Source: a virus
Taxonomy: Duplodnaviria; Caudoviricetes
Reading direction: 5' to 3' (one strand)
Length of the DNA stretch: 63,457 nucleotides
Virus record (IMG/VR): IMGVR_UViG_3300032782_000011
Coordinates: 1 to 63,457 of that record
A program made the translations under genes and the position numbers. Below the pieces are notes generated by a model that saw only the letters and a list, made by a program, of their open reading frames with translations, was not told where the DNA came from and did not search any database. Positions 1 to 63,457 of the stretch are shown here, piece after piece (the stretch's first letter is position 1; every line of letters begins with the position of its first letter).

Positions 1-504
1 TCTAGGGTCCGGCTACCGTATGACCTGAGCGGTGTCATCATCAGTGATTTCTTTGGGCTGTTTCTACGATGGTTCGATGATTTCACGCAGCAGACGGACT
101 TCACGAATCTGTATGCGTGGCAGCCGAGCTGGGTGGTGCAGCCTGCCTATGATGCTGGATGGACGACATTCGGCTCTTCGTATGGGTTGGATGGGTTCTT
201 TCATATTAGGCAGCTACTGGTCGCTTATGTCGCGACGGCTCCCATCACGCTGGCTATCACCACATACGATGGGATGAACCCTCCACCGATTATCCTGCCA
301 TCAACAGGTGGACAGTTCCAGAAGACGACTTTCCCAGTTGGTCCAAACAAGGGGATGCTATTCCAATTTCGTGGAACCTCTACGGCTCCATTCCAGATTT
401 TTGAGGACCACTCTGAAGTCTGGGCTGGCCAGTGGGGGAGACCGGATGCGTACACGATATTCCGCAACCTAGGAGGCAAGCCCGTTGAGCAAGGTCCAAT
501 CTAG
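1..504 (+). CDS. C-terminal part of the large tail protein that starts at 60228 and spans the circular junction
   Basis: Frame 1 is open from base 1 (SRVRLPYDLSG...) to TAG at 502-504. Bases 1-8 (TCTAGGGT) equal 63450-63457 and the frames join. Confidence 0.85.
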   Translation, partial: SRVRLPYDLSGVIISDFFGLFLRWFDDFTQQTDFTNLYAWQPSWVVQPAYDAGWTTFGSSYGLDGFFHIRQLLVAYVATAPITLAITTYDGMNPPPIILPSTGGQFQKTTFPVGPNKGMLFQFRGTSTAPFQIFEDHSEVWAGQWGRPDAYTIFRNLGGKPVEQGPI

Positions 505-787
505 TCGGTGGTACCCGACAAGCAATCAAATCGACACACCCGAGAAGATGCAGAACACACTCCGCATCATGCTCGACCAGCATTACGCGCTACAGGATGC
601 CCATGACAAGTTGATGGCCGCGACGAGTGCGCCTAGTGAGGAGCCATCCAGCCCTTATCCACCGGGCTCCGGGCCGACCGACACCATGATTTGCGGGCTC
701 CGGGTACAACCTGTGGACACGACGACCCTCAGCAACGGGGCCACCGTCAAGTGGAATAAATCCACTGGAACATTCATCGTCAGCTAG
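485..787 (+). CDS. Hypothetical virion-associated protein (100 aa)
   Basis: TTG start preceded by AGGAGG; lies in the tail operon. Confidence 0.65.
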   Translation: MSKVQSSRWYPTSNQIDTPEKMQNTLRIMLDQHYALQDAHDKLMAATSAPSEEPSSPYPPGSGPTDTMICGLRVQPVDTTTLSNGATVKWNKSTGTFIVS

Positions 788-818
788 GTTATAGTACGCC
801 TAGGACTGGGAGGGTAAG

Positions 819-1274
819 ATGGCGAACTCCGTATTGAATCTGCGGCAAGGGCCGATTTGGCCTCTTGGGATGATTGTCAACGTCACCCCTGGGACACCTG
901 TGAATATCATGAGTCTCGTGGACCCATCGAGCGTGAACGACCCCAACGCCAAGACGGGCACGCAGTCCTATGAGTACACGGTGAGGGCCTACGAGATTCT
1001 CTTCCAAGCCGCGAAGGTCGGGGCGTCACACGGTACGCAGATTAACACTGGGAATATCTATATCCTCAAACGTGGCGGCACAGCGGGGTCGGGGAATCGT
1101 GACGACTACGGTGTGCTCATTGCCACTCTCTCACAGGGTACGACTGGGGTGTACCCGCCAGTGTTTAGGCTTACTGCTGCGGCGATGAACCGGAACATAT
1201 TCAATCCTTATGACTTCCTGATTGATGCGGACAACACTGGAGATGGGTGTCAGGTGACACTGAATATCCAATGA
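819..1274 (+). CDS. Hypothetical structural protein (151 aa)
   Basis: GGGAGG RBS, beta-rich composition, tail operon context. Confidence 0.7.
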   Translation: MANSVLNLRQGPIWPLGMIVNVTPGTPVNIMSLVDPSSVNDPNAKTGTQSYEYTVRAYEILFQAAKVGASHGTQINTGNIYILKRGGTAGSGNRDDYGVLIATLSQGTTGVYPPVFRLTAAAMNRNIFNPYDFLIDADNTGDGCQVTLNIQ

Positions 1275-1663
1275 GTAACATTACTTATAGATGGATAGAT
1301 GGACCATTCGCGGATGACGCGGACTGGCAGAGGGTTGCCGACATCATCGCCATACGAGGATGGGCTCCGCTGGTGCGGGAGCTATCACGAGTGCTAGTCG
1401 CTGAGGCGGATGGGAAGCTCGTTGGATTCTTCCCCCTCAGATGGCTGCCACACGTCGATGGGCTCTGGGTGACGCCGAGTGCGCGAGGTAGCGAAGTGGC
1501 TGAGACTCTAGTGGATGTGATGAAGGAATTTCTTGATGAAGCGGGTGCTACTGGTTACATGGCGGTAGCTGAGAATCCACTCGCTGCAAAGATGTGCGAA
1601 GCGCGTGGCATGGTTAGGATTACTGACCCTGTGTACGTGATGCCTAACGAGAGGAGTAACTAG
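1271..1663 (+). CDS. GNAT-family acetyltransferase-like protein
   Basis: ATGA overlap with the upstream gene; VLVAEADGKLVGF...LWVTPSARGSEVA resembles GNAT motif A. Podoviruses commonly have such a gene before the ejection proteins. Confidence 0.7.
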   Translation: MSNITYRWIDGPFADDADWQRVADIIAIRGWAPLVRELSRVLVAEADGKLVGFFPLRWLPHVDGLWVTPSARGSEVAETLVDVMKEFLDEAGATGYMAVAENPLAAKMCEARGMVRITDPVYVMPNERSN

Positions 1664-1671
1664 GCTATAGG

Positions 1672-2082
1672 GTGGCGGATATGGGATACACGACACCATG
1701 CTGGCTCTGGCAAGGAGGCCTAAATAAGTGGGGCTATGCCAAAATTGCACGAAATTGCAGAACCATAGGAGGGCATCGACTATTCTACAGAGCTTACATC
1801 GACCCAACTTTGAAAGACTCAACAGCGGGCAGTGACGGACTCGACCATCTATGTCGTATTCGCCACTGCGTCAATCCTAATCACCTAACCCCGACCACCT
1901 GCGTAGAGAACATCCGCAGAGGTCGAGTTACTAAACTATCTCCAGAGCAGGTTGGAATAATCCGCTTGCGTGCTATGTCTGGGGAGAACCAGCGAGTCAT
2001 CGCACGAGAATTCGGCATTCAGCAAAGTCAGGTTAGCCGAATCAAGTGTGGCCTTCGCTGGTCGGCATCCATGATGGATTAG
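1672..2082 (+). CDS. Free-standing HNH homing endonuclease with C-terminal HTH
   Basis: CWLWQG...GY...HRLFY...DHLCRIRHCVNPNHL...N motif, then QRVIAREFGIQQSQVSRIK HTH. Start may be ATG 1681. Confidence 0.9.
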   Translation: MADMGYTTPCWLWQGGLNKWGYAKIARNCRTIGGHRLFYRAYIDPTLKDSTAGSDGLDHLCRIRHCVNPNHLTPTTCVENIRRGRVTKLSPEQVGIIRLRAMSGENQRVIAREFGIQQSQVSRIKCGLRWSASMMD

Positions 2083-2098
2083 AGAGGAGGCACGCTTC

Positions 2099-2706
2099 AT
2101 GGGCGGCTTTCTTTAGGAATCGGTGGTAGCGGTAGCAAGACCGACCGCACGGTGCAGTTGCAGTCGTTCGGCAACTTGAACAACGTCTTTAACTGGGCGT
2201 TGCCTTTTGCGCAGGGTCTAGGCACTTCAGGGCAGAACGTCACGAATGCTGGTGTCGGAGACTTGTCTCAAGCAGGCAATTACTATAAGAAGCTCCTCAG
2301 TGGGAATAGGAGCGACCTATTCCAAGCTGAAGCTCCAGCAGTGAATTCTGCTATTGGTGCCGGGGATGCGTCAAAACGCAACCTCGGGGCGTCAGGAACG
2401 GCGCGAGGTGGAGGAGTATCGGCGTCCAACCAGCAGATTGACGACAAGACCCGAGCGACTATCGACAATTTACTGTTCGGTGTGCGCCCTGGGGCTGCAA
2501 AGGAGCTTGGGGACATCGGGGCGAAGGAAGCGCAAATTGGTACACTCGAAGCGGCGTCGGCAATTCAAGGCGGGCAACTGGCTGAGTATGCTACATCGGA
2601 TGCCGGGAAGCTCGCTACGCAGGCTAAAGACCAAACTGACGCTCAGCAACAGGCAGAAGGCTCAGCCGCCGCGAGCATCTTCATGGATGCTCTGGCGCTG
2701 GCGTAG
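2099..2706 (+). CDS. Probable DNA-ejection/pilot protein; ATG at 2099 is out of frame with the body
   Basis: GAGGAGG RBS plus ATG GGC GGC TTT CTT TAG; body LGIGGSGSKTDRTVQLQ... is in the -1 frame. A/G/Q-rich and first of three ejection-type genes. Confidence 0.65.
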
Positions 2707-2716
2707 GAGGTAGACG

Positions 2717-4399
2717 ATGGGTGGATTCGCATCAGGGTTCTTTCCCGGTATCGCGGGCAAGCTCGACGAGAAGGTGAAGGAACACAAGGACAATGACCGC
2801 AGGATGCAGGATATTCAAGCGCAGATTTACCTGGATTCGCTGCACTCCGGCGAACTATCGCCTGCCGCGATACAGAAGTTCAAGCAGGAGAATGGGCGCG
2901 AGCCTACGCAGGACGAGAAGAATCAGATGTTGCAGCTCCAACATCAACAGGCGCTCACGCAGCTCCAGAAAATCTACGGCAACTCTAAGCCACTCAAGGA
3001 CCTATTCCAGAAGTTCGGGACGGTGCTGACTCTCGGGCATCGCTTCAATCAGGCGCAAAGTCAAGGTGGCGGCCAGCCAATGAGCGAGCAGACTCCGATT
3101 GGAGGGTCTTCCACACAGCTACCACCGGGGGCCGCGTCGCTCTATCCGGCTGTGGGAGGGGGAAAAGGTGGACCAACACCGCCCCCCGCAGCTCAAGGAG
3201 CATCACCCCCAAAAGCACGGGGGACGGGGAAGCCTTCGGGTTCTAAGGCCGCACTCCCCTTCCCGGCAGGTGAAGCGGCCAGCGTGGCTTATCCCTCCAC
3301 GGAGCGCAGGCAGGAACTCGCTGAGCAGGCTGCAAGGACCAAGGCTCTTGAGAAGGGTGCGAAGCCAGCGACGAGCGAGCTTGGCGCGTGGATGACTCAG
3401 TTTGAGAGTGAAAATGGACGCAAGCCGACTGCCAGCGAGATTACCAAGCACTGGCAGGATACGCACGGAACTGCGGACCCGCTCAAAAAGGAGCAAGCCC
3501 GCGCTCTTGAGCAGATGAATAATGGTGATGTCGAGGGAGCCAAGAAGACTCTCGATAACATCGAGGCCGTGGCCACCGCGAAGAAGGGTAAGGCTCCTAC
3601 TGGCACGTCGCTGCTTGCGACTATCCGCACTTCCATCGACCCGAATGCTAAGGCCGGAGATAGAGACCTCGCGAAGAAGTCTATTGACGAGTATAATAAG
3701 ATACAAAGTGGTATTCAGATGGCTCGTGGTAAGGGCTATGCGATGTACCGGGCTATGTACCAGCTTGGTAACTATCTCGATGCGGATAGTGGCGAGACCG
3801 TTACGATGTCTGCGTTCGATGCCACCAATGCCATCAAGAATGGCAAGAGCCTCACGCACATCGGGCAGCTCTCGACTCAGCAGATTGCTGCGGCGCAGAA
3901 GTTCGTGGCCGAGTCTACGCCTGCCATCAAGGAAGCGCGGGCGTACCTCAAGGCATTCGACAGCGACCAAGACAAGGCTGTGTTTGCACGCGTCATGGAT
4001 GAGCTAGGGCCTCCACCTCCGGGTGAGGAAGTATCGTGGCTCGGGAACGTGCTCGACCAAGCGCTGCTTGATAAGGGGCTCGATGAGAATGGCCGGAAGC
4101 TCATCCCGAGGCTCATCCGTTTGAAAGAGACGGTCGGGTCGTTGCGGCAGTCGCTCGGCGCGCCCGCTACCGATAGCTCCATGGCCCTCATGCTGGCGCT
4201 CATTCCTGGACCGACGACACCGAACTCGGCCTTCGCCAGCGACCTGCTTGACCAGTTTGAGAATAATGCGAAGAACTCGGTGCAGGTGCCGATTCTCGCC
4301 CCAGCAGTGAAGTCGCAGATGGGTGGAAAGGGACCGACACCTCCACCGAAGGCTGGAGCGAAGCCTGACCTCTCACAGTTTGACCATCGGCCACATTAA
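2717..4399 (+). CDS. Probable internal virion/DNA-ejection protein (560 aa)
   Basis: AGGAGG RBS; helical, A/Q/K-rich with Pro-rich linkers (a GPTPPP motif twice); position after tail genes. Confidence 0.7.
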   Translation: MGGFASGFFPGIAGKLDEKVKEHKDNDRRMQDIQAQIYLDSLHSGELSPAAIQKFKQENGREPTQDEKNQMLQLQHQQALTQLQKIYGNSKPLKDLFQKFGTVLTLGHRFNQAQSQGGGQPMSEQTPIGGSSTQLPPGAASLYPAVGGGKGGPTPPPAAQGASPPKARGTGKPSGSKAALPFPAGEAASVAYPSTERRQELAEQAARTKALEKGAKPATSELGAWMTQFESENGRKPTASEITKHWQDTHGTADPLKKEQARALEQMNNGDVEGAKKTLDNIEAVATAKKGKAPTGTSLLATIRTSIDPNAKAGDRDLAKKSIDEYNKIQSGIQMARGKGYAMYRAMYQLGNYLDADSGETVTMSAFDATNAIKNGKSLTHIGQLSTQQIAAAQKFVAESTPAIKEARAYLKAFDSDQDKAVFARVMDELGPPPPGEEVSWLGNVLDQALLDKGLDENGRKLIPRLIRLKETVGSLRQSLGAPATDSSMALMLALIPGPTTPNSAFASDLLDQFENNAKNSVQVPILAPAVKSQMGGKGPTPPPKAGAKPDLSQFDHRPH

Positions 4400-6093
4400 T
4401 GCCTCAGCAGAACAAATTCGACGTGGACGCCGCACGGAAGGCGGGCCACAGTGACGACGAGATTATCCAGTATCTCGCCGGGACTAACGGATTTGACGTT
4501 GCGGGCGCTCTGAAGGCGGGGCATTCGAAATCTGACATCATTGCCTACCTCTCAGGCACATCGCCTCAGGGCGGTGCCATTCCGGGCGCTCCAGAGGGTC
4601 TACCGGATGTGCCCTCGGCGCGCAGGCAGGCTCTCAAACAAGCTCCTCTAGGGGGACTACCGGATGACCGGGACAAGGGGCGAAATCCTCCACCACCAGA
4701 TGACGTATTGCCGAAAATGGAGCCCTCCTTCTGGGGAGGAGCGGCCATGACGCCGCAACAGTCGAAGTTTGTGAGCGAGAAGGCTCCAGGTGCCATCAAG
4801 GAGATGAATAAGCTCCGTTGGGAAGGGGTCGGGGCTGCGGCTGGCGGCGAGGCTGGTGCCATGGCTGGTCTCGGCAGACTCGGCAGGGCCGTACTGGTCG
4901 GCGCAGGCACGACCGCAGGCAGCATGACTGGTGACATCACAAACAGGGAGAAGCCGAAGGTCAAGGAGGCTCTCGTGAAGGGGGCTGTCACCGGGGCCGG
5001 AGGATATGCTCTAGACCTCGGGATTGACGCGGCGGCGAATCTCATCCGGCCATTCCTACAGAAGGCTCCACTCGCTGCCAGCGAGGAGGCTATCGCCTCG
5101 CAGGTCTCCAAGCGAGCAAGCGACCTCACAAAGATGGCTGATGCCGAAGAGGGCATCCGACAGTCCATCGTTGCTGCACCAAAGGCCATCAGGGAGCAGG
5201 TCATCAACAAGGTCTACCCTCAGATTGAAGGTCCCGTAGATGTCGGTGCCACAGCCCAACGCACGCTTGAGACACAAGCGAGGCAGGTGGCTCACAGCAA
5301 CCCTGGAGTGATGAACCGAACCATGGCGTTGGCGCGCAAAATCAACCGTGTTCAGAAGGCCGTCGATTCGATACTCGCTGAGGGAGGCGACTTCGGACTC
5401 GGGGCCGATGAGCAGGCGGCACTTGAGACTGGCATGGATAAACTATCGAAGCTACAATCCATGACCTTCATGCAGGCGAAGCAGCTTAGGAATGCTCTAG
5501 GGCGCATCAGGGCCGCTGGCGAGGGTTATAAGCTACCCGGTGAGACCATCCAAGCGGTAAAGGATGTCATGAGCACACTCGATGAGGCCATTGATGATAC
5601 GGCGGCTCGCGAGGGGAAGCTAGACCAGTTGCGGATGGCCGATAAGGTCTACAAACAATTCATGGATGACTTCTATAACCATGGTGCGCCACTGAAGGGT
5701 GTAGGCAGGCTCAAGCCAGAGATGACTGGTAAGACGCTCGATACGCTACTCAAACCTGAGAACTCTCAACGAGCAGTAGCAGCACTGAAGCGCTGGGGAA
5801 TGAGTGAGCAGGCAGATGCACTCCAGACCATTGCCGACCGCGCTGACAGGGCCGATGCCGTCAGCGAGATGAAGGACCTTTTCGTTTCGGAGTCGAGCTA
5901 CCGTTCCAGGGCAGCAGGGGCGTTGAAGCAGCAGGAAGCTGCGCGGGTCGATGCGGCTGTGAAGGCTCTGAGGGAAGCTCGCGAGAAACGATTGAAGTAC
6001 GCAGCCGGGGCTGTTGGCATTGGGAGTTCGATTGCCGCTCTCCAACGGTTGATGAACGCCGGAAAGCCTGGAGCACGAGGTTCACGCCAATAA
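4399..6093 (+). CDS. Probable internal virion/DNA-ejection protein (564 aa)
   Basis: TAATG coupling; duplicated N-terminal FDVxxAxKAGHSxxxIIxYL motif; Gly/Ala-rich hydrophobic segment typical of ejection proteins. Confidence 0.7.
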   Translation: MPQQNKFDVDAARKAGHSDDEIIQYLAGTNGFDVAGALKAGHSKSDIIAYLSGTSPQGGAIPGAPEGLPDVPSARRQALKQAPLGGLPDDRDKGRNPPPPDDVLPKMEPSFWGGAAMTPQQSKFVSEKAPGAIKEMNKLRWEGVGAAAGGEAGAMAGLGRLGRAVLVGAGTTAGSMTGDITNREKPKVKEALVKGAVTGAGGYALDLGIDAAANLIRPFLQKAPLAASEEAIASQVSKRASDLTKMADAEEGIRQSIVAAPKAIREQVINKVYPQIEGPVDVGATAQRTLETQARQVAHSNPGVMNRTMALARKINRVQKAVDSILAEGGDFGLGADEQAALETGMDKLSKLQSMTFMQAKQLRNALGRIRAAGEGYKLPGETIQAVKDVMSTLDEAIDDTAAREGKLDQLRMADKVYKQFMDDFYNHGAPLKGVGRLKPEMTGKTLDTLLKPENSQRAVAALKRWGMSEQADALQTIADRADRADAVSEMKDLFVSESSYRSRAAGALKQQEAARVDAAVKALREAREKRLKYAAGAVGIGSSIAALQRLMNAGKPGARGSRQ

Positions 6094-6113
6094 GCGCTAA
6101 AACTTCCATCAAC

Positions 6114-7094
6114 ATGGATGCTACGATACTCACTTCGTGGCAGTCTTGCAAGAGGCAGGCGCTCCTCGCACACTGGAAGCCCCTAAGGTGGAGGGCGAAG
6201 GTGTTGTTTACCGCCACGCTGCGCAGGGCGATATTCCAGGTCTCCAATGGCACGCCAGTTGAGGACGCTGTGAATGATGCGAAGTCACGCTACATGCTGG
6301 AGGCGTCAAATCCAGGGCTCGACCTGCCTCCGGGGTCGAAGCCGTATACGATAGCGCGGGACTGGTGCGCCATGCTCGATACGGTGGTCAGGGGGGCGGC
6401 GCGCCTGACGTTGCTGACTGTCAAGGAGTCGAAACAGACGAAGCTCAGCGAGAACGTCAAGTGGCAGGTCCGCTCGTGGGCCGATGAGTCTGGACAGCTC
6501 CACAGGTGGATTATCGTCGATTCGTGGTCACAGGATGACCTCTACCGGGAACTCCATGGATGGCATACCTTCGGGGACATCGCTGTTACCCAGTGTCCAC
6601 TGATGCTCCATGTCGTTGAGATTGGCTCGCAGCGAAATGGTCGAAGAGCTTCCTCATGGGCGAGGGCGTTTCAGCATCCGGCTATACCGCATTTGAAGCT
6701 ACGCTTTCGCAAGTCCGATGGCTCGGCTCTCGATGGATGGAGGTCCTACTACCTCGCCGATGCGCAGAACCCCGACCCTGATGGCTGGGTCGAGCAGATG
6801 GCTCTAGAGGGTGAATGTGAGAGGTTGATGCGTCATATAACCATCAATGTGCCGCCCAAGCAGGTTTGCGAGGATACCGTCCAGCAGATTGTCTATGAGG
6901 CTCATCGTTACGATGAGGCTAGAAGCAGCACTCAATGGCACGACCAACCCATGTCACGGGGGGCATGCGATGGGTACTCGCCATGCGTATATCAACCTGT
7001 GTGCTATAGTGAGAAGCTGGTAAATATCGAGGAGTTGGGGCTCTATAAGGCTACTCAGTCCCTAGAGCAAATTCAGCGTCAGCCTGCTCAATAA
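6114..7094 (+). CDS. Cas4-like PD-(D/E)xK-fold protein, probably catalytically degenerate
   Basis: N-terminal SWQSCKR and C-terminal PMSRGACDGYSPCVYQPVC (1+3 Cys pattern) parallel the 16161..17519 protein; no clear catalytic (D/E)xK. Confidence 0.55.
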   Translation: MDATILTSWQSCKRQALLAHWKPLRWRAKVLFTATLRRAIFQVSNGTPVEDAVNDAKSRYMLEASNPGLDLPPGSKPYTIARDWCAMLDTVVRGAARLTLLTVKESKQTKLSENVKWQVRSWADESGQLHRWIIVDSWSQDDLYRELHGWHTFGDIAVTQCPLMLHVVEIGSQRNGRRASSWARAFQHPAIPHLKLRFRKSDGSALDGWRSYYLADAQNPDPDGWVEQMALEGECERLMRHITINVPPKQVCEDTVQQIVYEAHRYDEARSSTQWHDQPMSRGACDGYSPCVYQPVCYSEKLVNIEELGLYKATQSLEQIQRQPAQ

Positions 7095-7530
7095 TGGGCT
7101 TTAGTTTCCAGAAGCGAAGCCTGCCGATGTTCAGCGTATTCACGTAATTCGCTTCATTCCCCCATGCTCTAGGCCACTGGATGCTGGTGTCGTAGTAGTA
7201 TGTGGCTCCGTTGGTGTTATCGGGGTCGCTACCACTCATGACGCTCGTTGCTGCTACACAGCAATCATTAAAGCTAGGGTCGTCGCCTAGTGGCCACTTG
7301 TCAGCGTTAGGGTCGTTGGCATTGAAACTTGAGAATTGCTCCGGTTGAAGAATGACGCGTTTGAGACTGCCAGCTTGGTGACCATTCCACCAATTAGACT
7401 CGACTGAGCGATTGACGATGACGTGGGCCACACCACGCTTGCCGTCATAAGGCTCCCCTCGCGCTTCACGCCAGATGGCAAGCTGAAGTAGCGCTAGGTC
7501 CGACATCGAATTGTAGGGCATCGGTATCAT
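7051..7530 (-). CDS. Endolysin, SleB/Hydrolase_2-type cell wall hydrolase
   Basis: IWREARGE...VAHVIVNR...QFSSFN...DNTNGATYYY signature. Confidence 0.9.
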   Translation of the reverse strand: MIPMPYNSMSDLALLQLAIWREARGEPYDGKRGVAHVIVNRSVESNWWNGHQAGSLKRVILQPEQFSSFNANDPNADKWPLGDDPSFNDCCVAATSVMSGSDPDNTNGATYYYDTSIQWPRAWGNEANYVNTLNIGRLRFWKLKPIIEQADAEFALGTE

Positions 7531-7586
7531 AAAAAAGGGGCCATCCTTCGGGGTTATTGCATAGCCAGATGGACCGGGACGGCCCC
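7531..7586 (-). terminator. Intrinsic terminator/attenuator immediately before the endolysin start
   Basis: Minus strand: GGGGCCGTCC...GGATGGCCCC stem followed by TTTTTT, then ATG. Confidence 0.65.
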
Positions 7587-7593
7587 GGAGGTA

Positions 7594-7827
7594 TCACTTT
7601 GTACTTGCCGACCTCCCTGGGGCAAGCTCGTCAGCGGGGACTGGAAGCATTCCAGCCCTTGCAAATAGTTGCTCTGAAAGCTGGTCTGGCTTGTAAGACA
7701 TCCCAGCGTGGCACTTCCAGCAGTTCAGGACTGGAGGCGCGCTCTCACCTGGGAATAGCTTGTAGGTATCCTCTGCGGAACAGTCGTCGTTCTGGCAACG
7801 GTACTTCACGTACTTTACCTTGGACAT
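7594..7827 (-). CDS. Small zinc-ribbon protein
   Basis: CxxxxC...CxxC; AAGGGGAG RBS. Confidence 0.7.
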   Translation of the reverse strand: MSKVKYVKYRCQNDDCSAEDTYKLFPGESAPPVLNCWKCHAGMSYKPDQLSEQLFARAGMLPVPADELAPGRSASTK

Positions 7828-7855
7828 GGATTCTCCCCTTTGTGGTGCGGAACTT

Positions 7856-8184
7856 GGTTCGAGGGCAGCTTAGCGAAGCCAGTGGCAAACCTGCACCAGC
7901 CTCTCGACTGCCCCCGAACATGCGCGACGTGAGCCTTCAGCACTCTAGCAGCAGCTCATCCTCTAAGCGTGTCTAGCATAAGTGGGACCTGCGTTTCATA
8001 TCGGTGCTTACTCACCCGCTACTTCTTCCCACGAACGCCGAACGCGCCCAGCCGGGATTACCTCGGCTTGGAGCTAGGTTTGAGGTGGCTCTGACTGCTC
8101 ACCGACGAGCCACTTCGCGCAAACCCTGGTCGCCAACTTATAGCCCGCCGACGACCGAAGCGGTTCGCTCTGGCTGGAGCAAAT
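7856..8184 (-). ncRNA. Candidate structured RNA in the tRNA 3' trailer
   Basis: No credible ORF; several helices (GTGGCTC/GAGCCAC, GGTTTG/CAAACC, GTGGGA/TCCCAC, GTTCGGGGGCAG/CTGCCCTCGAAC). Confidence 0.45.
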
Positions 8185-8259
8185 TGGAGCCGGATGAGAG
8201 ATTTGAACTCCCGACGCTCGCATTACAAATGCGACGCTCTGCCGCTGAGCTAATCCGGC
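8185..8259 (-). tRNA. tRNA-Thr (anticodon UGU), CCA encoded
   Basis: GCCGGAT acceptor, TAGCTCAGCGGCAGAGC D-arm, TCGCA-TTTGTAA-TGCGA anticodon arm, GGGAG-TTCAAAT-CTCTC T-arm, ATCCGGC-T-CCA. Confidence 0.95.
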
Positions 8260-8423
8260 TTGGTGACGCTAAACTTCTCGCGCTCTTCGCGGAACCTCAT
8301 GTCGATGTCTTCGCGGTGGTGGAGAGAGAATGCATCCTTCGCTCCGCACCGTGGGCAGCCCTTCGTGGCGGGTTTGGCGTCTGCAAAGTCACCGCACTTG
8401 GGACAGTAGATGTCGAAGTACAT
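8250..8423 (-). CDS. 57-aa zinc-ribbon protein (not in ORF track)
   Basis: MYFDIYCPKCGDF...GCPRCGAK...; AGGTGAG RBS; stop codon lies inside the tRNA. Confidence 0.65.
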   Translation of the reverse strand: MYFDIYCPKCGDFADAKPATKGCPRCGAKDAFSLHHREDIDMRFREEREKFSVTKPD

Positions 8424-8431
8424 CGCTCACC

Positions 8432-8833
8432 TTAGGCTGATTGTTCGATGTCGAATCCCGTCGCGGGTGCGGGCAGGATGGGCACCGTCACGGTTGTCGA
8501 GATGGATGCTCCGGCTGAGTTCACACCAGTCACCGTCAAGGGGAACGAAGGGTTCACATCCGCAGCGGCCACCGATACGACACATGAGGTGCCATCGCCC
8601 GAGGGGGCGAGAGTCACCGATGTATCGGTTGAGGACCACGCGGGTACCGAGCCAGCCTGTAGTGCGCCGTTCGGCTTCTCTGTGAAGGTTCCGCTCCCAC
8701 CAAGTACTACACCTGTGATTGCCATACCTTTTGCTCCTTTTTGCTGGACTACGAAGCCGCAGGGTAGCTTAGTCGCGGCGAAGATGTAAAGTAAAATTAT
8801 CGCGGATACTGCCGCTCCAATCCAGAATTGCAC
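8432..8833 (-). CDS. Ig-like beta-sandwich protein with N-terminal membrane anchor; second in-frame start at 8725
   Basis: Hydrophobic N-terminus; ...PAWSSTDTSVTL... Ig-like motif; AAGGAG RBS before internal ATG 8725. Confidence 0.6.
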   Translation of the reverse strand: MQFWIGAAVSAIILLYIFAATKLPCGFVVQQKGAKGMAITGVVLGGSGTFTEKPNGALQAGSVPAWSSTDTSVTLAPSGDGTSCVVSVAAADVNPSFPLTVTGVNSAGASISTTVTVPILPAPATGFDIEQSA

Positions 8834-8837
8834 ACCC

Positions 8838-9047
8838 TCAGCTCCCTTGGGCAGGCGGGTTGAGCGCGGCCATGAGCTGCATGTAGGCGCTGTCGTTGCC
8901 TTGAGTGACTGTGACTACCTGAGCTGCGAGCTGGTCGTCGGTCAGACCACCCTGGGCGCGAAGTTGCGCGATGTAGCTGAGCAGGATGTTGAGTAGGTAC
9001 AGCGCGAGATTCACGTCGTTCACGATTGGATTTGGACTAGTAGCCAT
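8838..9047 (-). CDS. Small helical/membrane-associated protein
   Basis: AAGGAGG RBS; hydrophobic LALYLLNILLSYIA. Confidence 0.65.
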   Translation of the reverse strand: MATSPNPIVNDVNLALYLLNILLSYIAQLRAQGGLTDDQLAAQVVTVTQGNDSAYMQLMAALNPPAQGS

Positions 9048-9081
9048 TCTAGTATTTCCTCCTTATATTCCGTGCGGGTTC

Positions 9082-9510
9082 TCATTTTCCGCCTAGAGCG
9101 GCAATCAGGCCAGTGAGGCCAGTTGTGAAGCCGTTAGCGATGACTTGGATGTCCTGCTGGGCGGTGGGGTTCGATACTTTGATGAGGGCCAGCTCGCTCG
9201 GGGTGGCGAGGGCGGCGGTGAAGGTCTGAGCACAGGCGGTGTAGGCTCCAGCTTTGCCGCCTGCATTGTGAGCTTGCTGGGCGCATACGCTGAAGGCTCC
9301 ATTCGCGTCATTCACGAACTTCATGTACCCCAGGGCGCTTGTCTCTTCCTGCACGGTGATGAGCCCTTGGACGCGAAGCTGGTCCACGGTCTTCATGCCT
9401 GAGCCGACGCCGTTACCGATGTCTAGAGCTGCCTTCTCACAGGCTCCGTAGGGGTCTGAGCATCCGCCGAGCATGAGAGCAAGTGCTACTACTGCTATTC
9501 TAAGTTTCAA
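9082..9510 (-). CDS. Lipoprotein
   Basis: MKLRIAVVALALMLGG-C lipobox; GGAGG RBS with TTG start. Confidence 0.8.
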   Translation of the reverse strand: MKLRIAVVALALMLGGCSDPYGACEKAALDIGNGVGSGMKTVDQLRVQGLITVQEETSALGYMKFVNDANGAFSVCAQQAHNAGGKAGAYTACAQTFTAALATPSELALIKVSNPTAQQDIQVIANGFTTGLTGLIAALGGK

Positions 9511-9520
9511 TTATCCCTCC

Positions 9521-12316
9521 TTAGTTGACGAGTTCCGCTACCTTCCACTTCGAAGCCTCAACCATGCCGCTGGGGTTGTCGTCGCTCCATGGGGCGAGGT
9601 TTGAGCCAATCGAGACCTCCGCGCCGATGGATAAGCCACCTAGTTGCGAGATGGGGGCCGTGAGCGCCGCCTCTAACGCCTGAGCAGCCTCATGAGCCTG
9701 CCTGATGGGGACCTCCAGCACCACAGAGTCATGAATGATGGCCCGGAGTGAGCCAAGCCAACATTCTGCCACTCTGAATACCACATCACTCTGGATAAAG
9801 GAAGCGATACTTTGGGGCCGGAACGCGACCGCACGTTTGGCGTCGTCGCCGAACTCGAAGGCTTGACGGCGTGGGTTCCACTGGAACAGGGAGTAGAAGC
9901 GGTGACGCAGGCCGTAGAAGTTCTCAAGGTACTTGTTCCCGTGAGCTTCCTCAACCGTCGCACGCTGCCATGCCTTGATGTCGTCGCCGATTTCGGTGCC
10001 GAGGAGGAACTGTTGGAGCTTCCTAGCCTCAGCCTCGCTCTCGAAATCGTCAGGGTACTCTTCGTAGATTCTACGCGGCGTTCCCAAGTAACCAGTCAAA
10101 TGGGTCACTCTCTTGCATTTCTCGTAGTCGTCGGGCCACTGCTTCTTGGCATTCCGGCATGCCTGGGCAAGCTCCGTGTCGGATAAAGACAGCTTGATAG
10201 GGTGGTTGTGCAGAGCTGAAGTTAACCACCCATGTACACCTGCCTTCGCGAGCCGTATGTATCGTTCGGAGTTTGCGAGGTGCCCCACTAGGACTGCTTC
10301 TATCGCCGAGCTGTCCCCCTCGACCAACACACATCCGGGGGCGGCTACGAGCATGCGACGGAATTTCTTTGCGAGGTCGCTTCGCTTCGGGATAGTCTGG
10401 ATGTTGACGCTTCGGCATGATTTTCGCCATGTACTTGGGTGGAAGCCAAATTGGTAATGGACACGATTTTGCGCGTCCACGGGCCATGAGTACGCATTTA
10501 TCAGCTTCGCACGCTTCCTCCATTCTAGAATATCATGGAACACCTTGCCACCACGTTGCTTGGCGGCGCGCTTGAGGGCCTTCTCATCGGTTGATGTGTC
10601 GTCTGGGTCATCGGACTGTTCCTTTTTGGGCATTTTGATGCCAAGGTGCCGCGCTAGCTCCTGTACCTGAGGGGGTGAGCCAGGATTGAACTCGTCCACT
10701 CGCATGAAGCGGTAGGGTAGGGTAGGTCGCACCTTCTTCGCCGCCTTGGTCGCAATGGCCCCAAGCTCAGGCTCACCGGACAGGTCGAGGGATGCCAGCA
10801 GGGATGCTGCTGATGATAACACTTCCCGTTTGGCCCGCTCATCAAGGGCCTGTTCACGCTCCCGAGGGCGCTCTGTGGGTGAGAGGCGCTTGTCATGCTC
10901 CTGAAGGCGCTCAAGAGCTGGTGAGAGGCGCTCAAGAGAGGCTTCGCCTCCTTTCGCACCACTGGGAGCGACATCCAACGCAACCACCCCCGTCATATCC
11001 TTCGGTGGCTTCTTCCAGAACTTACGAGGCTTGAGCGCATCCGGCACCTGAGCCTGAATCCTGACATTGATGTCATCCCGCTCGGTACGGATAGCCTCCA
11101 TGAACTTGTCGCGATAGTTGGTATCAATGACGATACCTGCCCGGCCCATGGACTCCAGTATGGGAGTCATCCCGGAGCAGTACCTCATGAAGCTGTCCCA
11201 GCGCTTCTGGGCCACCAACGCATCACGAATCCCGATGTAGCAGTCCATCCCCACGGCATTATCCATGGCATTGTAGAAGGCAGGCTCAGCCTGTGAGAGG
11301 TGCTTCCATGGCCTGCCGCAGTAGTAGAAGGGAGCTACGAGATTCAAACCTTTTCTAAGGTCACTCTGTAACCAGTGCCAAGCCCACATTCCGCTAACGA
11401 TTTGCTTACCATCAAAGCTAGCTCCCGCAACTGCAAGGCGGCGGGTATCAAATCTGTTGTCGGCCCATTCGACAATAGTGCGTGACTTGGCAATAGCTCC
11501 AAAGAGTATATCAGTGAAGGGCCTCTGGAATGGGAATGAGATACCAGTACCTTTACGAACGGAGGCCCCTGCTCGGATGATGGTGAACGACGGCCCCTTC
11601 TCTTCGAGTTCTTCTTCATCAAGTTTCCCGCTTTCTGGCGTTTCAATGTCGATAAACAGCGTTCCGCCTTCAGGTAGCTGTGCAAAATAGGCCACAGCTT
11701 CTTCGGGGGTAGGGTCAAGTAGCAGCTCATATTCACTCTCCCTATGCTCACCACTCGCGATACCCAGAGCCCGAGAGAGCGCCCACAGCACCACGGGTAT
11801 CAGATTCTGCTTCCCCTTCATCAGGAAGGATGGGTGGTAGGTCGGGACCGCTGGTATGCCATACGGCGTCGGAAGAACGTAACCTGCGACAGCTTCGATT
11901 CCGCTCGTCCCACACACACGACGTAGAGCAACATTACCCATCGGGATAATGACGCGTGGCCGCCGCTCAGCAATAAGCTCATCCAGATGAGGCCGACAAT
12001 GCTCAATGGCAACAGCCGCAGCAGGAAACCGTCTGGGATTGTCCATCCAACCAAGGTGTAGCGGCGAGCACTGAATGGTGTTCCAAATCGTAAGGTCTTC
12101 ACGTCTCAGCCCCCCTCCCGGCATGAGCTTCAGGATACGGTCGAGCATGCGGCCCGCCGCGCCTGAGAACACTCTCCCAGCCTTCTGCTCGTCAATCCAC
12201 GGAGAGTCACCTAGGAGTAGAATGCCGCTACTACCATACCCGTCAGGACCGATGAACTTCTGTCCCTCGCGAGCATGAGGGCAGTTGTAGCAGCATTCCC
12301 CCTGTGGAAGCATCAC
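9521..12316 (-). CDS. polA: Family A DNA polymerase with N-terminal uracil-DNA glycosylase-like domain and 3'-5' exonuclease
   Basis: UDG family 4 motifs (CxxC, LLGDSP, FSGAAG, YHPS); Exo I DIET, Exo III YNAMD; Pol motif A DSSAIE, motif B KRVTHLTGYLG, motif C IHDS. Confidence 0.92.
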   Translation of the reverse strand: MMLPQGECCYNCPHAREGQKFIGPDGYGSSGILLLGDSPWIDEQKAGRVFSGAAGRMLDRILKLMPGGGLRREDLTIWNTIQCSPLHLGWMDNPRRFPAAAVAIEHCRPHLDELIAERRPRVIIPMGNVALRRVCGTSGIEAVAGYVLPTPYGIPAVPTYHPSFLMKGKQNLIPVVLWALSRALGIASGEHRESEYELLLDPTPEEAVAYFAQLPEGGTLFIDIETPESGKLDEEELEEKGPSFTIIRAGASVRKGTGISFPFQRPFTDILFGAIAKSRTIVEWADNRFDTRRLAVAGASFDGKQIVSGMWAWHWLQSDLRKGLNLVAPFYYCGRPWKHLSQAEPAFYNAMDNAVGMDCYIGIRDALVAQKRWDSFMRYCSGMTPILESMGRAGIVIDTNYRDKFMEAIRTERDDINVRIQAQVPDALKPRKFWKKPPKDMTGVVALDVAPSGAKGGEASLERLSPALERLQEHDKRLSPTERPREREQALDERAKREVLSSAASLLASLDLSGEPELGAIATKAAKKVRPTLPYRFMRVDEFNPGSPPQVQELARHLGIKMPKKEQSDDPDDTSTDEKALKRAAKQRGGKVFHDILEWRKRAKLINAYSWPVDAQNRVHYQFGFHPSTWRKSCRSVNIQTIPKRSDLAKKFRRMLVAAPGCVLVEGDSSAIEAVLVGHLANSERYIRLAKAGVHGWLTSALHNHPIKLSLSDTELAQACRNAKKQWPDDYEKCKRVTHLTGYLGTPRRIYEEYPDDFESEAEARKLQQFLLGTEIGDDIKAWQRATVEEAHGNKYLENFYGLRHRFYSLFQWNPRRQAFEFGDDAKRAVAFRPQSIASFIQSDVVFRVAECWLGSLRAIIHDSVVLEVPIRQAHEAAQALEAALTAPISQLGGLSIGAEVSIGSNLAPWSDDNPSGMVEASKWKVAELVN

Positions 12317-12484
12317 CCCACCTGTTCAATGAACGCCCACTCGTTGAAGGTTGCTATGACCGTATCCTCAGCGGAGCCTGTGCTCTCAAGGATGATTTCG
12401 AGATTCCCATTCTCAGTCACGTTGTAGTCGTTAGCATCGAACGGAAACACCGAATCCTCACCCTTCTCGTTGAAGATGTGTACG

Positions 12485-12724
12485 TTATACTTGTGCATCG
12501 GCACTGGACCCTTTAGCTGCTTCGGTACCTGAGACTCCGGTATCACCACTGGCAGCTCTGCGTACCCTTTTCTTTCGCGCCACAGCAACCCCATGTTTCA
12601 CCTTCCCTCCGGCGATACGCTCGGCCATGATTTCCTGCACGAGCGTAAGCGCCACCCGGCACTCATCCTCGTCGCCTTCCTTGAAGAATCTTACTGCTCT
12701 GCTCAATGCTGAACCTTTTGGCAT
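12485..12724 (-). CDS. Hypothetical protein
   Basis: AAGGGGTG RBS; in the replication operon. Confidence 0.6.
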   Translation of the reverse strand: MPKGSALSRAVRFFKEGDEDECRVALTLVQEIMAERIAGGKVKHGVAVARKKRVRRAASGDTGVSGTEAAKGSSADAQV

Positions 12725-12841
12725 GTTTCACCCCTTTAATCTAAATGAAGGGGCTAGCCTCCCCCGAAGCAGCTCCGCAGTACTGCTACGTGATGACCAG
12801 CCCCCATCCCCCGCTGACTTGGGGAACTCGTTTATGTGGTG

Positions 12842-13474
12842 CTAGCTAGCCGACCCATTCTCACTAGCAGGACTATGGTAGTTCACAAACTCTTCCCTGC
12901 CATACTGCTTTGGGGAGTTCGCTCCACACTTCGGGCACTGCACCGCTAGCTGGAAGGTCCCATCCGCATTCCTCGGCCACGGCGTATCCTTCACACCTTT
13001 CCGCTTACGTGGAGAGGTGCAGATGGTCAGGCCATGAGCCTTGCAGTAGAACCTCCATGCCACCTCACCCCTGCCCTTCGCACGTCCAGACGCGCCCTGT
13101 AGCAGCTCCACAATCTCGCGATTGCTAGGGGGATTGCTCACGGGCCGCAAGCTGAGTGACCTCATCAACTCGCCCATGCTGGAGATGGCCATCTTCTCGT
13201 GCTTGTAGGTATTCACGCGCTGGTAAGTCACCTTCTTCGGGTCGCCTGAGTCCGTCACCTCAGCGTCAAAGATGGCGCTCAAATAAGGCTTACCACCTTC
13301 CTTCGGGATGGTCACGGTATCAAATGGGTCATCCTCGCGCAGGTGGAACACAAACTCGTGGCTCCCTGGTGCTACACCTGGAGGGAATGACCCCGCTTCT
13401 GGCGCATCCCAGTCTATCTCCGGCGTGGGCTCCTCTCCGAGTGTAGCCAACAGTTCATCCAGATTCTTCGTCAT
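12842..13474 (-). CDS. Probable single-stranded DNA-binding protein with Zn ribbon
   Basis: Downstream of the Sak4-like ATPase; PPGVAPGSHEF (PxGxY-like) N-terminal motif; CxxH/CPKC. Confidence 0.5.
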   Translation of the reverse strand: MTKNLDELLATLGEEPTPEIDWDAPEAGSFPPGVAPGSHEFVFHLREDDPFDTVTIPKEGGKPYLSAIFDAEVTDSGDPKKVTYQRVNTYKHEKMAISSMGELMRSLSLRPVSNPPSNREIVELLQGASGRAKGRGEVAWRFYCKAHGLTICTSPRKRKGVKDTPWPRNADGTFQLAVQCPKCGANSPKQYGREEFVNYHSPASENGSAS

Positions 13475-13761
13475 TGCAGCGTCTCCTTATCCTTAGTGAT
13501 TGGTGCGATAAACTCAACCTGATTCGCCGAGACCCTACCCCAGCGCGCTTGGAATGCCTCAGCGGCAATCTGGAACTGTCTAAGCGACATTTCCACGAAG
13601 TACTCCTTGTTGTCGATGACCACATTCATTGCGATGGAAGGGTTCCCAGAAGTCATCCCGCGAGGCAGTACACCGATTGCTACTACTTCACCTCTGCCTT
13701 CGGGGGAGAAACCGTACCACGGCGCTTCATCCAAGTCAATAGTTATTGTGATTGCGGGCAT
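13471..13761 (-). CDS. Hypothetical protein
   Basis: AAGGAG RBS; ATGA overlap with the next gene. Confidence 0.65.
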   Translation of the reverse strand: MPAITITIDLDEAPWYGFSPEGRGEVVAIGVLPRGMTSGNPSIAMNVVIDNKEYFVEMSLRQFQIAAEAFQARWGRVSANQVEFIAPITKDKETLQ

Positions 13762-13763
13762 TT

Positions 13764-14708
13764 TTATGCGGCTCCTTTTCGCTTAGCCTGCTGCTCTCTA
13801 ATCATGGCCACAGCCCTCACAGTCTGCTCATCGAGCTTCTCGTAGAACTTACGAATGTTCGGCTCCATGACATCCTCCCACTCGTTCCAGAGCGACGAGG
13901 GGCCGCGAGGCTTCGCGATATACGGCGTCTTATACGGGTCATCTGGGTCGATGTGCTCTCTCAGCCACATCACAGGCTGCTTACGGATGACCTTAATCTT
14001 ACGGGTGGGATTCGTCGGGTCTTTCGCCTCACCCTCGACGTTCATGGGCATCAGGTGTAGCATGGCACCAAACCACGCCCCGCACTGTCCCGTTAGCGCT
14101 TCCCCGATAATCATCGGCCCGTAGATTTGGCGCTTCTGATTATCCTTGGCATCAGTCTCATGAGCCGTCCAACCTACCTTATGCACAGGCAGGTGATTCG
14201 ACATCGTTACTGCCTCGTAGATACGCTGCTGAATGAACCCATAGTGCGCCCTGCCACTGAATCCCCAGCGTAGCTCCATATCCTTGACGAAGCTCTCTTT
14301 CGGAGTCTCAGGGATGTGAATGTCTGTTCTACCGAGCAAATTGGACATAATGAGCGCGGAGAAGGTGCTCATGCCCTCAAACGCTATAGCCCCGACACCT
14401 TTGTAGTCGCTCTTCTCCAGCTTCGAGTTCGGGTCACTCGGATTCACTGGCCAGAAGCCTTGAGCCACTCTCGTGATTATCTCCAGCGGAAACTTCGACG
14501 CTAGGGATATATGGTAAGCCTCAATCAGTCCCGCATCCACGAGGTGCTCGATGGGCTTCCATCCTCCAGGGTCGGCGCTCAGCAGGCGCGTCTTCAGGCC
14601 GTATTTCGCATCTATATACTCAGCGAGGTGGCCTACTTGGCTCGTCTTGGTCGCGCCAGTACGCCCATACCAGCAATCACTCTTCGGCCCTAGGGTGATG
14701 GTCGTCAT
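13764..14708 (-). CDS. Sak4/AAA_24-like recombination ATPase
   Basis: YGRTGATKT Walker A, IAFEGMST Walker B-like, WTAHE motif; lies between nuclease and SSB. Confidence 0.8.
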   Translation of the reverse strand: MTTITLGPKSDCWYGRTGATKTSQVGHLAEYIDAKYGLKTRLLSADPGGWKPIEHLVDAGLIEAYHISLASKFPLEIITRVAQGFWPVNPSDPNSKLEKSDYKGVGAIAFEGMSTFSALIMSNLLGRTDIHIPETPKESFVKDMELRWGFSGRAHYGFIQQRIYEAVTMSNHLPVHKVGWTAHETDAKDNQKRQIYGPMIIGEALTGQCGAWFGAMLHLMPMNVEGEAKDPTNPTRKIKVIRKQPVMWLREHIDPDDPYKTPYIAKPRGPSSLWNEWEDVMEPNIRKFYEKLDEQTVRAVAMIREQQAKRKGAA

Positions 14709-14911
14709 TAAGCTACCTTCCGCTTAAACTTACGCTCCCTGCGCGCCTTCACTACTCGCCTCTCAACAACCGCAGCGCGGGGTACCGACCACTCACCACT
14801 CTTACGTTTACGCGCTGGAATCTTCCCGGCCTTTAGGAGCCGATAGGTCGCATCAAGGGTGATACCTAGATACTTCGCAGCTTCAGCTACGCTGATTCTC
14901 GTTTTGCTCAT
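14708..14911 (-). CDS. Excisionase/MerR-like HTH (HTH_17) DNA-binding protein
   Basis: ISVAEAAKYLGIT...YRLLKAGKIPARK...GEWSV. Confidence 0.85.
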   Translation of the reverse strand: MSKTRISVAEAAKYLGITLDATYRLLKAGKIPARKRKSGEWSVPRAAVVERRVVKARRERKFKRKVA

Positions 14912-14938
14912 GGATTCCCTTTCATGGAGTGCCCGCGC

Positions 14939-14977
14939 ATGGTGCTACAGCAACGGGGAAATGTCAAGACCTAGTAC
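14939..14977 (-). promoter_or_regulatory. Sigma70-like promoter for the HTH/recombination/replication operon
   Basis: GTACTAG-3nt-TTGACA-17nt-CACCAT on the minus strand. Confidence 0.5.
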
Positions 14978-15176
14978 TAAGATATTTAGGATGCAACCTT
15001 GGGCGAAGGAAGTCCCGCTTGCTAAAGCGGAACCTCCCCTCGCTGAAGGTGAATTCGCCATCCTTCGGGTCGGCGCTCACCCTCCGTAGTGGCACAACCA
15101 TGGCCTTCCCTCCCGACCGCTTAACCAGGAAGGCCCGGTCGCCCATCGTACCCAGCTTCACTTGCTTGCGTCCCAT
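14964..15176 (-). CDS. Small basic hypothetical protein
   Basis: TGATG coupling with the upstream gene. Confidence 0.55.
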   Translation of the reverse strand: MGRKQVKLGTMGDRAFLVKRSGGKAMVVPLRRVSADPKDGEFTFSEGRFRFSKRDFLRPRLHPKYLSTRS

Positions 15177-15673
15177 CAGTCACCAACCGTGATGCCATCC
15201 GGCGCATGCTTCGAGCCGAGAGCCGTCCTGATACCCGTGGTGCGGTGGCGGAACTGGCGCTTCGCTCCCTTACCCGTACCTTTAGCGCCGTTCTTACCCC
15301 CACCGTAATGAGTACCGAGCAACTTGGCCTCACTTGGAGCCTTGAGCTGATACGTCCCCGGCGCAAACCCAGCCTCGCGGTCAAACGATACGACCTCACG
15401 GCTGGCGCTTTCCGCCAAGAAGTACCTCGTGGCTTCGTTCCCCTTGATGAGGTACACCACCTTGACCGCAACGATGACCCCTCGCAGCTCCAACTCGCGC
15501 TTGCACGCTACAGCCATGGCGCATGCGTTATGGTCTCTCACTCGTGAATTAGCGTTATCCTGAGCCGTAACTTCGATGCGGATGTCTTTCTCACCATCTT
15601 TCACCTTGGTTACGTTCGGGAAGTAGGTCTTCACGATTTTGAGAGCCCTGCTCTTCCTTTTATTATCTACCAT
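15176..15673 (-). CDS. Hypothetical protein (165 aa)
   Basis: GGGGG RBS; tightly packed operon. Confidence 0.65.
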   Translation of the reverse strand: MVDNKRKSRALKIVKTYFPNVTKVKDGEKDIRIEVTAQDNANSRVRDHNACAMAVACKRELELRGVIVAVKVVYLIKGNEATRYFLAESASREVVSFDREAGFAPGTYQLKAPSEAKLLGTHYGGGKNGAKGTGKGAKRQFRHRTTGIRTALGSKHAPDGITVGD

Positions 15674-15676
15674 TGC

Positions 15677-16255
15677 TTACTTGCCCCCTTTCCTGAGCAG
15701 TTCCGCAACATCTTCCCTAAGTGCTACTGCATCTAGGTTATGCCTCACGGCGTAACCTTCGAGCCAGCTACTCAGGTACCCCGCAGCGAAGCCGATGAGC
15801 TTCTGGTCTTTCGCTTCGGGAGCCCCAAGCACCGACACGATACCCTTCGGCTGGCGAGGAGTGAAGCTGGTCGTCACGGCCCCGCGCTCCTTCTCGCCAC
15901 GAATGGCATAGTAGGCTACCTTCCCGATAGTCACCCCGAGCTTCTCGGAAATCTCCCGGTACGAGTAGTTCTCCTTCCGCAGCTCCTTGATGCGAGCTAC
16001 GAGCAGAGCTGTCTCCTCGTTCTTGAGTGGCGCGCCTGCGCGCACCTGCCTACCGTTTCGATTGCCATACAGTAGATTACCCAACTGATTGTAGGTAATC
16101 CCCAACTGGACAGCAATATCCGCAAGCCTGAGCCCTTGGCTTTGCAGCTCACGAGCACGCTCACGGAGCTTCGTCTTCAGGTCTGGCTCCAGGTCCATCC
16201 GGTGCCGTTCCTGTTGCTCCTGTTGTTCCGATGCTGCTACCTCTACTTCTCCCAT
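15677..16255 (-). CDS. Tandem HTH DNA-binding protein
   Basis: Two HTHs: GLRLADIAVQLGITYNQL and YSYREISEKLGVTIGKV; GAGGAGG RBS. Confidence 0.75.
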   Translation of the reverse strand: MGEVEVAASEQQEQQERHRMDLEPDLKTKLRERARELQSQGLRLADIAVQLGITYNQLGNLLYGNRNGRQVRAGAPLKNEETALLVARIKELRKENYSYREISEKLGVTIGKVAYYAIRGEKERGAVTTSFTPRQPKGIVSVLGAPEAKDQKLIGFAAGYLSSWLEGYAVRHNLDAVALREDVAELLRKGGK

Positions 16256-17519
16256 GGTCATCCCCCTCCTCTTGTGGGTGATTTGGAGTACGATACTTGT
16301 ACCCCAAGTTCGTTGGGTCTGAGGCCGCGTTGCCCCAGCACAGGTCATAGGCCATGCACTTTCCAGGCCTCAAACAATTACCTGAAGCGGTGTGCATTGG
16401 AAATTTGTAATCCAATGTCTGTGAGAATGTCGCCGGGTCGCCTGGCTCAACAGGCTCGTCTATCTTAGACGCTCGTACAAACTGCATGAGGCGAGACTCG
16501 CCAGCAATCTTCACTTCGCGCCCTAACACCTGACGCTTCCACCTCTCAATGTGATACTCACTCCTCATAATCGGAGGAAGCTCAATGAGCTGCTCCTCTA
16601 GCAACGCACGGTCATTCTCATAGAGAAAGTCAATCCATCCGATGATGCCACCAGGGTAGCGCTTCTCGACACTTTCCTTGACGACACCACTCAGCTTGTG
16701 AGTGCGCCCACCGTCACACTTTCGCCCATTCCCTAGCTTATGCGGCCTGGTGCAGCTCCACTCGTATCGCTGATACCACTCATCCTCGCTTACTGGAGGG
16801 TCGCCACCCCGAAACCACGCATAGAGCAACGGTGTATTGTGGTAGAAATGCCCACTCCCCTTTGGATACTCCAGCACCTCACCAGTGATGAGTCCATCGA
16901 TACAGACCCCAGCGCACCTATCTCGCCCCAGCCATCTATCAACAGCGAGAGGCTCAGAGAGCGTGCTCATGTCGAGCGCCCACTGTTCGCGCCATGTGGT
17001 GTTTGGGCTCCGTACCGTCTTGATATTCCTCACAAACACCGATTCGTCGAACTTACGCTTCACGATGACATCGGCGCGGGTCATCATCCTGACGGTCTCA
17101 GTCCCAACAGGGAAGTCCACGTCAAGCTCCTGCTCGATAGCGAGGATGTCGTTATCAGCGAGGAGTGACTCTCCCCGCACCCGGCACCATGCATACACGA
17201 GAGCCTTAACAATCTCGCCACCCTCGGTGATGCGAAACTTCCCCTCGTCGTCGAGTTGGGTCCAGTCAACGATGGATTTGCACTCATCGAGGAATGACTC
17301 GGCTGCGACTATCGCAGCGGCCCTAGGAGTGGTACCGAGTGCGCGAACACCGGACAGCCACGCTTCGATACCCTCATGAACCCACGTACCAATCCGCGCA
17401 TCGAGCTTCAGGTCTTGGCGACCTTCCAGGCCACGGCCCTCATACTCATAACGCCAAAACCTCAAAGCTGGACACTTCTCATAATCCGCAATCCTAGACC
17501 TGTCGGTCTTGATAATCAC
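16161..17519 (-). CDS. Cas4-like PD-(D/E)xK exonuclease
   Basis: YEKCP...GTWVH...IEQEL...RADVI...NIKT...CLRPGKCMAYDLC (four-Cys Fe-S pattern). Confidence 0.85.
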   Translation of the reverse strand: MIIKTDRSRIADYEKCPALRFWRYEYEGRGLEGRQDLKLDARIGTWVHEGIEAWLSGVRALGTTPRAAAIVAAESFLDECKSIVDWTQLDDEGKFRITEGGEIVKALVYAWCRVRGESLLADNDILAIEQELDVDFPVGTETVRMMTRADVIVKRKFDESVFVRNIKTVRSPNTTWREQWALDMSTLSEPLAVDRWLGRDRCAGVCIDGLITGEVLEYPKGSGHFYHNTPLLYAWFRGGDPPVSEDEWYQRYEWSCTRPHKLGNGRKCDGGRTHKLSGVVKESVEKRYPGGIIGWIDFLYENDRALLEEQLIELPPIMRSEYHIERWKRQVLGREVKIAGESRLMQFVRASKIDEPVEPGDPATFSQTLDYKFPMHTASGNCLRPGKCMAYDLCWGNAASDPTNLGYKYRTPNHPQEEGDDHGRSRGSSIGTTGATGTAPDGPGARPEDEAP

Positions 17520-18464
17520 TTTCCCCCCAGTACCCTATCCATGACTTCCATGTCTATGGCGTGCGCCCGCTTCAGGCCCGCGCCATAACCTCCAAGGAAA
17601 GCCCGTTGCAGTATCAACCGTATCTCTTCGGGATTGCCCTTGGCGATTAGCAGCCCATAGCACTCCATCAGCTCTAGAGCTGCCCTACGCGCTTCCTCTT
17701 GTATATCCGATTTCTCTAACGGCATAGCATCTCCCCTTTGTAGTAGCACAACATAGTGCTACACCCTTGTCAAGAACTAGTACCTCAGTTTTGTACAGCA
17801 AACGTAAAGTGCAACCGCAACCAACAACAACACGAACCCGATATATTTCCCTAGGATAACCGCCGAGATGAACACCAATGCGGCTATCCTAGCTAGTAAC
17901 TTTACCACTTGTAATATGCTTCCGGGTACCGCCTATGACACTCAACGAGCCCCTTCTCAACGTCGCCACCCATCTCTTTGATGACGACCTGTTCGACTCG
18001 GAGCCTCACATTCGCGTCGAGCGCCATATTCATCGCACACTGAAGCCTCGCGGATTCCGTCACCGTCCCATACGGCCCTACTAGAACAGGCGGCGGCTCC
18101 TTGATGCCGAGCATTTTACGGATTTTGTCCCCTAGGCTCACTAGCTCCTCCCGACCATGGCGTCATAGTCCATGCTATCCGTCAATGCCTGAGTCGCGTC
18201 CATGAAACGGTTGGCGCTAAACTCCGGCTCATTTACTAGCAAGGCTATAAACGCATCTCTTACTAGGTTAATGCCAGCCCTTTCGCTAGGTGCCTCATGG
18301 CCAAAGCCCGTGCGTTGGTACGCTTGTGTTAGGGCTTCTGCTACCAGACCAATGTGCTCCTGTGTCCAGACTGGCTTGTTACTACTGCTACTTCTACTAC
18401 CTGACTTCCCCCTTCGTTTTTGCATCACTACCTCCAAACCTTTAGGCTCAGGGCTGCGGCCCAC
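17516..18464 (-). other. Three small hypothetical genes (17516-17749, 17902-18141, 18141-18464)
   Basis: ORF track, RBSs and overlapping stop/start codons. Confidence 0.55.
17743..17783 (-). promoter_or_regulatory. Promoter with dyad operator
   Basis: GTACTAG-3nt-TTGACA followed by the palindrome GTAGCAC-N6-GTGCTAC; -10 not clear. Confidence 0.45.
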
Positions 18465-18902
18465 CGCTCGCTCATCCCCTCGCTCCCTTCCCGGCTCCCG
18501 GCTGGCGGGGCTTCGGCCAACACTTGCCGCTCCATTCGACTCGCGCCGTCTAGCCTTCCAATCGCGGTGGCGGAATCTGATGGTCAGTCATCTTGCAGAA
18601 ATACGTGTTACTCGCTGTGAAAATCCACCAGCCGCGCAGCAATGGCTGCACCCTCTTCCGCTTCGCGCTCCCGGTCATGGGCGGCGCTCCATCACAGTCT
18701 TTAACTCCGCGAAGGTGCAGCCCAAAATTCTCGCTGCCTTCCTGATTCGCTCACGCGGAATCGCCTTGCGTTCCCGTCTGCAATCCGCACAGCCTGCTAT
18801 GTACCGCTTTTTAGCTTTCGCCATCCCCCTTCTCCTTTCGCGCCGCGTGGCGCTCGCTTTGGGGCAAACCGGGTGTCGGTCGTGCTGACACCCAGCTACC
18901 GC

Positions 18903-19412
18903 TCACTTCCCCTCGACCGCCCCCACAATCGCGTTCAAGGCTTCGCAAACAGGCTTGAATCTTGGGTCAGTCTCGACTTGTTCCTTGCTCATCTTTTTCA
19001 TTTCGGCCATCGTCTTGACGAATTTCTCATGCACGGTCTCAGGCTTCTCTCCGGTAGAAAGCGCCTTTACCAGTTCGGTGTATTCAGTCGGCACGGAAAA
19101 GTTTACGTAAGCATACGTGCAATCAAAATCGTCATCCTCGTCTGAGAGATAGTTGGGGTGCTTTGGCAAGTGGTACTGGATTGTGCAGCCAGTGCAATCA
19201 CAATCTGGGCCAGCTTCCTTCTCATCGTTCCAATGCTCCCGATTTCCACCACCATTGCGTGTGTAGAGAATTATCTTGGTGCCATCCTCGTTCGCGTAGA
19301 TGTCTCGGAATCGTCCGCTATGCCACTTTCCTTCAGGTTGGTCAATGTCGAGCACCTTCAAGAAAATTGCCGACAGCGGATTGCGTCCGTGCAGTAGATT
19401 GTACAAACTCAT
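18903..19412 (-). CDS. Phage hypothetical protein (MSLYNLL...RFRD...YTRNGGGNRE...DDDFDCTYA)
   Basis: GGGAGG RBS before ATG 19412; motif-like blocks recalled from other phage hypotheticals. Confidence 0.7.
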   Translation of the reverse strand: MSLYNLLHGRNPLSAIFLKVLDIDQPEGKWHSGRFRDIYANEDGTKIILYTRNGGGNREHWNDEKEAGPDCDCTGCTIQYHLPKHPNYLSDEDDDFDCTYAYVNFSVPTEYTELVKALSTGEKPETVHEKFVKTMAEMKKMSKEQVETDPRFKPVCEALNAIVGAVEGK

Positions 19413-19664
19413 CAGCCCCTCCCAAACAACTGTGCGGTAGCTCGGCTGCTCCCCTGCACAAATCCGGTTTACCCCTCGAAACTCTCTACTCTTTCTCGCG
19501 CTCTGGCGGGGTGCCGCGCTGCAACAGCGTAAATCCACGCGCCGTCAGATAATCCTGGATGTTGTGCCAGCAATACTCACAGACATACCACGTTCCTACG
19601 CACAAGTCCGGGAATGCTTCAGCATCCATGATTTCATGGCAAATGGAACAGCGTACAGTTCGGC

Positions 19665-20030
19665 TCACCTCTTCCCCTCCCCCTCCTGCTGTGGCTGGAT
19701 GGCAGCGCGGGCCTCGCGCAGTTCGTCAGCGCAGGTAGCAGCGACCTGCCACGTAAATGAACCATTCGCTAACTCGCGCCACTTCTCTTCCAGCCCATCC
19801 AACGCCTCGTTGAGTCTGCGGTTCTCGGCCTTGAGACGGTCGCGCTCGGCCAGCAGGTCGGGAGCAGAAGCGATGAGTTTGGCATTGGCCTCGTCGTCGC
19901 CAAATACGAACGCCACCCCTTTTGCCTCTGGACCCCCTCCCACTTCCCAGAATTTCCTTTTGAGCACAAAATTCCTTCCAGCACCATCATGTTCGATTAA
20001 CTTCCACGGCCCCGGTGTATGCTCACTCAT
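19665..20030 (-). CDS. Phage hypothetical protein (HTPGPW...ANAKLIASAPDLL family)
   Basis: Characteristic motifs; GAGGAG RBS. Confidence 0.75.
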   Translation of the reverse strand: MSEHTPGPWKLIEHDGAGRNFVLKRKFWEVGGGPEAKGVAFVFGDDEANAKLIASAPDLLAERDRLKAENRRLNEALDGLEEKWRELANGSFTWQVAATCADELREARAAIQPQQEGEGKR

Positions 20031-20181
20031 TCGCTCCTCCCCTCGGCGGGACGCTCCCGTTGTCCGCAACGGACGCAAAAACCGCCCTCGAACTTGTGCT
20101 CCGGCCAGACAATAAATTTGCCCATGACCTTGCTGCCCCCCGTTCTCTGCGACTCGAAGCAAAACACGACCCAGCACTCTT

Positions 20182-20964
20182 TCATGGCTCGGCGGGACGC
20201 TCCAGCGCACGAATTTTATTTGCCAACTCCTGCGCTTCGCTTGCGCTTTCAACTGCTTGGAACCATTCGTGATGGTCGGAGATGCGCCTGTAGATTAGAT
20301 GTGCCGCTTCCTCCAGCGCCTCCACCCGCGCTTGCTGGACGGCGGCGGTGAGTTCTTTGATATGTGCTTTTTCCGCTTCGAACAACCCTTGCTGATTGTG
20401 ACGGTGCATTATTCGGATGGCATCGCCCAGAGCCTTATCGAAAACCTTGTAGGCATCGGGGTATTTTTCTCGTAGCGACTCCAGGGACAGCGCCTCGCTC
20501 GGCTCCTCCCCGGCTGGGGCGGGCACATCCTCGTAATAATCTCCGTAGCCGTCGTTCACGAGGACTCGCTTCGTCGCAGGCGCACCCGGCTGCTCCGCTG
20601 GGGATGCGGCGAGCAGGGCATCTATGAGAATCGGAACTTCGCACTGACCGTCACAACAGGCAGATTTCAGTTTCAAAAGTTGCTTCATCAGCGGGCTTGG
20701 CGCTGGTGCGGCGGCCTTTGACGTTTTGTATCCTGCTTTCCGCAGGGCTTCCATTGTTATTGCTACTTGCTCCGCCCCTTCTACCACAATGCTGATTGGG
20801 CCAGTGGGCGCGGCGGATAGGGCTTGCTCCACGTGCTCCTCAATCTGCCGCGTGTAAAACTCGATGCGTGGCTGGGACGGAACAGCATCCAACTCAATCG
20901 CCATCCGATGCTGCAAATTGTTGATTGCCCGCAAGTGCCCCCGCAACCGTTCCTCTTGTGTCAT
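20182..20964 (-). CDS. Mosaic hypothetical protein (260 aa)
   Basis: GGGAGG RBS; low-complexity modular phage protein. Confidence 0.6.
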   Translation of the reverse strand: MTQEERLRGHLRAINNLQHRMAIELDAVPSQPRIEFYTRQIEEHVEQALSAAPTGPISIVVEGAEQVAITMEALRKAGYKTSKAAAPAPSPLMKQLLKLKSACCDGQCEVPILIDALLAASPAEQPGAPATKRVLVNDGYGDYYEDVPAPAGEEPSEALSLESLREKYPDAYKVFDKALGDAIRIMHRHNQQGLFEAEKAHIKELTAAVQQARVEALEEAAHLIYRRISDHHEWFQAVESASEAQELANKIRALERPAEP

Positions 20965-21403
20965 CTAATACCTCCCTAAATATCCACCTGTGGGTCAGTC
21001 CAGCAACACCCTAAGTAGTAGTGCTGATAATGCTCAATCGCTCTCTGTTGGTCCTGTAGCAGCTCCCAGTCCCTGAGCATGTCCTGAAGCAGCACATCAT
21101 CTTTGCAGGTCCGATGCGCCGTGGCTCCCCCAACCAGAAGCATCAGCACCAAGGTAGCTACAATCCTCACCATCCTATATCCCATATACCCCTTCCCCTT
21201 GGAAGTCAAGCACAATTATGTGTAGCAGTAGTACCATTACTACCCATAAGAGTCCATGAGCATCCTCAAAACCCTTGACACCAATGCTACACTCTCTACC
21301 GGGTGCAGGCCAGCACTCCCCGCGTTGCCGAAACCGGGAATCAACTGGGTAGGGGTGGGGACCTCTGACTCGCCCCTGCACCAGTTTTCAGAGGACGCAT
21401 ACT

Positions 21404-22162
21404 ATGACGGGTCAGCCTAGTCCGTATCTCATTGAAAAGATACTACCTTCAGGGCGAATTCACTTACTAGCAGGAATCAGTAGCGCAGGGAAAACACGCT
21501 GGATACTTCCGACCCTGTTGCTGTGGCAAACAGGCGCTCCGGTACTCGGCCTACGCTCCTTCCCCGAACCTTGGGGTATGGTCTGCGGCGACCGCCCACT
21601 GATTGACGCGCACGATAGCCTAAGAACGATGAACTTCTCCCCAGAAGCCGTCCCCATCATCCCCTGCTTCGGTAAATATAACAAGCCCCTCGGTACGGTC
21701 CTTCGAGAGATAGAGAAAGCAGGCTGGAAGCTCATCTTCTGGGAGGGCTTCGATATGTTCGTGAGGAATCCGAATAACCCTAGTGAAGTCAGAGAGTTAC
21801 TTAGCACCGTAGGGGCCTGCTGCGAGGAGCTAGGTTGGACCGTTCTCGGTACTGTTGGAGTGCCGAAGCTCAAACCCTCAGAGACCTACCTCAACCCTCG
21901 CCAGTTAGTAGGGGGCACAACGCTCTGGGAGCGCGCTACAAGCACGAACTTCATCATCCAGCCTACCAACCCTCGCAACGTCGGCGATGGGAGCCGTATG
22001 CTCCACGTATGCCTCAAGAATGCCCCTTCCTTCGCGGTCACAGGATGCTTCGACCACAACGGCGCGCTAATTTTCAATAGCTGGGACCACCGCTTGGAAG
22101 ACGAAGAATTGCAAAAACTCCTCACCGATTTGAAGAAGCGCCCCAAGTCTGCCGAAGAGTAG
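21404..22162 (+). CDS. AAA_25/RepA-like helicase-type ATPase
   Basis: YLIEKILPSGRIHLLAGISSAGKT Walker A; LIFWEGF Walker B-like; the only plus-strand gene in the early arm. Confidence 0.75.
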   Translation: MTGQPSPYLIEKILPSGRIHLLAGISSAGKTRWILPTLLLWQTGAPVLGLRSFPEPWGMVCGDRPLIDAHDSLRTMNFSPEAVPIIPCFGKYNKPLGTVLREIEKAGWKLIFWEGFDMFVRNPNNPSEVRELLSTVGACCEELGWTVLGTVGVPKLKPSETYLNPRQLVGGTTLWERATSTNFIIQPTNPRNVGDGSRMLHVCLKNAPSFAVTGCFDHNGALIFNSWDHRLEDEELQKLLTDLKKRPKSAEE

Positions 22163-22207
22163 TAGTACTAGTACCCTTAGCGTAACTCACTCAACCTTAG
22201 TAGCACC

Positions 22208-22305
22208 TAAGTCCTTTGTTTTGGCACCTGCCTCCCTGAGTGCGCGCACTCGTCCCCCCATTAATTTTCTTATACTCACATTCACTATCGCAAACAAAGG
22301 ACTTA
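22208..22305. repeat. Perfect 14-bp inverted repeat TAAGTCCTTTGTTT / AAACAAAGGACTTA
   Basis: 22208-22221 and 22292-22305; near-copy AAACAAAGGGTTTA at 31381-31394. Confidence 0.85.
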
Positions 22306-22369
22306 TTTGTTTGCTCAGTGAAGGGGAAGAGAAGAGGTTTCGCCGTATATTCGCTTTTGAAGTGTTACT

Positions 22370-23230
22370 TTAGGAGTAGAAATGGTCCTGCTCGGCAAGG
22401 ATTTTCTCCCTGGCTGAAACGAGGTCGGGATTGGGCAGGTCGCGCTCGGGCGCATCTACGACCACCGAAGGGGCGATAGCGCGCAAAAGCGCGTTGACCT
22501 CCTGCGGGGTTAGCTCTACGGTAATCGTCGGGTTCATGTCTATCAAGATTCGCTCTCTCATGGTGCCTCCTGCCCGTAGTGTACCCCGCTTCCGCTCCTT
22601 AGACCACTTCCCCCTGATTGATATTCGACCCCGCAATCGGGTCCTCCATCGAGGTGGTCTCGAACTCCTACTGGCAGGGTTGCTCCTTGCCGTTCATCAT
22701 ATCCTCAAGAGCCTGAGCAGTTACGCGAAGGGACGCAATCACGTTCTCGCAGACCTCACGATGCTCGGGCTTTGCTAGGAGCTTCTCGACCACGCGACCC
22801 AGCACGACCTCGGTGCCGTTCTCGCTCCCGAAGATACACCCGACCAGGAACATACGCTTCTTCTGGAGTGCCTCTTCGAGATTGCTCAACTCCTCAGTCG
22901 GCACATCCTGAGCCTTAGCCGACACCTTCCCACGCATCATGATGTGCTTCTCGCCAACTTTCAACATTGAATCCCCCTTTGAGCCGTAAGCGACTCTCCC
23001 TACCCACCGTGATGAGCAGGGAGCGTGGCTTATCTGGTTCTCTTGATTTGCGCTGCCTTGACGGCATGTGGCTGGATGCGCCACACCTTCACATCCTCAG
23101 CGCGCACACCGACAGTCTCGCTGGCACCACTATCAGTGAAGACGAGGAAGCCGAACTTCTGCTTCATGTCCAGAGCCGTGATGGTCATCGTTGTGCCATC
23201 GCTCATCTCAAGCACATAGTCCTGCACCAT
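22370..23230 (-). other. Small early genes (22370-22561, 22668-22967, 23030-23230)
   Basis: GGAGG/AAGGGGGA RBSs. Confidence 0.55.
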
Positions 23231-23417
23231 GTGTCCCCCTTCTGGAGCCCCGTGACACCCTCATTTCGCTCATGGGTAGCCCTCGCATCGGAGCGAGAGT
23301 CACTCAACCGAAGCCAAGCTATGCCTCTAGGCACTACCCTGAGCGCAGGAGGAACACCACGTAGTGCTCCATTTAGCACTCAAATGAGTACTAGATGCAG
23401 CATTCGTGATGATGTAG

Positions 23418-23482
23418 CATTATTATATAATTGATATACTATCTATATATTGTATATAAATAGTAACAATATGATACAGAAT
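23418..23482. other. Very AT-rich segment, candidate replication origin unwinding element
   Basis: TTATTATATAATTGATATACTATCTATATATTGTATATAAATAGTAACAATATG in a GC-rich genome. Confidence 0.45.
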
Positions 23483-23630
23483 GATGCGGATTCCTCTTTG
23501 TGTATCCCTTGAGTATCGGATAGGTAATCCCAGACAGAGCAACTGCTACCACTACAACTCCCAGTAACATCACATCCCCCTGGAGCGAGTGTTTCATTCG
23601 GCTCACTCTCGCGAATGAGCCTATGCAACA

Positions 23631-26094
23631 CTAGCTGACGGGCTGGGTTGGTCGAGCGGCCTTCTCGACCATGAACTTACTCAGTTCATAGCCGAAGATG
23701 GTCGCTACCTCCGCGCCAATCTGCGAGAAGGTGCAATCGTGCTTCTGCCCCAGCTCAACGATGGCATGGCCAATCACGTGAAACATCTGGTCGGCCCGCT
23801 TGTTCTGATTGAACAGCTTCAACAACGGCTTCCAATCCTCTGGCACCGTTGTCGTCTCAGCAGAGTGCTTCACCTTCTCGTACATGCCCTTGACGAACTC
23901 ATCAAGCTCATCGTTTGTGAGATTCGACGCATCGAGCCCTACGGCATTGGTAATAGCTGACATAATTCCCCCTTTCGTGGCCTCCTTAGTGGAAGCTACG
24001 AACTCTTTGGCTTTTGGGCCGCTGGCGCACCTAGAGCACAGCAACTCCCCAGCCTCAACTCCTTCACAATCTGCTCCCCGGTGCCACCTCTATCGTCAGT
24101 GTGCTCCACACCCCCGCCACGCTTGAAGGTATTCGCATCCCTTCTGCGTGGGAACGTGTGAACCTGTGTCGCCACAGTCACGAAGTGAGCCTTCTCCAGC
24201 GGCCTAGTCTGCCTACCGCATTTCTCGCACTTAAACATCGCCCCTCCTTAGGGTGCTACATGAGCTAATGGCTCATAGACAATGAGACACGCCCCTAAAA
24301 CCACCAGCACCGCAGCCAGTAGCGCGACATACGCTATCCCGATGACCACGGTATTCCAATTCCTATCCTTCTCGCCGGACACGGAGCACCCCCTTGACGT
24401 TAAGCTCAACAACAAAGGCCCTACACGCGGCACACTCAATCGTCACCACCTTACGCTTGGCGTCAAAATACACACTGACACCATCAAAAGGGTGGCAATT
24501 CGCAACCAGATACTTCCCTCGCTTGGCCATCAAATCTCCTTCCCCGCATGGCGCTCGTCGAAGGTACGCATCCAGTGATTGAGCACCTTCTTGGCTTCGT
24601 CGTCACTCAAACCAAATCTCCTCACCAGCCAAGGCCTTGCGCCATACATATTCGTCTGGCCACTGTCGCGCAGCCTATCGAGGTAGCGCATGTATTTCCC
24701 CATCTGCTTATCGGTCACAGCCCATCACCTCCCCTCAAGACATGCTCCAACCCTGGAATGCCAGATACGACAAAATCTGGCCAGCATAGGCCTCGGCCTG
24801 CTCACGATACGGGAAGGGCTTCGAAACGAAGTCGTAGCAGCTCTCGGTCATGACTTCGAACTCTGACTGGTTGCTGCTGAAAATGGCGAGCTTCGATTCG
24901 GAGGCAATCACCCCTACGTAGAAGCTATCTCTCACCAGTCCTCACCTCCTTTGAGGCCTAGGCGCACAGCCTCACAATCCCAGTGATACACCATGCCATC
25001 TGGCGCAACATACACCTCATCGCCAGTAGTGAACCTTCTATGGCACAGGTCGCATCTCCTCCCTACTAGCGGATGGTCCCACGTCAGGGGAGAGAACTTT
25101 CTCAAATCTCCATGCGTCACTTACCACCTCCATGGGATTAGGGTGCTGATAATCCCCGAAATCAGGCTAATCAACAAATTCACCTTCCACTGGGAGAAGA
25201 ATGGAAGCTCCCTGGCCTTGTAATCCAGCCAGCAGAGCACAAAGAACGTCAGGGGAACACCTATAAGTGTGCCAACGTGATACGCGCTCAACTACCACCT
25301 CCACTCTCTGCCAACCGAGATGTGCCCACAGCGCCCCTTATGCACCGCGAGCGGTACCCGGCACGGCTCAACCCTCGCCTTCATGCCGCCGCAGGATTGT
25401 AGCACGGCCACGACTAGAAGTAGTAGCATCACCTTCGCAACCCTAGCTACCTTCATCACTCCCCTACCTTTCCCCCATTTCGCAGGATGTAAAACACTCC
25501 CGCTACCAAGAGAGCTTCTAACGCGATGAACAAGCCAATGACCTCTAGCACGTCGGCACCTCCCTGTACACCACCTCGCGGAGCCTACGGCTCAAAAAGC
25601 ACCACTCAGCACCACCCCTCCGCCACGCCACCGTGGCGAGCGAGAGTAGCACCGAGCGCATACCGTACCGCCCCACCAGCTCACCTTCGAGCTTGACTAA
25701 TTTCGCTGCCTCCTGTATGGTCACAATCTGTATCCCCCTTGTGTCGCCCCTCAATGAGCGACCCGGTGAGGGGCTGCTTCCCACAGCCCCTCATTGTCTC
25801 GCTCAGCAAGACCCCTACCATAAGCTCAAGGTGGTACTCACCTTAACCCTCAACCACTTCCTCTACTTCGAAAATAGCATCGGCCAGCGCCGCACCCGTA
25901 ACTTCACCAATCTTCGCGAGTGCCAGCGCCCCTCCAAATGCCACCTCTCTGTGGACAAAGTGGATGAGAAACGCTCCAGCAATCAACCCCCCAACCATCG
26001 CGGTAGTCCTGATGATAAATGCAGTCATCCTCGGACCAATCGTGATGGTAATCGTGTGGTTCCTGAGTAGGCTTTTAGCCTTCCTCGCAGTCAT
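23631..26094 (-). other. Cluster of small early genes (e.g. 23631-23963, 23996-24238 Zn finger, 24530-24718 RDSGxTNM protein, 24735-24935, 24932-25120, 25843-26094 membrane protein)
   Basis: Short tightly coupled ORFs with GGAGG/GGGGGA RBSs. Confidence 0.55.
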
Positions 26095-26346
26095 CGCTCT
26101 CCGCCTCCGGCTCGAATGTGTCGGTCGGACCTTCGGCTTCAACTGCTGGCACCGCTCCACCGTCGTCCTCCCACTGAGCAACTTCACCTCGCAGGATTTC
26201 GTCGGCCTCAGGAACACAGCTTCCCACTGGCTCCATTCGTATCCCCCTTTCCAAGTTGCGCCTCTACCACCTTGAGCAACTCCTCGGCATGCCACTTTCG
26301 CAGCATGCCGGAGCGTTACTCAACGCTTGTTCGACGATGGAGACGA

Positions 26347-26592
26347 TTAGAACGGCAAATCGTCGTCGCTCCCGTCGTCCTCACCCTCAACCGGAGGCAG
26401 GTCGTCCGCCGCGCCCAAGTCATTCGGCCCGGTCGGCGCATCGGCCAAGCCAATACCGAGCAACGCGGCCAACGCAGCCGCATCGGCATCGCTCATGCCC
26501 TTCAGCCCCGGCACCTTGGACTTCGCGCTCGCAACGATGCGGCGCGCAGCCTTCCGGTGATGCTTCTGGACCTTCGTGGTTGTAACAGCCAT
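26347..26592 (-). CDS. Small early protein, basic N-terminus and acidic DDDLPF tail
   Basis: AAGGGGAA RBS; SSB-like C-terminal tip DDDLPF. Confidence 0.7.
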   Translation of the reverse strand: MAVTTTKVQKHHRKAARRIVASAKSKVPGLKGMSDADAAALAALLGIGLADAPTGPNDLGAADDLPPVEGEDDGSDDDLPF

Positions 26593-26693
26593 GGTATTCC
26601 CCTTTTCATTTTGTGAATTTGGAGCGTTACCTCGCTCCAGAGCAGCCATAAGCCACTCATGAGTGCCACTCACACTAGGCACTCAGGTGTAGC

Positions 26694-27194
26694 TCACTCG
26701 GCTTCAACCGGGTGATAACCCCCACACCTCGCGCACTTCATACCCACCTGCATGCCCATCATCCTGAGCATCGCAGGAGTCGGTAGAGTCTCGAATGGCG
26801 CTTTCTCAACTGCGACCTCATACGAGTGCAGGTCAGCTTTCACTTGCTTCTCATCAAGTGGAACCATCATCCTGGCAAAATCCCAAGCCTGACGTTCCTC
26901 AGCGAGCCTATCCTGCATCATGGAGCGCGAGAGGTGAATCGCCTCGTAACTCCCAAGGCGCGACTTCGCCTCGGTCGAGTTAGCCTCATCTCTCACCGTC
27001 GATGGTAGTTTGAGTATCCTACCAACCGCATGGCCCAACTCATGGGCCAGTGTGGTAGCATTCAATCCACCATGCTTCGGAGAGAGCCTGATACGGTATT
27101 GATTAGGCCGCATCTTGTTGGTATCGATGCAACCTCCACAGTCCATATCCTCATCGTCTTCGACGACGAATATCACTCCCATTACCTTCCCCAT
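26694..27194 (-). CDS. HExxH zinc metallopeptidase (IrrE/ImmA-like)
   Basis: TTLAHELGHA...EERQAWDFA; AAGGGGGA RBS. Confidence 0.75.
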   Translation of the reverse strand: MGKVMGVIFVVEDDEDMDCGGCIDTNKMRPNQYRIRLSPKHGGLNATTLAHELGHAVGRILKLPSTVRDEANSTEAKSRLGSYEAIHLSRSMMQDRLAEERQAWDFARMMVPLDEKQVKADLHSYEVAVEKAPFETLPTPAMLRMMGMQVGMKCARCGGYHPVEAE

Positions 27195-27277
27195 CGAATC
27201 CCCCTTAGGCACCACCTTTCCCCTTTCGAATAGTGCCCATTGGAGCGCCTCACTGAAGCGCCCCTAGCGCACCACTC

Positions 27278-29755
27278 TCAATTCACAGGCCCGTTGACCA
27301 CCACCGCATTCACAGGCACCGCTGAGACAAAAGGCTTACAGTCACCTGTCTCAGCAAGCGACCTGATGATGTGATTCATCGAATCGCACATGGCGCTGGC
27401 CAGCTCGTCGCGTTCCACAAGCCCGCCCACCTTCGCGTTGATTCTATCCATCACCGCATCGGTGAGTATCTCGCTCTCGACCCGCTTGACGGCCTGCACC
27501 TTGTCGCCCTTGCATGAGACAACGATGTCCCTGAGCTTGTCCACCTCGCCGAAGTTAAACAAATCTCCAGCGAGTATCATCTTATGCTGTACCATCGAAT
27601 CCCCCTTTGAGTGCCAAATAGCACCCCTGACACGGCCTGTCGCCAAGCCGTGCTAACGTGCTACTTCATGCACGGTGAGCTTAGATTATGTGAAGTCTCA
27701 ACCGTGGCCACCTTCCCATCGGCGACCACTGAGACATTGACATCGCGAAACGGCCCATCTCCCACGACACTGTAGACCTCGGTTTGCACCGCTCTTCCGA
27801 TGCATGCGAGGTCTTCCTGGTCGAGTTCATCGACAGGCCCGTTAACCGTCGCTGTTATTACTATCTGCTTCACTTTTGGTTGCCTCCTTTCTCAGGAGTT
27901 GAGCACTAATCAACATGAAGGCAGCCAACATGAACACACTAACCGCCTCGTGATGGCATACCACCTCTCCAGCACCCATACCTCCCAGAAAGTATCCAGC
28001 CCTCGTGAGCAGGCCCGCAGCCTTACGCACCACTCACCTCCCCTCGCTCGCTACGCAGCCCCGTAGAGTGAATATCGGCGAGTATTTTCGGCAAAGCCTG
28101 AGGCATGACGACAACACTTCCCAGACTCGCGAGAGGTTGATAGTCCACTCGCTTCTGGATATATCGCTTCGACCACACTTTTGCCGCATCAGTGAGTGGC
28201 TTCAGAACCACGACGCTGCCATAGTTAAACAGCACGAAGTCCATATCCGCTACTGTGAAGTCCAAGGTTCCCCCTTTGAGTGCCAAAAGCAGCACCCATT
28301 GAGGAGACTCTTGCGAATCTCCTCTAGCGTGCTACTTCAGGGCCTTAGGCCGCGACGGGCTGAGAGGCGCTTACAATCTGCACCTTCCAACCTTCGGAAC
28401 GCAGCCCATCGGCCATGTCGTCTTCCGCGCCGATGTTGAGCGGTGCGGTGCGATTCTGAATCACCTCGGCGGGCACGTTCGCCGACATCTCCGCGAAGGC
28501 TTTGTCGTTGCAGGCCCTCACGGTCGGATTGCTGTCGTCGCGGGTGATGATGAAGTCATACTTCCCCACCACCTTCGTGCTTCCGGTGTGCTTCGCGAAG
28601 TGTGCTTTCGTTGACATGGTATTCCCCTTTGTGTGTGAGCTTGTGCTCACCGTGCCCCTTTGGCTAGGCGACACTCATCATGGAGCCTGTCTCCAAGCTC
28701 CATACTGCGTGTCACTCGCCTGTCTTGATGAAGTAGTCGATGCGCTTAGCCGTCACCTCAGCCCGAGCCTTCCGGTCATCTATGGCATCGGAATACTGTT
28801 GCCGATACGGCTCTGGCCAGTTGGCAACGTAGAACAGCTTATCCCGTTGGTCGGTGGTGATTTTGAGCAACTTCATACCCTCAACATCAGCCCTGCCTAT
28901 CAGGTTGTTGAACTCATCCAGGCGCTTCTCGCTCAACCTCGCCCCGATAACCTCAGGGTGATTGAGCATCACCGCCCACCCCGCGATGCAGCCCACAGTC
29001 CCACAACGCGGGCCACCACTATATGGCTTCACCTTCATCCCGAAGAAGCCCATATCCAACCGCTTAGGCTCTTCGAGAATCTGCTTCTTGACCTTTCGCA
29101 GTAATGTCTTATTCATCGTTATCCCCCTTATGTGAGTGCCGCTTGTAGCAGCACCCATCTAGGACACTCGCTTTCCTTCGAATGCCCTAGCTGTGTGCTA
29201 CTTACTTTCGCGCCGACTTGGCAGCATGGAGCGAAGAATCTCCAAATCGTGTGGCTCACCGATTATCGTGCCGTCTCCACGTATTGTGATTCTCAGCCTC
29301 AGCGCCTCAGCGACTCGCACAACCTTGTCGTGCTGAAAGACGACCACCTCCGCACCTCATTTCCTGGTCGCGTGCGCATCGTAACCCATACCGCGCAACC
29401 TCGCGGCACAGGCCAGCGCACTAGACCACAGAGCGAAGGGTAAGCCACTAATGCGCTTCCCTCCCACTGTTATGTGGTACATAGCATTCCCCCTTGAGCG
29501 TAAAGAACGCTCACGGTGGGCACTCTCGACGAATGCCCACTAGCGCGTCCCTTACTTCACCTTGACCACCACCCCATCTTTGACCTCAACCTGCGCGTAC
29601 CAGCGATGGGGCTCAGGGTAGTGCGGGCCTTCTGCGAATTCGGTGCCGTTATCCTTCGGAGCACCAATCCCAGGAGCATAGAGCGTCACCCTGTCACCCT
29701 TCGCCACAGCATCCTTCAGAGCCTTTTTGGTCTTGAAGTTCGGTAGTGTGTACAT
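27278..29755 (-). other. Early genes 27278-27595, 27661-27873, 28023-28265, 28345-28617, 28712-29116, 29552-29755 and others
   Basis: Most have an AAGGGG(G)A RBS placed just after a hairpin. Confidence 0.65.
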
Positions 29756-29822
29756 CTCATTCCCCCTTAGAGCGCAATAGCGCCCATTGTGGAGCCTCTC
29801 TCGAAGCTCCACTAGCGCGCTA

Positions 29823-30332
29823 CTACTTCAGCTCGTCGTCGCCAGCCTCATCGTCTCCGTGCTCTGGCAACTCGACATCGGTAGTGATTGGCGGGTCAGC
29901 CAACCCCATCAGCGGGTCGCGGCCCACATTGGGTTGGTTCGCGAGCCATTCCTGCACCCTGATAGCCTTCTCAGGAGCAGGATTGCCTTTCCGGTCGGCG
30001 AACGTGAGCTTGTCCCAGTTCGCAACCATGAACTCCGCGAGAGAGTCCTTGGCTTCGAGCACCGAAACGAGCTGGTCGGCATACAGCGTAACCGGGAAGC
30101 CTTGCAATCCCAGAATCATGATGCCACCCTTGGCACCGACCTGGAACCTCAAGCCCCGTTTCGGCGCTTCCTGAAGGCGCGCAACCTGAGCCCTGAGAGC
30201 CGCTATCTCCGCATCTCTCGGGTCCACCGATTTCGTCGTCTTCAGAGCCGCAACCTTCGTGGCATCGTAACCGACACCAACTGGCCGCTGAGCCGGATTC
30301 GTAACTTTCGACTGTCCGTTTGTCGTATCCAT
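29823..30332 (-). CDS. Early protein with a KGGIMILGLQGFPVTLY domain and acidic tail
   Basis: AAGGGGGA RBS; motif recalled from small bacterial/phage hypotheticals. Confidence 0.7.
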   Translation of the reverse strand: MDTTNGQSKVTNPAQRPVGVGYDATKVAALKTTKSVDPRDAEIAALRAQVARLQEAPKRGLRFQVGAKGGIMILGLQGFPVTLYADQLVSVLEAKDSLAEFMVANWDKLTFADRKGNPAPEKAIRVQEWLANQPNVGRDPLMGLADPPITTDVELPEHGDDEAGDDELK

Positions 30333-30408
30333 GATGTATCCCCCTTGTGAATTAGCTACTATGACGTAGCCTACGAGGTGCTCAACGCGAGGGTTACTCG
30401 CGTTACTA

Positions 30409-30600
30409 CTACTTCCAGTGTCGTTGGTCTTCGACCGTATACTGCGTAATCCGCTTTAGCTTTTGCCACGCGAATTCATGGGCCATTGGTATCTCTAGCC
30501 CTTGCTTCGTATAGGCAAAGTCTATCTCGCGGAAACGCTCGATTGCCGGATAGAACGTCCGTACCACCTCGATTACTTCATGTCCTGATAGGTCAGTCAT
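30409..30600 (-). CDS. First early gene, hypothetical (63 aa)
   Basis: GGGAGG RBS directly after the structured leader. Confidence 0.6.
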   Translation of the reverse strand: MTDLSGHEVIEVVRTFYPAIERFREIDFAYTKQGLEIPMAHEFAWQKLKRITQYTVEDQRHWK

Positions 30601-30611
30601 GGTGTAACCCT

Positions 30612-31200
30612 CCCACTGAGCACCCCCTAGGCTACGGGTTCGCTGCCAGCATCCTTCGAGCTACGATGCGAATTACCGCACGTCGCGCTCAGTGCCAGAG
30701 CGAACCCCATAACCTTTCACTAAGGGGGGAATCCGTTTCCCGGTACCTAGTGCTCATCAGCCTACGCTGTACTTGGCTCACCGCTCTTACGAGTCAGTAT
30801 CGTCGCCTTGCCTTGTCGCCTGCCATGCCGCACCCTCTACGGGCTATACGCGTTGGGGAGTGTCCCGTGATGGAGTTCGTTCCATACTGCAAGCCAGTGA
30901 CGCCAGCCAGTTCAACACAACACTGACGTATAGCCAAAGGATTATCGGCCTAGCAAGCTATCGCCTGCCTAGACTCTCCACTGTGGGGTAATTGCTGCCT
31001 GTCACTGAGATGTGACGCGGCACACCACCCAATCGTTTTGGGGACGTACAGACTACTTTCAGCATGGCTAAGGAGCTAGTGGTTTCCCGCACTCTCCGGC
31101 ACTCGTTCCGTTGGGCTTACACCGCGTTTCCATGAGGAAACGTCTTACAGGGCCAACGTACTGTGATTAGCCGATAGCCTTTCCCGCACTACCAGCGGCA
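30612..31200 (-). ncRNA. Candidate large structured ncRNA or early 5' leader
   Basis: No credible ORF; many helices including a crossing pair (pseudoknot) and GNRA-capped hairpins. Confidence 0.55.
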
Positions 31201-31399
31201 CCGTACCATGGTTGCAGACTGCCTTACCGGGTATCTAGGATGGGCTATCATGGTGTCCCACCGTGCCCGGTTAACTTGCCACATCGGCGGCTCTGAAGTG
31301 TTCCCAGCCCGCTTGAAACTGGCCGGGGTGAACCGCCGCAACGGACTAGAGCAGTTTGGTACCCATTTCCAGCCCGCTGAAAACAAAGGGTTTAGCCAG

Positions 31400-31800
31400 C
31401 CACCATGGGAAAATAACTGGGCCAAACGGGAAATGAATTGCCATAAACGGGAAAACGCCTGGAGTGCTAGTATTGCTAGTACTAGAGCGATAGGGGTACG
31501 AGGTCGAGAGTGAGGTGCATAGGTCGCGATTCGCTTCCATGCGCCCTACTGCTACTCATAGTCCCAATGTGCGCCATTGTCCATGGTGTGGCAGCATGCG
31601 ACCGGGACATATGAATGATGCGGTCACGAGCCACGACGCGTTGGGTCGTTCCAGTACTACTGCTACTGCTAGTACTCATGGCCGTCGTAGTACTGCCATA
31701 GTACCAGTACTGTCCCTAGTTGTCCGTCTCGGGGGGTGAGAAGTACAGGTACATGTCCCCGTGGCCCCAGCGTCGCGTGGACTATTTTTTATTTTTTAGT
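31400..31800. repeat. Phased short repeats in the divergent control region (candidate terminus/pac/ori)
   Basis: GGGAAA at 31407, 31428, 31449 (21-bp period); AGTACT at 31653, 31671, 31689, 31706; G6 run then T-tracts at 31731-31797. Confidence 0.6.
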
Positions 31801-31878
31801 GGTGCTCATCAGGTGAGGGGGAAACTGCGGATGCGGGTTAGTCACGCGGCTCTCCCTACCCCGCCCTTGGGAGCCTCG

Positions 31879-32690
31879 CTAATCGTGGCCTTTCTTACCG
31901 CTTGTGGTGTTGTCTGATTCGGAGATGCAGACTGCGTTGTGGCTTGACTCTGGCTCGTTGTAGTAGTTGTAGTACTTTCCGTCGTAGTGGACATCGGCGT
32001 TTGGCACGCCATTGGACCCAAGATAAGTACCACTAACGAAACTAGACGTACTAACCGGATACGCGAGCCTGAAACCGTTATCGCACGTAACCTTGGTCTC
32101 CGTTGCAGGCACCTTGCTATAAGTGGCCGGAACGATTTTGATGTCAACTTTCCTCACCCCCTTTCGACTTCTACTTCTGCCCTTAGGTTATATTGCGCGC
32201 CTGAGGCAAATCCGGTTATCTATCACTCCCTCTCGTAACTGAGCTTGCTTGGCTCATGCACCTTGACGACCCCGCGCTGGTGCCGCTGCTCCTTGGGTAG
32301 CGTCAGGACCTTCAAACACACCTCCATGACCGCCATATCGAGCAGCGGCGGCCTCGGTCGGTGTCGGTAGCTGCGAATCTCACGCACCAGCCCTTGGTCA
32401 CTCAGCCGGGAGATTCGCTCTCCATAGTCCTCAAGATTTTCATTCGATTGCATCATCTCATCCTCCTATTCGCATAGTTCACGAAGGTTAGGCAAGCCAC
32501 ACCTCACGCAGACCCTGCGGACGCTAACCCAGTGCATACCGCTTTCCTTATACCTACCCTCAGCGGTCTGCTCCCAGTTCGACCACTTATGGAGCCCGTG
32601 CCGACACCACCAAGAGGCCGGGCTGCTGGCGTGGAGCTTGGCTGCTTCCTCTTGAATGAGCTTCTTCAGCTCCGGCTCTAATTCGTCCAT
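31879..32690 (-). other. Three small genes (31879-32157, 32223-32456, 32466-32690 Cys/His-rich)
   Basis: ORF track; RBSs for the latter two. Confidence 0.5.
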
Positions 32691-32712
32691 AGGCCCCGCA
32701 CCATATCACCTC

Positions 32713-32741
32713 TTGACAAAACGCGCAAGACCCAGTACCTT
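32713..32741 (+). promoter_or_regulatory. Sigma70-type promoter, probably a leaderless transcript
   Basis: TTGACA-17-TACCTT; ATG 8 nt downstream with no RBS. Confidence 0.65.
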
Positions 32742-32749
32742 TCCGAGCC

Positions 32750-33484
32750 ATGGCCTTGCCAGATGAATCGTTGGTCCCGGACATTGACGGCCCAAAGCTC
32801 CATCGCTACATGCAACTCCTCAACCAGCGCAAGTCTATCGATAAGAAAATAAGCATCTTAATCAAAGATTGCGCCATGGTTCCCCGGCCAAAGTGGGGTC
32901 CATGTACGCGCTGTGGCCACTCTTGGTATGGAATGTACCCTAGGCGTAAGCCAGTCTGTTGTGCAGGCTGTGGGACGACTTATTGGCAAAAACCCTACGT
33001 CTCAAAGGCCACCAAGCAACAGGGCCAGCGCATCCGCGAGATTCGTAGCTCGACCGAACCGCCCCCCGTATCCGAGAAGACCAGTCTGGAAAACTGGCTC
33101 GAAGCCGTCTACCGCGAGACTGTCCGCCGCCCCCTCCAGACAGACGGCCCCCTCATCACCCCCTTCGACCGGGGGAGCATCAAAATGACCCCTCCTCCGC
33201 CCCCCGTGGAGCCCGTCATGGTACTGCCGCGCCGCGAAGCCCCTACGCCCGAGACCTTCGTAACCCGCAATCATGAGGAGGAAACTAGTGCTAAGCCCAA
33301 ACCTGATGACGTACACTCTGAACAGCCGCCGCTGGCGGAGGAAGTCAGTGCGCCACCTGCGCTCCCTGATGACGGCTCTCGGTGTTGTGGCTCCCCACTC
33401 ATCGTGGAAGGATTCTGCGTTTCCTGCGGTGCGGGCTTGGAAGTACCGCAAAAGGAGTTAGGCCATGGCGACGACACTCGGTGA
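32750..33484 (+). CDS. Zinc-finger protein with Pro-rich linker (possible regulator)
   Basis: CTRCGHSW...PVCCAGCGT and a C-terminal CCG...CVSCG. Confidence 0.7.
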   Translation: MALPDESLVPDIDGPKLHRYMQLLNQRKSIDKKISILIKDCAMVPRPKWGPCTRCGHSWYGMYPRRKPVCCAGCGTTYWQKPYVSKATKQQGQRIREIRSSTEPPPVSEKTSLENWLEAVYRETVRRPLQTDGPLITPFDRGSIKMTPPPPPVEPVMVLPRREAPTPETFVTRNHEEETSAKPKPDDVHSEQPPLAEEVSAPPALPDDGSRCCGSPLIVEGFCVSCGAGLEVPQKELGHGDDTR

Positions 33485-34589
33485 CTCTACCTACGCGCTT
33501 CTGCGTAACGAACCATCTATTAAGATTCACCACAAAATCGAAGCCACCATCGAGCGCCGCTGGCGCATGGCTTGGAGTGGCAAAGTCGCCTACTGGACCA
33601 AGCAATTCTCAGACAACCCCAACGCCGAGTACCAGTCCCTGCGCACCCTTCACCGGACTCGCATCCTGCACATGCTCCGCTTGGGCATCGAGTGGCCCGC
33701 CATCTACCGCTGCGACCTCGATGACCCCTTGGTCCTAGAGACCATCTGGCGCGACAGTGTAGCCCTCGCTCTCAAACGTCACCTCTCGGCTCGCCGCTCG
33801 CACCAGGAGCAGACCATCGGATTCCGCAAGGGGATTACCCAAAAAAGGAGAAAATCCAATGCCAACGCCCAGTGAAACAGTACCCAACAAGGCCCTTAGC
33901 GGCGCGGAACTTCGCACCATAATGACCGAGCGCTTCAAGCACCTCATCTCCCAGGACTGCATGCTCGCCGACCATCTCGCTTACGGTCGCATCAGTTACG
34001 ACATCACCATTCGCTTACACGTAGACAACCCCTTCACAGTCGGCCCACTGGTCTCCTCGATAGCCTCGCAACCCGTTGGCCGTAATCTGCTCGACGCCAT
34101 GCCAGAAATGGAAGCGGTCGAAGCTGGTCCCCCCTTGACCTCACCCTCTCCCGAGGCAGCTATTAGCGGCTCCCGGTTGACTCACCAGATAACCTCCCCT
34201 AACCGTGAGCGCCTAGCCGTTGGCCTACCCGTCCCGGCAGATGTTCGCCAGCGTGACGGCTCCATCATCACCGAGCAGCTTCGCTACCCCCCACAACCAA
34301 GTGACGAAGGCGTCCAAGTTGAGGACATCACCGCCGAAACCAAGCGCGAACTAGGTGGAAAATGAACATCACCATCGGCTGGCGCTTGCTGGCAACGCTC
34401 CGGCGCATCGCCCTGGCCCATGAGCGCTCCGCCACAGCCCTTGAAGAACTCGCACGCATCCAAACCTCCCGCTGGGAAGCCGAAACAGTTCGCCCAGTCG
34501 CGAGGAAGAAGATGGTCTTCGGCACACTGAGCATCGAAGAAGCGAACAAGGAGTGGGACCGCCGCCTGCGCCAGGAGATTGAAGAATGA
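33465..34589 (+). other. Three hypothetical genes (33465-33875, 33859-34365, 34362-34589)
   Basis: AGGAG RBSs and overlaps. Confidence 0.65.
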
Positions 34590-35251
34590 GCACCCCCCGC
34601 ATCGTCACGGCTCTAGAGCGTGTCGGCACCACCAAGGATGCCGTCAACGCGCAGCCACGCATCACCGAGCAGCTCTCTACCCTGAAGCAGCTCCTCATCA
34701 AGCACGCCCCGGAGGATGCGGCCTTCCAAGGCCCCTATTACTACCTTCATTGCAGTGACGCTCCAGAGGCTCGCGCTATTCTAGATAAGTACTATTCAGT
34801 CCCAAAAACCATCCGTAAGCTGCTACCCATCGAGGCCTTTTGTACAGCAGCAGGTGTCAGTACGCTCAAGGCCCTTGAAGTCATCTACGGCACCGCTGCC
34901 CGTATCGCCCAACAAGGCACCGTCGTCGCTCAAGCCCTCGCCTCAGCCAAGTCCCCCGATGTAGTCGAGATGAGTATGGGATTCGCCAACGACCCGATGG
35001 GCTTCAAAGACCGCGAAATGCTCGCCAAAATCAGCGGCCTCATCCAGCAACCGAAGGGCACAAACATCAAAATCACCCAGAACGCCAACGCCAGCGCGAC
35101 TGCTGTGGCTGCCAGCGCCGCTCCCCCACCTGAGCAGACCATCCGCCGCATGGTGGACCGTTGGAACGACCGGAATCCCCCTGCCCTCGTAGTGGAAGGT
35201 GTAGTGGAAGATGACGATGATGTATCACAAAGTAACGTAATCGACCAATAG
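34586..35251 (+). CDS. Probable terminase small subunit
   Basis: Immediately upstream of TerL; helical with an extended C-terminus. Positional inference only. Confidence 0.5.
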   Translation: MSTPRIVTALERVGTTKDAVNAQPRITEQLSTLKQLLIKHAPEDAAFQGPYYYLHCSDAPEARAILDKYYSVPKTIRKLLPIEAFCTAAGVSTLKALEVIYGTAARIAQQGTVVAQALASAKSPDVVEMSMGFANDPMGFKDREMLAKISGLIQQPKGTNIKITQNANASATAVAASAAPPPEQTIRRMVDRWNDRNPPALVVEGVVEDDDDVSQSNVIDQ

Positions 35252-35274
35252 CCGCTACCCAACCGGGGTATAGT

Positions 35275-37536
35275 ATGTACAGCAAGCGCAAAGTCCAAGA
35301 ACGTCTCGACCTCGCCCGCGAGGAATTCGGTTTCAACCCCGCCGAATGGTACTACTCGACCGAGGAAATCGACAGTTTCAACGCTCAACTGGAGCGTCAG
35401 GGCAAGCTCGTCTACGATGACGTGGGCAAGCCCTCGGGCGTCATCAATCTCACCCCCGCCGACGCCGAATTCATCCGCCACAACCAAGTTCTCGTCATGT
35501 GCGATGCCGTCTACGCCCTCACACGTTTCTGCTACGTAAAAAACGAGGAGAACATCGTCCAGCGCTTTCGCTTTCGCATCCCCCAGCGCCTGCTTTTCGA
35601 CATCATCTGCGACCTGGAAGAGCGCGACGCGGCGATAGAAATCATGATTTTGAAGGCCCGCCAGCTAGGGATGACAACCCTAGTTCAACTTCTCATCGCC
35701 CTGCGCATCATTTTCAGCTACGGCGTAACCGCCGTCACGGGAAGCGCCGACCAACAGAAAACGGGCGAAATGTCGCGCATGCTCCTGTTCTGCTACGACA
35801 TGCTCCCTGTTTGGCTCCGCCCCACCTCGACCTCCCGTATCGAATCTGAGCGTGGCCGCTTGCTCTTCGGCCACCTCGCATCGGGCGTCAGCTTCCAGCA
35901 CGGCACCCAGAAGCACGGTATCGCCACAGGTTCTACCCCAACCATCTACCACCTATCTGAAGTAGCACTCTATGACGACCCTGTGAAGCTCATCGACGAA
36001 GGCCTATGGAAAGCGGTACACGCCTCCGCATCCATTTTCGGCATCCTCGAATCGACCGGACGCGGCAACAAGGGCTGGTGGGCCGAAACGTGGTACTACA
36101 GCAAAGCCAACTGGCCACATGCCCGCATGTGCCCCCTTTTCCTACCCTGGTTCTGCGGCGTAGACATCTATCCCAAGGCCGCATGGCTGCGCATCCGCCC
36201 CATCCCGGACGGCTGGCTCCCGAATCGCGACACTCAGCTCCACGTTGCAAAGTGCAACCTCTACGTCGAATCGAACCCTGCCCTCCGCAAGCACCTTCGC
36301 GACTTCGAAGTGAAGCGTGGCAACCTGCGCCCCGGCGAACCATGGCGCATGCCCCGCGAGCAGCAGTGGTTCTGGGAGATTAATCACAATGAAGCGAAAG
36401 AAAAGGGCAACGAACCCTCCTTCCTGCAAGAAATGGCTGGAGACGATGAGGAAGCACTTCAGAGGTCCGTTGAGAACGTATTTGGCCATGAGGTCATTGA
36501 GTCAATCGACGTGCGCAGGGAGCGCAGCTACACCCTCTGGGGAATCACTGGCCAGTCCATCGAAGACCGCCAAGAGCCCCCTCCACACTACATCGACTAC
36601 TCGAAGGAGCGCATCCCCGTCCGGTGGCAAGGCCGTAAGGAAGAGCAACGCTACTACTGGGAGCTAGTGCCACTGAAGATGTCTCCTCCTCCCCGTGAGC
36701 ACGAACCAGAGGATGTCGCGAATAATCTCATCGTCTTCCACCCCCCTGAGCCCGGCATGGACTACTCCATCGGCGTTGATACCTCCGAGGGCAAGGGCCT
36801 AGACTCGACCGTCATCAGCGTCTGGAGCATTGGCAAGCGCGGCCAACCAGACCTGCAAGTCGCGGAATTCGCCTCCCCCTACGTGAATCACGTCGAAGTT
36901 TACGCCTTCGCATTCGCCATCGCCGCCTACTACGGCCAGTTCATGGGTCAAGGTCGCTCTCGCTGGCCCATGCCCTACCTGACCGTCGAACAAGTAGAAG
37001 CAGTAGGTGACGTGTGCCAAGGTCAGATGATGCGCATGGGCTACCCTTACGCAGCAGTTCACAAATTCGTGCGTCTCGACTCCAGCCCAAAGCGCATCGC
37101 CAAGCAGAAGCGCTCTCAATCCACCAAGCCCGGTTGGTACACGCACGGCTGGTCGCGCCCCATTCTTACAGGCAACTTCGTAGCCTTTGTCCAGAACAAC
37201 TGGGCAGAAGTGAACTCACCATGGTTGCTGGAAGAGATGAAGGAATACGAGGTCCACTACACCGCCCGTGGCCGCGAGAAGATGGAGCACGCCGACGACG
37301 CCCATGACGACCGCATCATGGCCGCTGCGATGGCTGTGTTCTGCCCTCAGGACCTTCGCCTCCTCGCCGAGCGCGCCAAGGTCCGCCATGTCCATACCGA
37401 AGCGCTGCCCCCTATCGACATGGGCACCTACGGTGGCCACACCATCAACCTCAGCTCCCAGCGCCAAACCAGTTCCATCAATCTCGAAGACGTGTTATGG
37501 TACGGCCAGAACGACCTTGAGAGGTTCACCCGATGA
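35275..37536 (+). CDS. terL: Terminase large subunit
   Basis: ILKARQLGMTT Walker A, HLSEVA Walker B, ESTG coupling motif, IGVDTSEG and HDDRIMA nuclease motifs. Confidence 0.95.
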   Translation: MYSKRKVQERLDLAREEFGFNPAEWYYSTEEIDSFNAQLERQGKLVYDDVGKPSGVINLTPADAEFIRHNQVLVMCDAVYALTRFCYVKNEENIVQRFRFRIPQRLLFDIICDLEERDAAIEIMILKARQLGMTTLVQLLIALRIIFSYGVTAVTGSADQQKTGEMSRMLLFCYDMLPVWLRPTSTSRIESERGRLLFGHLASGVSFQHGTQKHGIATGSTPTIYHLSEVALYDDPVKLIDEGLWKAVHASASIFGILESTGRGNKGWWAETWYYSKANWPHARMCPLFLPWFCGVDIYPKAAWLRIRPIPDGWLPNRDTQLHVAKCNLYVESNPALRKHLRDFEVKRGNLRPGEPWRMPREQQWFWEINHNEAKEKGNEPSFLQEMAGDDEEALQRSVENVFGHEVIESIDVRRERSYTLWGITGQSIEDRQEPPPHYIDYSKERIPVRWQGRKEEQRYYWELVPLKMSPPPREHEPEDVANNLIVFHPPEPGMDYSIGVDTSEGKGLDSTVISVWSIGKRGQPDLQVAEFASPYVNHVEVYAFAFAIAAYYGQFMGQGRSRWPMPYLTVEQVEAVGDVCQGQMMRMGYPYAAVHKFVRLDSSPKRIAKQKRSQSTKPGWYTHGWSRPILTGNFVAFVQNNWAEVNSPWLLEEMKEYEVHYTARGREKMEHADDAHDDRIMAAAMAVFCPQDLRLLAERAKVRHVHTEALPPIDMGTYGGHTINLSSQRQTSSINLEDVLWYGQNDLERFTR

Positions 37537-38009
37537 ACGGCAAACTCAGCTCCCTCAGCACGGTAATTTTTTTCGTCAACGGTAAGGACCCAAATTACCC
37601 AGTTGGCTACCACATGCTGGCCCCCTACAGCCAGTTCGAGACCCCGTGGGGATGGGACCGCCGTGAGGCCACCGACCTTCGCGAGGTAGACATGCTCCAA
37701 GCGGTGCTGCTCCGCCAGGAAAAGGAAAAGTGGGAAAAGGAGCTTCTCCACGACGAGGTAGTCTTCGGCAGGCTCCGGGACAAGGTTCGTGACAACCTCC
37801 AGCAGGCACTAACATCCGGCGCGAGCAGCGAGTTTGAGAAAGACTTCATCCGCGAATACCTGAAGCTGCGCATCGAAAAGCGCGAGAAGCACCGTGCCAA
37901 CTTCGAGCATCGCTCTCTCTACCTCCACGCCCGTGAGTTCGACACTCCCAAGGGCCGCGAGATGAACGAAGAGAGCGTCAGTCTCGACCGTTTAGAGGTT
38001 AAACCATAA
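37533..38009 (+). CDS. Hypothetical protein
   Basis: Coupled between terL and portal. Confidence 0.7.
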   Translation: MNGKLSSLSTVIFFVNGKDPNYPVGYHMLAPYSQFETPWGWDRREATDLREVDMLQAVLLRQEKEKWEKELLHDEVVFGRLRDKVRDNLQQALTSGASSEFEKDFIREYLKLRIEKREKHRANFEHRSLYLHAREFDTPKGREMNEESVSLDRLEVKP

Positions 38010-40105
38010 TGGCCGACCAGCCTGAGTACCGCGAATGGCAAGTTCCAGCCTCAACCGCCGCCGAGGATAAGGTCATCGGCTGGGTCAATGAGGCCTGTGA
38101 AGAGGGCATGGCGTGGTGCCGTTCTCAGCGCGGCTACCCGGATTGGCGTCGCTCCCTGAACATCCTCGCCTCCCGGATGGACCTCTCGACAGACAGCAAC
38201 GAATCCAACTACCGTTCGCGTGTCTCAACTAATCGCCTAAAGCGCAACATCCGCGAAATCACTGGCACTCTCGCAAAGCTACGGCCCATCTGGGGCTATT
38301 ACAGCGACAACAAGCTATACTCCGACCGCGCCGAGATGCTCAACAAGGTGGTGCGCTTCTGGTACCTCAACCAGATGGTAGACCGCTCCGTGAAGCGCGC
38401 CTTAGACTTCAGTGCTGCAACAGGTCTCGGCTGGCTTCACCCAGTCTATCGCCGCTCCCGTTATGGCACCGGACGCGGCGACATCCAAGTCCAAGTCTAC
38501 GGCGCACCATCGGTCCTGCCAGTGCAGCTCCCTGAATCCAACGACTGGCAGGAAGCCTACGCTGTGACCATCCTAAAAGAGCTACCCGTCGCAATGGCGC
38601 ACGCGATGTTCCCTACGTTCCAGAATCGCCTCCGCCCTACTTCCTCTCGCTACTGGTACATGAATGATGGCGTCCGCAAAGCCACAACAGGCAACTGGAT
38701 GGCCCGTGCTTTCGGTCGCGTGAAGCGCACCGCTGAGGATACCGCCCTTAGCGACCTGCTCATCCCCATTCGCTACACCTACATCCTCGACCTAGCCATC
38801 AACACGACAGGCACCCCGAACCCTAAAAGTGGCACAGAAATCCCCATGGGCGAATTCGGCGCGTCCTGGTCCTACAAAGTCCCTTATCTTGGCCAGCAAA
38901 TCCAAGTGGGCCTTGACTCAGTATCCGGCAAGCCCCTTCACCGCACTGCGGACGAGAACGATGCGCGCCTTTACCCTTATCGCCGCCTCATCATCTCAAC
39001 CGACACCGTAAAGCTCTACGACGGCCCATCGTTCGACTGGCACGGTATGTTCCCTGGTGTAGCATTCTGCCTCGACGCATGGCCATGGGAGCCTTTGGGC
39101 TTCAGCTTAATCCGCGACGGCTTCGAACTCCAGCAAGCCATCAACGAAATCGCACGCGGCAACATGGACAAAGTTCGCTCCCAGCTCAATATGTCCCTCG
39201 CCTACGACATCAACTCAACAACCAAAGGTGAAGCAGAGCGTTTCGACCCCATGCAGCCCCGTGGCCGCATCGGCTATGACGGAGCCGCCATCGAAGGCAC
39301 CCCCTTCACTCCAGTCATCCCCCCAGAAGTGCTCAGAGTAGAGCCTGAATCCATGGCTCTCATGGATAAATTCGAATCGACCATGGACAGCCAGCAAGCC
39401 ATCCACGATGTCATCGCCCTCGCGAAGCTCCGAGCTGTCGGCTCCATGGACGACATCGAGAAAATCGTCGAAGCCAACGGTCCCATCGTCGAAGATATGT
39501 CCCGCTCAATGGAGCCTCCGATGCGCGACCTTGGCGTGATGGTCAAGTACGACATCATGCAGTACTACACCACCCCTCGGGTGATGAATATCGTCGGCCC
39601 GGACAAGGTTGTCACCGAGACCTTCGACTACGACCCGGCCTCGCTCGTCCCATCTCACGTACCCGGAGAGGACCCTGAGAGGCCCTCGAACCACAATGCA
39701 TCCCAGCGCGCCCGCATCCTCGCGGATAATCTAGATTTCTACATCATGCCGAACACTCTCCACGAGATTCACCAGATGACCATGAAGCTCGGCCTCATCC
39801 AGCTTCGCAAGGCTCAAGTGAAAATCGACTCTCAGACCATCGCCGAAGCGTGGAACGTCCCGAACTATGGCCAAATCGATGGAAACACAGTGCTTGAGCG
39901 CTTCAAGCAGGAGCAGGAGGATGACCTCATTTTCGGCGCACGCATGAAGGAAGTCGCCGAAGCCATCGGTCTCCTACAACCCGGCACACCTGGCCAAACC
40001 GCCCCCGGCAAAAAGCAAGAAGGTCGCCCTCCAACAGGCCAGAATGCCCCAGCGTTGAAGTCCAAAGATGGCGGGGCGCGCTCCACCGTCACTGAGTCAA
40101 AGTAG
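38009..40105 (+). CDS. Portal protein
   Basis: 698 aa after TerL; N-terminal NRLKRNIREI...GLGWLH and C-terminal GRPP typical of P22-like portals. Confidence 0.8.
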   Translation: MADQPEYREWQVPASTAAEDKVIGWVNEACEEGMAWCRSQRGYPDWRRSLNILASRMDLSTDSNESNYRSRVSTNRLKRNIREITGTLAKLRPIWGYYSDNKLYSDRAEMLNKVVRFWYLNQMVDRSVKRALDFSAATGLGWLHPVYRRSRYGTGRGDIQVQVYGAPSVLPVQLPESNDWQEAYAVTILKELPVAMAHAMFPTFQNRLRPTSSRYWYMNDGVRKATTGNWMARAFGRVKRTAEDTALSDLLIPIRYTYILDLAINTTGTPNPKSGTEIPMGEFGASWSYKVPYLGQQIQVGLDSVSGKPLHRTADENDARLYPYRRLIISTDTVKLYDGPSFDWHGMFPGVAFCLDAWPWEPLGFSLIRDGFELQQAINEIARGNMDKVRSQLNMSLAYDINSTTKGEAERFDPMQPRGRIGYDGAAIEGTPFTPVIPPEVLRVEPESMALMDKFESTMDSQQAIHDVIALAKLRAVGSMDDIEKIVEANGPIVEDMSRSMEPPMRDLGVMVKYDIMQYYTTPRVMNIVGPDKVVTETFDYDPASLVPSHVPGEDPERPSNHNASQRARILADNLDFYIMPNTLHEIHQMTMKLGLIQLRKAQVKIDSQTIAEAWNVPNYGQIDGNTVLERFKQEQEDDLIFGARMKEVAEAIGLLQPGTPGQTAPGKKQEGRPPTGQNAPALKSKDGGARSTVTESK

Positions 40106-40145
40106 TACCACCCAGAAAAATCTTCGGTACTAGTACACTTTTCGC

Positions 40146-40280
40146 TTGACATAGTTCCGGTACTTATAGAACTATCCTATCGAACGGGCACCGTGCGAGT
40201 GCTGCGAGGCGGTGGTAGCACTTCAGGACGTATGAGCGACCCCGCGATGCCGACTCTTCGGGAATCCCCGAAAAGGAGCG
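40146..40280 (+). promoter_or_regulatory. Head-operon promoter with dyad and structured leader
   Basis: TTGACA-21-TATCCT with ATAGTTC/GAACTAT dyad; downstream helices AGTGCTGC/GTAGCACT and TTCGGG/CCCGAA. Confidence 0.5.
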
Positions 40281-40287
40281 TGACTCA

Positions 40288-40341
40288 ATGTTCTCCACTA
40301 TGGAAGTGAAGGGCCGCAGGAAGCGCCACAAGAAAAAGTAA
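40288..40341 (+). CDS. 17-aa basic peptide MFSTMEVKGRRKRHKKK
   Basis: AAGGAG RBS; not in ORF track. Confidence 0.55.
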   Translation: MFSTMEVKGRRKRHKKK

Positions 40342-40457
40342 GTCGTCCCTGCCCGGAAACGATTGCCCTTAACCGGGCGGTCTCCTCGCAGGAGCTAGGA
40401 TAACCCGGAGTAGGGACGCTTCTCCGCCAACGTCCCCACCCCACTCAAGGAGCGCAA

Positions 40458-40631
40458 ATGGCAGGATACGGTCGCAAAATGAAATCAGGTGGTTTCACAG
40501 GCAACCTCGCAAAGCTAGGTGGCCGCAAGAGCAAGTTGAAGCTGGCTGGCGATATGCGCCCGGAACACTTTTCCGGCAAGACAGCCCCTTCGTTCAAGAA
40601 AGCTCATAAGCAAGCGCACAAAAAGGTCTAA
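40458..40631 (+). CDS. 57-aa Lys/Gly-rich basic protein
   Basis: AAGGAG RBS; MAGYGRKMKSGG...KKAHKQAHKKV. Confidence 0.7.
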   Translation: MAGYGRKMKSGGFTGNLAKLGGRKSKLKLAGDMRPEHFSGKTAPSFKKAHKQAHKKV

Positions 40632-40636
40632 GGTGA

Positions 40637-40939
40637 ATGGCTACTCCATCCATGATGACTCCTCCTCCCGGAGACAGTTCGGACGGCTCCTCACCCTCTC
40701 CGGGAACCCCGACGACGCCACCGGGTGCGTCGCCTTCTCCCGCGCAGCCTGCCCCGGTAATGCAGCAGACCACGCAGTCTCTCATCAGCGTAGTGAACAC
40801 CCTACGCGGTATTGCCAAAGCCTTCCCCGAAGCCTCTCCGCATGTGCAGGAAGCGAACGAAGCCATCCGCAGAATCATGGCAGCAATCATGAAAAATTCA
40901 CAGCAAGGCGAACCAGCGGCTCCGCCGACCAACGCCTAG
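40637..40939 (+). CDS. Pro-rich hypothetical head-module protein
   Basis: AAGGTG RBS; between portal and scaffold. Confidence 0.7.
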   Translation: MATPSMMTPPPGDSSDGSSPSPGTPTTPPGASPSPAQPAPVMQQTTQSLISVVNTLRGIAKAFPEASPHVQEANEAIRRIMAAIMKNSQQGEPAAPPTNA

Positions 40940-40951
40940 GAGAGCGGTAAA

Positions 40952-41815
40952 ATGAGCCAGACATACGCAGAATTTCTGAAGTCCCAGGGTGCAGGCGAGG
41001 AAGAAATCAAGCTCCTCGACACCCCCATTGGGCGTAAGGCCTACGAGAAGATGCTCGCCGATGCCGACCAAGCGCGCCTCGATGGCGAAGCTGCCAAGGC
41101 CGCAGCGAAGAAGGACCGCGAGCAACTCGAAGGTTGGTTTAGCACCACTGCCGTCCCGGAGTTTAAGGAGATGGAGCGCCGCGCCATCGCCGCCGAGGCC
41201 GAATCTGCCAAGGCCCGCGCCGCATGGAAAGCCGCCCAGGAGCGTGGACTCGTGGACCTAGAACAGTTGAAAGCTCTTGGCTACGACACCGGAGCCCCTA
41301 CTACTCCTGCTGCCCCAGCAGCCCCAGCCCTCCCCGCAGGTTTCGACCCGGCAAAGTACATCACTACCGACTCGCTCAAAGGCCTCTCGGATGGCGTCGG
41401 TGACGGTCTCGCTGTTCTCCAAGACATCGTTATGGAGCATGCGCAGCTCTTCCCGGACAAGCCCCTTCGCGTCCGCGAACTCCGCAAGGAAGCCGTCGCT
41501 CACGGTAAGACCGTCGAGCAATACTGGTCTGAAAAGTACAACGTCATCGCCGCCCGCGAGAAGAAAGCTGCCGACGACAAGGCCGCGTGGGAAGCCAAGC
41601 TGCGTGAGGAAGGTGCCGCGAAGGCCCGCACGGAGCTGGCCGCCCAGTATGGCAATCCCGAGTTGCGCCCTGGAGTGCCCTCTACCAACGCTTTCACCAA
41701 GCGCGCCGAAACGGGCCGTGATAAGCAACCGTGGCAACGGGCCGACGATGCTTCAAACGACCGTGTGCAACGCGCAACCCAGAGAATTATAGAGCGTCAG
41801 AACGTGACGCACTAA
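40952..41815 (+). CDS. Probable scaffolding protein
   Basis: AGGAG RBS; A/E/K coiled coil; precedes the capsid gene. Confidence 0.7.
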   Translation: MSQTYAEFLKSQGAGEEEIKLLDTPIGRKAYEKMLADADQARLDGEAAKAAAKKDREQLEGWFSTTAVPEFKEMERRAIAAEAESAKARAAWKAAQERGLVDLEQLKALGYDTGAPTTPAAPAAPALPAGFDPAKYITTDSLKGLSDGVGDGLAVLQDIVMEHAQLFPDKPLRVRELRKEAVAHGKTVEQYWSEKYNVIAAREKKAADDKAAWEAKLREEGAAKARTELAAQYGNPELRPGVPSTNAFTKRAETGRDKQPWQRADDASNDRVQRATQRIIERQNVTH

Positions 41816-41823
41816 GGAGAATA

Positions 41824-42378
41824 GTGGCCGTATTTGACAAACGCGATTGGAAGCAGCCCTTCTTCGATGGACTATGCCCAACCGCTACCGACTGGGCAAT
41901 GATGGCTGCTTACATCGACGGTGAGGGAAGCATACTCATTAATCCTCGCCGTAAGAGAGTACGTGATGGTGTGGCTAAAGATATTGCTTGCACCTTCTAC
42001 TTGAAGCTCACTGTAGCGAATACTGATGTTCGCTTAGTGGCTTGGTGCAAGGAAAGATTCGGGGGAACGTTCAAAGATGCGAATACGCGGTCATATTACG
42101 AAGGTCGTAATGTGAAGACCGCGTGGCATTGGAGTGCGTCCTCTAATCGGGCAGCTTGGATACTACATAATTGCTTACCTCACTTCGTGATTAAGGGTGA
42201 GCAGGCATTAATCGGTATCCAGTTGCAAGAAAGCATGCGATTGAGCATAGGCTCCCGTAGCCTCCCAAAAGAAGTGGTGGAGACTCGGCGGGGGCTTAAG
42301 CGCCAGTTGCTTGTGCTTAAGGCGAAGGGCCGCGCTTTAGACGCAGTAGAGCAGCGGCAGTTCGAAGAAGTAGCCTAA
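41824..42378 (+). CDS. Free-standing single-motif LAGLIDADG homing endonuclease
   Basis: WAMMAAYIDGEGSI motif, LTVANTD, LPHFVIKGEQA; AAGGAGA RBS plus GTG. Confidence 0.9.
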   Translation: MAVFDKRDWKQPFFDGLCPTATDWAMMAAYIDGEGSILINPRRKRVRDGVAKDIACTFYLKLTVANTDVRLVAWCKERFGGTFKDANTRSYYEGRNVKTAWHWSASSNRAAWILHNCLPHFVIKGEQALIGIQLQESMRLSIGSRSLPKEVVETRRGLKRQLLVLKAKGRALDAVEQRQFEEVA

Positions 42379-42397
42379 AGCAAAAGGAGAGACTCCA

Positions 42398-43555
42398 ATC
42401 GCGGACCCACTTTTTGACCAACTCTCAGCGACAACGCTGGCAGAATTGAGGGACGACGTTCTCTACGATGAGTTCTTCGTGGACAGCGCGTGGATGCGTA
42501 AGATGCGCGTCAGCGGCGCTCTCGATGAATTCATGGGTGGCACTGGAATGCAGATTCCCTTCCAGTACGACCGCGTTATCGGCGGCGCTATTCAGCCCGG
42601 TACCGACGTGGTTGTCACCCAGAAGCAAATCATCGGCGCGATGCTGTTCCAGCCGAAGGAGTACTACGAGCAGATTCCTCTGAACCTGTTCCGCACCAAC
42701 GTACTTCAGCATGGCGGTCCAGCCGTCAAGGTGAAGGAAGTAGACGCATACTTCACCAACGCCGTGCAGGCTCTCAACACCGACATCGGCATCGACTTCT
42801 ACCACCACGGCCAGTCCATCTCCGGCTCGAACCGCATCATCAACATAAACGGCGTGTCGGAAGCCCTAAACGACGGCGTGAATCCCTCCTACGACGGCAA
42901 CGTCTTCACGACCTACGGAGGTCAGCTCCGCAATGGCGTGGTCACGAACACTCTCAACAGCGTACCCATCTGGGTGGGCGACCAAGCGGGCAACACAGGG
43001 CAGATTAGCTACAAGGTCCTCGCTGAGGCCTACTTGAACGCCGTGCAGCGCCCGGACATCGGCCTCTGTAACAAGGCTCTCTACGCCTACCTGCTGGAGC
43101 GCCAGGAGCCGAAGCAGCGCGCAGACATGGAAATTCAGGACGTAAACATCGGCATGTCCGGCCTGAAGCTCCTCGATGCTATCATCTTCGAAGATAAGCT
43201 GGCACCCTCAACAAAGTACGGCACCTTGCTGCCTCCGAACCTGTCAGCCACTCCGGTAGCGCCTCTACCCACTGGGACGACAACTTTCACCACGCCAGCG
43301 TTGACGGCTACGCAGTCGGCCATCTCGAACTATCCAGCTTCGACGGCCTGCAAGCCCGGTGAGCCCTTCTTCTGGCTTCGCCTCAAAGGTTGGAAGCTGC
43401 GCCCGTCTGCGGACCCAGAATACAACTTTAACTTCACCCCGCCCATCCGCTCGAACACGAACCCCGACCTCATCACCGTGTTCTTGAAGGCGGCGCTAAA
43501 TATCTACACGACTTCTCCCCGCGACAATATCCAACTTGTCGGAGCTGGGTTCTAA
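42398..43555 (+). CDS. Major capsid protein, apparent ATC start
   Basis: AAGGAGA-7nt-ATC GCG GAC CCA (xADPLFDQLSATTL); in-frame TAG at 42371; size and position typical of an HK97-fold MCP. Confidence 0.85.
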   Translation: MADPLFDQLSATTLAELRDDVLYDEFFVDSAWMRKMRVSGALDEFMGGTGMQIPFQYDRVIGGAIQPGTDVVVTQKQIIGAMLFQPKEYYEQIPLNLFRTNVLQHGGPAVKVKEVDAYFTNAVQALNTDIGIDFYHHGQSISGSNRIININGVSEALNDGVNPSYDGNVFTTYGGQLRNGVVTNTLNSVPIWVGDQAGNTGQISYKVLAEAYLNAVQRPDIGLCNKALYAYLLERQEPKQRADMEIQDVNIGMSGLKLLDAIIFEDKLAPSTKYGTLLPPNLSATPVAPLPTGTTTFTTPALTATQSAISNYPASTACKPGEPFFWLRLKGWKLRPSADPEYNFNFTPPIRSNTNPDLITVFLKAALNIYTTSPRDNIQLVGAGF

Positions 43556-43567
43556 GGAGACCTAAAA

Positions 43568-44230
43568 ATGGCATCAGGAATGCTGACGAAACAGAACGAT
43601 TTCCTTACAGCGAGACTGCTGAATGACGTGAACGATACCGTCTCCGGTGGACTTGCCGTATCGCTGCCTGCGGGTGCCCCGCAACCCCCGGTGTCGCAAA
43701 CCCAACCCGGCGACCGCATCGTTCTCGACGATGCGACTGCCGTTGGCCTCTCAGACACCACAGTCGGCACACTCTACGGCGGCATCTATATGTATGTCGG
43801 CACCCTGTCCAGCTCGACGGCCAACCCGGCTCGCGGGACCGGAGCCTTCTACCGCGCCGCTGACCTGCCTTCGGCTGTCACAGGACTCTATCAGGTGACT
43901 GCTGATGCTCAGCCGACCACAGCCATCCCGACCCTATTCGGCGGCGTATTCATCAACGCCGTCACTAAGGGCAACTGGGGATGGATTCAGATTGGCGGTG
44001 TCGCATCGTGCCTGTTCGACTCTGCCATCACCGCCGCTGTTGTTGGCAACCCGGTGAGCGTGAAAATCTCCGCCGCCGTCGCCTCAACCTTCGACGTTGG
44101 AGTCAACGTCGTGACCGCGACCATCCCCTTCTCGTATGCGGGTGGTTTCGTAGGGACCGCTATCGTGCTGCCCGTCATCTCAACCGTCACAGCAGTGTTG
44201 ATGCAGCGCAATCCTTTCAGCCGCGTCTAA
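43568..44230 (+). CDS. Probable capsid decoration/cement protein
   Basis: Directly after MCP; GNWGWIQIGG motif; AAGGAG RBS. Confidence 0.6.
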   Translation: MASGMLTKQNDFLTARLLNDVNDTVSGGLAVSLPAGAPQPPVSQTQPGDRIVLDDATAVGLSDTTVGTLYGGIYMYVGTLSSSTANPARGTGAFYRAADLPSAVTGLYQVTADAQPTTAIPTLFGGVFINAVTKGNWGWIQIGGVASCLFDSAITAAVVGNPVSVKISAAVASTFDVGVNVVTATIPFSYAGGFVGTAIVLPVISTVTAVLMQRNPFSRV

Positions 44231-44240
44231 GGAGTAACGA

Positions 44241-44618
44241 ATGGCGTTCACAGCAGGTGTGAAGATTCTTCCCGGATACCCGGTCCAAATGGGACCGAAG
44301 ATGATTGTCGTATTCGACATCATCGGACCATCATCGTATTCGCGCACAACGGGTATCGTCCTTTCTGCTACTGCTGGAGGGCTCAACCTCGGGGGCTTCG
44401 ACTTCGGCCAAGCTACAAGCGATACTCAGAACCTGTTCGACTTGCAGGTCCAGATGAACTTGGGAGGCTACGGTAATTCAGTGCCCTCTATCATCCTCCG
44501 ACCTGTCTCCATTACAACTGGGTCAGTTGGAGGGCAGTCGCAAACAGCAGGTACCGAAGCGGCCACAAGCACGAACCTGTCCACCTTTAGCTGGCGGGTT
44601 CAAGTCGTAATGGTTTAA
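44241..44618 (+). CDS. Small structural protein
   Basis: AAGGAG RBS; beta-rich. Confidence 0.65.
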   Translation: MAFTAGVKILPGYPVQMGPKMIVVFDIIGPSSYSRTTGIVLSATAGGLNLGGFDFGQATSDTQNLFDLQVQMNLGGYGNSVPSIILRPVSITTGSVGGQSQTAGTEAATSTNLSTFSWRVQVVMV

Positions 44619-44628
44619 GGAGGAAGTG

Positions 44629-44787
44629 ATGGCAAAAGCCGGAAACGCCCCCTACATGGGCTTCGAAAAGGAACCCCCCACGCGCTTCGGCCCAAAGGAG
44701 TCTGGGAGCCCGCTCGTCCATTCCCACTCGAAGCGTCCGAAGCGGAAGATTTCCGTCCGTGGCAAGCGCCATGGCCGCAAGCACTAA
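44629..44787 (+). CDS. 52-aa basic protein (C-terminal KRPKRKISVRGKRHGRKH)
   Basis: AAGGAGG RBS; not in ORF track. Confidence 0.65.
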   Translation: MAKAGNAPYMGFEKEPPTRFGPKESGSPLVHSHSKRPKRKISVRGKRHGRKH

Positions 44788-44801
44788 GGAGCCGGGTGTG
44801 A

Positions 44802-45779
44802 ATGTCTCTCCAAAGCATGGCCGCAGAGTTGCGTGGGGCGCTGCCAAAGCTCCCTATTGCTTACGCCCCAACTCTAATCAATAGAGCATGGCGAGAGATT
44901 CGCGAGAGCGGCCTTTGGTCCTTTAACCTTTACGAGCAGAGCTGGATTACCCCACCCATCGTCACGGCTGGCACAGTCACCGTAACTCAGGGTCTCAATA
45001 CCATCACTTTCGATGCGAACGCCATTGCGGCACTTCTGGCATCGCAGGTCGCGAATCCCTACTCACCTATCACCACTCGCCAGTTTCGCATCGCGGTCGG
45101 TGGAATCTACAACCTCGTGACCATGGATTTCGGCACAGGGGACGCGACACTCGACCGCATCTGGGGAGACCCGAGTGGAACAGGCACAGCTTATACGGTG
45201 TATCAGGTCTACTACGTCCCACAGTACAAGGACCATCTTCGTTGGATGAGCGTGCGGAACCCGATTATGTTTCTGGACCTAAATCTCAACACGACACGTC
45301 AGGACCTTGACTCACTCGACCCACAGCGTCTCTGGTATGCATGGCCAACCGATGTCGTACCTTGGGGCCGGGACCAGCGACCGGGGAGCGCCACAGCGGA
45401 CTTCCCGCTCTACGAACTCTGGGGACAGCCTGTGAACCCCTTCACCTATCAGTGCTACGGGTTACGTAAAGGAGCCGACTTAGTAAATCCCACCGACACC
45501 CTCCCTTACAGCATCGGTGAAGAGTTCGTCCTCGCCCGAGCGCGTTGGTACGCCTACGAGTGGGCGGAAGCGAACAAGGATATGAGCCCGCGCAGTGCTG
45601 GCCCGGATTTTAGATTTCTGATGGAGAAGGCTGACAAGGATTACATCCGTCTGCGCACCATGTATCGGCGTGAAGACCGTGAACTGGTAGACAACTGGTT
45701 TAGCGTGCGCGGCTTGAATTACCCAATTTTCTCGCTCGGTCACTACAACACTATCGGTGGAGTGGCGGGTCCAGCATGA
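44802..45779 (+). CDS. Head-tail adaptor-like protein with inserted beta domain
   Basis: LINRAWREI...WSF N-terminus; AGTVTVTQG insert. Confidence 0.65.
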   Translation: MSLQSMAAELRGALPKLPIAYAPTLINRAWREIRESGLWSFNLYEQSWITPPIVTAGTVTVTQGLNTITFDANAIAALLASQVANPYSPITTRQFRIAVGGIYNLVTMDFGTGDATLDRIWGDPSGTGTAYTVYQVYYVPQYKDHLRWMSVRNPIMFLDLNLNTTRQDLDSLDPQRLWYAWPTDVVPWGRDQRPGSATADFPLYELWGQPVNPFTYQCYGLRKGADLVNPTDTLPYSIGEEFVLARARWYAYEWAEANKDMSPRSAGPDFRFLMEKADKDYIRLRTMYRREDRELVDNWFSVRGLNYPIFSLGHYNTIGGVAGPA

Positions 45780-48700
45780 GACGCTTACTATTCATCATCG
45801 GATTGCTCCTATGTGCTGCTACATCAGCGATGGGTAACGAGGCTGCTCATGGATGGTGCGAGGTTGGAGCCCAAGTCGTTGTCACCTCAGGTCTCACCTC
45901 GACGACGCAGGTACAGCGCTCATTCCCGCAATGCACCATCACTGTCTACAATCGCGGCAGTTCTACACTTGCGACCATCTACGCCGACAATAGCGCTACC
46001 CCCTTGGCAAATCCCTTCACTGCCGGGACGAATGGCCAGTGGATATTCTACGCCGCGAATGGCCGTTACGACGTGCAGATGTCCGGCGCGGGGTTTCCTA
46101 CCCCTGTCACCTATACTGACATCCTGCTTAATGATTTCGCGAACCAAGCACCCTCCATCGCCTGCACAACCGTAACCTATGCCCCCACGCTAGCATTCGA
46201 CGCCACAAACAACGCCTGCTACACGGTGACGCTCACAGGGAATCTCACATTCAGCATCACGGGCACCCCTGCGAACGGCAACTTCCTGAAGCTGCAACTC
46301 TACGAGGATGGCGTTGGTGGACACTTAATCACTTTTCCACTCAACTTTAGTGTGCCCGCATCAGTCCCTGTGACCACGGCAAACTATCATAACGACCTGC
46401 TATTCAACTACGACACCCCAAATCTAGAATGGCAGCCAGCAGCGAACTTCGGCGGCAACGGAGCTGGTGGAGTGGTGAGCTTCAATGGCAGGACTGGTGC
46501 GGTTGTATCGGCTACGAATGATTACGCCTTCAACCAGATTTCTGGTGTGGCCCAGCCAAGCCAGGGTGGCACGGGTTCGGCGACACCAACGACGAATGGT
46601 GTGGCCGTCGCGCAGGGTGCGAGCACACCGTATCTGTTCGTGTTGCCTACGAACAATGCGCAGTGCTTCATGTCTGACCCGACGAATTACCTTCTAAATC
46701 CGCCGTCCTACCAGACTTGCCCCTCCTCCACGGGAGGAAGCTCTGTCGGCGCGCAGGGTACGGTGAACGCGGCGGGTGCGAGTGCTGGCAGCTTCGCGCA
46801 AACCTCCATCTGGGACATCAACGGGCCGGGTGGGACGTACTTTCGGGGTCTAAATCCGTACATCGATGTGACGCACCCGACATTTGGCGGATACATTGGG
46901 CCGCACTACAACGCCGCCGCGACGACCTGCACGATGTCAGCAAGCTCGACGACAGCTTCCTGCGCGTCAGCTTCAGACTTTCTTGGAGGTCAGGGCATCC
47001 TCATTGTCGGTGCTGGGCCAGCGCCCGTTATCGCTACGCCACAAGCGCCTACAGTGACGCCCCTGTTCCAAGTTGGCTCGACTACTCGTAGCTACTGCAT
47101 CGCCGACCGTGACTGGTTCGGCGGCCTGACACCTTGCAGCCCTGTGGGCAGCACAGCCATTGCTCCATCCTCGATGGCACTCCAGAGCTACAGCATCGCC
47201 TCGTGGAGTTGGAACTCTTCGACCAACACCATGACGATTACGACTTCGGCAAACCACAACATGCCGACCACAGCCTCTGGCATCGCGAGCGAGCCCTATG
47301 CGCAAGTTGAGATTCAGGCGGGAACGTCAAGCAGCGGGCTTTGCGAAGGGTCGTTCTCACTGACGGCTGTACCTTCAGCCACACAGTTGCAGTTTCAGCG
47401 CAACGAATTGACTTCAAACCCGAGCTGCTCAGGCGGCACATTACGCATCGCCCCGAAAATCATTCTGAAGTGGGACTCACACTATACCTATAGCGTGACA
47501 GCAGCTTCCTGCTCGGCAGGAACAGCGACAATTTCAGTTTCCCCGGTACCGCTCGGGCCAGATGGGACATGGGTGATTCCCAGCAACGTAAAGGCCATCA
47601 CTTCCGGGATTTCCGACTCTCATTACAACGGGACAGTTTCGGTTGCTCCTGCAACGGGAGCGTTCACGTTCGGATTGAATTGCTCTGGTGTCACAAACGT
47701 GGGCGCTGGAGGCACGCTTTCGCTCGTACCCGGTAAGGCGGTGAAGAACCATCTCGTCTATGCCTGCAACGGTGGCTCCTGCGCACTTCCAGCTAACGCT
47801 GCAAACTATTCGCTAGTCGGTGTGGCACAAGGCAACGATGGTTACTTCATCGACCGTGGCTGGGCCATTTCCTCATCGAGCGTAGACCTGGGAGCACCTT
47901 CGACAGCCCCAACGACGGCTATCAACGAATGGCTGGATACCACTATCACGGCGGGTGGTGGCACCACCACGCTGACACTGGCGAATCCTTCGACGAATGC
48001 TGTCACGAGCGCAGGGGCATGGCACGACAACTTTCCAAACATCCTCGCGGCGTGCGCGACACTCCCAGCGAACTCTTCGGCATCGAATGGTGGCCATATC
48101 ATCGTTCCCGCGACAGGTTCGCTGTACAATTACTTCCCAATCATCGCGAACTTAGACCTCGTAGGTAACTTCGCGCAAGCCCCGAAGAACTGCCCAGGCA
48201 ACACGACGATTGATTTCGGCTCCGAACCTTGGATGGACGGCTCAATCATGCTGGGTAAGGGAGATGCTATCCAAGGTGCAGCAGTACAGGGTGCGACGAA
48301 CTGCCAGACGACATTCTACCAAATGGGTCCGGCACTCGGATGCGGCCAGGGTAACTCCTACCCGATGATTTATTTCGAGCCCGAGCAGGCCAGCTCGAAT
48401 TTCCTAAAAGACTTCGCGCTCAACCCTCAGGGGGCGTACCAGTCCGGTGTGATGATTGACGAGCAGATGAACGGTGATGGCACCGTATCGCTCCGCACCG
48501 ACAACTTCCACGTCAATGGAGGCATCCACAGCTATCCCATCATCGACCGCGCTGGATTCCAGCACTCGTTCAATTACGGCGGCTGGTCCAATGGAGGGGG
48601 AAATTTCTCGGAAAGCATCGTGTATCAGTTTCAGCCACTTTGCGGCATGCCGAACTACTATCCCTTTGTCGCCGCACCGCTACCCTATATCGTAAATACG

Positions 48701-51700
48701 AACCATACCTACAGTTTCGGGACTATGGAGATTGACAGTTGCGGTCAAGCCTCAGGGAACTTCGGCAACACGACGGTCTTTAACGACCTAATAACAGAAA
48801 GCAACGCAGGGCCGCCCATCAAGGCGAATCTGTACCCATACGGGGTCGCGCAACTCACCATCAACTATGCCAACAACGCAGACTTGATTGGTGGTTCATC
48901 TACCCCCTACCTCGATGTAACAAACGCCACCATTGGCAGTGCGGCATTCAACTTCATCGGCTGCGGCACCTCAACTCAGCCACTGTTTGAGACGAATAGC
49001 GCCAATCCCTACAGTGGAATTCACCTCACGATGGGCTTGGGCTGCAACGGTGGCATCGGCTATCCTCCACTCGCAGGTGTCGTCTACGAGAATCTCTACC
49101 GTAACCAGTGGAAGTGGAACGGCATGCAGTTCGCCATGACGAATGGTGGGAGACTCACCGCGGGGCAGATTACGACGCCAGCGGTCGCTCCAACGGTCAC
49201 AGTCACGACTTCCTGCACAGGCTTCCCTCCTGCTGGCACCTATACCTACGGTGTTCTGGCATGGGACGCAACCTCGAATCCAGCGGCGGGCACGGGCGGC
49301 GCGACGACAGTTGGCCCGGCAAGCACGTCCGTCACGCTGAACGGCACTACCCAATGCGCCAGTATCGCGCAACCGACGCTGCCTACCGGAACAGCCTACT
49401 GGGGCACCGCTCGACTCTCCGGTCCTGGCTCCGTAGACCAAGTATTCATCTCCGGGGTGAGCAGCATCAATGCTTTCGTGCCCGTCACCACGACGACCAT
49501 CGTGGACCAGACGACATTCACGGCGGGTAGCGTACCGAGCATCAATACCACAGGTCTACAATCGGTCAGCGCTGGGAATATCACTGGGAACATCCAGCCG
49601 ATTACCATCGCACCGCTAACGGACAACACGGTACCCATTGGCACCAACTCGCTGCACTTCACAAATTTGTTCCTGAACACGCGTCAGGTCTCGACGTTGC
49701 CAACTGCTTCTACCAACTTGGGCGCGGTCTTTATCGTCACTGATGGTCAGAGCACAACGGATTGCACCTCGGGTGGCGGCTCATTCCAAGCGTGGTGCCG
49801 TTCGAATGGCACCTCATGGGGCTCCGTGAGCGGCGCGGTTGGGGGGTCGGTGACAGCGTTTACAGCACCTTCCGGTAGCTGGCCAACGTGGCTCGTACCT
49901 ACCGTGACCAATGGTACGACAACCCCGCAACTGACCGTGGCAGCTTCGACTATTCCAGTCGGCGCTGGCGGTACAGGTGCGACAACTCTCAGCGGCGTCA
50001 TCAAGGGTAATGCTACATCGCCATTCACCGTCGCGGCTGCGGCGGATATTTTTGGGCTATGGAGTGGGACTTGCAATCTAAGCACGAACTTCCTACGGAG
50101 TGATGGTGTATGCGCACCTCCTCCGGGTGGTATGGTCTATCCAAGTGGCTCGGGATTTGCCATCGTGGCGGGTGGCACTTCATGGGGAACGACACTAGCC
50201 GACCCCCTCACCCCAACTCATGGTGGCAGCGGCCTAAGCAACCCTGCACCTCACTCTCTCATGCTGGCTGAAGGCGCGAGCAACTATAACCTCGTCACGT
50301 CGCCATCGACCAATGGCTTCTATCAGTGCGGGTTCAACGTCACGGCGTCGGTGGCAGTGGACCTCACATGCGCGCCTGCTGGAGTTTCAGTAAATCTCTT
50401 GAGCGGCAACTACCCGCTCGTCTACAGCGACCGCGCCAGCTTTCAGCGTGAATCGAGCACTACGACTTCGACGTTGACGCTTCCTCAGGTGGCAGGTAAC
50501 ACCGCATCGAACTTCCCCTTCGTCACCGCAAACTTCAACTCCGCGAACGAGACGCTGCAAGCGAATGCGGCGGATAAAATCGATGGCGGCTCCTTAGGTG
50601 GTACACAGAACGTGCTTCCTGGTTGGGCGGCATTTGTCTACCAGGATTCCACATCAGCCCCCGGCAACTGGTGGAGCGTGATACTGCCAATGCTCAGCGC
50701 GTTGCCAACATCCTGCGCGGACAGTGGGGGCAACCACATCAACTTCACGGCTGCTGGAGGCTTTACCTGCGGCTCAACATCGAGTGGCGGCACACCCTCG
50801 TTCCCATTGACGGTTACAGGAACGGTGAACTCGGGTGGCATCCCCTACTTCAGTAGCACGACGCAGGAGTCTTCATCCGCAACGCTCGGGGCTGGAGCCA
50901 TCGTATTCGGTGGCGGCGCGGGTGGGGCTCCAACGACGGGCGCTGGCGACTTCACTTATTCCTCGCATACACTTTCTGGTGGCGCGTCGGCAATCTTCGA
51001 CCTGAGCGCGGCGGCTTCGTTTAAGATTCCGTCGAGTGCGGCCTGTGCTCCGACGACTGCGGCGCTGCTCTGCTATGATTCTACGAACAATCGATTCGTC
51101 GGTGGCAACGGGACGAACACTTCCTACCTCCCGTGGTTCCTTTCGGCTCCAGCCTCGCTTAATCTCGTGGAGTGGAACGGCACCCTCGGCAAGCAGGACG
51201 ATACGGGCATCGCTACAGCGAACGTGACACAGACCGTCGCTACGCCCTCAGCCAATCAGATTTGCGTCTACGCCTCCACAGCCAAGACCTGTACACCAAC
51301 CACGACACTCCCAACTCCTGCGGTCCCGGCATTCTCGGGTGACATGACCAATTCGTTGGGCTCGCTCGTTACTGCGGTCGGGAAAATCAACGGCGGTAGC
51401 TATCCTACCAACGCGCATGTCGTCGGTTCAAATGGTTCATCGCAGCCTACAACTTCTACCCGTACCGACATCGACGCTATTACCTATGCGGCAGGTGGCG
51501 GCTCGGCAAACGCGCAGACCGTGACACTCTCTCCTGCGGTGACTTCCTACACCACAGGGCTTACCGTCCGCTGGAAGCCCACGGCGGCGAACACGAACTC
51601 GACACCGACACTCGCGGTGAATGGCCTATCGGCTATCACCATCGTGAAAATCGGCGGCGCGACGCTCTCAAATAGCGACCTTACGACGACAGCGATAGCG

Positions 51701-52246
51701 ACGGCTATCTATGATGGAACGAACTTTGAGCTTCAGAATCCGCAGACCGGGCAGCCTGCTACGGGCACGGCTGGCGGAGACTTAACAGGTTCTTACCCGA
51801 ATCCTACCGTCGCGGCAAACGCTATCACGGGCGCGAAGATGGCCAACAACACCGTGACAGCCACGCAACTTGCCGCGCAGTATTCCAAGGGTTCCTGCAC
51901 GGAAGCATGGGGCGGGTCGGGAACTTCGCACGCGCTCACTTCCGGCGACGATGCAGTGGTGAACAACACCTGCTACAACGACTCCGGCGTGACGCGCACG
52001 ATTACGGCGGTGAAGTGCCGCAGCGACAACGGCTCCAACACCACGACAGTCAATCCCACATTCGGCTCGGCTGGAACGGGCACAACGATTCTCTCTGGGG
52101 CGCTGACCTGCGGAAACAGCTACGCGTACAGTTCCAGCGGGACGGTGTCGAACGCAAGCTGGACAACGGGCACGGGCATTGACCCGGCGATGGGCGGGAC
52201 GCTCACGGGTACGAGCATTGCCGTAATTATCGAGTACACATTCTGA
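45776..52246 (+). CDS. Giant tail fibre/spike (2156 aa) with N-terminal signal peptide
   Basis: MRRLLFIIGLLLCAATSA; ATIYADN...LANPFTA...FYAANGRYDV attachment-type domain; VVSFNGRTGAV, GGTGATT and GGDLTGSYPNP fibre motifs; beta-helix-like middle. Confidence 0.8.
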   Translation: MRRLLFIIGLLLCAATSAMGNEAAHGWCEVGAQVVVTSGLTSTTQVQRSFPQCTITVYNRGSSTLATIYADNSATPLANPFTAGTNGQWIFYAANGRYDVQMSGAGFPTPVTYTDILLNDFANQAPSIACTTVTYAPTLAFDATNNACYTVTLTGNLTFSITGTPANGNFLKLQLYEDGVGGHLITFPLNFSVPASVPVTTANYHNDLLFNYDTPNLEWQPAANFGGNGAGGVVSFNGRTGAVVSATNDYAFNQISGVAQPSQGGTGSATPTTNGVAVAQGASTPYLFVLPTNNAQCFMSDPTNYLLNPPSYQTCPSSTGGSSVGAQGTVNAAGASAGSFAQTSIWDINGPGGTYFRGLNPYIDVTHPTFGGYIGPHYNAAATTCTMSASSTTASCASASDFLGGQGILIVGAGPAPVIATPQAPTVTPLFQVGSTTRSYCIADRDWFGGLTPCSPVGSTAIAPSSMALQSYSIASWSWNSSTNTMTITTSANHNMPTTASGIASEPYAQVEIQAGTSSSGLCEGSFSLTAVPSATQLQFQRNELTSNPSCSGGTLRIAPKIILKWDSHYTYSVTAASCSAGTATISVSPVPLGPDGTWVIPSNVKAITSGISDSHYNGTVSVAPATGAFTFGLNCSGVTNVGAGGTLSLVPGKAVKNHLVYACNGGSCALPANAANYSLVGVAQGNDGYFIDRGWAISSSSVDLGAPSTAPTTAINEWLDTTITAGGGTTTLTLANPSTNAVTSAGAWHDNFPNILAACATLPANSSASNGGHIIVPATGSLYNYFPIIANLDLVGNFAQAPKNCPGNTTIDFGSEPWMDGSIMLGKGDAIQGAAVQGATNCQTTFYQMGPALGCGQGNSYPMIYFEPEQASSNFLKDFALNPQGAYQSGVMIDEQMNGDGTVSLRTDNFHVNGGIHSYPIIDRAGFQHSFNYGGWSNGGGNFSESIVYQFQPLCGMPNYYPFVAAPLPYIVNTNHTYSFGTMEIDSCGQASGNFGNTTVFNDLITESNAGPPIKANLYPYGVAQLTINYANNADLIGGSSTPYLDVTNATIGSAAFNFIGCGTSTQPLFETNSANPYSGIHLTMGLGCNGGIGYPPLAGVVYENLYRNQWKWNGMQFAMTNGGRLTAGQITTPAVAPTVTVTTSCTGFPPAGTYTYGVLAWDATSNPAAGTGGATTVGPASTSVTLNGTTQCASIAQPTLPTGTAYWGTARLSGPGSVDQVFISGVSSINAFVPVTTTTIVDQTTFTAGSVPSINTTGLQSVSAGNITGNIQPITIAPLTDNTVPIGTNSLHFTNLFLNTRQVSTLPTASTNLGAVFIVTDGQSTTDCTSGGGSFQAWCRSNGTSWGSVSGAVGGSVTAFTAPSGSWPTWLVPTVTNGTTTPQLTVAASTIPVGAGGTGATTLSGVIKGNATSPFTVAAAADIFGLWSGTCNLSTNFLRSDGVCAPPPGGMVYPSGSGFAIVAGGTSWGTTLADPLTPTHGGSGLSNPAPHSLMLAEGASNYNLVTSPSTNGFYQCGFNVTASVAVDLTCAPAGVSVNLLSGNYPLVYSDRASFQRESSTTTSTLTLPQVAGNTASNFPFVTANFNSANETLQANAADKIDGGSLGGTQNVLPGWAAFVYQDSTSAPGNWWSVILPMLSALPTSCADSGGNHINFTAAGGFTCGSTSSGGTPSFPLTVTGTVNSGGIPYFSSTTQESSSATLGAGAIVFGGGAGGAPTTGAGDFTYSSHTLSGGASAIFDLSAAASFKIPSSAACAPTTAALLCYDSTNNRFVGGNGTNTSYLPWFLSAPASLNLVEWNGTLGKQDDTGIATANVTQTVATPSANQICVYASTAKTCTPTTTLPTPAVPAFSGDMTNSLGSLVTAVGKINGGSYPTNAHVVGSNGSSQPTTSTRTDIDAITYAAGGGSANAQTVTLSPAVTSYTTGLTVRWKPTAANTNSTPTLAVNGLSAITIVKIGGATLSNSDLTTTAIATAIYDGTNFELQNPQTGQPATGTAGGDLTGSYPNPTVAANAITGAKMANNTVTATQLAAQYSKGSCTEAWGGSGTSHALTSGDDAVVNNTCYNDSGVTRTITAVKCRSDNGSNTTTVNPTFGSAGTGTTILSGALTCGNSYAYSSSGTVSNASWTTGTGIDPAMGGTLTGTSIAVIIEYTF

Positions 52247-53838
52247 TGAAGCGACTGATTCCAATTCTCCTGTGGGCTTCGGTAGTGATGGGCCAAAGCC
52301 AGACGATCACCGCGTCGTTTCCGATAGCCGCCGCTCCGTCCATCCCCACGCTCGTGCAGGTAAAAGCTACTCCCTCGGATGTGCAAAGTACGGGGCCGTT
52401 AATCAGTAATGGGGCTTTCATAGTCACCTGCTTTGCAAATACCACGCAGGTTAACAACACTGTGATCGTCCGGCTCACCACGCCATCAACTACGGGGAAC
52501 GTCACTTCCGTAACCGATGATGGCTCCTCCTCGAATACCTATACCTTGCAGAAGAACGAAACGGCTGGAAGCGAAACACTAGCGATCTACAGTGCCCCAG
52601 TTGTCCATGCCTCACGGTGTGTCACTGTAACATTCACGCTCGGTACTGGAGCGACGGTGATTGGCAATCAGGTTAAGCTCTATGAGTTTGACAATCTCAG
52701 CACCGCGTCGGGCACAGGTTCGGTGGATGTTACCTGCTCAGGCACGGCCACAAGCGGGACGGCTCCGGCGTGCGGCTCCAGCATGACTCCCACTTTGTCG
52801 AATGATCTTGTGATGACATTCATGGATGTGGTGAGTTTCAGTTCTAAGCCCGCCACGTCAGTTACTTTCACCGCGCAGACCGGGACAGCGCCAACTTACA
52901 GTTTGGTGGACGCGGCGGGCACAGACTGGACCGCCAGCCAGTACGCCACCAACGCTGCCCTTTCCGCGATCACGCCATCCATCACCGTTTCGCAGGCAGT
53001 CACCCGCGCTAACGTGGTGGGAATCGCTTTCAAGGCTGCGAGCAATGGGGGAACCTATAGCGGCGTGCATGTCAATAATGTCACGTTCAACGCCCCGCAA
53101 TACAGTCAATCCTCGTCGTTCACGGGGACGACTTTCGTGGTGCAGTTCCCATGTTTTGGAAACGATCTGTGGGTACTGATTGGGCAGGGAGCGAGCAGTT
53201 CCACTGACAACACAACCAGCATCGGATCGGACAGCAACAGCAACTCCTGGACAGGACTCACCAACGTCTATAGTTCTGGGGACGGTTACGCTGTTCGCTG
53301 GTGGCACGCCGATTCAGCTACCTGCAACGGCACGGAAAAGTTCACGATCAACTTCACTTCCAATCCATCGTATATGTTCCTTCTGACGGTGGATATAGGC
53401 AACTCCGGCGGTTACGATTCGACTGCTGGAAATGTCACTTTGAACAGCGGCAACTCCGCAACCAATCCGCCGACAACGGTTTCGGGCGGCTCCATCACTC
53501 CCAGCACGACCAATGGCGTGATTTTGAGCTATATCAACCAGGACTACGATACGGCCAGCGCCGTTTCGACCTCTGCTGCTGGCGGGATATGGGCTAGTGA
53601 CAATATGAGTTGCCCGAATGCGACAGGTGGCACAGGATGTGCAGCCCTTGGTACTTCTGGATCATATTACGCCTACTCTGGCTCGGGTTTCGAGCAGGAC
53701 GGTGGATTCATGGTGGACTATTACGGCAATTCCACTTCGTCGGTTTCGACAACCTGGACGTGGGGCACGCTGGGCAACACGCAAAATCGTGCGATTGGGC
53801 CTTATTTCTACTCTAGCGTCGTGGTGAAACATAATTGA
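52246..53838 (+). CDS. Secreted-type Ser/Thr-rich beta-sandwich protein (fibre/adhesin), 530 aa
   Basis: MKRLIPILLWASVVMG-Q signal peptide; VTDDGSSSNTY-type modules. Confidence 0.7.
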   Translation: MKRLIPILLWASVVMGQSQTITASFPIAAAPSIPTLVQVKATPSDVQSTGPLISNGAFIVTCFANTTQVNNTVIVRLTTPSTTGNVTSVTDDGSSSNTYTLQKNETAGSETLAIYSAPVVHASRCVTVTFTLGTGATVIGNQVKLYEFDNLSTASGTGSVDVTCSGTATSGTAPACGSSMTPTLSNDLVMTFMDVVSFSSKPATSVTFTAQTGTAPTYSLVDAAGTDWTASQYATNAALSAITPSITVSQAVTRANVVGIAFKAASNGGTYSGVHVNNVTFNAPQYSQSSSFTGTTFVVQFPCFGNDLWVLIGQGASSSTDNTTSIGSDSNSNSWTGLTNVYSSGDGYAVRWWHADSATCNGTEKFTINFTSNPSYMFLLTVDIGNSGGYDSTAGNVTLNSGNSATNPPTTVSGGSITPSTTNGVILSYINQDYDTASAVSTSAAGGIWASDNMSCPNATGGTGCAALGTSGSYYAYSGSGFEQDGGFMVDYYGNSTSSVSTTWTWGTLGNTQNRAIGPYFYSSVVVKHN

Positions 53839-56800
53839 AAATACGCTGGCTCATCCCATTCCTGCTCCTCTGGCCCTGCTGCGTTTTCGGGCAAGCCACT
53901 TACAATGCCGCCGGATGCTCGCTCGCGCAGGTGCAGGCGGCCTATGCAACCGAACAGGCCAGCAAAGTGGATGGCGACATCATTGCGGTGCCTTCCTGCG
54001 GAACTACTACGTGGTCCTCATCGTGGAGCATTTCTCCAACGAACTCGCTGACGATTCAGGGCAATTCGACAACCAGCGGAACGTGCGCTCCCGGCGGCTC
54101 ATGCACGGCTACCGATAACACCAACATCGCCCTCAGTTCTACTTTTTCCGTCACGACAGCAGCGGGGAAATCGTTCCGCTTTACTGGCTTTTCCATAACC
54201 GTCTCGGGGACTGCCCGTTATGGAGCAACAAATTTCACGGGGGCATCGACGGCAGTTCGCGTGGATCACAATCATTTTATCGAGAATGTTCCAGGCGACC
54301 ATACGATCCAGGTTGACGGGATAAGAGGAGTATTCGATCACAACTATCTTGAGACTCCGGTAGGCGAAAATATCAACTTTTTCCAAATCTCCAACTATGG
54401 GACCGATGGCAATGCGAATATCATCTGGACGGTCGCTGAGAATTTTGGAAGCAGCGACTTTGTTTTTCTGGAAAATAATTACTTCACGGGATCGTTCATC
54501 TACGACTGCGACTACGGCGGAAAGATTGTCTTGCGCTACAACATCCTGTGGTACGGAACGCAACTTCAAACGCATGGCGTAGGCTCTGGAGCGCAGCGGC
54601 GCGGCTGCCGGGCGATGGAAACTTACGAGAATGCCTTCACCTATAGCAACAGCCCGAATACAAACAGCTTTTCTTTCCTGGTTGATTACGAAAGTGGTCC
54701 GATGATGTTCTGGGGCAACACGGTAACAGCCTTTGTGACCATGTTGCGCGAGCAGGAAGTGCGGGCCGACAATGCTACCTATGGGCAGACGGCGACCCCC
54801 AACGGCTGGGGATACTGCGGAACAGCATTCAACGGCACAGGCTCCAACTGGGACCAAAACAGCAATACCTCTAGCGGTTATGCGTGCATTGACCAAGTAG
54901 GACGCGGAGCGGGGCAGCTACTCACAGGCTCGTTTCCATCGCTCATCAACAGCAGCACGGGCACTATCGCATGGCCCAACCAGACCCTCGTACCCACCTA
55001 CTCCTGGGGCAACACGCAGAACACCAACAGTTACGCCACGAACCACTTCTGGCAGACCTATGAAAGCCCTGCCCGCGTCACCGAGAACACAGAGTATTAC
55101 AACCAATACCCGAATGTGGACCATGCGGGAGCGTTCACCGGAGCAGGCGGAACAGGATGCGGACCAACTACCGGAGTCGGCTGCCCAGCGAATGCGGTAG
55201 CTCGGCCAGCCACCTGCACGACTGGCGTTGTCTGGTGGGATGTTTCCAACCAGTACCTTGACAAATGCACCTCGACCAATACTTGGACGAATGCCTTTTA
55301 CACACCCTACACCTACCCGCATCCGTTGACGCAGACCACACAGACCCCCGGCTTCGTCTCGGAATCCGGCAAGAACTCGACGCTGAGTGTGGCGCTGGGA
55401 GCGAGCGGTGGAGGCGGATTCATCCCGACGAGCACCTGCGCCAGTTATTCCTACTGCTTGCCGTTCGCGGAAAGCACACTCGCTGGCAACTTCGGGATTG
55501 CGGCATTCCAGTATGCGAACGGGACCGCTGTGACAACCACGGCCACCGACGACAAATCCGATACTTGGACGTGCCTGACCTCATCATCTGCAAGTTCGAG
55601 CAAGATGCTGGGTATCTGCTACGCGCCCAACCTCACCGCCGGGGCGAGCAAAGTAACGGTGACGTTCGGGACAACCGCTGTTACGCAAGTGCAGGCCGAT
55701 GTCGCGCAGTTCTATAACATTGCGGCATCCTCCCCGCTCGTGACGAGCAACTCCGTCGTAGGGACAAGCTCCACAACCATGACCGGGCCATCGCTCACGA
55801 CTTCAGCGAATGACCTTGTGTACGCCATGTTCTGCCGTACCGGCACGCCGCTGATGACCTCAGGCTCGTTCACTCCCGGCTCGGGCTTCACGCTGGGCCT
55901 GACGAAGTATCAAGACGGTTGCGCCACTGAATGGCAGGTGTCTACAGGTGGCTCCGTCACGCCCACCATGACGATGGGCAGTGCCTCCACCTACATCGTC
56001 TATGCAGCGGACTTTGCGGCTTCGACATCCCCACAAGGCAGCGCCCCGACCGCGCCGTACCTCCAGCGCGTGATGTCGTGGAGTTCGCAATCGGGTGTAT
56101 CTGCCTCAACTACGAAGTTCCAGCTTCCCAACGGCAGCAATGACTTGCTCGTGATGACCGGAGCCGGAGCCGCCAACTACCTCGGCAATAGCATCACCGA
56201 TTCCGGCTCGAATACCTGGACGCTTGCCGGGCAATGCCAGCAGAATAATACCGGAGCCGGGAACTGCACGAGCTCTGGCGGCTATTCCTATGAGTTCTAC
56301 AAGACAGGTGCGGCGGCCAACACCACCAACACGCAGACCGTGAACTTCACAGGCTCCGGCGATGCGACGATTTTCTTCTACGATTTCGTCGGCTCGTTCA
56401 CCTATAACACGCGCAGCCAGCAATCCTCGAACTCCAGTACGACGAACACACTCCCCGCATCAGCCTTCTCGTTCAATCCCGGAGCGACAAACGCGCTGAC
56501 CATTGCCATCGGGCCGATTGCGTTCAACACGGCGGCTTCGGTGGCGCAACCATCGTCGAACGCCACGAACTACTTTGACGGCGGCTGGTTCGGCGGGGAA
56601 ACCATCAACGGAGGAGGAACGCCGGAATCCATCATTGACCAGAACAACATCTTCAGCCACACCTATACGACAACCAGCGGCGCGAAGAACTGGCAATGGA
56701 ATACGGCGGTGAATAGCAGCGAGGCGAACAACGTCGGCGTGGACTTCATCAGCTTCACGATAGGGGCAGGCGGCGGCAGTGTCTCCCTTGCGCCAACCTC

Positions 56801-57485
56801 GCAGAACTTCGGCTCTGTGAATGTCAATTCGTCCTCCTCGCCCACAACATTCACGCTGACCAACAATTCCAGCAGCAACGCGACATCGGTAGCAACGTCC
56901 ATCACGGGAACAAATTCCGGGGACTTCACGAAGGGCAGCGATACCTGCAACGGGAGCAGTGTTTCGGCCTCGGGTGGAACTTGCAGCCTGACCGTCACAT
57001 TCTCGCCAACGGCCAGCGGGTCGCGCTCGGCAACGCTCAGTATCTCCTACTCAGGAGCGGACGGAGCCTCACCAAAGACCGCAGTGCTCTCAGGCATTGG
57101 AATTGTGGCGGTTACGCCGACGTTCACTCCAAGCAGTGGGACATCTACGACGCCAATCGTCGTTACTGTCTCGACGACAGCGGGTACAGTTATCTGCCAT
57201 GGAACCACGAATCCTCCAGTCACGAATGGTGCAGGGACCGGATGCTCGACAGGAACGGCCATCACCACCAACTCCGGCACGAATTGTGTGGCGAGTTCCA
57301 CTGTCTGTGGAGACTTCACGGTGACAACCTCGCAGACGCAGTACGCCGTTGCTGGCCTGAACGCACAATCTGATTCGAGTGTGGCGAGCGCAGTATACAC
57401 AGTAACTCCACCAGCAGTAGCACCTAAAGCAACGATTCTCGCGGGTACCATTATCCTAAATGGAGGAGAGGTGATAATCCCATGA
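53835..57485 (+). CDS. Secreted-type multidomain protein (beta-helix, beta-sandwiches, ASH-like Ig and FN3-associated domains), 1216 aa
   Basis: MKIRWLIPFLLLWPCCVFG-Q signal; RVDHNHF/VFDHNY beta-helix; YTPYTYPHPL; FGSVNV...TFTLTN...C...CSLTVTFSPTASGSRSATL; TPTFTPSSGT...SSVASAVYT. Confidence 0.75.
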   Translation: MKIRWLIPFLLLWPCCVFGQATYNAAGCSLAQVQAAYATEQASKVDGDIIAVPSCGTTTWSSSWSISPTNSLTIQGNSTTSGTCAPGGSCTATDNTNIALSSTFSVTTAAGKSFRFTGFSITVSGTARYGATNFTGASTAVRVDHNHFIENVPGDHTIQVDGIRGVFDHNYLETPVGENINFFQISNYGTDGNANIIWTVAENFGSSDFVFLENNYFTGSFIYDCDYGGKIVLRYNILWYGTQLQTHGVGSGAQRRGCRAMETYENAFTYSNSPNTNSFSFLVDYESGPMMFWGNTVTAFVTMLREQEVRADNATYGQTATPNGWGYCGTAFNGTGSNWDQNSNTSSGYACIDQVGRGAGQLLTGSFPSLINSSTGTIAWPNQTLVPTYSWGNTQNTNSYATNHFWQTYESPARVTENTEYYNQYPNVDHAGAFTGAGGTGCGPTTGVGCPANAVARPATCTTGVVWWDVSNQYLDKCTSTNTWTNAFYTPYTYPHPLTQTTQTPGFVSESGKNSTLSVALGASGGGGFIPTSTCASYSYCLPFAESTLAGNFGIAAFQYANGTAVTTTATDDKSDTWTCLTSSSASSSKMLGICYAPNLTAGASKVTVTFGTTAVTQVQADVAQFYNIAASSPLVTSNSVVGTSSTTMTGPSLTTSANDLVYAMFCRTGTPLMTSGSFTPGSGFTLGLTKYQDGCATEWQVSTGGSVTPTMTMGSASTYIVYAADFAASTSPQGSAPTAPYLQRVMSWSSQSGVSASTTKFQLPNGSNDLLVMTGAGAANYLGNSITDSGSNTWTLAGQCQQNNTGAGNCTSSGGYSYEFYKTGAAANTTNTQTVNFTGSGDATIFFYDFVGSFTYNTRSQQSSNSSTTNTLPASAFSFNPGATNALTIAIGPIAFNTAASVAQPSSNATNYFDGGWFGGETINGGGTPESIIDQNNIFSHTYTTTSGAKNWQWNTAVNSSEANNVGVDFISFTIGAGGGSVSLAPTSQNFGSVNVNSSSSPTTFTLTNNSSSNATSVATSITGTNSGDFTKGSDTCNGSSVSASGGTCSLTVTFSPTASGSRSATLSISYSGADGASPKTAVLSGIGIVAVTPTFTPSSGTSTTPIVVTVSTTAGTVICHGTTNPPVTNGAGTGCSTGTAITTNSGTNCVASSTVCGDFTVTTSQTQYAVAGLNAQSDSSVASAVYTVTPPAVAPKATILAGTIILNGGEVIIP

Positions 57486-57889
57486 TTAGGTGGATAGTAC
57501 TAATAGCAGTAGCATGTCTCTCAGGGTTCATCGGGAGTTCCTTGTCAAGAGTCCACGCACAGTCGGGCCAAGTTGTGTTTCTGGGCGCTGCTGCGGGAAC
57601 GACGCTTGCAGCTAATTGCCCTGCGACTCCAACCACACCGAGCATCTGTGTTGTCGGCTCAGCTGTGTATATCTGGCAAAGTTCCACGACGGGGTGGTTC
57701 GCTCCACAGCCACCAGCGGCAGGGTCGAGTATCTCTTCTATTCAACTTTGCAACCTCGCTGGAGCAAACTGTGGCACCGCTCAAACTGGCCCAAACGTCG
57801 TTCTGAAAGTCCCTCAGTCAGTGGCCGTCACCGTAGGCAACCCGACTGTCACAGCCACGCAGGGGGCGGTGAGCGCGACGCTTCAGTGA
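57482..57889 (+). CDS. Small secreted-type protein
   Basis: Signal peptide ending VHA-Q; two Cys pairs. Confidence 0.7.
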   Translation: MIRWIVLIAVACLSGFIGSSLSRVHAQSGQVVFLGAAAGTTLAANCPATPTTPSICVVGSAVYIWQSSTTGWFAPQPPAAGSSISSIQLCNLAGANCGTAQTGPNVVLKVPQSVAVTVGNPTVTATQGAVSATLQ

Positions 57890-57967
57890 GGAGGCAAAAT
57901 AAGTGCTGGATACCCAACGAAATATGATGTATATAGGGTACCAGTACTGCTCGTCCGGGGAAGGAGT

Positions 57968-58204
57968 GTGATGAATCCGCAACTGAAAAATGTCTTGGTA
58001 ATATCAGCGAAGCAAGGACTTAACGCCCTACTAGTGAACACTGCTGCCTCTCAGTTTTGGCCACAGATATTCACCATCCATACAAAAGCTGGGCTATTCA
58101 ACTTTCTCTACCTCATTGGGGCTCAAGTTGGCGCAAGAGAGGTGGCCGTATGGCTTCCCGTACTACTCCGTTGGTCAACAACCAACGCGGACCCAACACT
58201 CTAG
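57968..58204 (+). CDS. Holin-like membrane protein
   Basis: AAGGAG RBS; small with hydrophobic segments. Confidence 0.5.
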   Translation: MMNPQLKNVLVISAKQGLNALLVNTAASQFWPQIFTIHTKAGLFNFLYLIGAQVGAREVAVWLPVLLRWSTTNADPTL

Positions 58205-58215
58205 GGGGCCAACCC

Positions 58216-58407
58216 GTGACATTCGACGATAACTCGTTCGAAGGGCGAGTGTTGAAGAGCCTAACTCGCATCGAGGAACGGATGAGGGACCTGCCTGACC
58301 ATGAGCGCAGGCTTAGATGGCTGGAGCGAGCCGCTTACATTCTAGTAGGCGCATGGACATTTCTCGCCGTTTGGTTGAAGGTGCATATTATGGGAGGAGG
58401 TAAGTGA
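58216..58407 (+). CDS. XhlA-like coiled-coil plus TM protein (holin/antiholin-type)
   Basis: LTRIEER...DHERRLRWLE plus C-terminal TM; GGGGG RBS with GTG. Confidence 0.6.
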   Translation: MTFDDNSFEGRVLKSLTRIEERMRDLPDHERRLRWLERAAYILVGAWTFLAVWLKVHIMGGGK

Positions 58408-58679
58408 TGGCATACAGACCTAGACCCGCATGGAGCAGAATTCGAGACAAAGCGTACCCGAGTGAGATTGCCTCTCAGCGACCATTCCTCGCGCCGCGCA
58501 TTCACTGTGAGGAGCCTTGGGAGGAGTTCGACGCCGAGGAGACCTTGCGAGGTGGTGGAAGGCGTCGGGCGATTATGCCACCGTCCAATGAAGAGTATGA
58601 GCCACTGGAGAATATGTGCGAGCGTTTCAATCATGCGCTACGCTCCGGCCATGGCTTCCGAAATGAGGGCGAGGAGTAA
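58404..58679 (+). CDS. Hypothetical protein
   Basis: GGAGG RBS; coupled to neighbours. Confidence 0.55.
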   Translation: MMAYRPRPAWSRIRDKAYPSEIASQRPFLAPRIHCEEPWEEFDAEETLRGGGRRRAIMPPSNEEYEPLENMCERFNHALRSGHGFRNEGEE

Positions 58680-58681
58680 CC

Positions 58682-58870
58682 ATGCCATGGGGTGCGAGCG
58701 ACGCTAAGCGCCATACGAAGAAGGCCAGCTCAGGTAAGGCTAGCCGTCAGTGGGCGCATGTCGCGAACTCGATGCTAGAGCGTGGAGAATCCGAAGGCGC
58801 AGCAGTTAGGGCTGCGAATGGCGTCGTCAAGAAGCGCGGTAAACGAGGGAAGAAGCGGAGCAGCAAGTGA
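58682..58870 (+). CDS. Small basic protein (MPW...RQWAHVANS...AVRAANGVV; ChaB-like)
   Basis: GAGGAG RBS; motif recalled from phage head modules. Confidence 0.65.
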   Translation: MPWGASDAKRHTKKASSGKASRQWAHVANSMLERGESEGAAVRAANGVVKKRGKRGKKRSSK

Positions 58871-60226
58871 ATGGCCCCGTACAACTACATCAGCTACGTG
58901 CAAGCGCGGCAGGAGCTAGCGCAGAGACTCTACGACCCGACCGAGACTTTCTGGACGGACGCTGAGCTTGGGCAGTACATCCTTGAGGCCCTACGAACTT
59001 GGAATGCCCTAACTTCCTACTGGCGCGGGGACTTCACCTTCGTTGCGAGCGCTAGTAATCGCTGGTATGACCTCACAAACGCTACGCAGATGCCAAACAC
59101 GCTGAGGCCTTACACGCTCACCGACGTATGGGTGTATCAGCAGATGGAGTATCACCTCTTAGAGCCATCGACAGGCATCAACCCATGGGCGGGCTCATCA
59201 CAGTTTAGTGCGGCAGACTTCACCTCCGCTGTGTGGCGGCGTAGGGATGAGATTCTATCGACGACTGGATGCACCGTGGGTGAGCAGACTGTCCCAGCCT
59301 TGAGTGTCAGGACGCTCCTACCTGATTCGGTTATCGACATTCGCAGGGTCGCTTATCTGCCTGCGGCGAACGCCTCGCCAACGGTACTTTGGGATGAGGA
59401 TGCTTGGTCGATGCAAGCGTTCACTGCTGGCTACCCGATGCTGCCTCCAGGACTCCCGGCGATGTACCTTAGGTCTACACAGCCGCCTATCAGTTTCGAC
59501 ACCGACAGAGCCCCTGGATATGGTGGGACTTATGAAGTGCTCACCATCAACGCTGGACCTACTGTATCTACTACAACACCTACTCAGTTGCTCATCCCTG
59601 ATGACTGGGCTGATGTCGTCAAGTGGGGGGCGTTGTCTGATTTGCTATCCCGCGAGTCGAATGCGAAGGATATGACCCGAGCTACCTACTGTGAGCAACG
59701 CTACCGTATGGGGATGAAGCTGCTCCAGAAGGCTCCAGCCATGTTGGCCATACGGCTAGGCAGCACACTCCTGCAAATCGACTCTATCTACTCGGCTGAT
59801 GCGTTCAATACGACGTGGGAGGCTCTGGCGAATGGCGCGCCTGCGAATGTGTACTACGCAGGGCTCAACCTGTTCGCTCTATCACCCACGCCAGATGCGA
59901 ATGGTCCTTACTCGTTTCTGGTCACGGTAGTCCAGAATGCGCCGATGCCCACGAGCAATGGTGACTACCTTCAAGTCGGTAGAGATGACATGGATGCTAT
60001 TCTGGACTACGCTCAACACCTTGCATCCTTCAAGATGGGTGGAGAGGAATTCACGCGGACGAATCAGTTGTTGCAGCACTTTTTGAGTCAGGCCTCGCTA
60101 TATGGCCTGAAGCTAAGCGAGATTGGCGAGTTCACAGAGCCCATCTACGACCTCGCTCGGAGCGAGAAGCAGATGAAGCCGATTATGACACCTGATACCA
60201 ACTCGCTCGGCGGGCCGGAGGAGTAA
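58871..60226 (+). CDS. Tail/adaptor protein (tail tubular A-like)
   Basis: RLYDP...FWTDAELGQYILEALR N-terminus; precedes the large tail protein. Confidence 0.7.
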   Translation: MAPYNYISYVQARQELAQRLYDPTETFWTDAELGQYILEALRTWNALTSYWRGDFTFVASASNRWYDLTNATQMPNTLRPYTLTDVWVYQQMEYHLLEPSTGINPWAGSSQFSAADFTSAVWRRRDEILSTTGCTVGEQTVPALSVRTLLPDSVIDIRRVAYLPAANASPTVLWDEDAWSMQAFTAGYPMLPPGLPAMYLRSTQPPISFDTDRAPGYGGTYEVLTINAGPTVSTTTPTQLLIPDDWADVVKWGALSDLLSRESNAKDMTRATYCEQRYRMGMKLLQKAPAMLAIRLGSTLLQIDSIYSADAFNTTWEALANGAPANVYYAGLNLFALSPTPDANGPYSFLVTVVQNAPMPTSNGDYLQVGRDDMDAILDYAQHLASFKMGGEEFTRTNQLLQHFLSQASLYGLKLSEIGEFTEPIYDLARSEKQMKPIMTPDTNSLGGPEE

Positions 60227-60227
60227 C

Positions 60228-63200
60228 ATGGATTTTGGTCGCCCAAGAGAGGGATTCCGATTCGTATTCAATGGTTGGAAGGTGAATACCCAACCTGATG
60301 CGATGTCTCAGGGGAAGTATGCGTTGGCCATCAATGTGAGGGCCTACTCCGATGTGAGCACACGTACCCGTCCGGGGATTGCCGCGCTCTACAGCCTCGG
60401 TGGACAGTATCCAACCGACATCAACACTTACCAGCCATTGGTGTTCGGGAGTCTCGCGACGGATAATCCGGTACGTACTCTATCCCGTGGAGCTGATGAC
60501 ACTATCTATCTAGATGGTAATGGTGCTACTACTGGAGTACTGGTGGGAACACTAGCTGGTGCTGGAGTCTCCTACGGGGCTTCCATGATTCCCTTTCGCC
60601 CCAATGAGTCCACCGTACCTTGGATGTACGTAGCGAATGGGTTTGATTACCAGAAATTCTCGGCTCCCGACCTTGGCGGCACGACTGTGATGCAGCAGAA
60701 GGTGGGAATTGCCGAGCCTCAGATTCAACCAGAAGCGATGCTGTGGGACAACGCCGGGCTTGGTTGCTCCCCGATGTATGAGCAGCATGGTACGCCTGCC
60801 TTAACTGCTGGAGGGACCGCAGGGACAATTACCTCAAGCAGCCGTATCAGCGACACGGTTGTTGCGTCTTTTACAGACCCAATTTACGCCTTGGCAGGAA
60901 GCCCAGCATTAGGAAATCCCGTACCTGTCACGCTGCAAGTCGGCTCATCTGTGGCGTATTCGAAGTACATGATGCTATTTGTAACTCACAGTGGCGATTC
61001 AACCCTTGCGCGTGTGATAGATGTCTTTCCCCCACTTTCAGGCTCCATCCCCATTGAGCAGATTTACTACTTCAGTGGCACCACAGGTCGGTGTGTGCTG
61101 TCACCCGCGCAAATCGGCAGCGACACTCTACCTGACCAGTCTATCTACTCGACGACGTTCATCTCCGGGCTGCGCAGGGGTGCGCTCATCAAGATTGGTA
61201 CGGAAGTCTGTATGGTCTGGTCGGTCACAACGGGTCCGAATGGGGCGATTGCTATCGAGACCTCGACGACCAGCAATCACACAACGGCTGATGCGCTCAC
61301 AGGTGTTTCGGCAATTCAGATGATGCTTTCGAGCGCTAACTATACGGGCTACACACTGACTTCGCCATCGGACTCCTTCGCGGTCACAACAGGCATCGGT
61401 ACAGCCACGGGTGTACCAGTCATAACCTTCGCAAGTAGCGGGAATGCGTATCAGTCGGATGACTACCTACACCTATCGGTGTACATCGACAACCCTACGA
61501 ACCTTGTGGAGATGAAGTTCCTTCTCGATGTGGGAGATGGCAGCTTCTCGCAGAACTTCTTCTACTACACCATCAGGCAAGCGGACTTGGCACAGGCCAT
61601 CAACAATGCCGTGACTCAGCTAGCCATTGCTCAGACTGTCGCCCAGAGAGCCATCATTGATGAAGAAGAGGCTATTGCCGCCGCAAATGAGGGCGAGACC
61701 TTCTCAGGGGCGCAATCTGCAACAGGCTCTAACCAATGGACTGAGATTTTCTTCCCTATCAGTCAGCTAACTAGGGTCGGGAATGACGACACGAAATCGC
61801 TCCAGACGCTTACGAAGTTCCAACTGCTCATTAACTGCTCGGCTAACGTCAACGTACAGGTTGGAGGTATCTATATCTCAGGGGGGTCGCAGGTAGACGT
61901 GGGGGATGTCGGCGCGCCCCTAAGGTACCGATTCATTGGATATTCCAGCACCACAGGAGTACGCAGCAATCCATCACCCGAAACACGTTATGGGGTGAGC
62001 CCGCGCAGGGGGCAGGTACTTGTGTATATCCCGAATGGTGCTACACCTTATGACCCTCAGATTGATACATGGTGGATATACCGATATGGGGGCTCCATCA
62101 CGACATGGCGTTTTGTCGGTCAAGTGTCGGTGAATCCGGTACTTGGGTCTATCCCATTGTTCTTCGACAACTTTGATGACGCGGCTATCAGCGCAGGGGA
62201 TGAGTTGCAGTTCGATAACTTCGAGCCATGGCCCAGCGTTGACGACCCTAACAACAGCCTTCTAGTGTCTTTTGCTGGAACGGTGGCAGTTGTCAGTTCT
62301 CCTGACGAAGACATCACATCGTACCTTCCCGGCACACTTGTACGCTTCACAGCTAGCGAAAATGTGTACACACTACGTACTCGCCCGACATTAATTAGCG
62401 GTGCGAATTTCCTGCTGCAATTCGATGAGTGTATCCAACCTTCAGGGCCTAATTGCATCATCCAGGAGCCCCTAATTGCCAACCAGTTCTTGCCCTATAT
62501 GTGGGGACCGGACGTGAATGGGACAGTCTTTGCTTGCGGTGACACTCTACGTCCTGGAAATATCTACTTCTCAAAGAGCAACGCTCCTGATGCAGCACCA
62601 GATACATACAATGAGGAGCTATGCCCGCCGTCTGAGCCGTTGCTCGGGGGTGAGATTATCGACGGTATCTCATTCGTCGCATCGAGCAGCCGCTGGTGGG
62701 GATTGTACTTCCAGCAGGGAAATGATGCGCAACGGTACGCCTTCGTGCAGCAACCGTTTCAGCGGGGACTCGCGGCACCGTTTGGTCACTGTAATGATGG
62801 CAAGAATATCTACTGGTGGGCACCGGATGGTATCTGGTCGAGCAGCGAAGGGTCGCTGACAGATGCGGACCTGTCAACGCTATTCCCCAAGGATGGTGTC
62901 ATCGGTAAGGCTTATAGTTACAATGGAGTAACTATTAATCCACCTGATTACCAACAGTGTAGCAAGTTTAGATTGGAGTACTGCAACGGGTACCTGTATG
63001 CGCTCTACGCTCCCATCGGTGGCGGGCCTTATGTGACGCTGGTGTGCGACCTGAAGCGCAAGGCATGGAGCGTAGACATCTACGATAATATGTACATGGT
63101 ATCGGCGCTGCACACCATCCCGCAGAAGGTTGCGGAGCCTGGGTTCATTACCATCCCTTACCAACCATCGGCGAAGTTGCTCGTTGGAGGGACGATAAAT

Positions 63201-63457
63201 GTGGTGCTCGCGCAGGGGCAGATTTATCAGCAACAGGACCTGCACAATGACGACACAACCATGATACGGGGGATTCTAGCGACGAATGAGTTCGATGGCG
63301 GAGACATAAGGGCCGTGAAGCAGTGGGGGGACTTGTTCCTCGACGTGAGGCCGATTGCCTCGGCTATAGGGACGACTGGGATTACTGTCACTCCGCTCTC
63401 GAAGGGTGCGCCAATTCTTGGAGCGCCCATTCATGTCGCTTATAACGCATCTAGGGT
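60228..63457 (+). CDS. Large tail nozzle/tubular-B-like protein, N-terminal part (about 1241 aa across the junction)
   Basis: GGAGGAG RBS; MDFGRPREGFRF...; frame stays open to the window end, so it is absent from the ORF track. Confidence 0.8.
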   Translation, partial: MDFGRPREGFRFVFNGWKVNTQPDAMSQGKYALAINVRAYSDVSTRTRPGIAALYSLGGQYPTDINTYQPLVFGSLATDNPVRTLSRGADDTIYLDGNGATTGVLVGTLAGAGVSYGASMIPFRPNESTVPWMYVANGFDYQKFSAPDLGGTTVMQQKVGIAEPQIQPEAMLWDNAGLGCSPMYEQHGTPALTAGGTAGTITSSSRISDTVVASFTDPIYALAGSPALGNPVPVTLQVGSSVAYSKYMMLFVTHSGDSTLARVIDVFPPLSGSIPIEQIYYFSGTTGRCVLSPAQIGSDTLPDQSIYSTTFISGLRRGALIKIGTEVCMVWSVTTGPNGAIAIETSTTSNHTTADALTGVSAIQMMLSSANYTGYTLTSPSDSFAVTTGIGTATGVPVITFASSGNAYQSDDYLHLSVYIDNPTNLVEMKFLLDVGDGSFSQNFFYYTIRQADLAQAINNAVTQLAIAQTVAQRAIIDEEEAIAAANEGETFSGAQSATGSNQWTEIFFPISQLTRVGNDDTKSLQTLTKFQLLINCSANVNVQVGGIYISGGSQVDVGDVGAPLRYRFIGYSSTTGVRSNPSPETRYGVSPRRGQVLVYIPNGATPYDPQIDTWWIYRYGGSITTWRFVGQVSVNPVLGSIPLFFDNFDDAAISAGDELQFDNFEPWPSVDDPNNSLLVSFAGTVAVVSSPDEDITSYLPGTLVRFTASENVYTLRTRPTLISGANFLLQFDECIQPSGPNCIIQEPLIANQFLPYMWGPDVNGTVFACGDTLRPGNIYFSKSNAPDAAPDTYNEELCPPSEPLLGGEIIDGISFVASSSRWWGLYFQQGNDAQRYAFVQQPFQRGLAAPFGHCNDGKNIYWWAPDGIWSSSEGSLTDADLSTLFPKDGVIGKAYSYNGVTINPPDYQQCSKFRLEYCNGYLYALYAPIGGGPYVTLVCDLKRKAWSVDIYDNMYMVSALHTIPQKVAEPGFITIPYQPSAKLLVGGTINVVLAQGQIYQQQDLHNDDTTMIRGILATNEFDGGDIRAVKQWGDLFLDVRPIASAIGTTGITVTPLSKGAPILGAPIHVAYNASR

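Follow-up and report, generated by a model that had tools for sequence, protein, structure and literature searches.

Tailed-phage morphogenesis is, to our knowledge, taught as a purely cytoplasmic process, host secretion being thought limited to lysis proteins and morons. The tailspikes of P22 (gp9) and Sf6 (gp14) fold in the cytoplasm and carry no signal peptide; the tailspike is added last in assembly, a step that in vitro works on finished heads. We likewise know of no leader on the matched tail-complex chains of the cyanopodophages Pan3 (9vyg) and Pam1 (7eeq), which gave the best fold matches in the present work, at 15-19% identity. For P22, a figure legend gives the tailspike as lacking a signal peptide (bioRxiv 10.64898/2026.09.13.751334, figure legend). 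In A4, a cyanopodophage related to Pan3 and Pam1, fibres are described as docking at the adaptor-nozzle junction (PMC12002296). The large protein studied here, P0001, resembles the P22 and Sf6 spikes in having a constant N-terminal anchor followed by a variable distal part. In P0001, unlike in these spikes, the domain comes with a Sec-type leader and a cysteine pair.

The filamentous phages offer a likeness for export. In Ff, the virion proteins pIII and pVIII, the receptor-binding one among them, are synthesised with Sec leaders and undergo maturation in the envelope. PMC9402515 names the gIII signal peptide. Inoviruses, however, are extruded through the envelope without lysis, whereas the present phage is of the lytic tailed type, with terminase, portal and endolysin. 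Pantoea stewartii WceF is described as a trimeric beta-helix glycanase that resembles tailspikes and has an export signal at its N-terminus (PMC7949094), but it is the product of a bacterial EPS-cluster gene, has a Tat and not a Sec signal and is no virion part. Host Sec already serves some tailed-phage proteins, namely exported lysis proteins such as T4 RI (PMC8385771) and SAR endolysins (PMC3556154). These are small lysis regulators or enzymes, in contrast to the multi-kilobase structural fibres considered here. No report of tail fibres with a Sec signal in tailed phages was found in full-text searches of a literature collection that leaves out most subscription journals, or in passages of PMC3556154, PMC12309495, PMC5026251, PMC5723332 and 10.64898/2026.09.13.751334.

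The closest cultured relatives, the Tunturiibacter phages Tunturi_1 and Tunturi_2 (PP887698, PP885685), share gene order and the gp12 anchor domain with the present phage. The annotation of their gp12-gp17 products reads hypothetical, tail spike or virion structural protein, and the distal parts are unlike those of the present phage. In the main text of the Tunturi paper, 'signal peptide' and 'mass spectrometry' each have 0 occurrences.

Genome and fibre module

The window, i.e. the whole stretch of DNA analysed (63,457 bp), is a complete 63.5-kb podovirus genome, kin of the Acidobacteriota phages Tunturi_1/2. Terminase, portal, HNH and capsid genes are located upstream of the fibre module; the capsid protein shares 31% identity with its counterpart in the isolated podoviruses Tunturi_1/2, whose gene order is the same. 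The main features are as follows.

44802..45779, + strand: 325-aa conserved tail-core protein, without leader, counterpart of Tunturi_1 gp11 'tail protein'
45776-52246, + strand: P0001, 2156 aa
45776..45835, + strand: predicted P0001 Sec-type signal peptide, residues 1-20, cleavage predicted from the family profile at A18-M-G20↓N21
45836..46150, + strand: putative particle-binding (head-binding-like) N-terminal domain of P0001, residues 21-125, conserved Cys28/Cys53, from an AF2 model and fold matches
46151..52246, + strand: long distal remainder of P0001, rich in S/T/G/N, with 40 more Cys, closely paired
52246-53838, + strand: P0002, 530 aa, predicted leader residues 1-16 (VMG↓QSQ), 8 Cys
53835-57485, + strand: P0003, 1216 aa, TTG start, predicted leader residues 1-19 (VFG↓QATYN), 26 Cys
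57482-57889, + strand: P0004, 135 aa, predicted leader residues 1-26 (RVHA↓QSGQ), 4 Cys in two close pairs
58871..60226, + strand: 451-aa conserved structural protein, without leader, counterpart of Tunturi_1 gp30
60228..63457, + strand: large conserved structural protein, without leader, counterpart of Tunturi_1 gp31
7051..7530, - strand: endolysin, without leader
8432-8833 and 9082-9510: membrane or lipoprotein-like ORFs close to the endolysin

The stop of the 325-aa tail-core gene overlaps the start of the fibre gene, and homologues of its product occur in 33 related-locus ORFs. The large structural gene reaches past the end of the window; with the 8-bp terminal overlap taken out, its reading frame runs on through 1-504. 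The endolysin together with the adjacent membrane or lipoprotein-like ORFs makes a candidate lysis cassette, which bears on the joining step proposed below. One more ORF (819-1274), small and without a leader, looks by eye like the product annotated 'tail fiber protein' in Tunturi_1.

For P0001, an origin as prophage cargo or moron was rejected: the assembly consists solely of the window, with its 8-bp end overlap, no integrase was found in the subset of the genome's ORFs that was scanned, and the family of the anchor domain is, by its distribution, viral. Indeed, this family is encoded on 245 IMG/VR contigs, many of them of 58-66 kb, while searches of the species-genome collection yielded first 0 matches and then 1, which lies on a Terracidiphilus MAG contig.

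Sec-type leaders on four coupled ORFs

The four ORFs exist with the N-termini quoted in the original prediction, and the start/stop overlaps it listed (ATGA, TGATG, TTGA, ATGA) are as stated, the ORFs being translationally coupled. It further proposed a Sec signal peptide on each product. We used, in place of SignalP, a rule-based test for a positive n-region, an uncharged hydrophobic core and small residues at -3/-1, and all four ORFs were positive. Each has K/R within residues 2-4, passes the hydrophobicity rule and satisfies the -3/-1 rule at the predicted cleavage site (A-M-G↓N, V-M-G↓Q, V-F-G↓Q and V-H-A↓Q for P0001 to P0004, respectively). In the 196 non-redundant homologues of the P0001 anchor domain, leaders (median length 20 residues) follow a fixed register counted from the first Cys of the domain: K/R dominating at -26/-25, a Leu-rich core from -24 to -14, P/A/S at -13 to -11, then A, found at -10 in 102/196 and at -8 in 130/196. 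This register places the P0001 cleavage after G20, so that the leader proposed for this protein stands while the cleavage originally placed after A18 does not.

Of the 82 greedy ORFs that make up the rest of the genome, 5 were positive in the same test at the first start: one lipoprotein-like ORF and four doubtful short ones. Among conserved head/tail core proteins of related phages the positives were 1/144 and 0/36. With so few positives among other ORFs, among core proteins and among the proteins of Tunturi_3 (see below), a run of four predicted leaders in a row is far beyond chance.

The leaders and their conservation were computed directly. Leader-positive sequences amount to 133/150 for homologues of the P0001 domain, 72/108 for P0003 matches, with one leader near-identical, and 8/8 for P0004 matches. 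P0002 matches were positive at the called start in 13/24 cases, the remainder being mostly leader-like by eye or truncated; one 99%-identical relative is recorded with a leaderless N-terminus. Chance or mis-called starts were rejected since homologues of all four proteins keep their leaders. For P0003, a database gene caller began 32 codons downstream (P0179), but relatives retain a near-identical leader.

In Tunturi_1, gp12, gp13, gp16 and gp17 are leader-positive, and the gp14 leader follows a longer n-region. Tunturi_3, which shares its host strain with Tunturi_1, gave 0/20 leader-positive proteins in its structural module, with few Cys. A trait imposed by the host was thus rejected: since a phage on the same strain lacks them, the predicted leaders belong to the phage lineage and are not forced by the host.

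Anchor domain and its cysteine pair

The original prediction placed a tailspike-attachment-like domain directly after the first leader, and modelling agrees with it. The AF2 model of residues 21-125 (pLDDT 91.9) has its best solved fold matches in tail-complex chains of Pan3 (Z 9.5) and Pam1 (Z 8.8), followed by the N-terminus of the Sf6 tailspike (Z 8.1) and the P22 head-binding domain (Z 7.6-7.8). The P22/Sf6 alignment spans the entire domain (model 5-105 versus chain residues 14-118) at ~10-13% identity. These matches are middling, generic transthyretin-like and pilin domains appearing at Z ~7-7.5 in the same list. In BFVD, 16 matches at E<=1e-3 were obtained, those with a name being called pectate-lyase-superfamily protein, EPS-depolymerase, tail spike protein, conserved phage protein or uncharacterized protein. 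On this directly computed fold, the domain behind the predicted P0001 leader is structurally a tailspike/fibre particle-binding domain. Since the best fold matches are podovirus fibre/spike particle-binding domains, P0001 is, as modelled, a virion fibre and not a moron.

At E<=1e-3, a search with the domain returned 4548 homologues. Among the top 150 matches (lengths 128 to 2038 aa) the domain mostly begins at residues 18-30, and in leaderless relatives at about residue 2. The latter start at the predicted +1 position, with the Cys column at residue 8 in 9/15.

The raw association between leader and Cys pair, also computed directly, is complete in 76 ORFs of 75 viral loci: 39 have a leader and both Cys, 4 a leader and one Cys, and 33 neither leader nor Cys, other combinations being absent. 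No leaderless homologue in this set retains the Cys pair of the domain. Homologues lacking the leader had been named in advance as evidence against export. Such homologues were found, yet they are without the Cys pair and start at the predicted mature N-terminus. Because the pair is missing and the start falls exactly at that position, their pattern argues for export rather than against it. The P0002 family likewise shows its conserved Cys columns in pairs, and the overall Cys pattern fits oxidative folding outside the cytoplasm. Nevertheless, the association may reflect few evolutionary events. Well-supported branches of the domain tree force a single leader/Cys change as compared to 9 in the best tree, and repeated co-change was not demonstrable by the tree and an independent-pairs analysis, the latter test being without power.

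Proposed export and assembly of the fibres

The reading we favour, with a probability of roughly 0.55, is that the fibres are Sec-exported, oxidatively folded and attached upon breach of the inner membrane by the holin. Export, cleavage and disulfide formation are our inference, as are when and where attachment takes place. Together, the four ORFs would encode the receptor-binding appendages of a lytic podovirus of Acidobacteriota type. A short cleavable Sec/signal-peptidase-I leader would take each product, still unfolded, into the periplasm, where it would fold and gain many disulfide bonds, while fibreless, DNA-filled particles would be assembled in the cytoplasm. The two pools would meet once the holin opens the inner membrane, or later in the lysate. 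The P0001 anchor domain, lying right behind the cleavage site, would then dock on the tail as in P22, Sf6 and the cyanopodophages, fibre docking being the final assembly step. The three smaller exported proteins would be either carried on the large fibre or free exported enzymes. Attachment only at lysis looks inefficient, and this counts against our best explanation.

Unlikely, but the strongest of the alternatives, is that the exported proteins are free periplasmic or released enzymes or binders and no virion parts, the real receptor-binding proteins being encoded elsewhere. They could be EPS/O-antigen depolymerases, or receptor-destroying or surface-modifying proteins, that condition the infected cell, block superinfection or release progeny from debris. 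Consistently, the anchor domain is present in P0001 only; P0002, P0003 and P0004 lack it, none of the four proteins has a PHROG match, and no homologues of P0002-P0004 were found in 80 related loci. The N-terminal ~500 aa of P0003 give weak leads to right-handed beta-helix/chondroitinase-B-like proteins, with feature scores of 0.86-0.87 (bar 0.9) against the Beta_helix/Chondroitinase_B atlas clusters, and residues 1-980 have no Pfam and no PDB sequence match. Leader-bearing relatives of this region are partly located on long, apparently bacterial contigs (240-620 kb, with Acidobacteriota names), like ordinary secreted bacterial proteins. Moreover, in the unrelated siphovirus Tunturi_4 an annotated tail fibre without a leader lies next to two proteins that bear one, and the resemblance of the leaderless ORF 819-1274 mentioned above points the same way. 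Against this stand the particle-binding domain directly behind the predicted P0001 cleavage site and the location of the gene within the tail module (in relatives, after the 325-aa tail gene or between the 451-aa and large structural genes). Also, the N-terminus is constant while the C-terminal parts that follow it range from 128 to 2038 aa, in the style of host-range fibres. Finally, since the domain keeps its leader-linked Cys pair, selection on the exported anchor form is suggested. For P0002-P0004, a place on the virion and a role as free exported enzymes or host-surface proteins are both possible.

Somewhat less probable again is a dual use, in which an unexported or downstream-start fraction is built into particles in the cytoplasm and the exported fraction is a free enzyme. 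Phages are known to produce soluble besides virion-bound depolymerase. In-frame Met codons lie beside the predicted cleavage sites, at residue 19 in P0001 and residue 15 in P0002, so that a cytoplasmic isoform of these two proteins is conceivable. However, a +1 Met occurs in only 15/196 homologues and is therefore not a conserved feature; P0003, P0004 and Tunturi_1 gp12 have no such Met, and a cytoplasmic isoform would be unable to form the Cys pair that tracks with the leader.

That the hydrophobic N-termini act as membrane anchors that stay uncleaved, or as Tat/lipoprotein signals, keeping the proteins membrane-tethered, is very improbable: P0001 does start with M-R-R and P0004 has a long hydrophobic stretch, but twin arginine occurs in just 42/185 distinct leaders with K freely replacing R, the leaders are short (median 20) with a very hydrophobic core and small -3/-1 residues at fixed register, inspection of the four leaders found no lipobox ([LVI][ASTVI][GAS]C) before a Cys, Cys is rare in the family leaders (9-11/196 at -14/-13), and leaderless relatives begin at the predicted +1.

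Returning to export followed by late attachment, we give even odds to its extension to a widespread ~60-65 kb soil podovirus lineage with two-compartment assembly, in which cytoplasmic heads and tails and periplasmic disulfide-bonded fibres are joined at holin breach. The all-cytoplasmic view is challenged by the occurrence, across hundreds of metagenomic phages as well as cultured isolates, of a conserved Sec leader joined directly to a particle-binding domain. If the extension is true, neither a Sec-dependent virion component nor a split-compartment assembly pathway would have been described before in tailed phages, and the cross-linking of fibres for survival in acidic soil would have an explanation. 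Its confirmation would change phage annotation, as leaders on large 'hypothetical' genes would flag receptor-binding proteins; it would also affect host-range prediction in soil viromes, require rethinking of lysis timing constraints and give a natural way of making disulfide-stabilised fibres and depolymerases.

As for composition, the S/T/G/N richness described for the four proteins holds (S+T+G+N 0.38-0.47 versus 0.20-0.31 in terminase, portal, capsid and tail core), as do the spaced Cys pairs, the mature proteins having 42, 8, 26 and 4 Cys, all even and closely paired. The suggestion of glycosylation fared worse: N-x-S/T sequons are not enriched over the composition-based expectation from shuffles (34 observed vs 34.2 expected, 13 vs 10.4, 23 vs 24.2 and 0 vs 1.1 for P0001 to P0004, respectively). 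Sequence searches against the PDB yielded no useful match, and those against Pfam yielded two matches in all. Outside the anchor domain, P0001 residues 2001-2029 give a weak, sub-threshold match to the DUF5907 repeat (Pfam). P0002 belongs to a family of unknown fold whose nearest atlas clusters carry viral labels, and P0003 residues 983-1089 match the Ig-like Cep192_D4/HYDIN domain (Pfam).

Four consecutive ORFs with N-terminal leaders

Four consecutive ORFs of the window begin with a predicted N-terminal Sec-type signal (leader):

45776-52246, + strand: P0001, the large fibre, 2156 aa
52246-53838, + strand: P0002, 530 aa
53835-57485, + strand: P0003, 1216 aa, TTG start
57482-57889, + strand: P0004, 135 aa

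The sequence bears out the original prediction as regards the ORFs, the N-termini and all four start/stop overlaps. Leaders were scored with a rule-based test, which looks for a net positive charge, then an uncharged hydrophobic core, then small residues at positions -3 and -1. All four ORFs (4/4) were positive. Among the remaining 82 ORFs of the greedy gene set, five were positive, one lipoprotein-like and four doubtful short ORFs, while conserved head and tail proteins of related phages, necessarily cytoplasmic, gave 1/144 and 0/36. The S+T+G+N fraction was 0.38–0.47 in the four leader proteins versus 0.20–0.31 in the head and tail core. Cysteines after the leader numbered 42, 8, 26 and 4 (P0001 to P0004, respectively), all even and arranged in close pairs.

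The assembly consists of the window alone (63,457 bp). Positions 1-8 and 63450-63457 are identical over 8 bases (TCTAGGGT), and the last ORF (60228-63457) reads on in frame into positions 1-504 after removal of this 8-bp overlap. Because of these shared ends and this continuation, the window appears to represent an entire, circularly permuted phage genome of ~63.4 kb. The following genes precede the leader ORFs:

35275-37536: large terminase
38009-40105: portal
41731-42378, + strand: HNH endonuclease, between a scaffold-like gene and the capsid gene
42446-43555: capsid protein

The capsid protein shares 31% identity over 95% of its length with the major head protein of the Tunturiibacter phages Tunturi_1 and Tunturi_2, described in parts of PMC11924767 as short-tailed isolates from an Acidobacteriota host. 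Gene order is also that of Tunturi_1, with a ~330-aa ‘tail protein’, several large genes, then a ~450-aa and a ~1300-aa structural protein. In Tunturi_1, an HNH gene follows directly on the portal gene, so the HNH gene of the window probably represents a homing element within the head module.

Conservation of the leaders and of a cysteine pair

Leaders were kept in all four protein families. Of 1.84 billion cluster representatives searched with P0001 residues 20-135, 4548 matched at E<=1e-3. Among the top 150 of these 4548, the match mostly started at residue 18-30, and 133/150 passed the leader test; those that did not were mostly truncated or over-extended start calls, or genuinely leaderless proteins. 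Alignment of 196 non-redundant homologues on the first Cys of the domain gave a profile with M and K/R at -27 to -25, a Leu-rich core at -24 to -14, P/A/S at -13 to -11, A at -10 (102/196) and -8 (130/196), and N or R at -7. Distinct leaders had a median length of 20. As judged by sequence, the leader of this family is a Sec-type rather than a Tat-type signal, twin arginine being present in only 42/185 distinct leaders.

For P0002, 13/24 homologues passed at the called start, several more appeared leader-like by eye and others were fragments. P0005, a database homologue 99% identical to P0002, is recorded with different, leaderless first ~30 residues, because of either a wrongly called start or a junction made by recombination. 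In the P0003 family, 72/108 homologues passed. Here the database gene caller had placed the start 32 codons downstream of the TTG; since the relative P0185 keeps a nearly identical leader and mature start, the TTG start of P0003 is considered real. All P0004 homologues (8/8) passed and share the motif ...A|Q-[ST]-G-Q at the leader end. At the predicted +1 position, N predominated in the P0001 family, whereas the P0002, P0003 and P0004 families, like Tunturi_1 gp12, gp13, gp16 and gp17, very often had Q (...A|Q...); this host group may have a preference for Gln at the N-terminus, possibly as pyroglutamate.

The anchor domain of P0001, a particle-binding-like domain at residues 21-125, includes the pair Cys28/Cys53. 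Using a leader criterion independent of the start codon (a hydrophobic stretch of nine residues in the 30 residues preceding the domain), we classified 76 domain-bearing ORFs from 75 viral loci: 39 had a leader and both Cys, four a leader and one Cys, and 33 neither leader nor Cys, with no other combination. Leaderless homologues carry V, A or S at both Cys positions and an initiator Met at the predicted mature N-terminus, the Cys column being residue 8 in 9/15. Nine leaderless ORFs lie in loci also holding homologues of the head/tail core of this phage, and both states thus appear to occur among related phages. In a tree built from the remaining 72 columns of the anchor domain, the best topology implied nine changes, of which well-supported branches force only one, and an independent-pairs test had no power, so the association may reflect few evolutionary events. 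Independent support is given by the even, paired Cys of all four proteins together with the Cys columns conserved in pairs in the P0002 family, where P0002 lacks both members of a pair kept by 17–18 of 19 aligned relatives.

The anchor domain of the large fibre and a possible route to the particle

The fold of P0001 residues 21-125 was modelled from a 65-sequence alignment from related viral loci (pLDDT 91.9). Foldseek against the PDB ranked tail-complex chains of the cyanopodophages Pan3 and Pam1 at the top (E 7e-3 to 3e-2, probability 1.0). A second structural aligner gave Z values of 9.5 for Pan3, 8.8 for Pam1, 8.1 for the Sf6 tailspike N-terminus and 7.6–7.8 for the P22 tailspike head-binding domain, each match spanning the entire domain. 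These values are moderate. Generic domains of the transthyretin-like and pilin kinds score 7–7.5 in that list as well, so function is not proved by the fold alone.

Predicted viral structures gave 16 matches at E<=1e-3, of which those with a name are entered as pectate-lyase-superfamily protein, EPS-depolymerase, tail spike protein, conserved phage protein or uncharacterized protein. The domain family is viral: an IMG/VR scan found it on 245 contigs, many of 58–66 kb, and two scans of prokaryote genomes, with one genome for each species, gave none and one 5.9-kb contig (in a Terracidiphilus MAG bin), respectively. In relatives, the fibre gene follows directly after the 325-aa tail protein or lies between the genes of the 451-aa and the large structural protein, and protein length behind the constant N-terminus varies from 128 to 2038 aa among the best 150 of 4548 homologues. 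Jointly, the modelled fold, viral family, gene position and variable length identify P0001 as a putative tail fibre or spike, with a predicted particle-binding anchor as first mature domain, in support of the tailspike-attachment-like domain that had been proposed behind the P0001 leader. This anchor resembles that of P22-type tailspikes, although P0001 falls outside their family. Filamentous-phage pIII is likewise a receptor-binding virion protein with a Sec leader, but P0001 does not belong to the pIII family.

The four products would be exported unfolded by Sec, their leaders cut off by signal peptidase I and their cysteines oxidised in the periplasm. P0001 would then dock through its anchor on particles built in the cytoplasm, either when holin lesions have joined the compartments or afterwards, in the lysate. 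Such late docking is plausible because P22 tailspikes bind finished heads in vitro. We assign export, oxidative folding and late docking of P0001 a probability of roughly 0.55. Disulfide cross-linking, impossible in the cytoplasm, would be the likely gain from export, providing stability outside the cell. The original interpretation finds partial support: sequence comparisons speak well for export and oxidative folding, and nothing supports the glycosylation that it also envisaged as possible.

Searches of the full-text literature, with subscription journals thinly covered, turned up no tailed phage reported to carry signal peptides on its tail fibres, and the main text of the Tunturi paper mentions neither signal peptides nor mass spectrometry (PMC11924767). 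Excerpts of other articles describe export of lysis proteins by tailed phages (PMC8385771; PMC3556154) and WceF, a bacterial tailspike-like enzyme with a Tat signal (PMC7949094).

Accompanying proteins, alternative readings and distribution among phages

P0002, P0003 and P0004 showed no anchor domain and no PHROG match. They behave like exchangeable cassettes; none of the 80 related loci had a homologue of them within 10 kb of the fibre gene. The P0002 fold had no assignment, its nearest atlas clusters being 91–100% viral. For the N-terminal ~500 aa of P0003, the sole leads, to right-handed beta-helix and chondroitinase-B-like proteins, fell below threshold, and residues 983-1089 match an Ig-like Cep192_D4/HYDIN domain. 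Some of its relatives lie on 240–620 kb contigs with Acidobacteriota names, indicating a module common to bacterial secreted proteins. It is for these three proteins that a role as free enzymes or surface modifiers, with no part in the virion, has most in its favour; for the exported set we regard this as unlikely. In the P0004 relatives P0289 and P0290, the leader and first domain are kept and the C-terminal half is swapped for a ‘SFNGRTGAV’-type fibre motif, also present in P0001 at about residue 235. This hints at P0004 being small and fibre-like, not a chaperone, and suggests shuffling of modules among exported fibre proteins.

Dual use, with a cytoplasmic isoform besides the exported form, could draw on a Met near the predicted cleavage site in P0001 and P0002, but such a Met occurs in only 15/196 P0001-family homologues and we consider this rather improbable. 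That the leaders are uncleaved anchors or other signal types seems highly improbable.

Such leaders are not confined to this phage. Tunturi_1 gp12 has the anchor domain in common with P0001; gp12, gp13, gp16 and gp17 pass the leader test at their annotated starts and gp14 (‘tail spike’) has a leader behind a longer n-region (20, 10, 1, 32 and 21 Cys, respectively). Among the 43 leader-bearing loci, the fibre gene lies within an unbroken run of two, three or four leader ORFs in 7, 4 and 3 loci, respectively; leaderless loci have no leader on any neighbour in 29/32. Other same-strand ORFs of at least 150 aa were leader-positive in 42/249 cases in leader loci versus 17/210 in leaderless loci (Fisher p 0.005). 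The siphovirus Tunturi_4, which is unrelated but shares the host genus, encodes the leader-bearing, Cys-rich gp113 and gp114 (8 and 20 Cys; L083 33651-37324), annotated as tail protein and virion structural protein and adjoining a leaderless tail fibre and assembly protein. Sequence comparison confirms the leader observation and extends it to a phage lineage.

The podovirus Tunturi_3 infects the same strain as Tunturi_1, and the 20 of its structural-module proteins that were examined (L085 7573-31068) are leaderless (0/20 in the leader test) with few Cys. The leaders are therefore a strategy of particular phage lineages, not forced by the host on every phage. Cultured isolates allow the finding to be tested directly, with Tunturi_3 as a natural control for leader experiments.

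Lysis candidates and neighbouring features are the following:

7051-7530, - strand: conventional, leaderless endolysin
8185-8259: tRNA-Thr, near the endolysin
9082-9510, - strand: lipoprotein-like ORF, leader ending in L-G-G-C, near the endolysin
9521-12316, - strand: 931-aa ORF with a uracil-DNA-glycosylase-superfamily domain (residues 30-171) and a family A DNA polymerase domain
58057-58407, + strand: small ORF with a hydrophobic C-terminal segment, in a gap of 1 kb that separates the exported-protein genes from the structural gene after them

Two small membrane-like ORFs also lie near the endolysin (7051-9510, - strand), and the ORFs of this region are candidates for a holin/spanin set apart from the structural module. 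The ORF at 58057-58407 had no Pfam match; in Tunturi_1, the matching gap is occupied by the endolysin and small membrane proteins.
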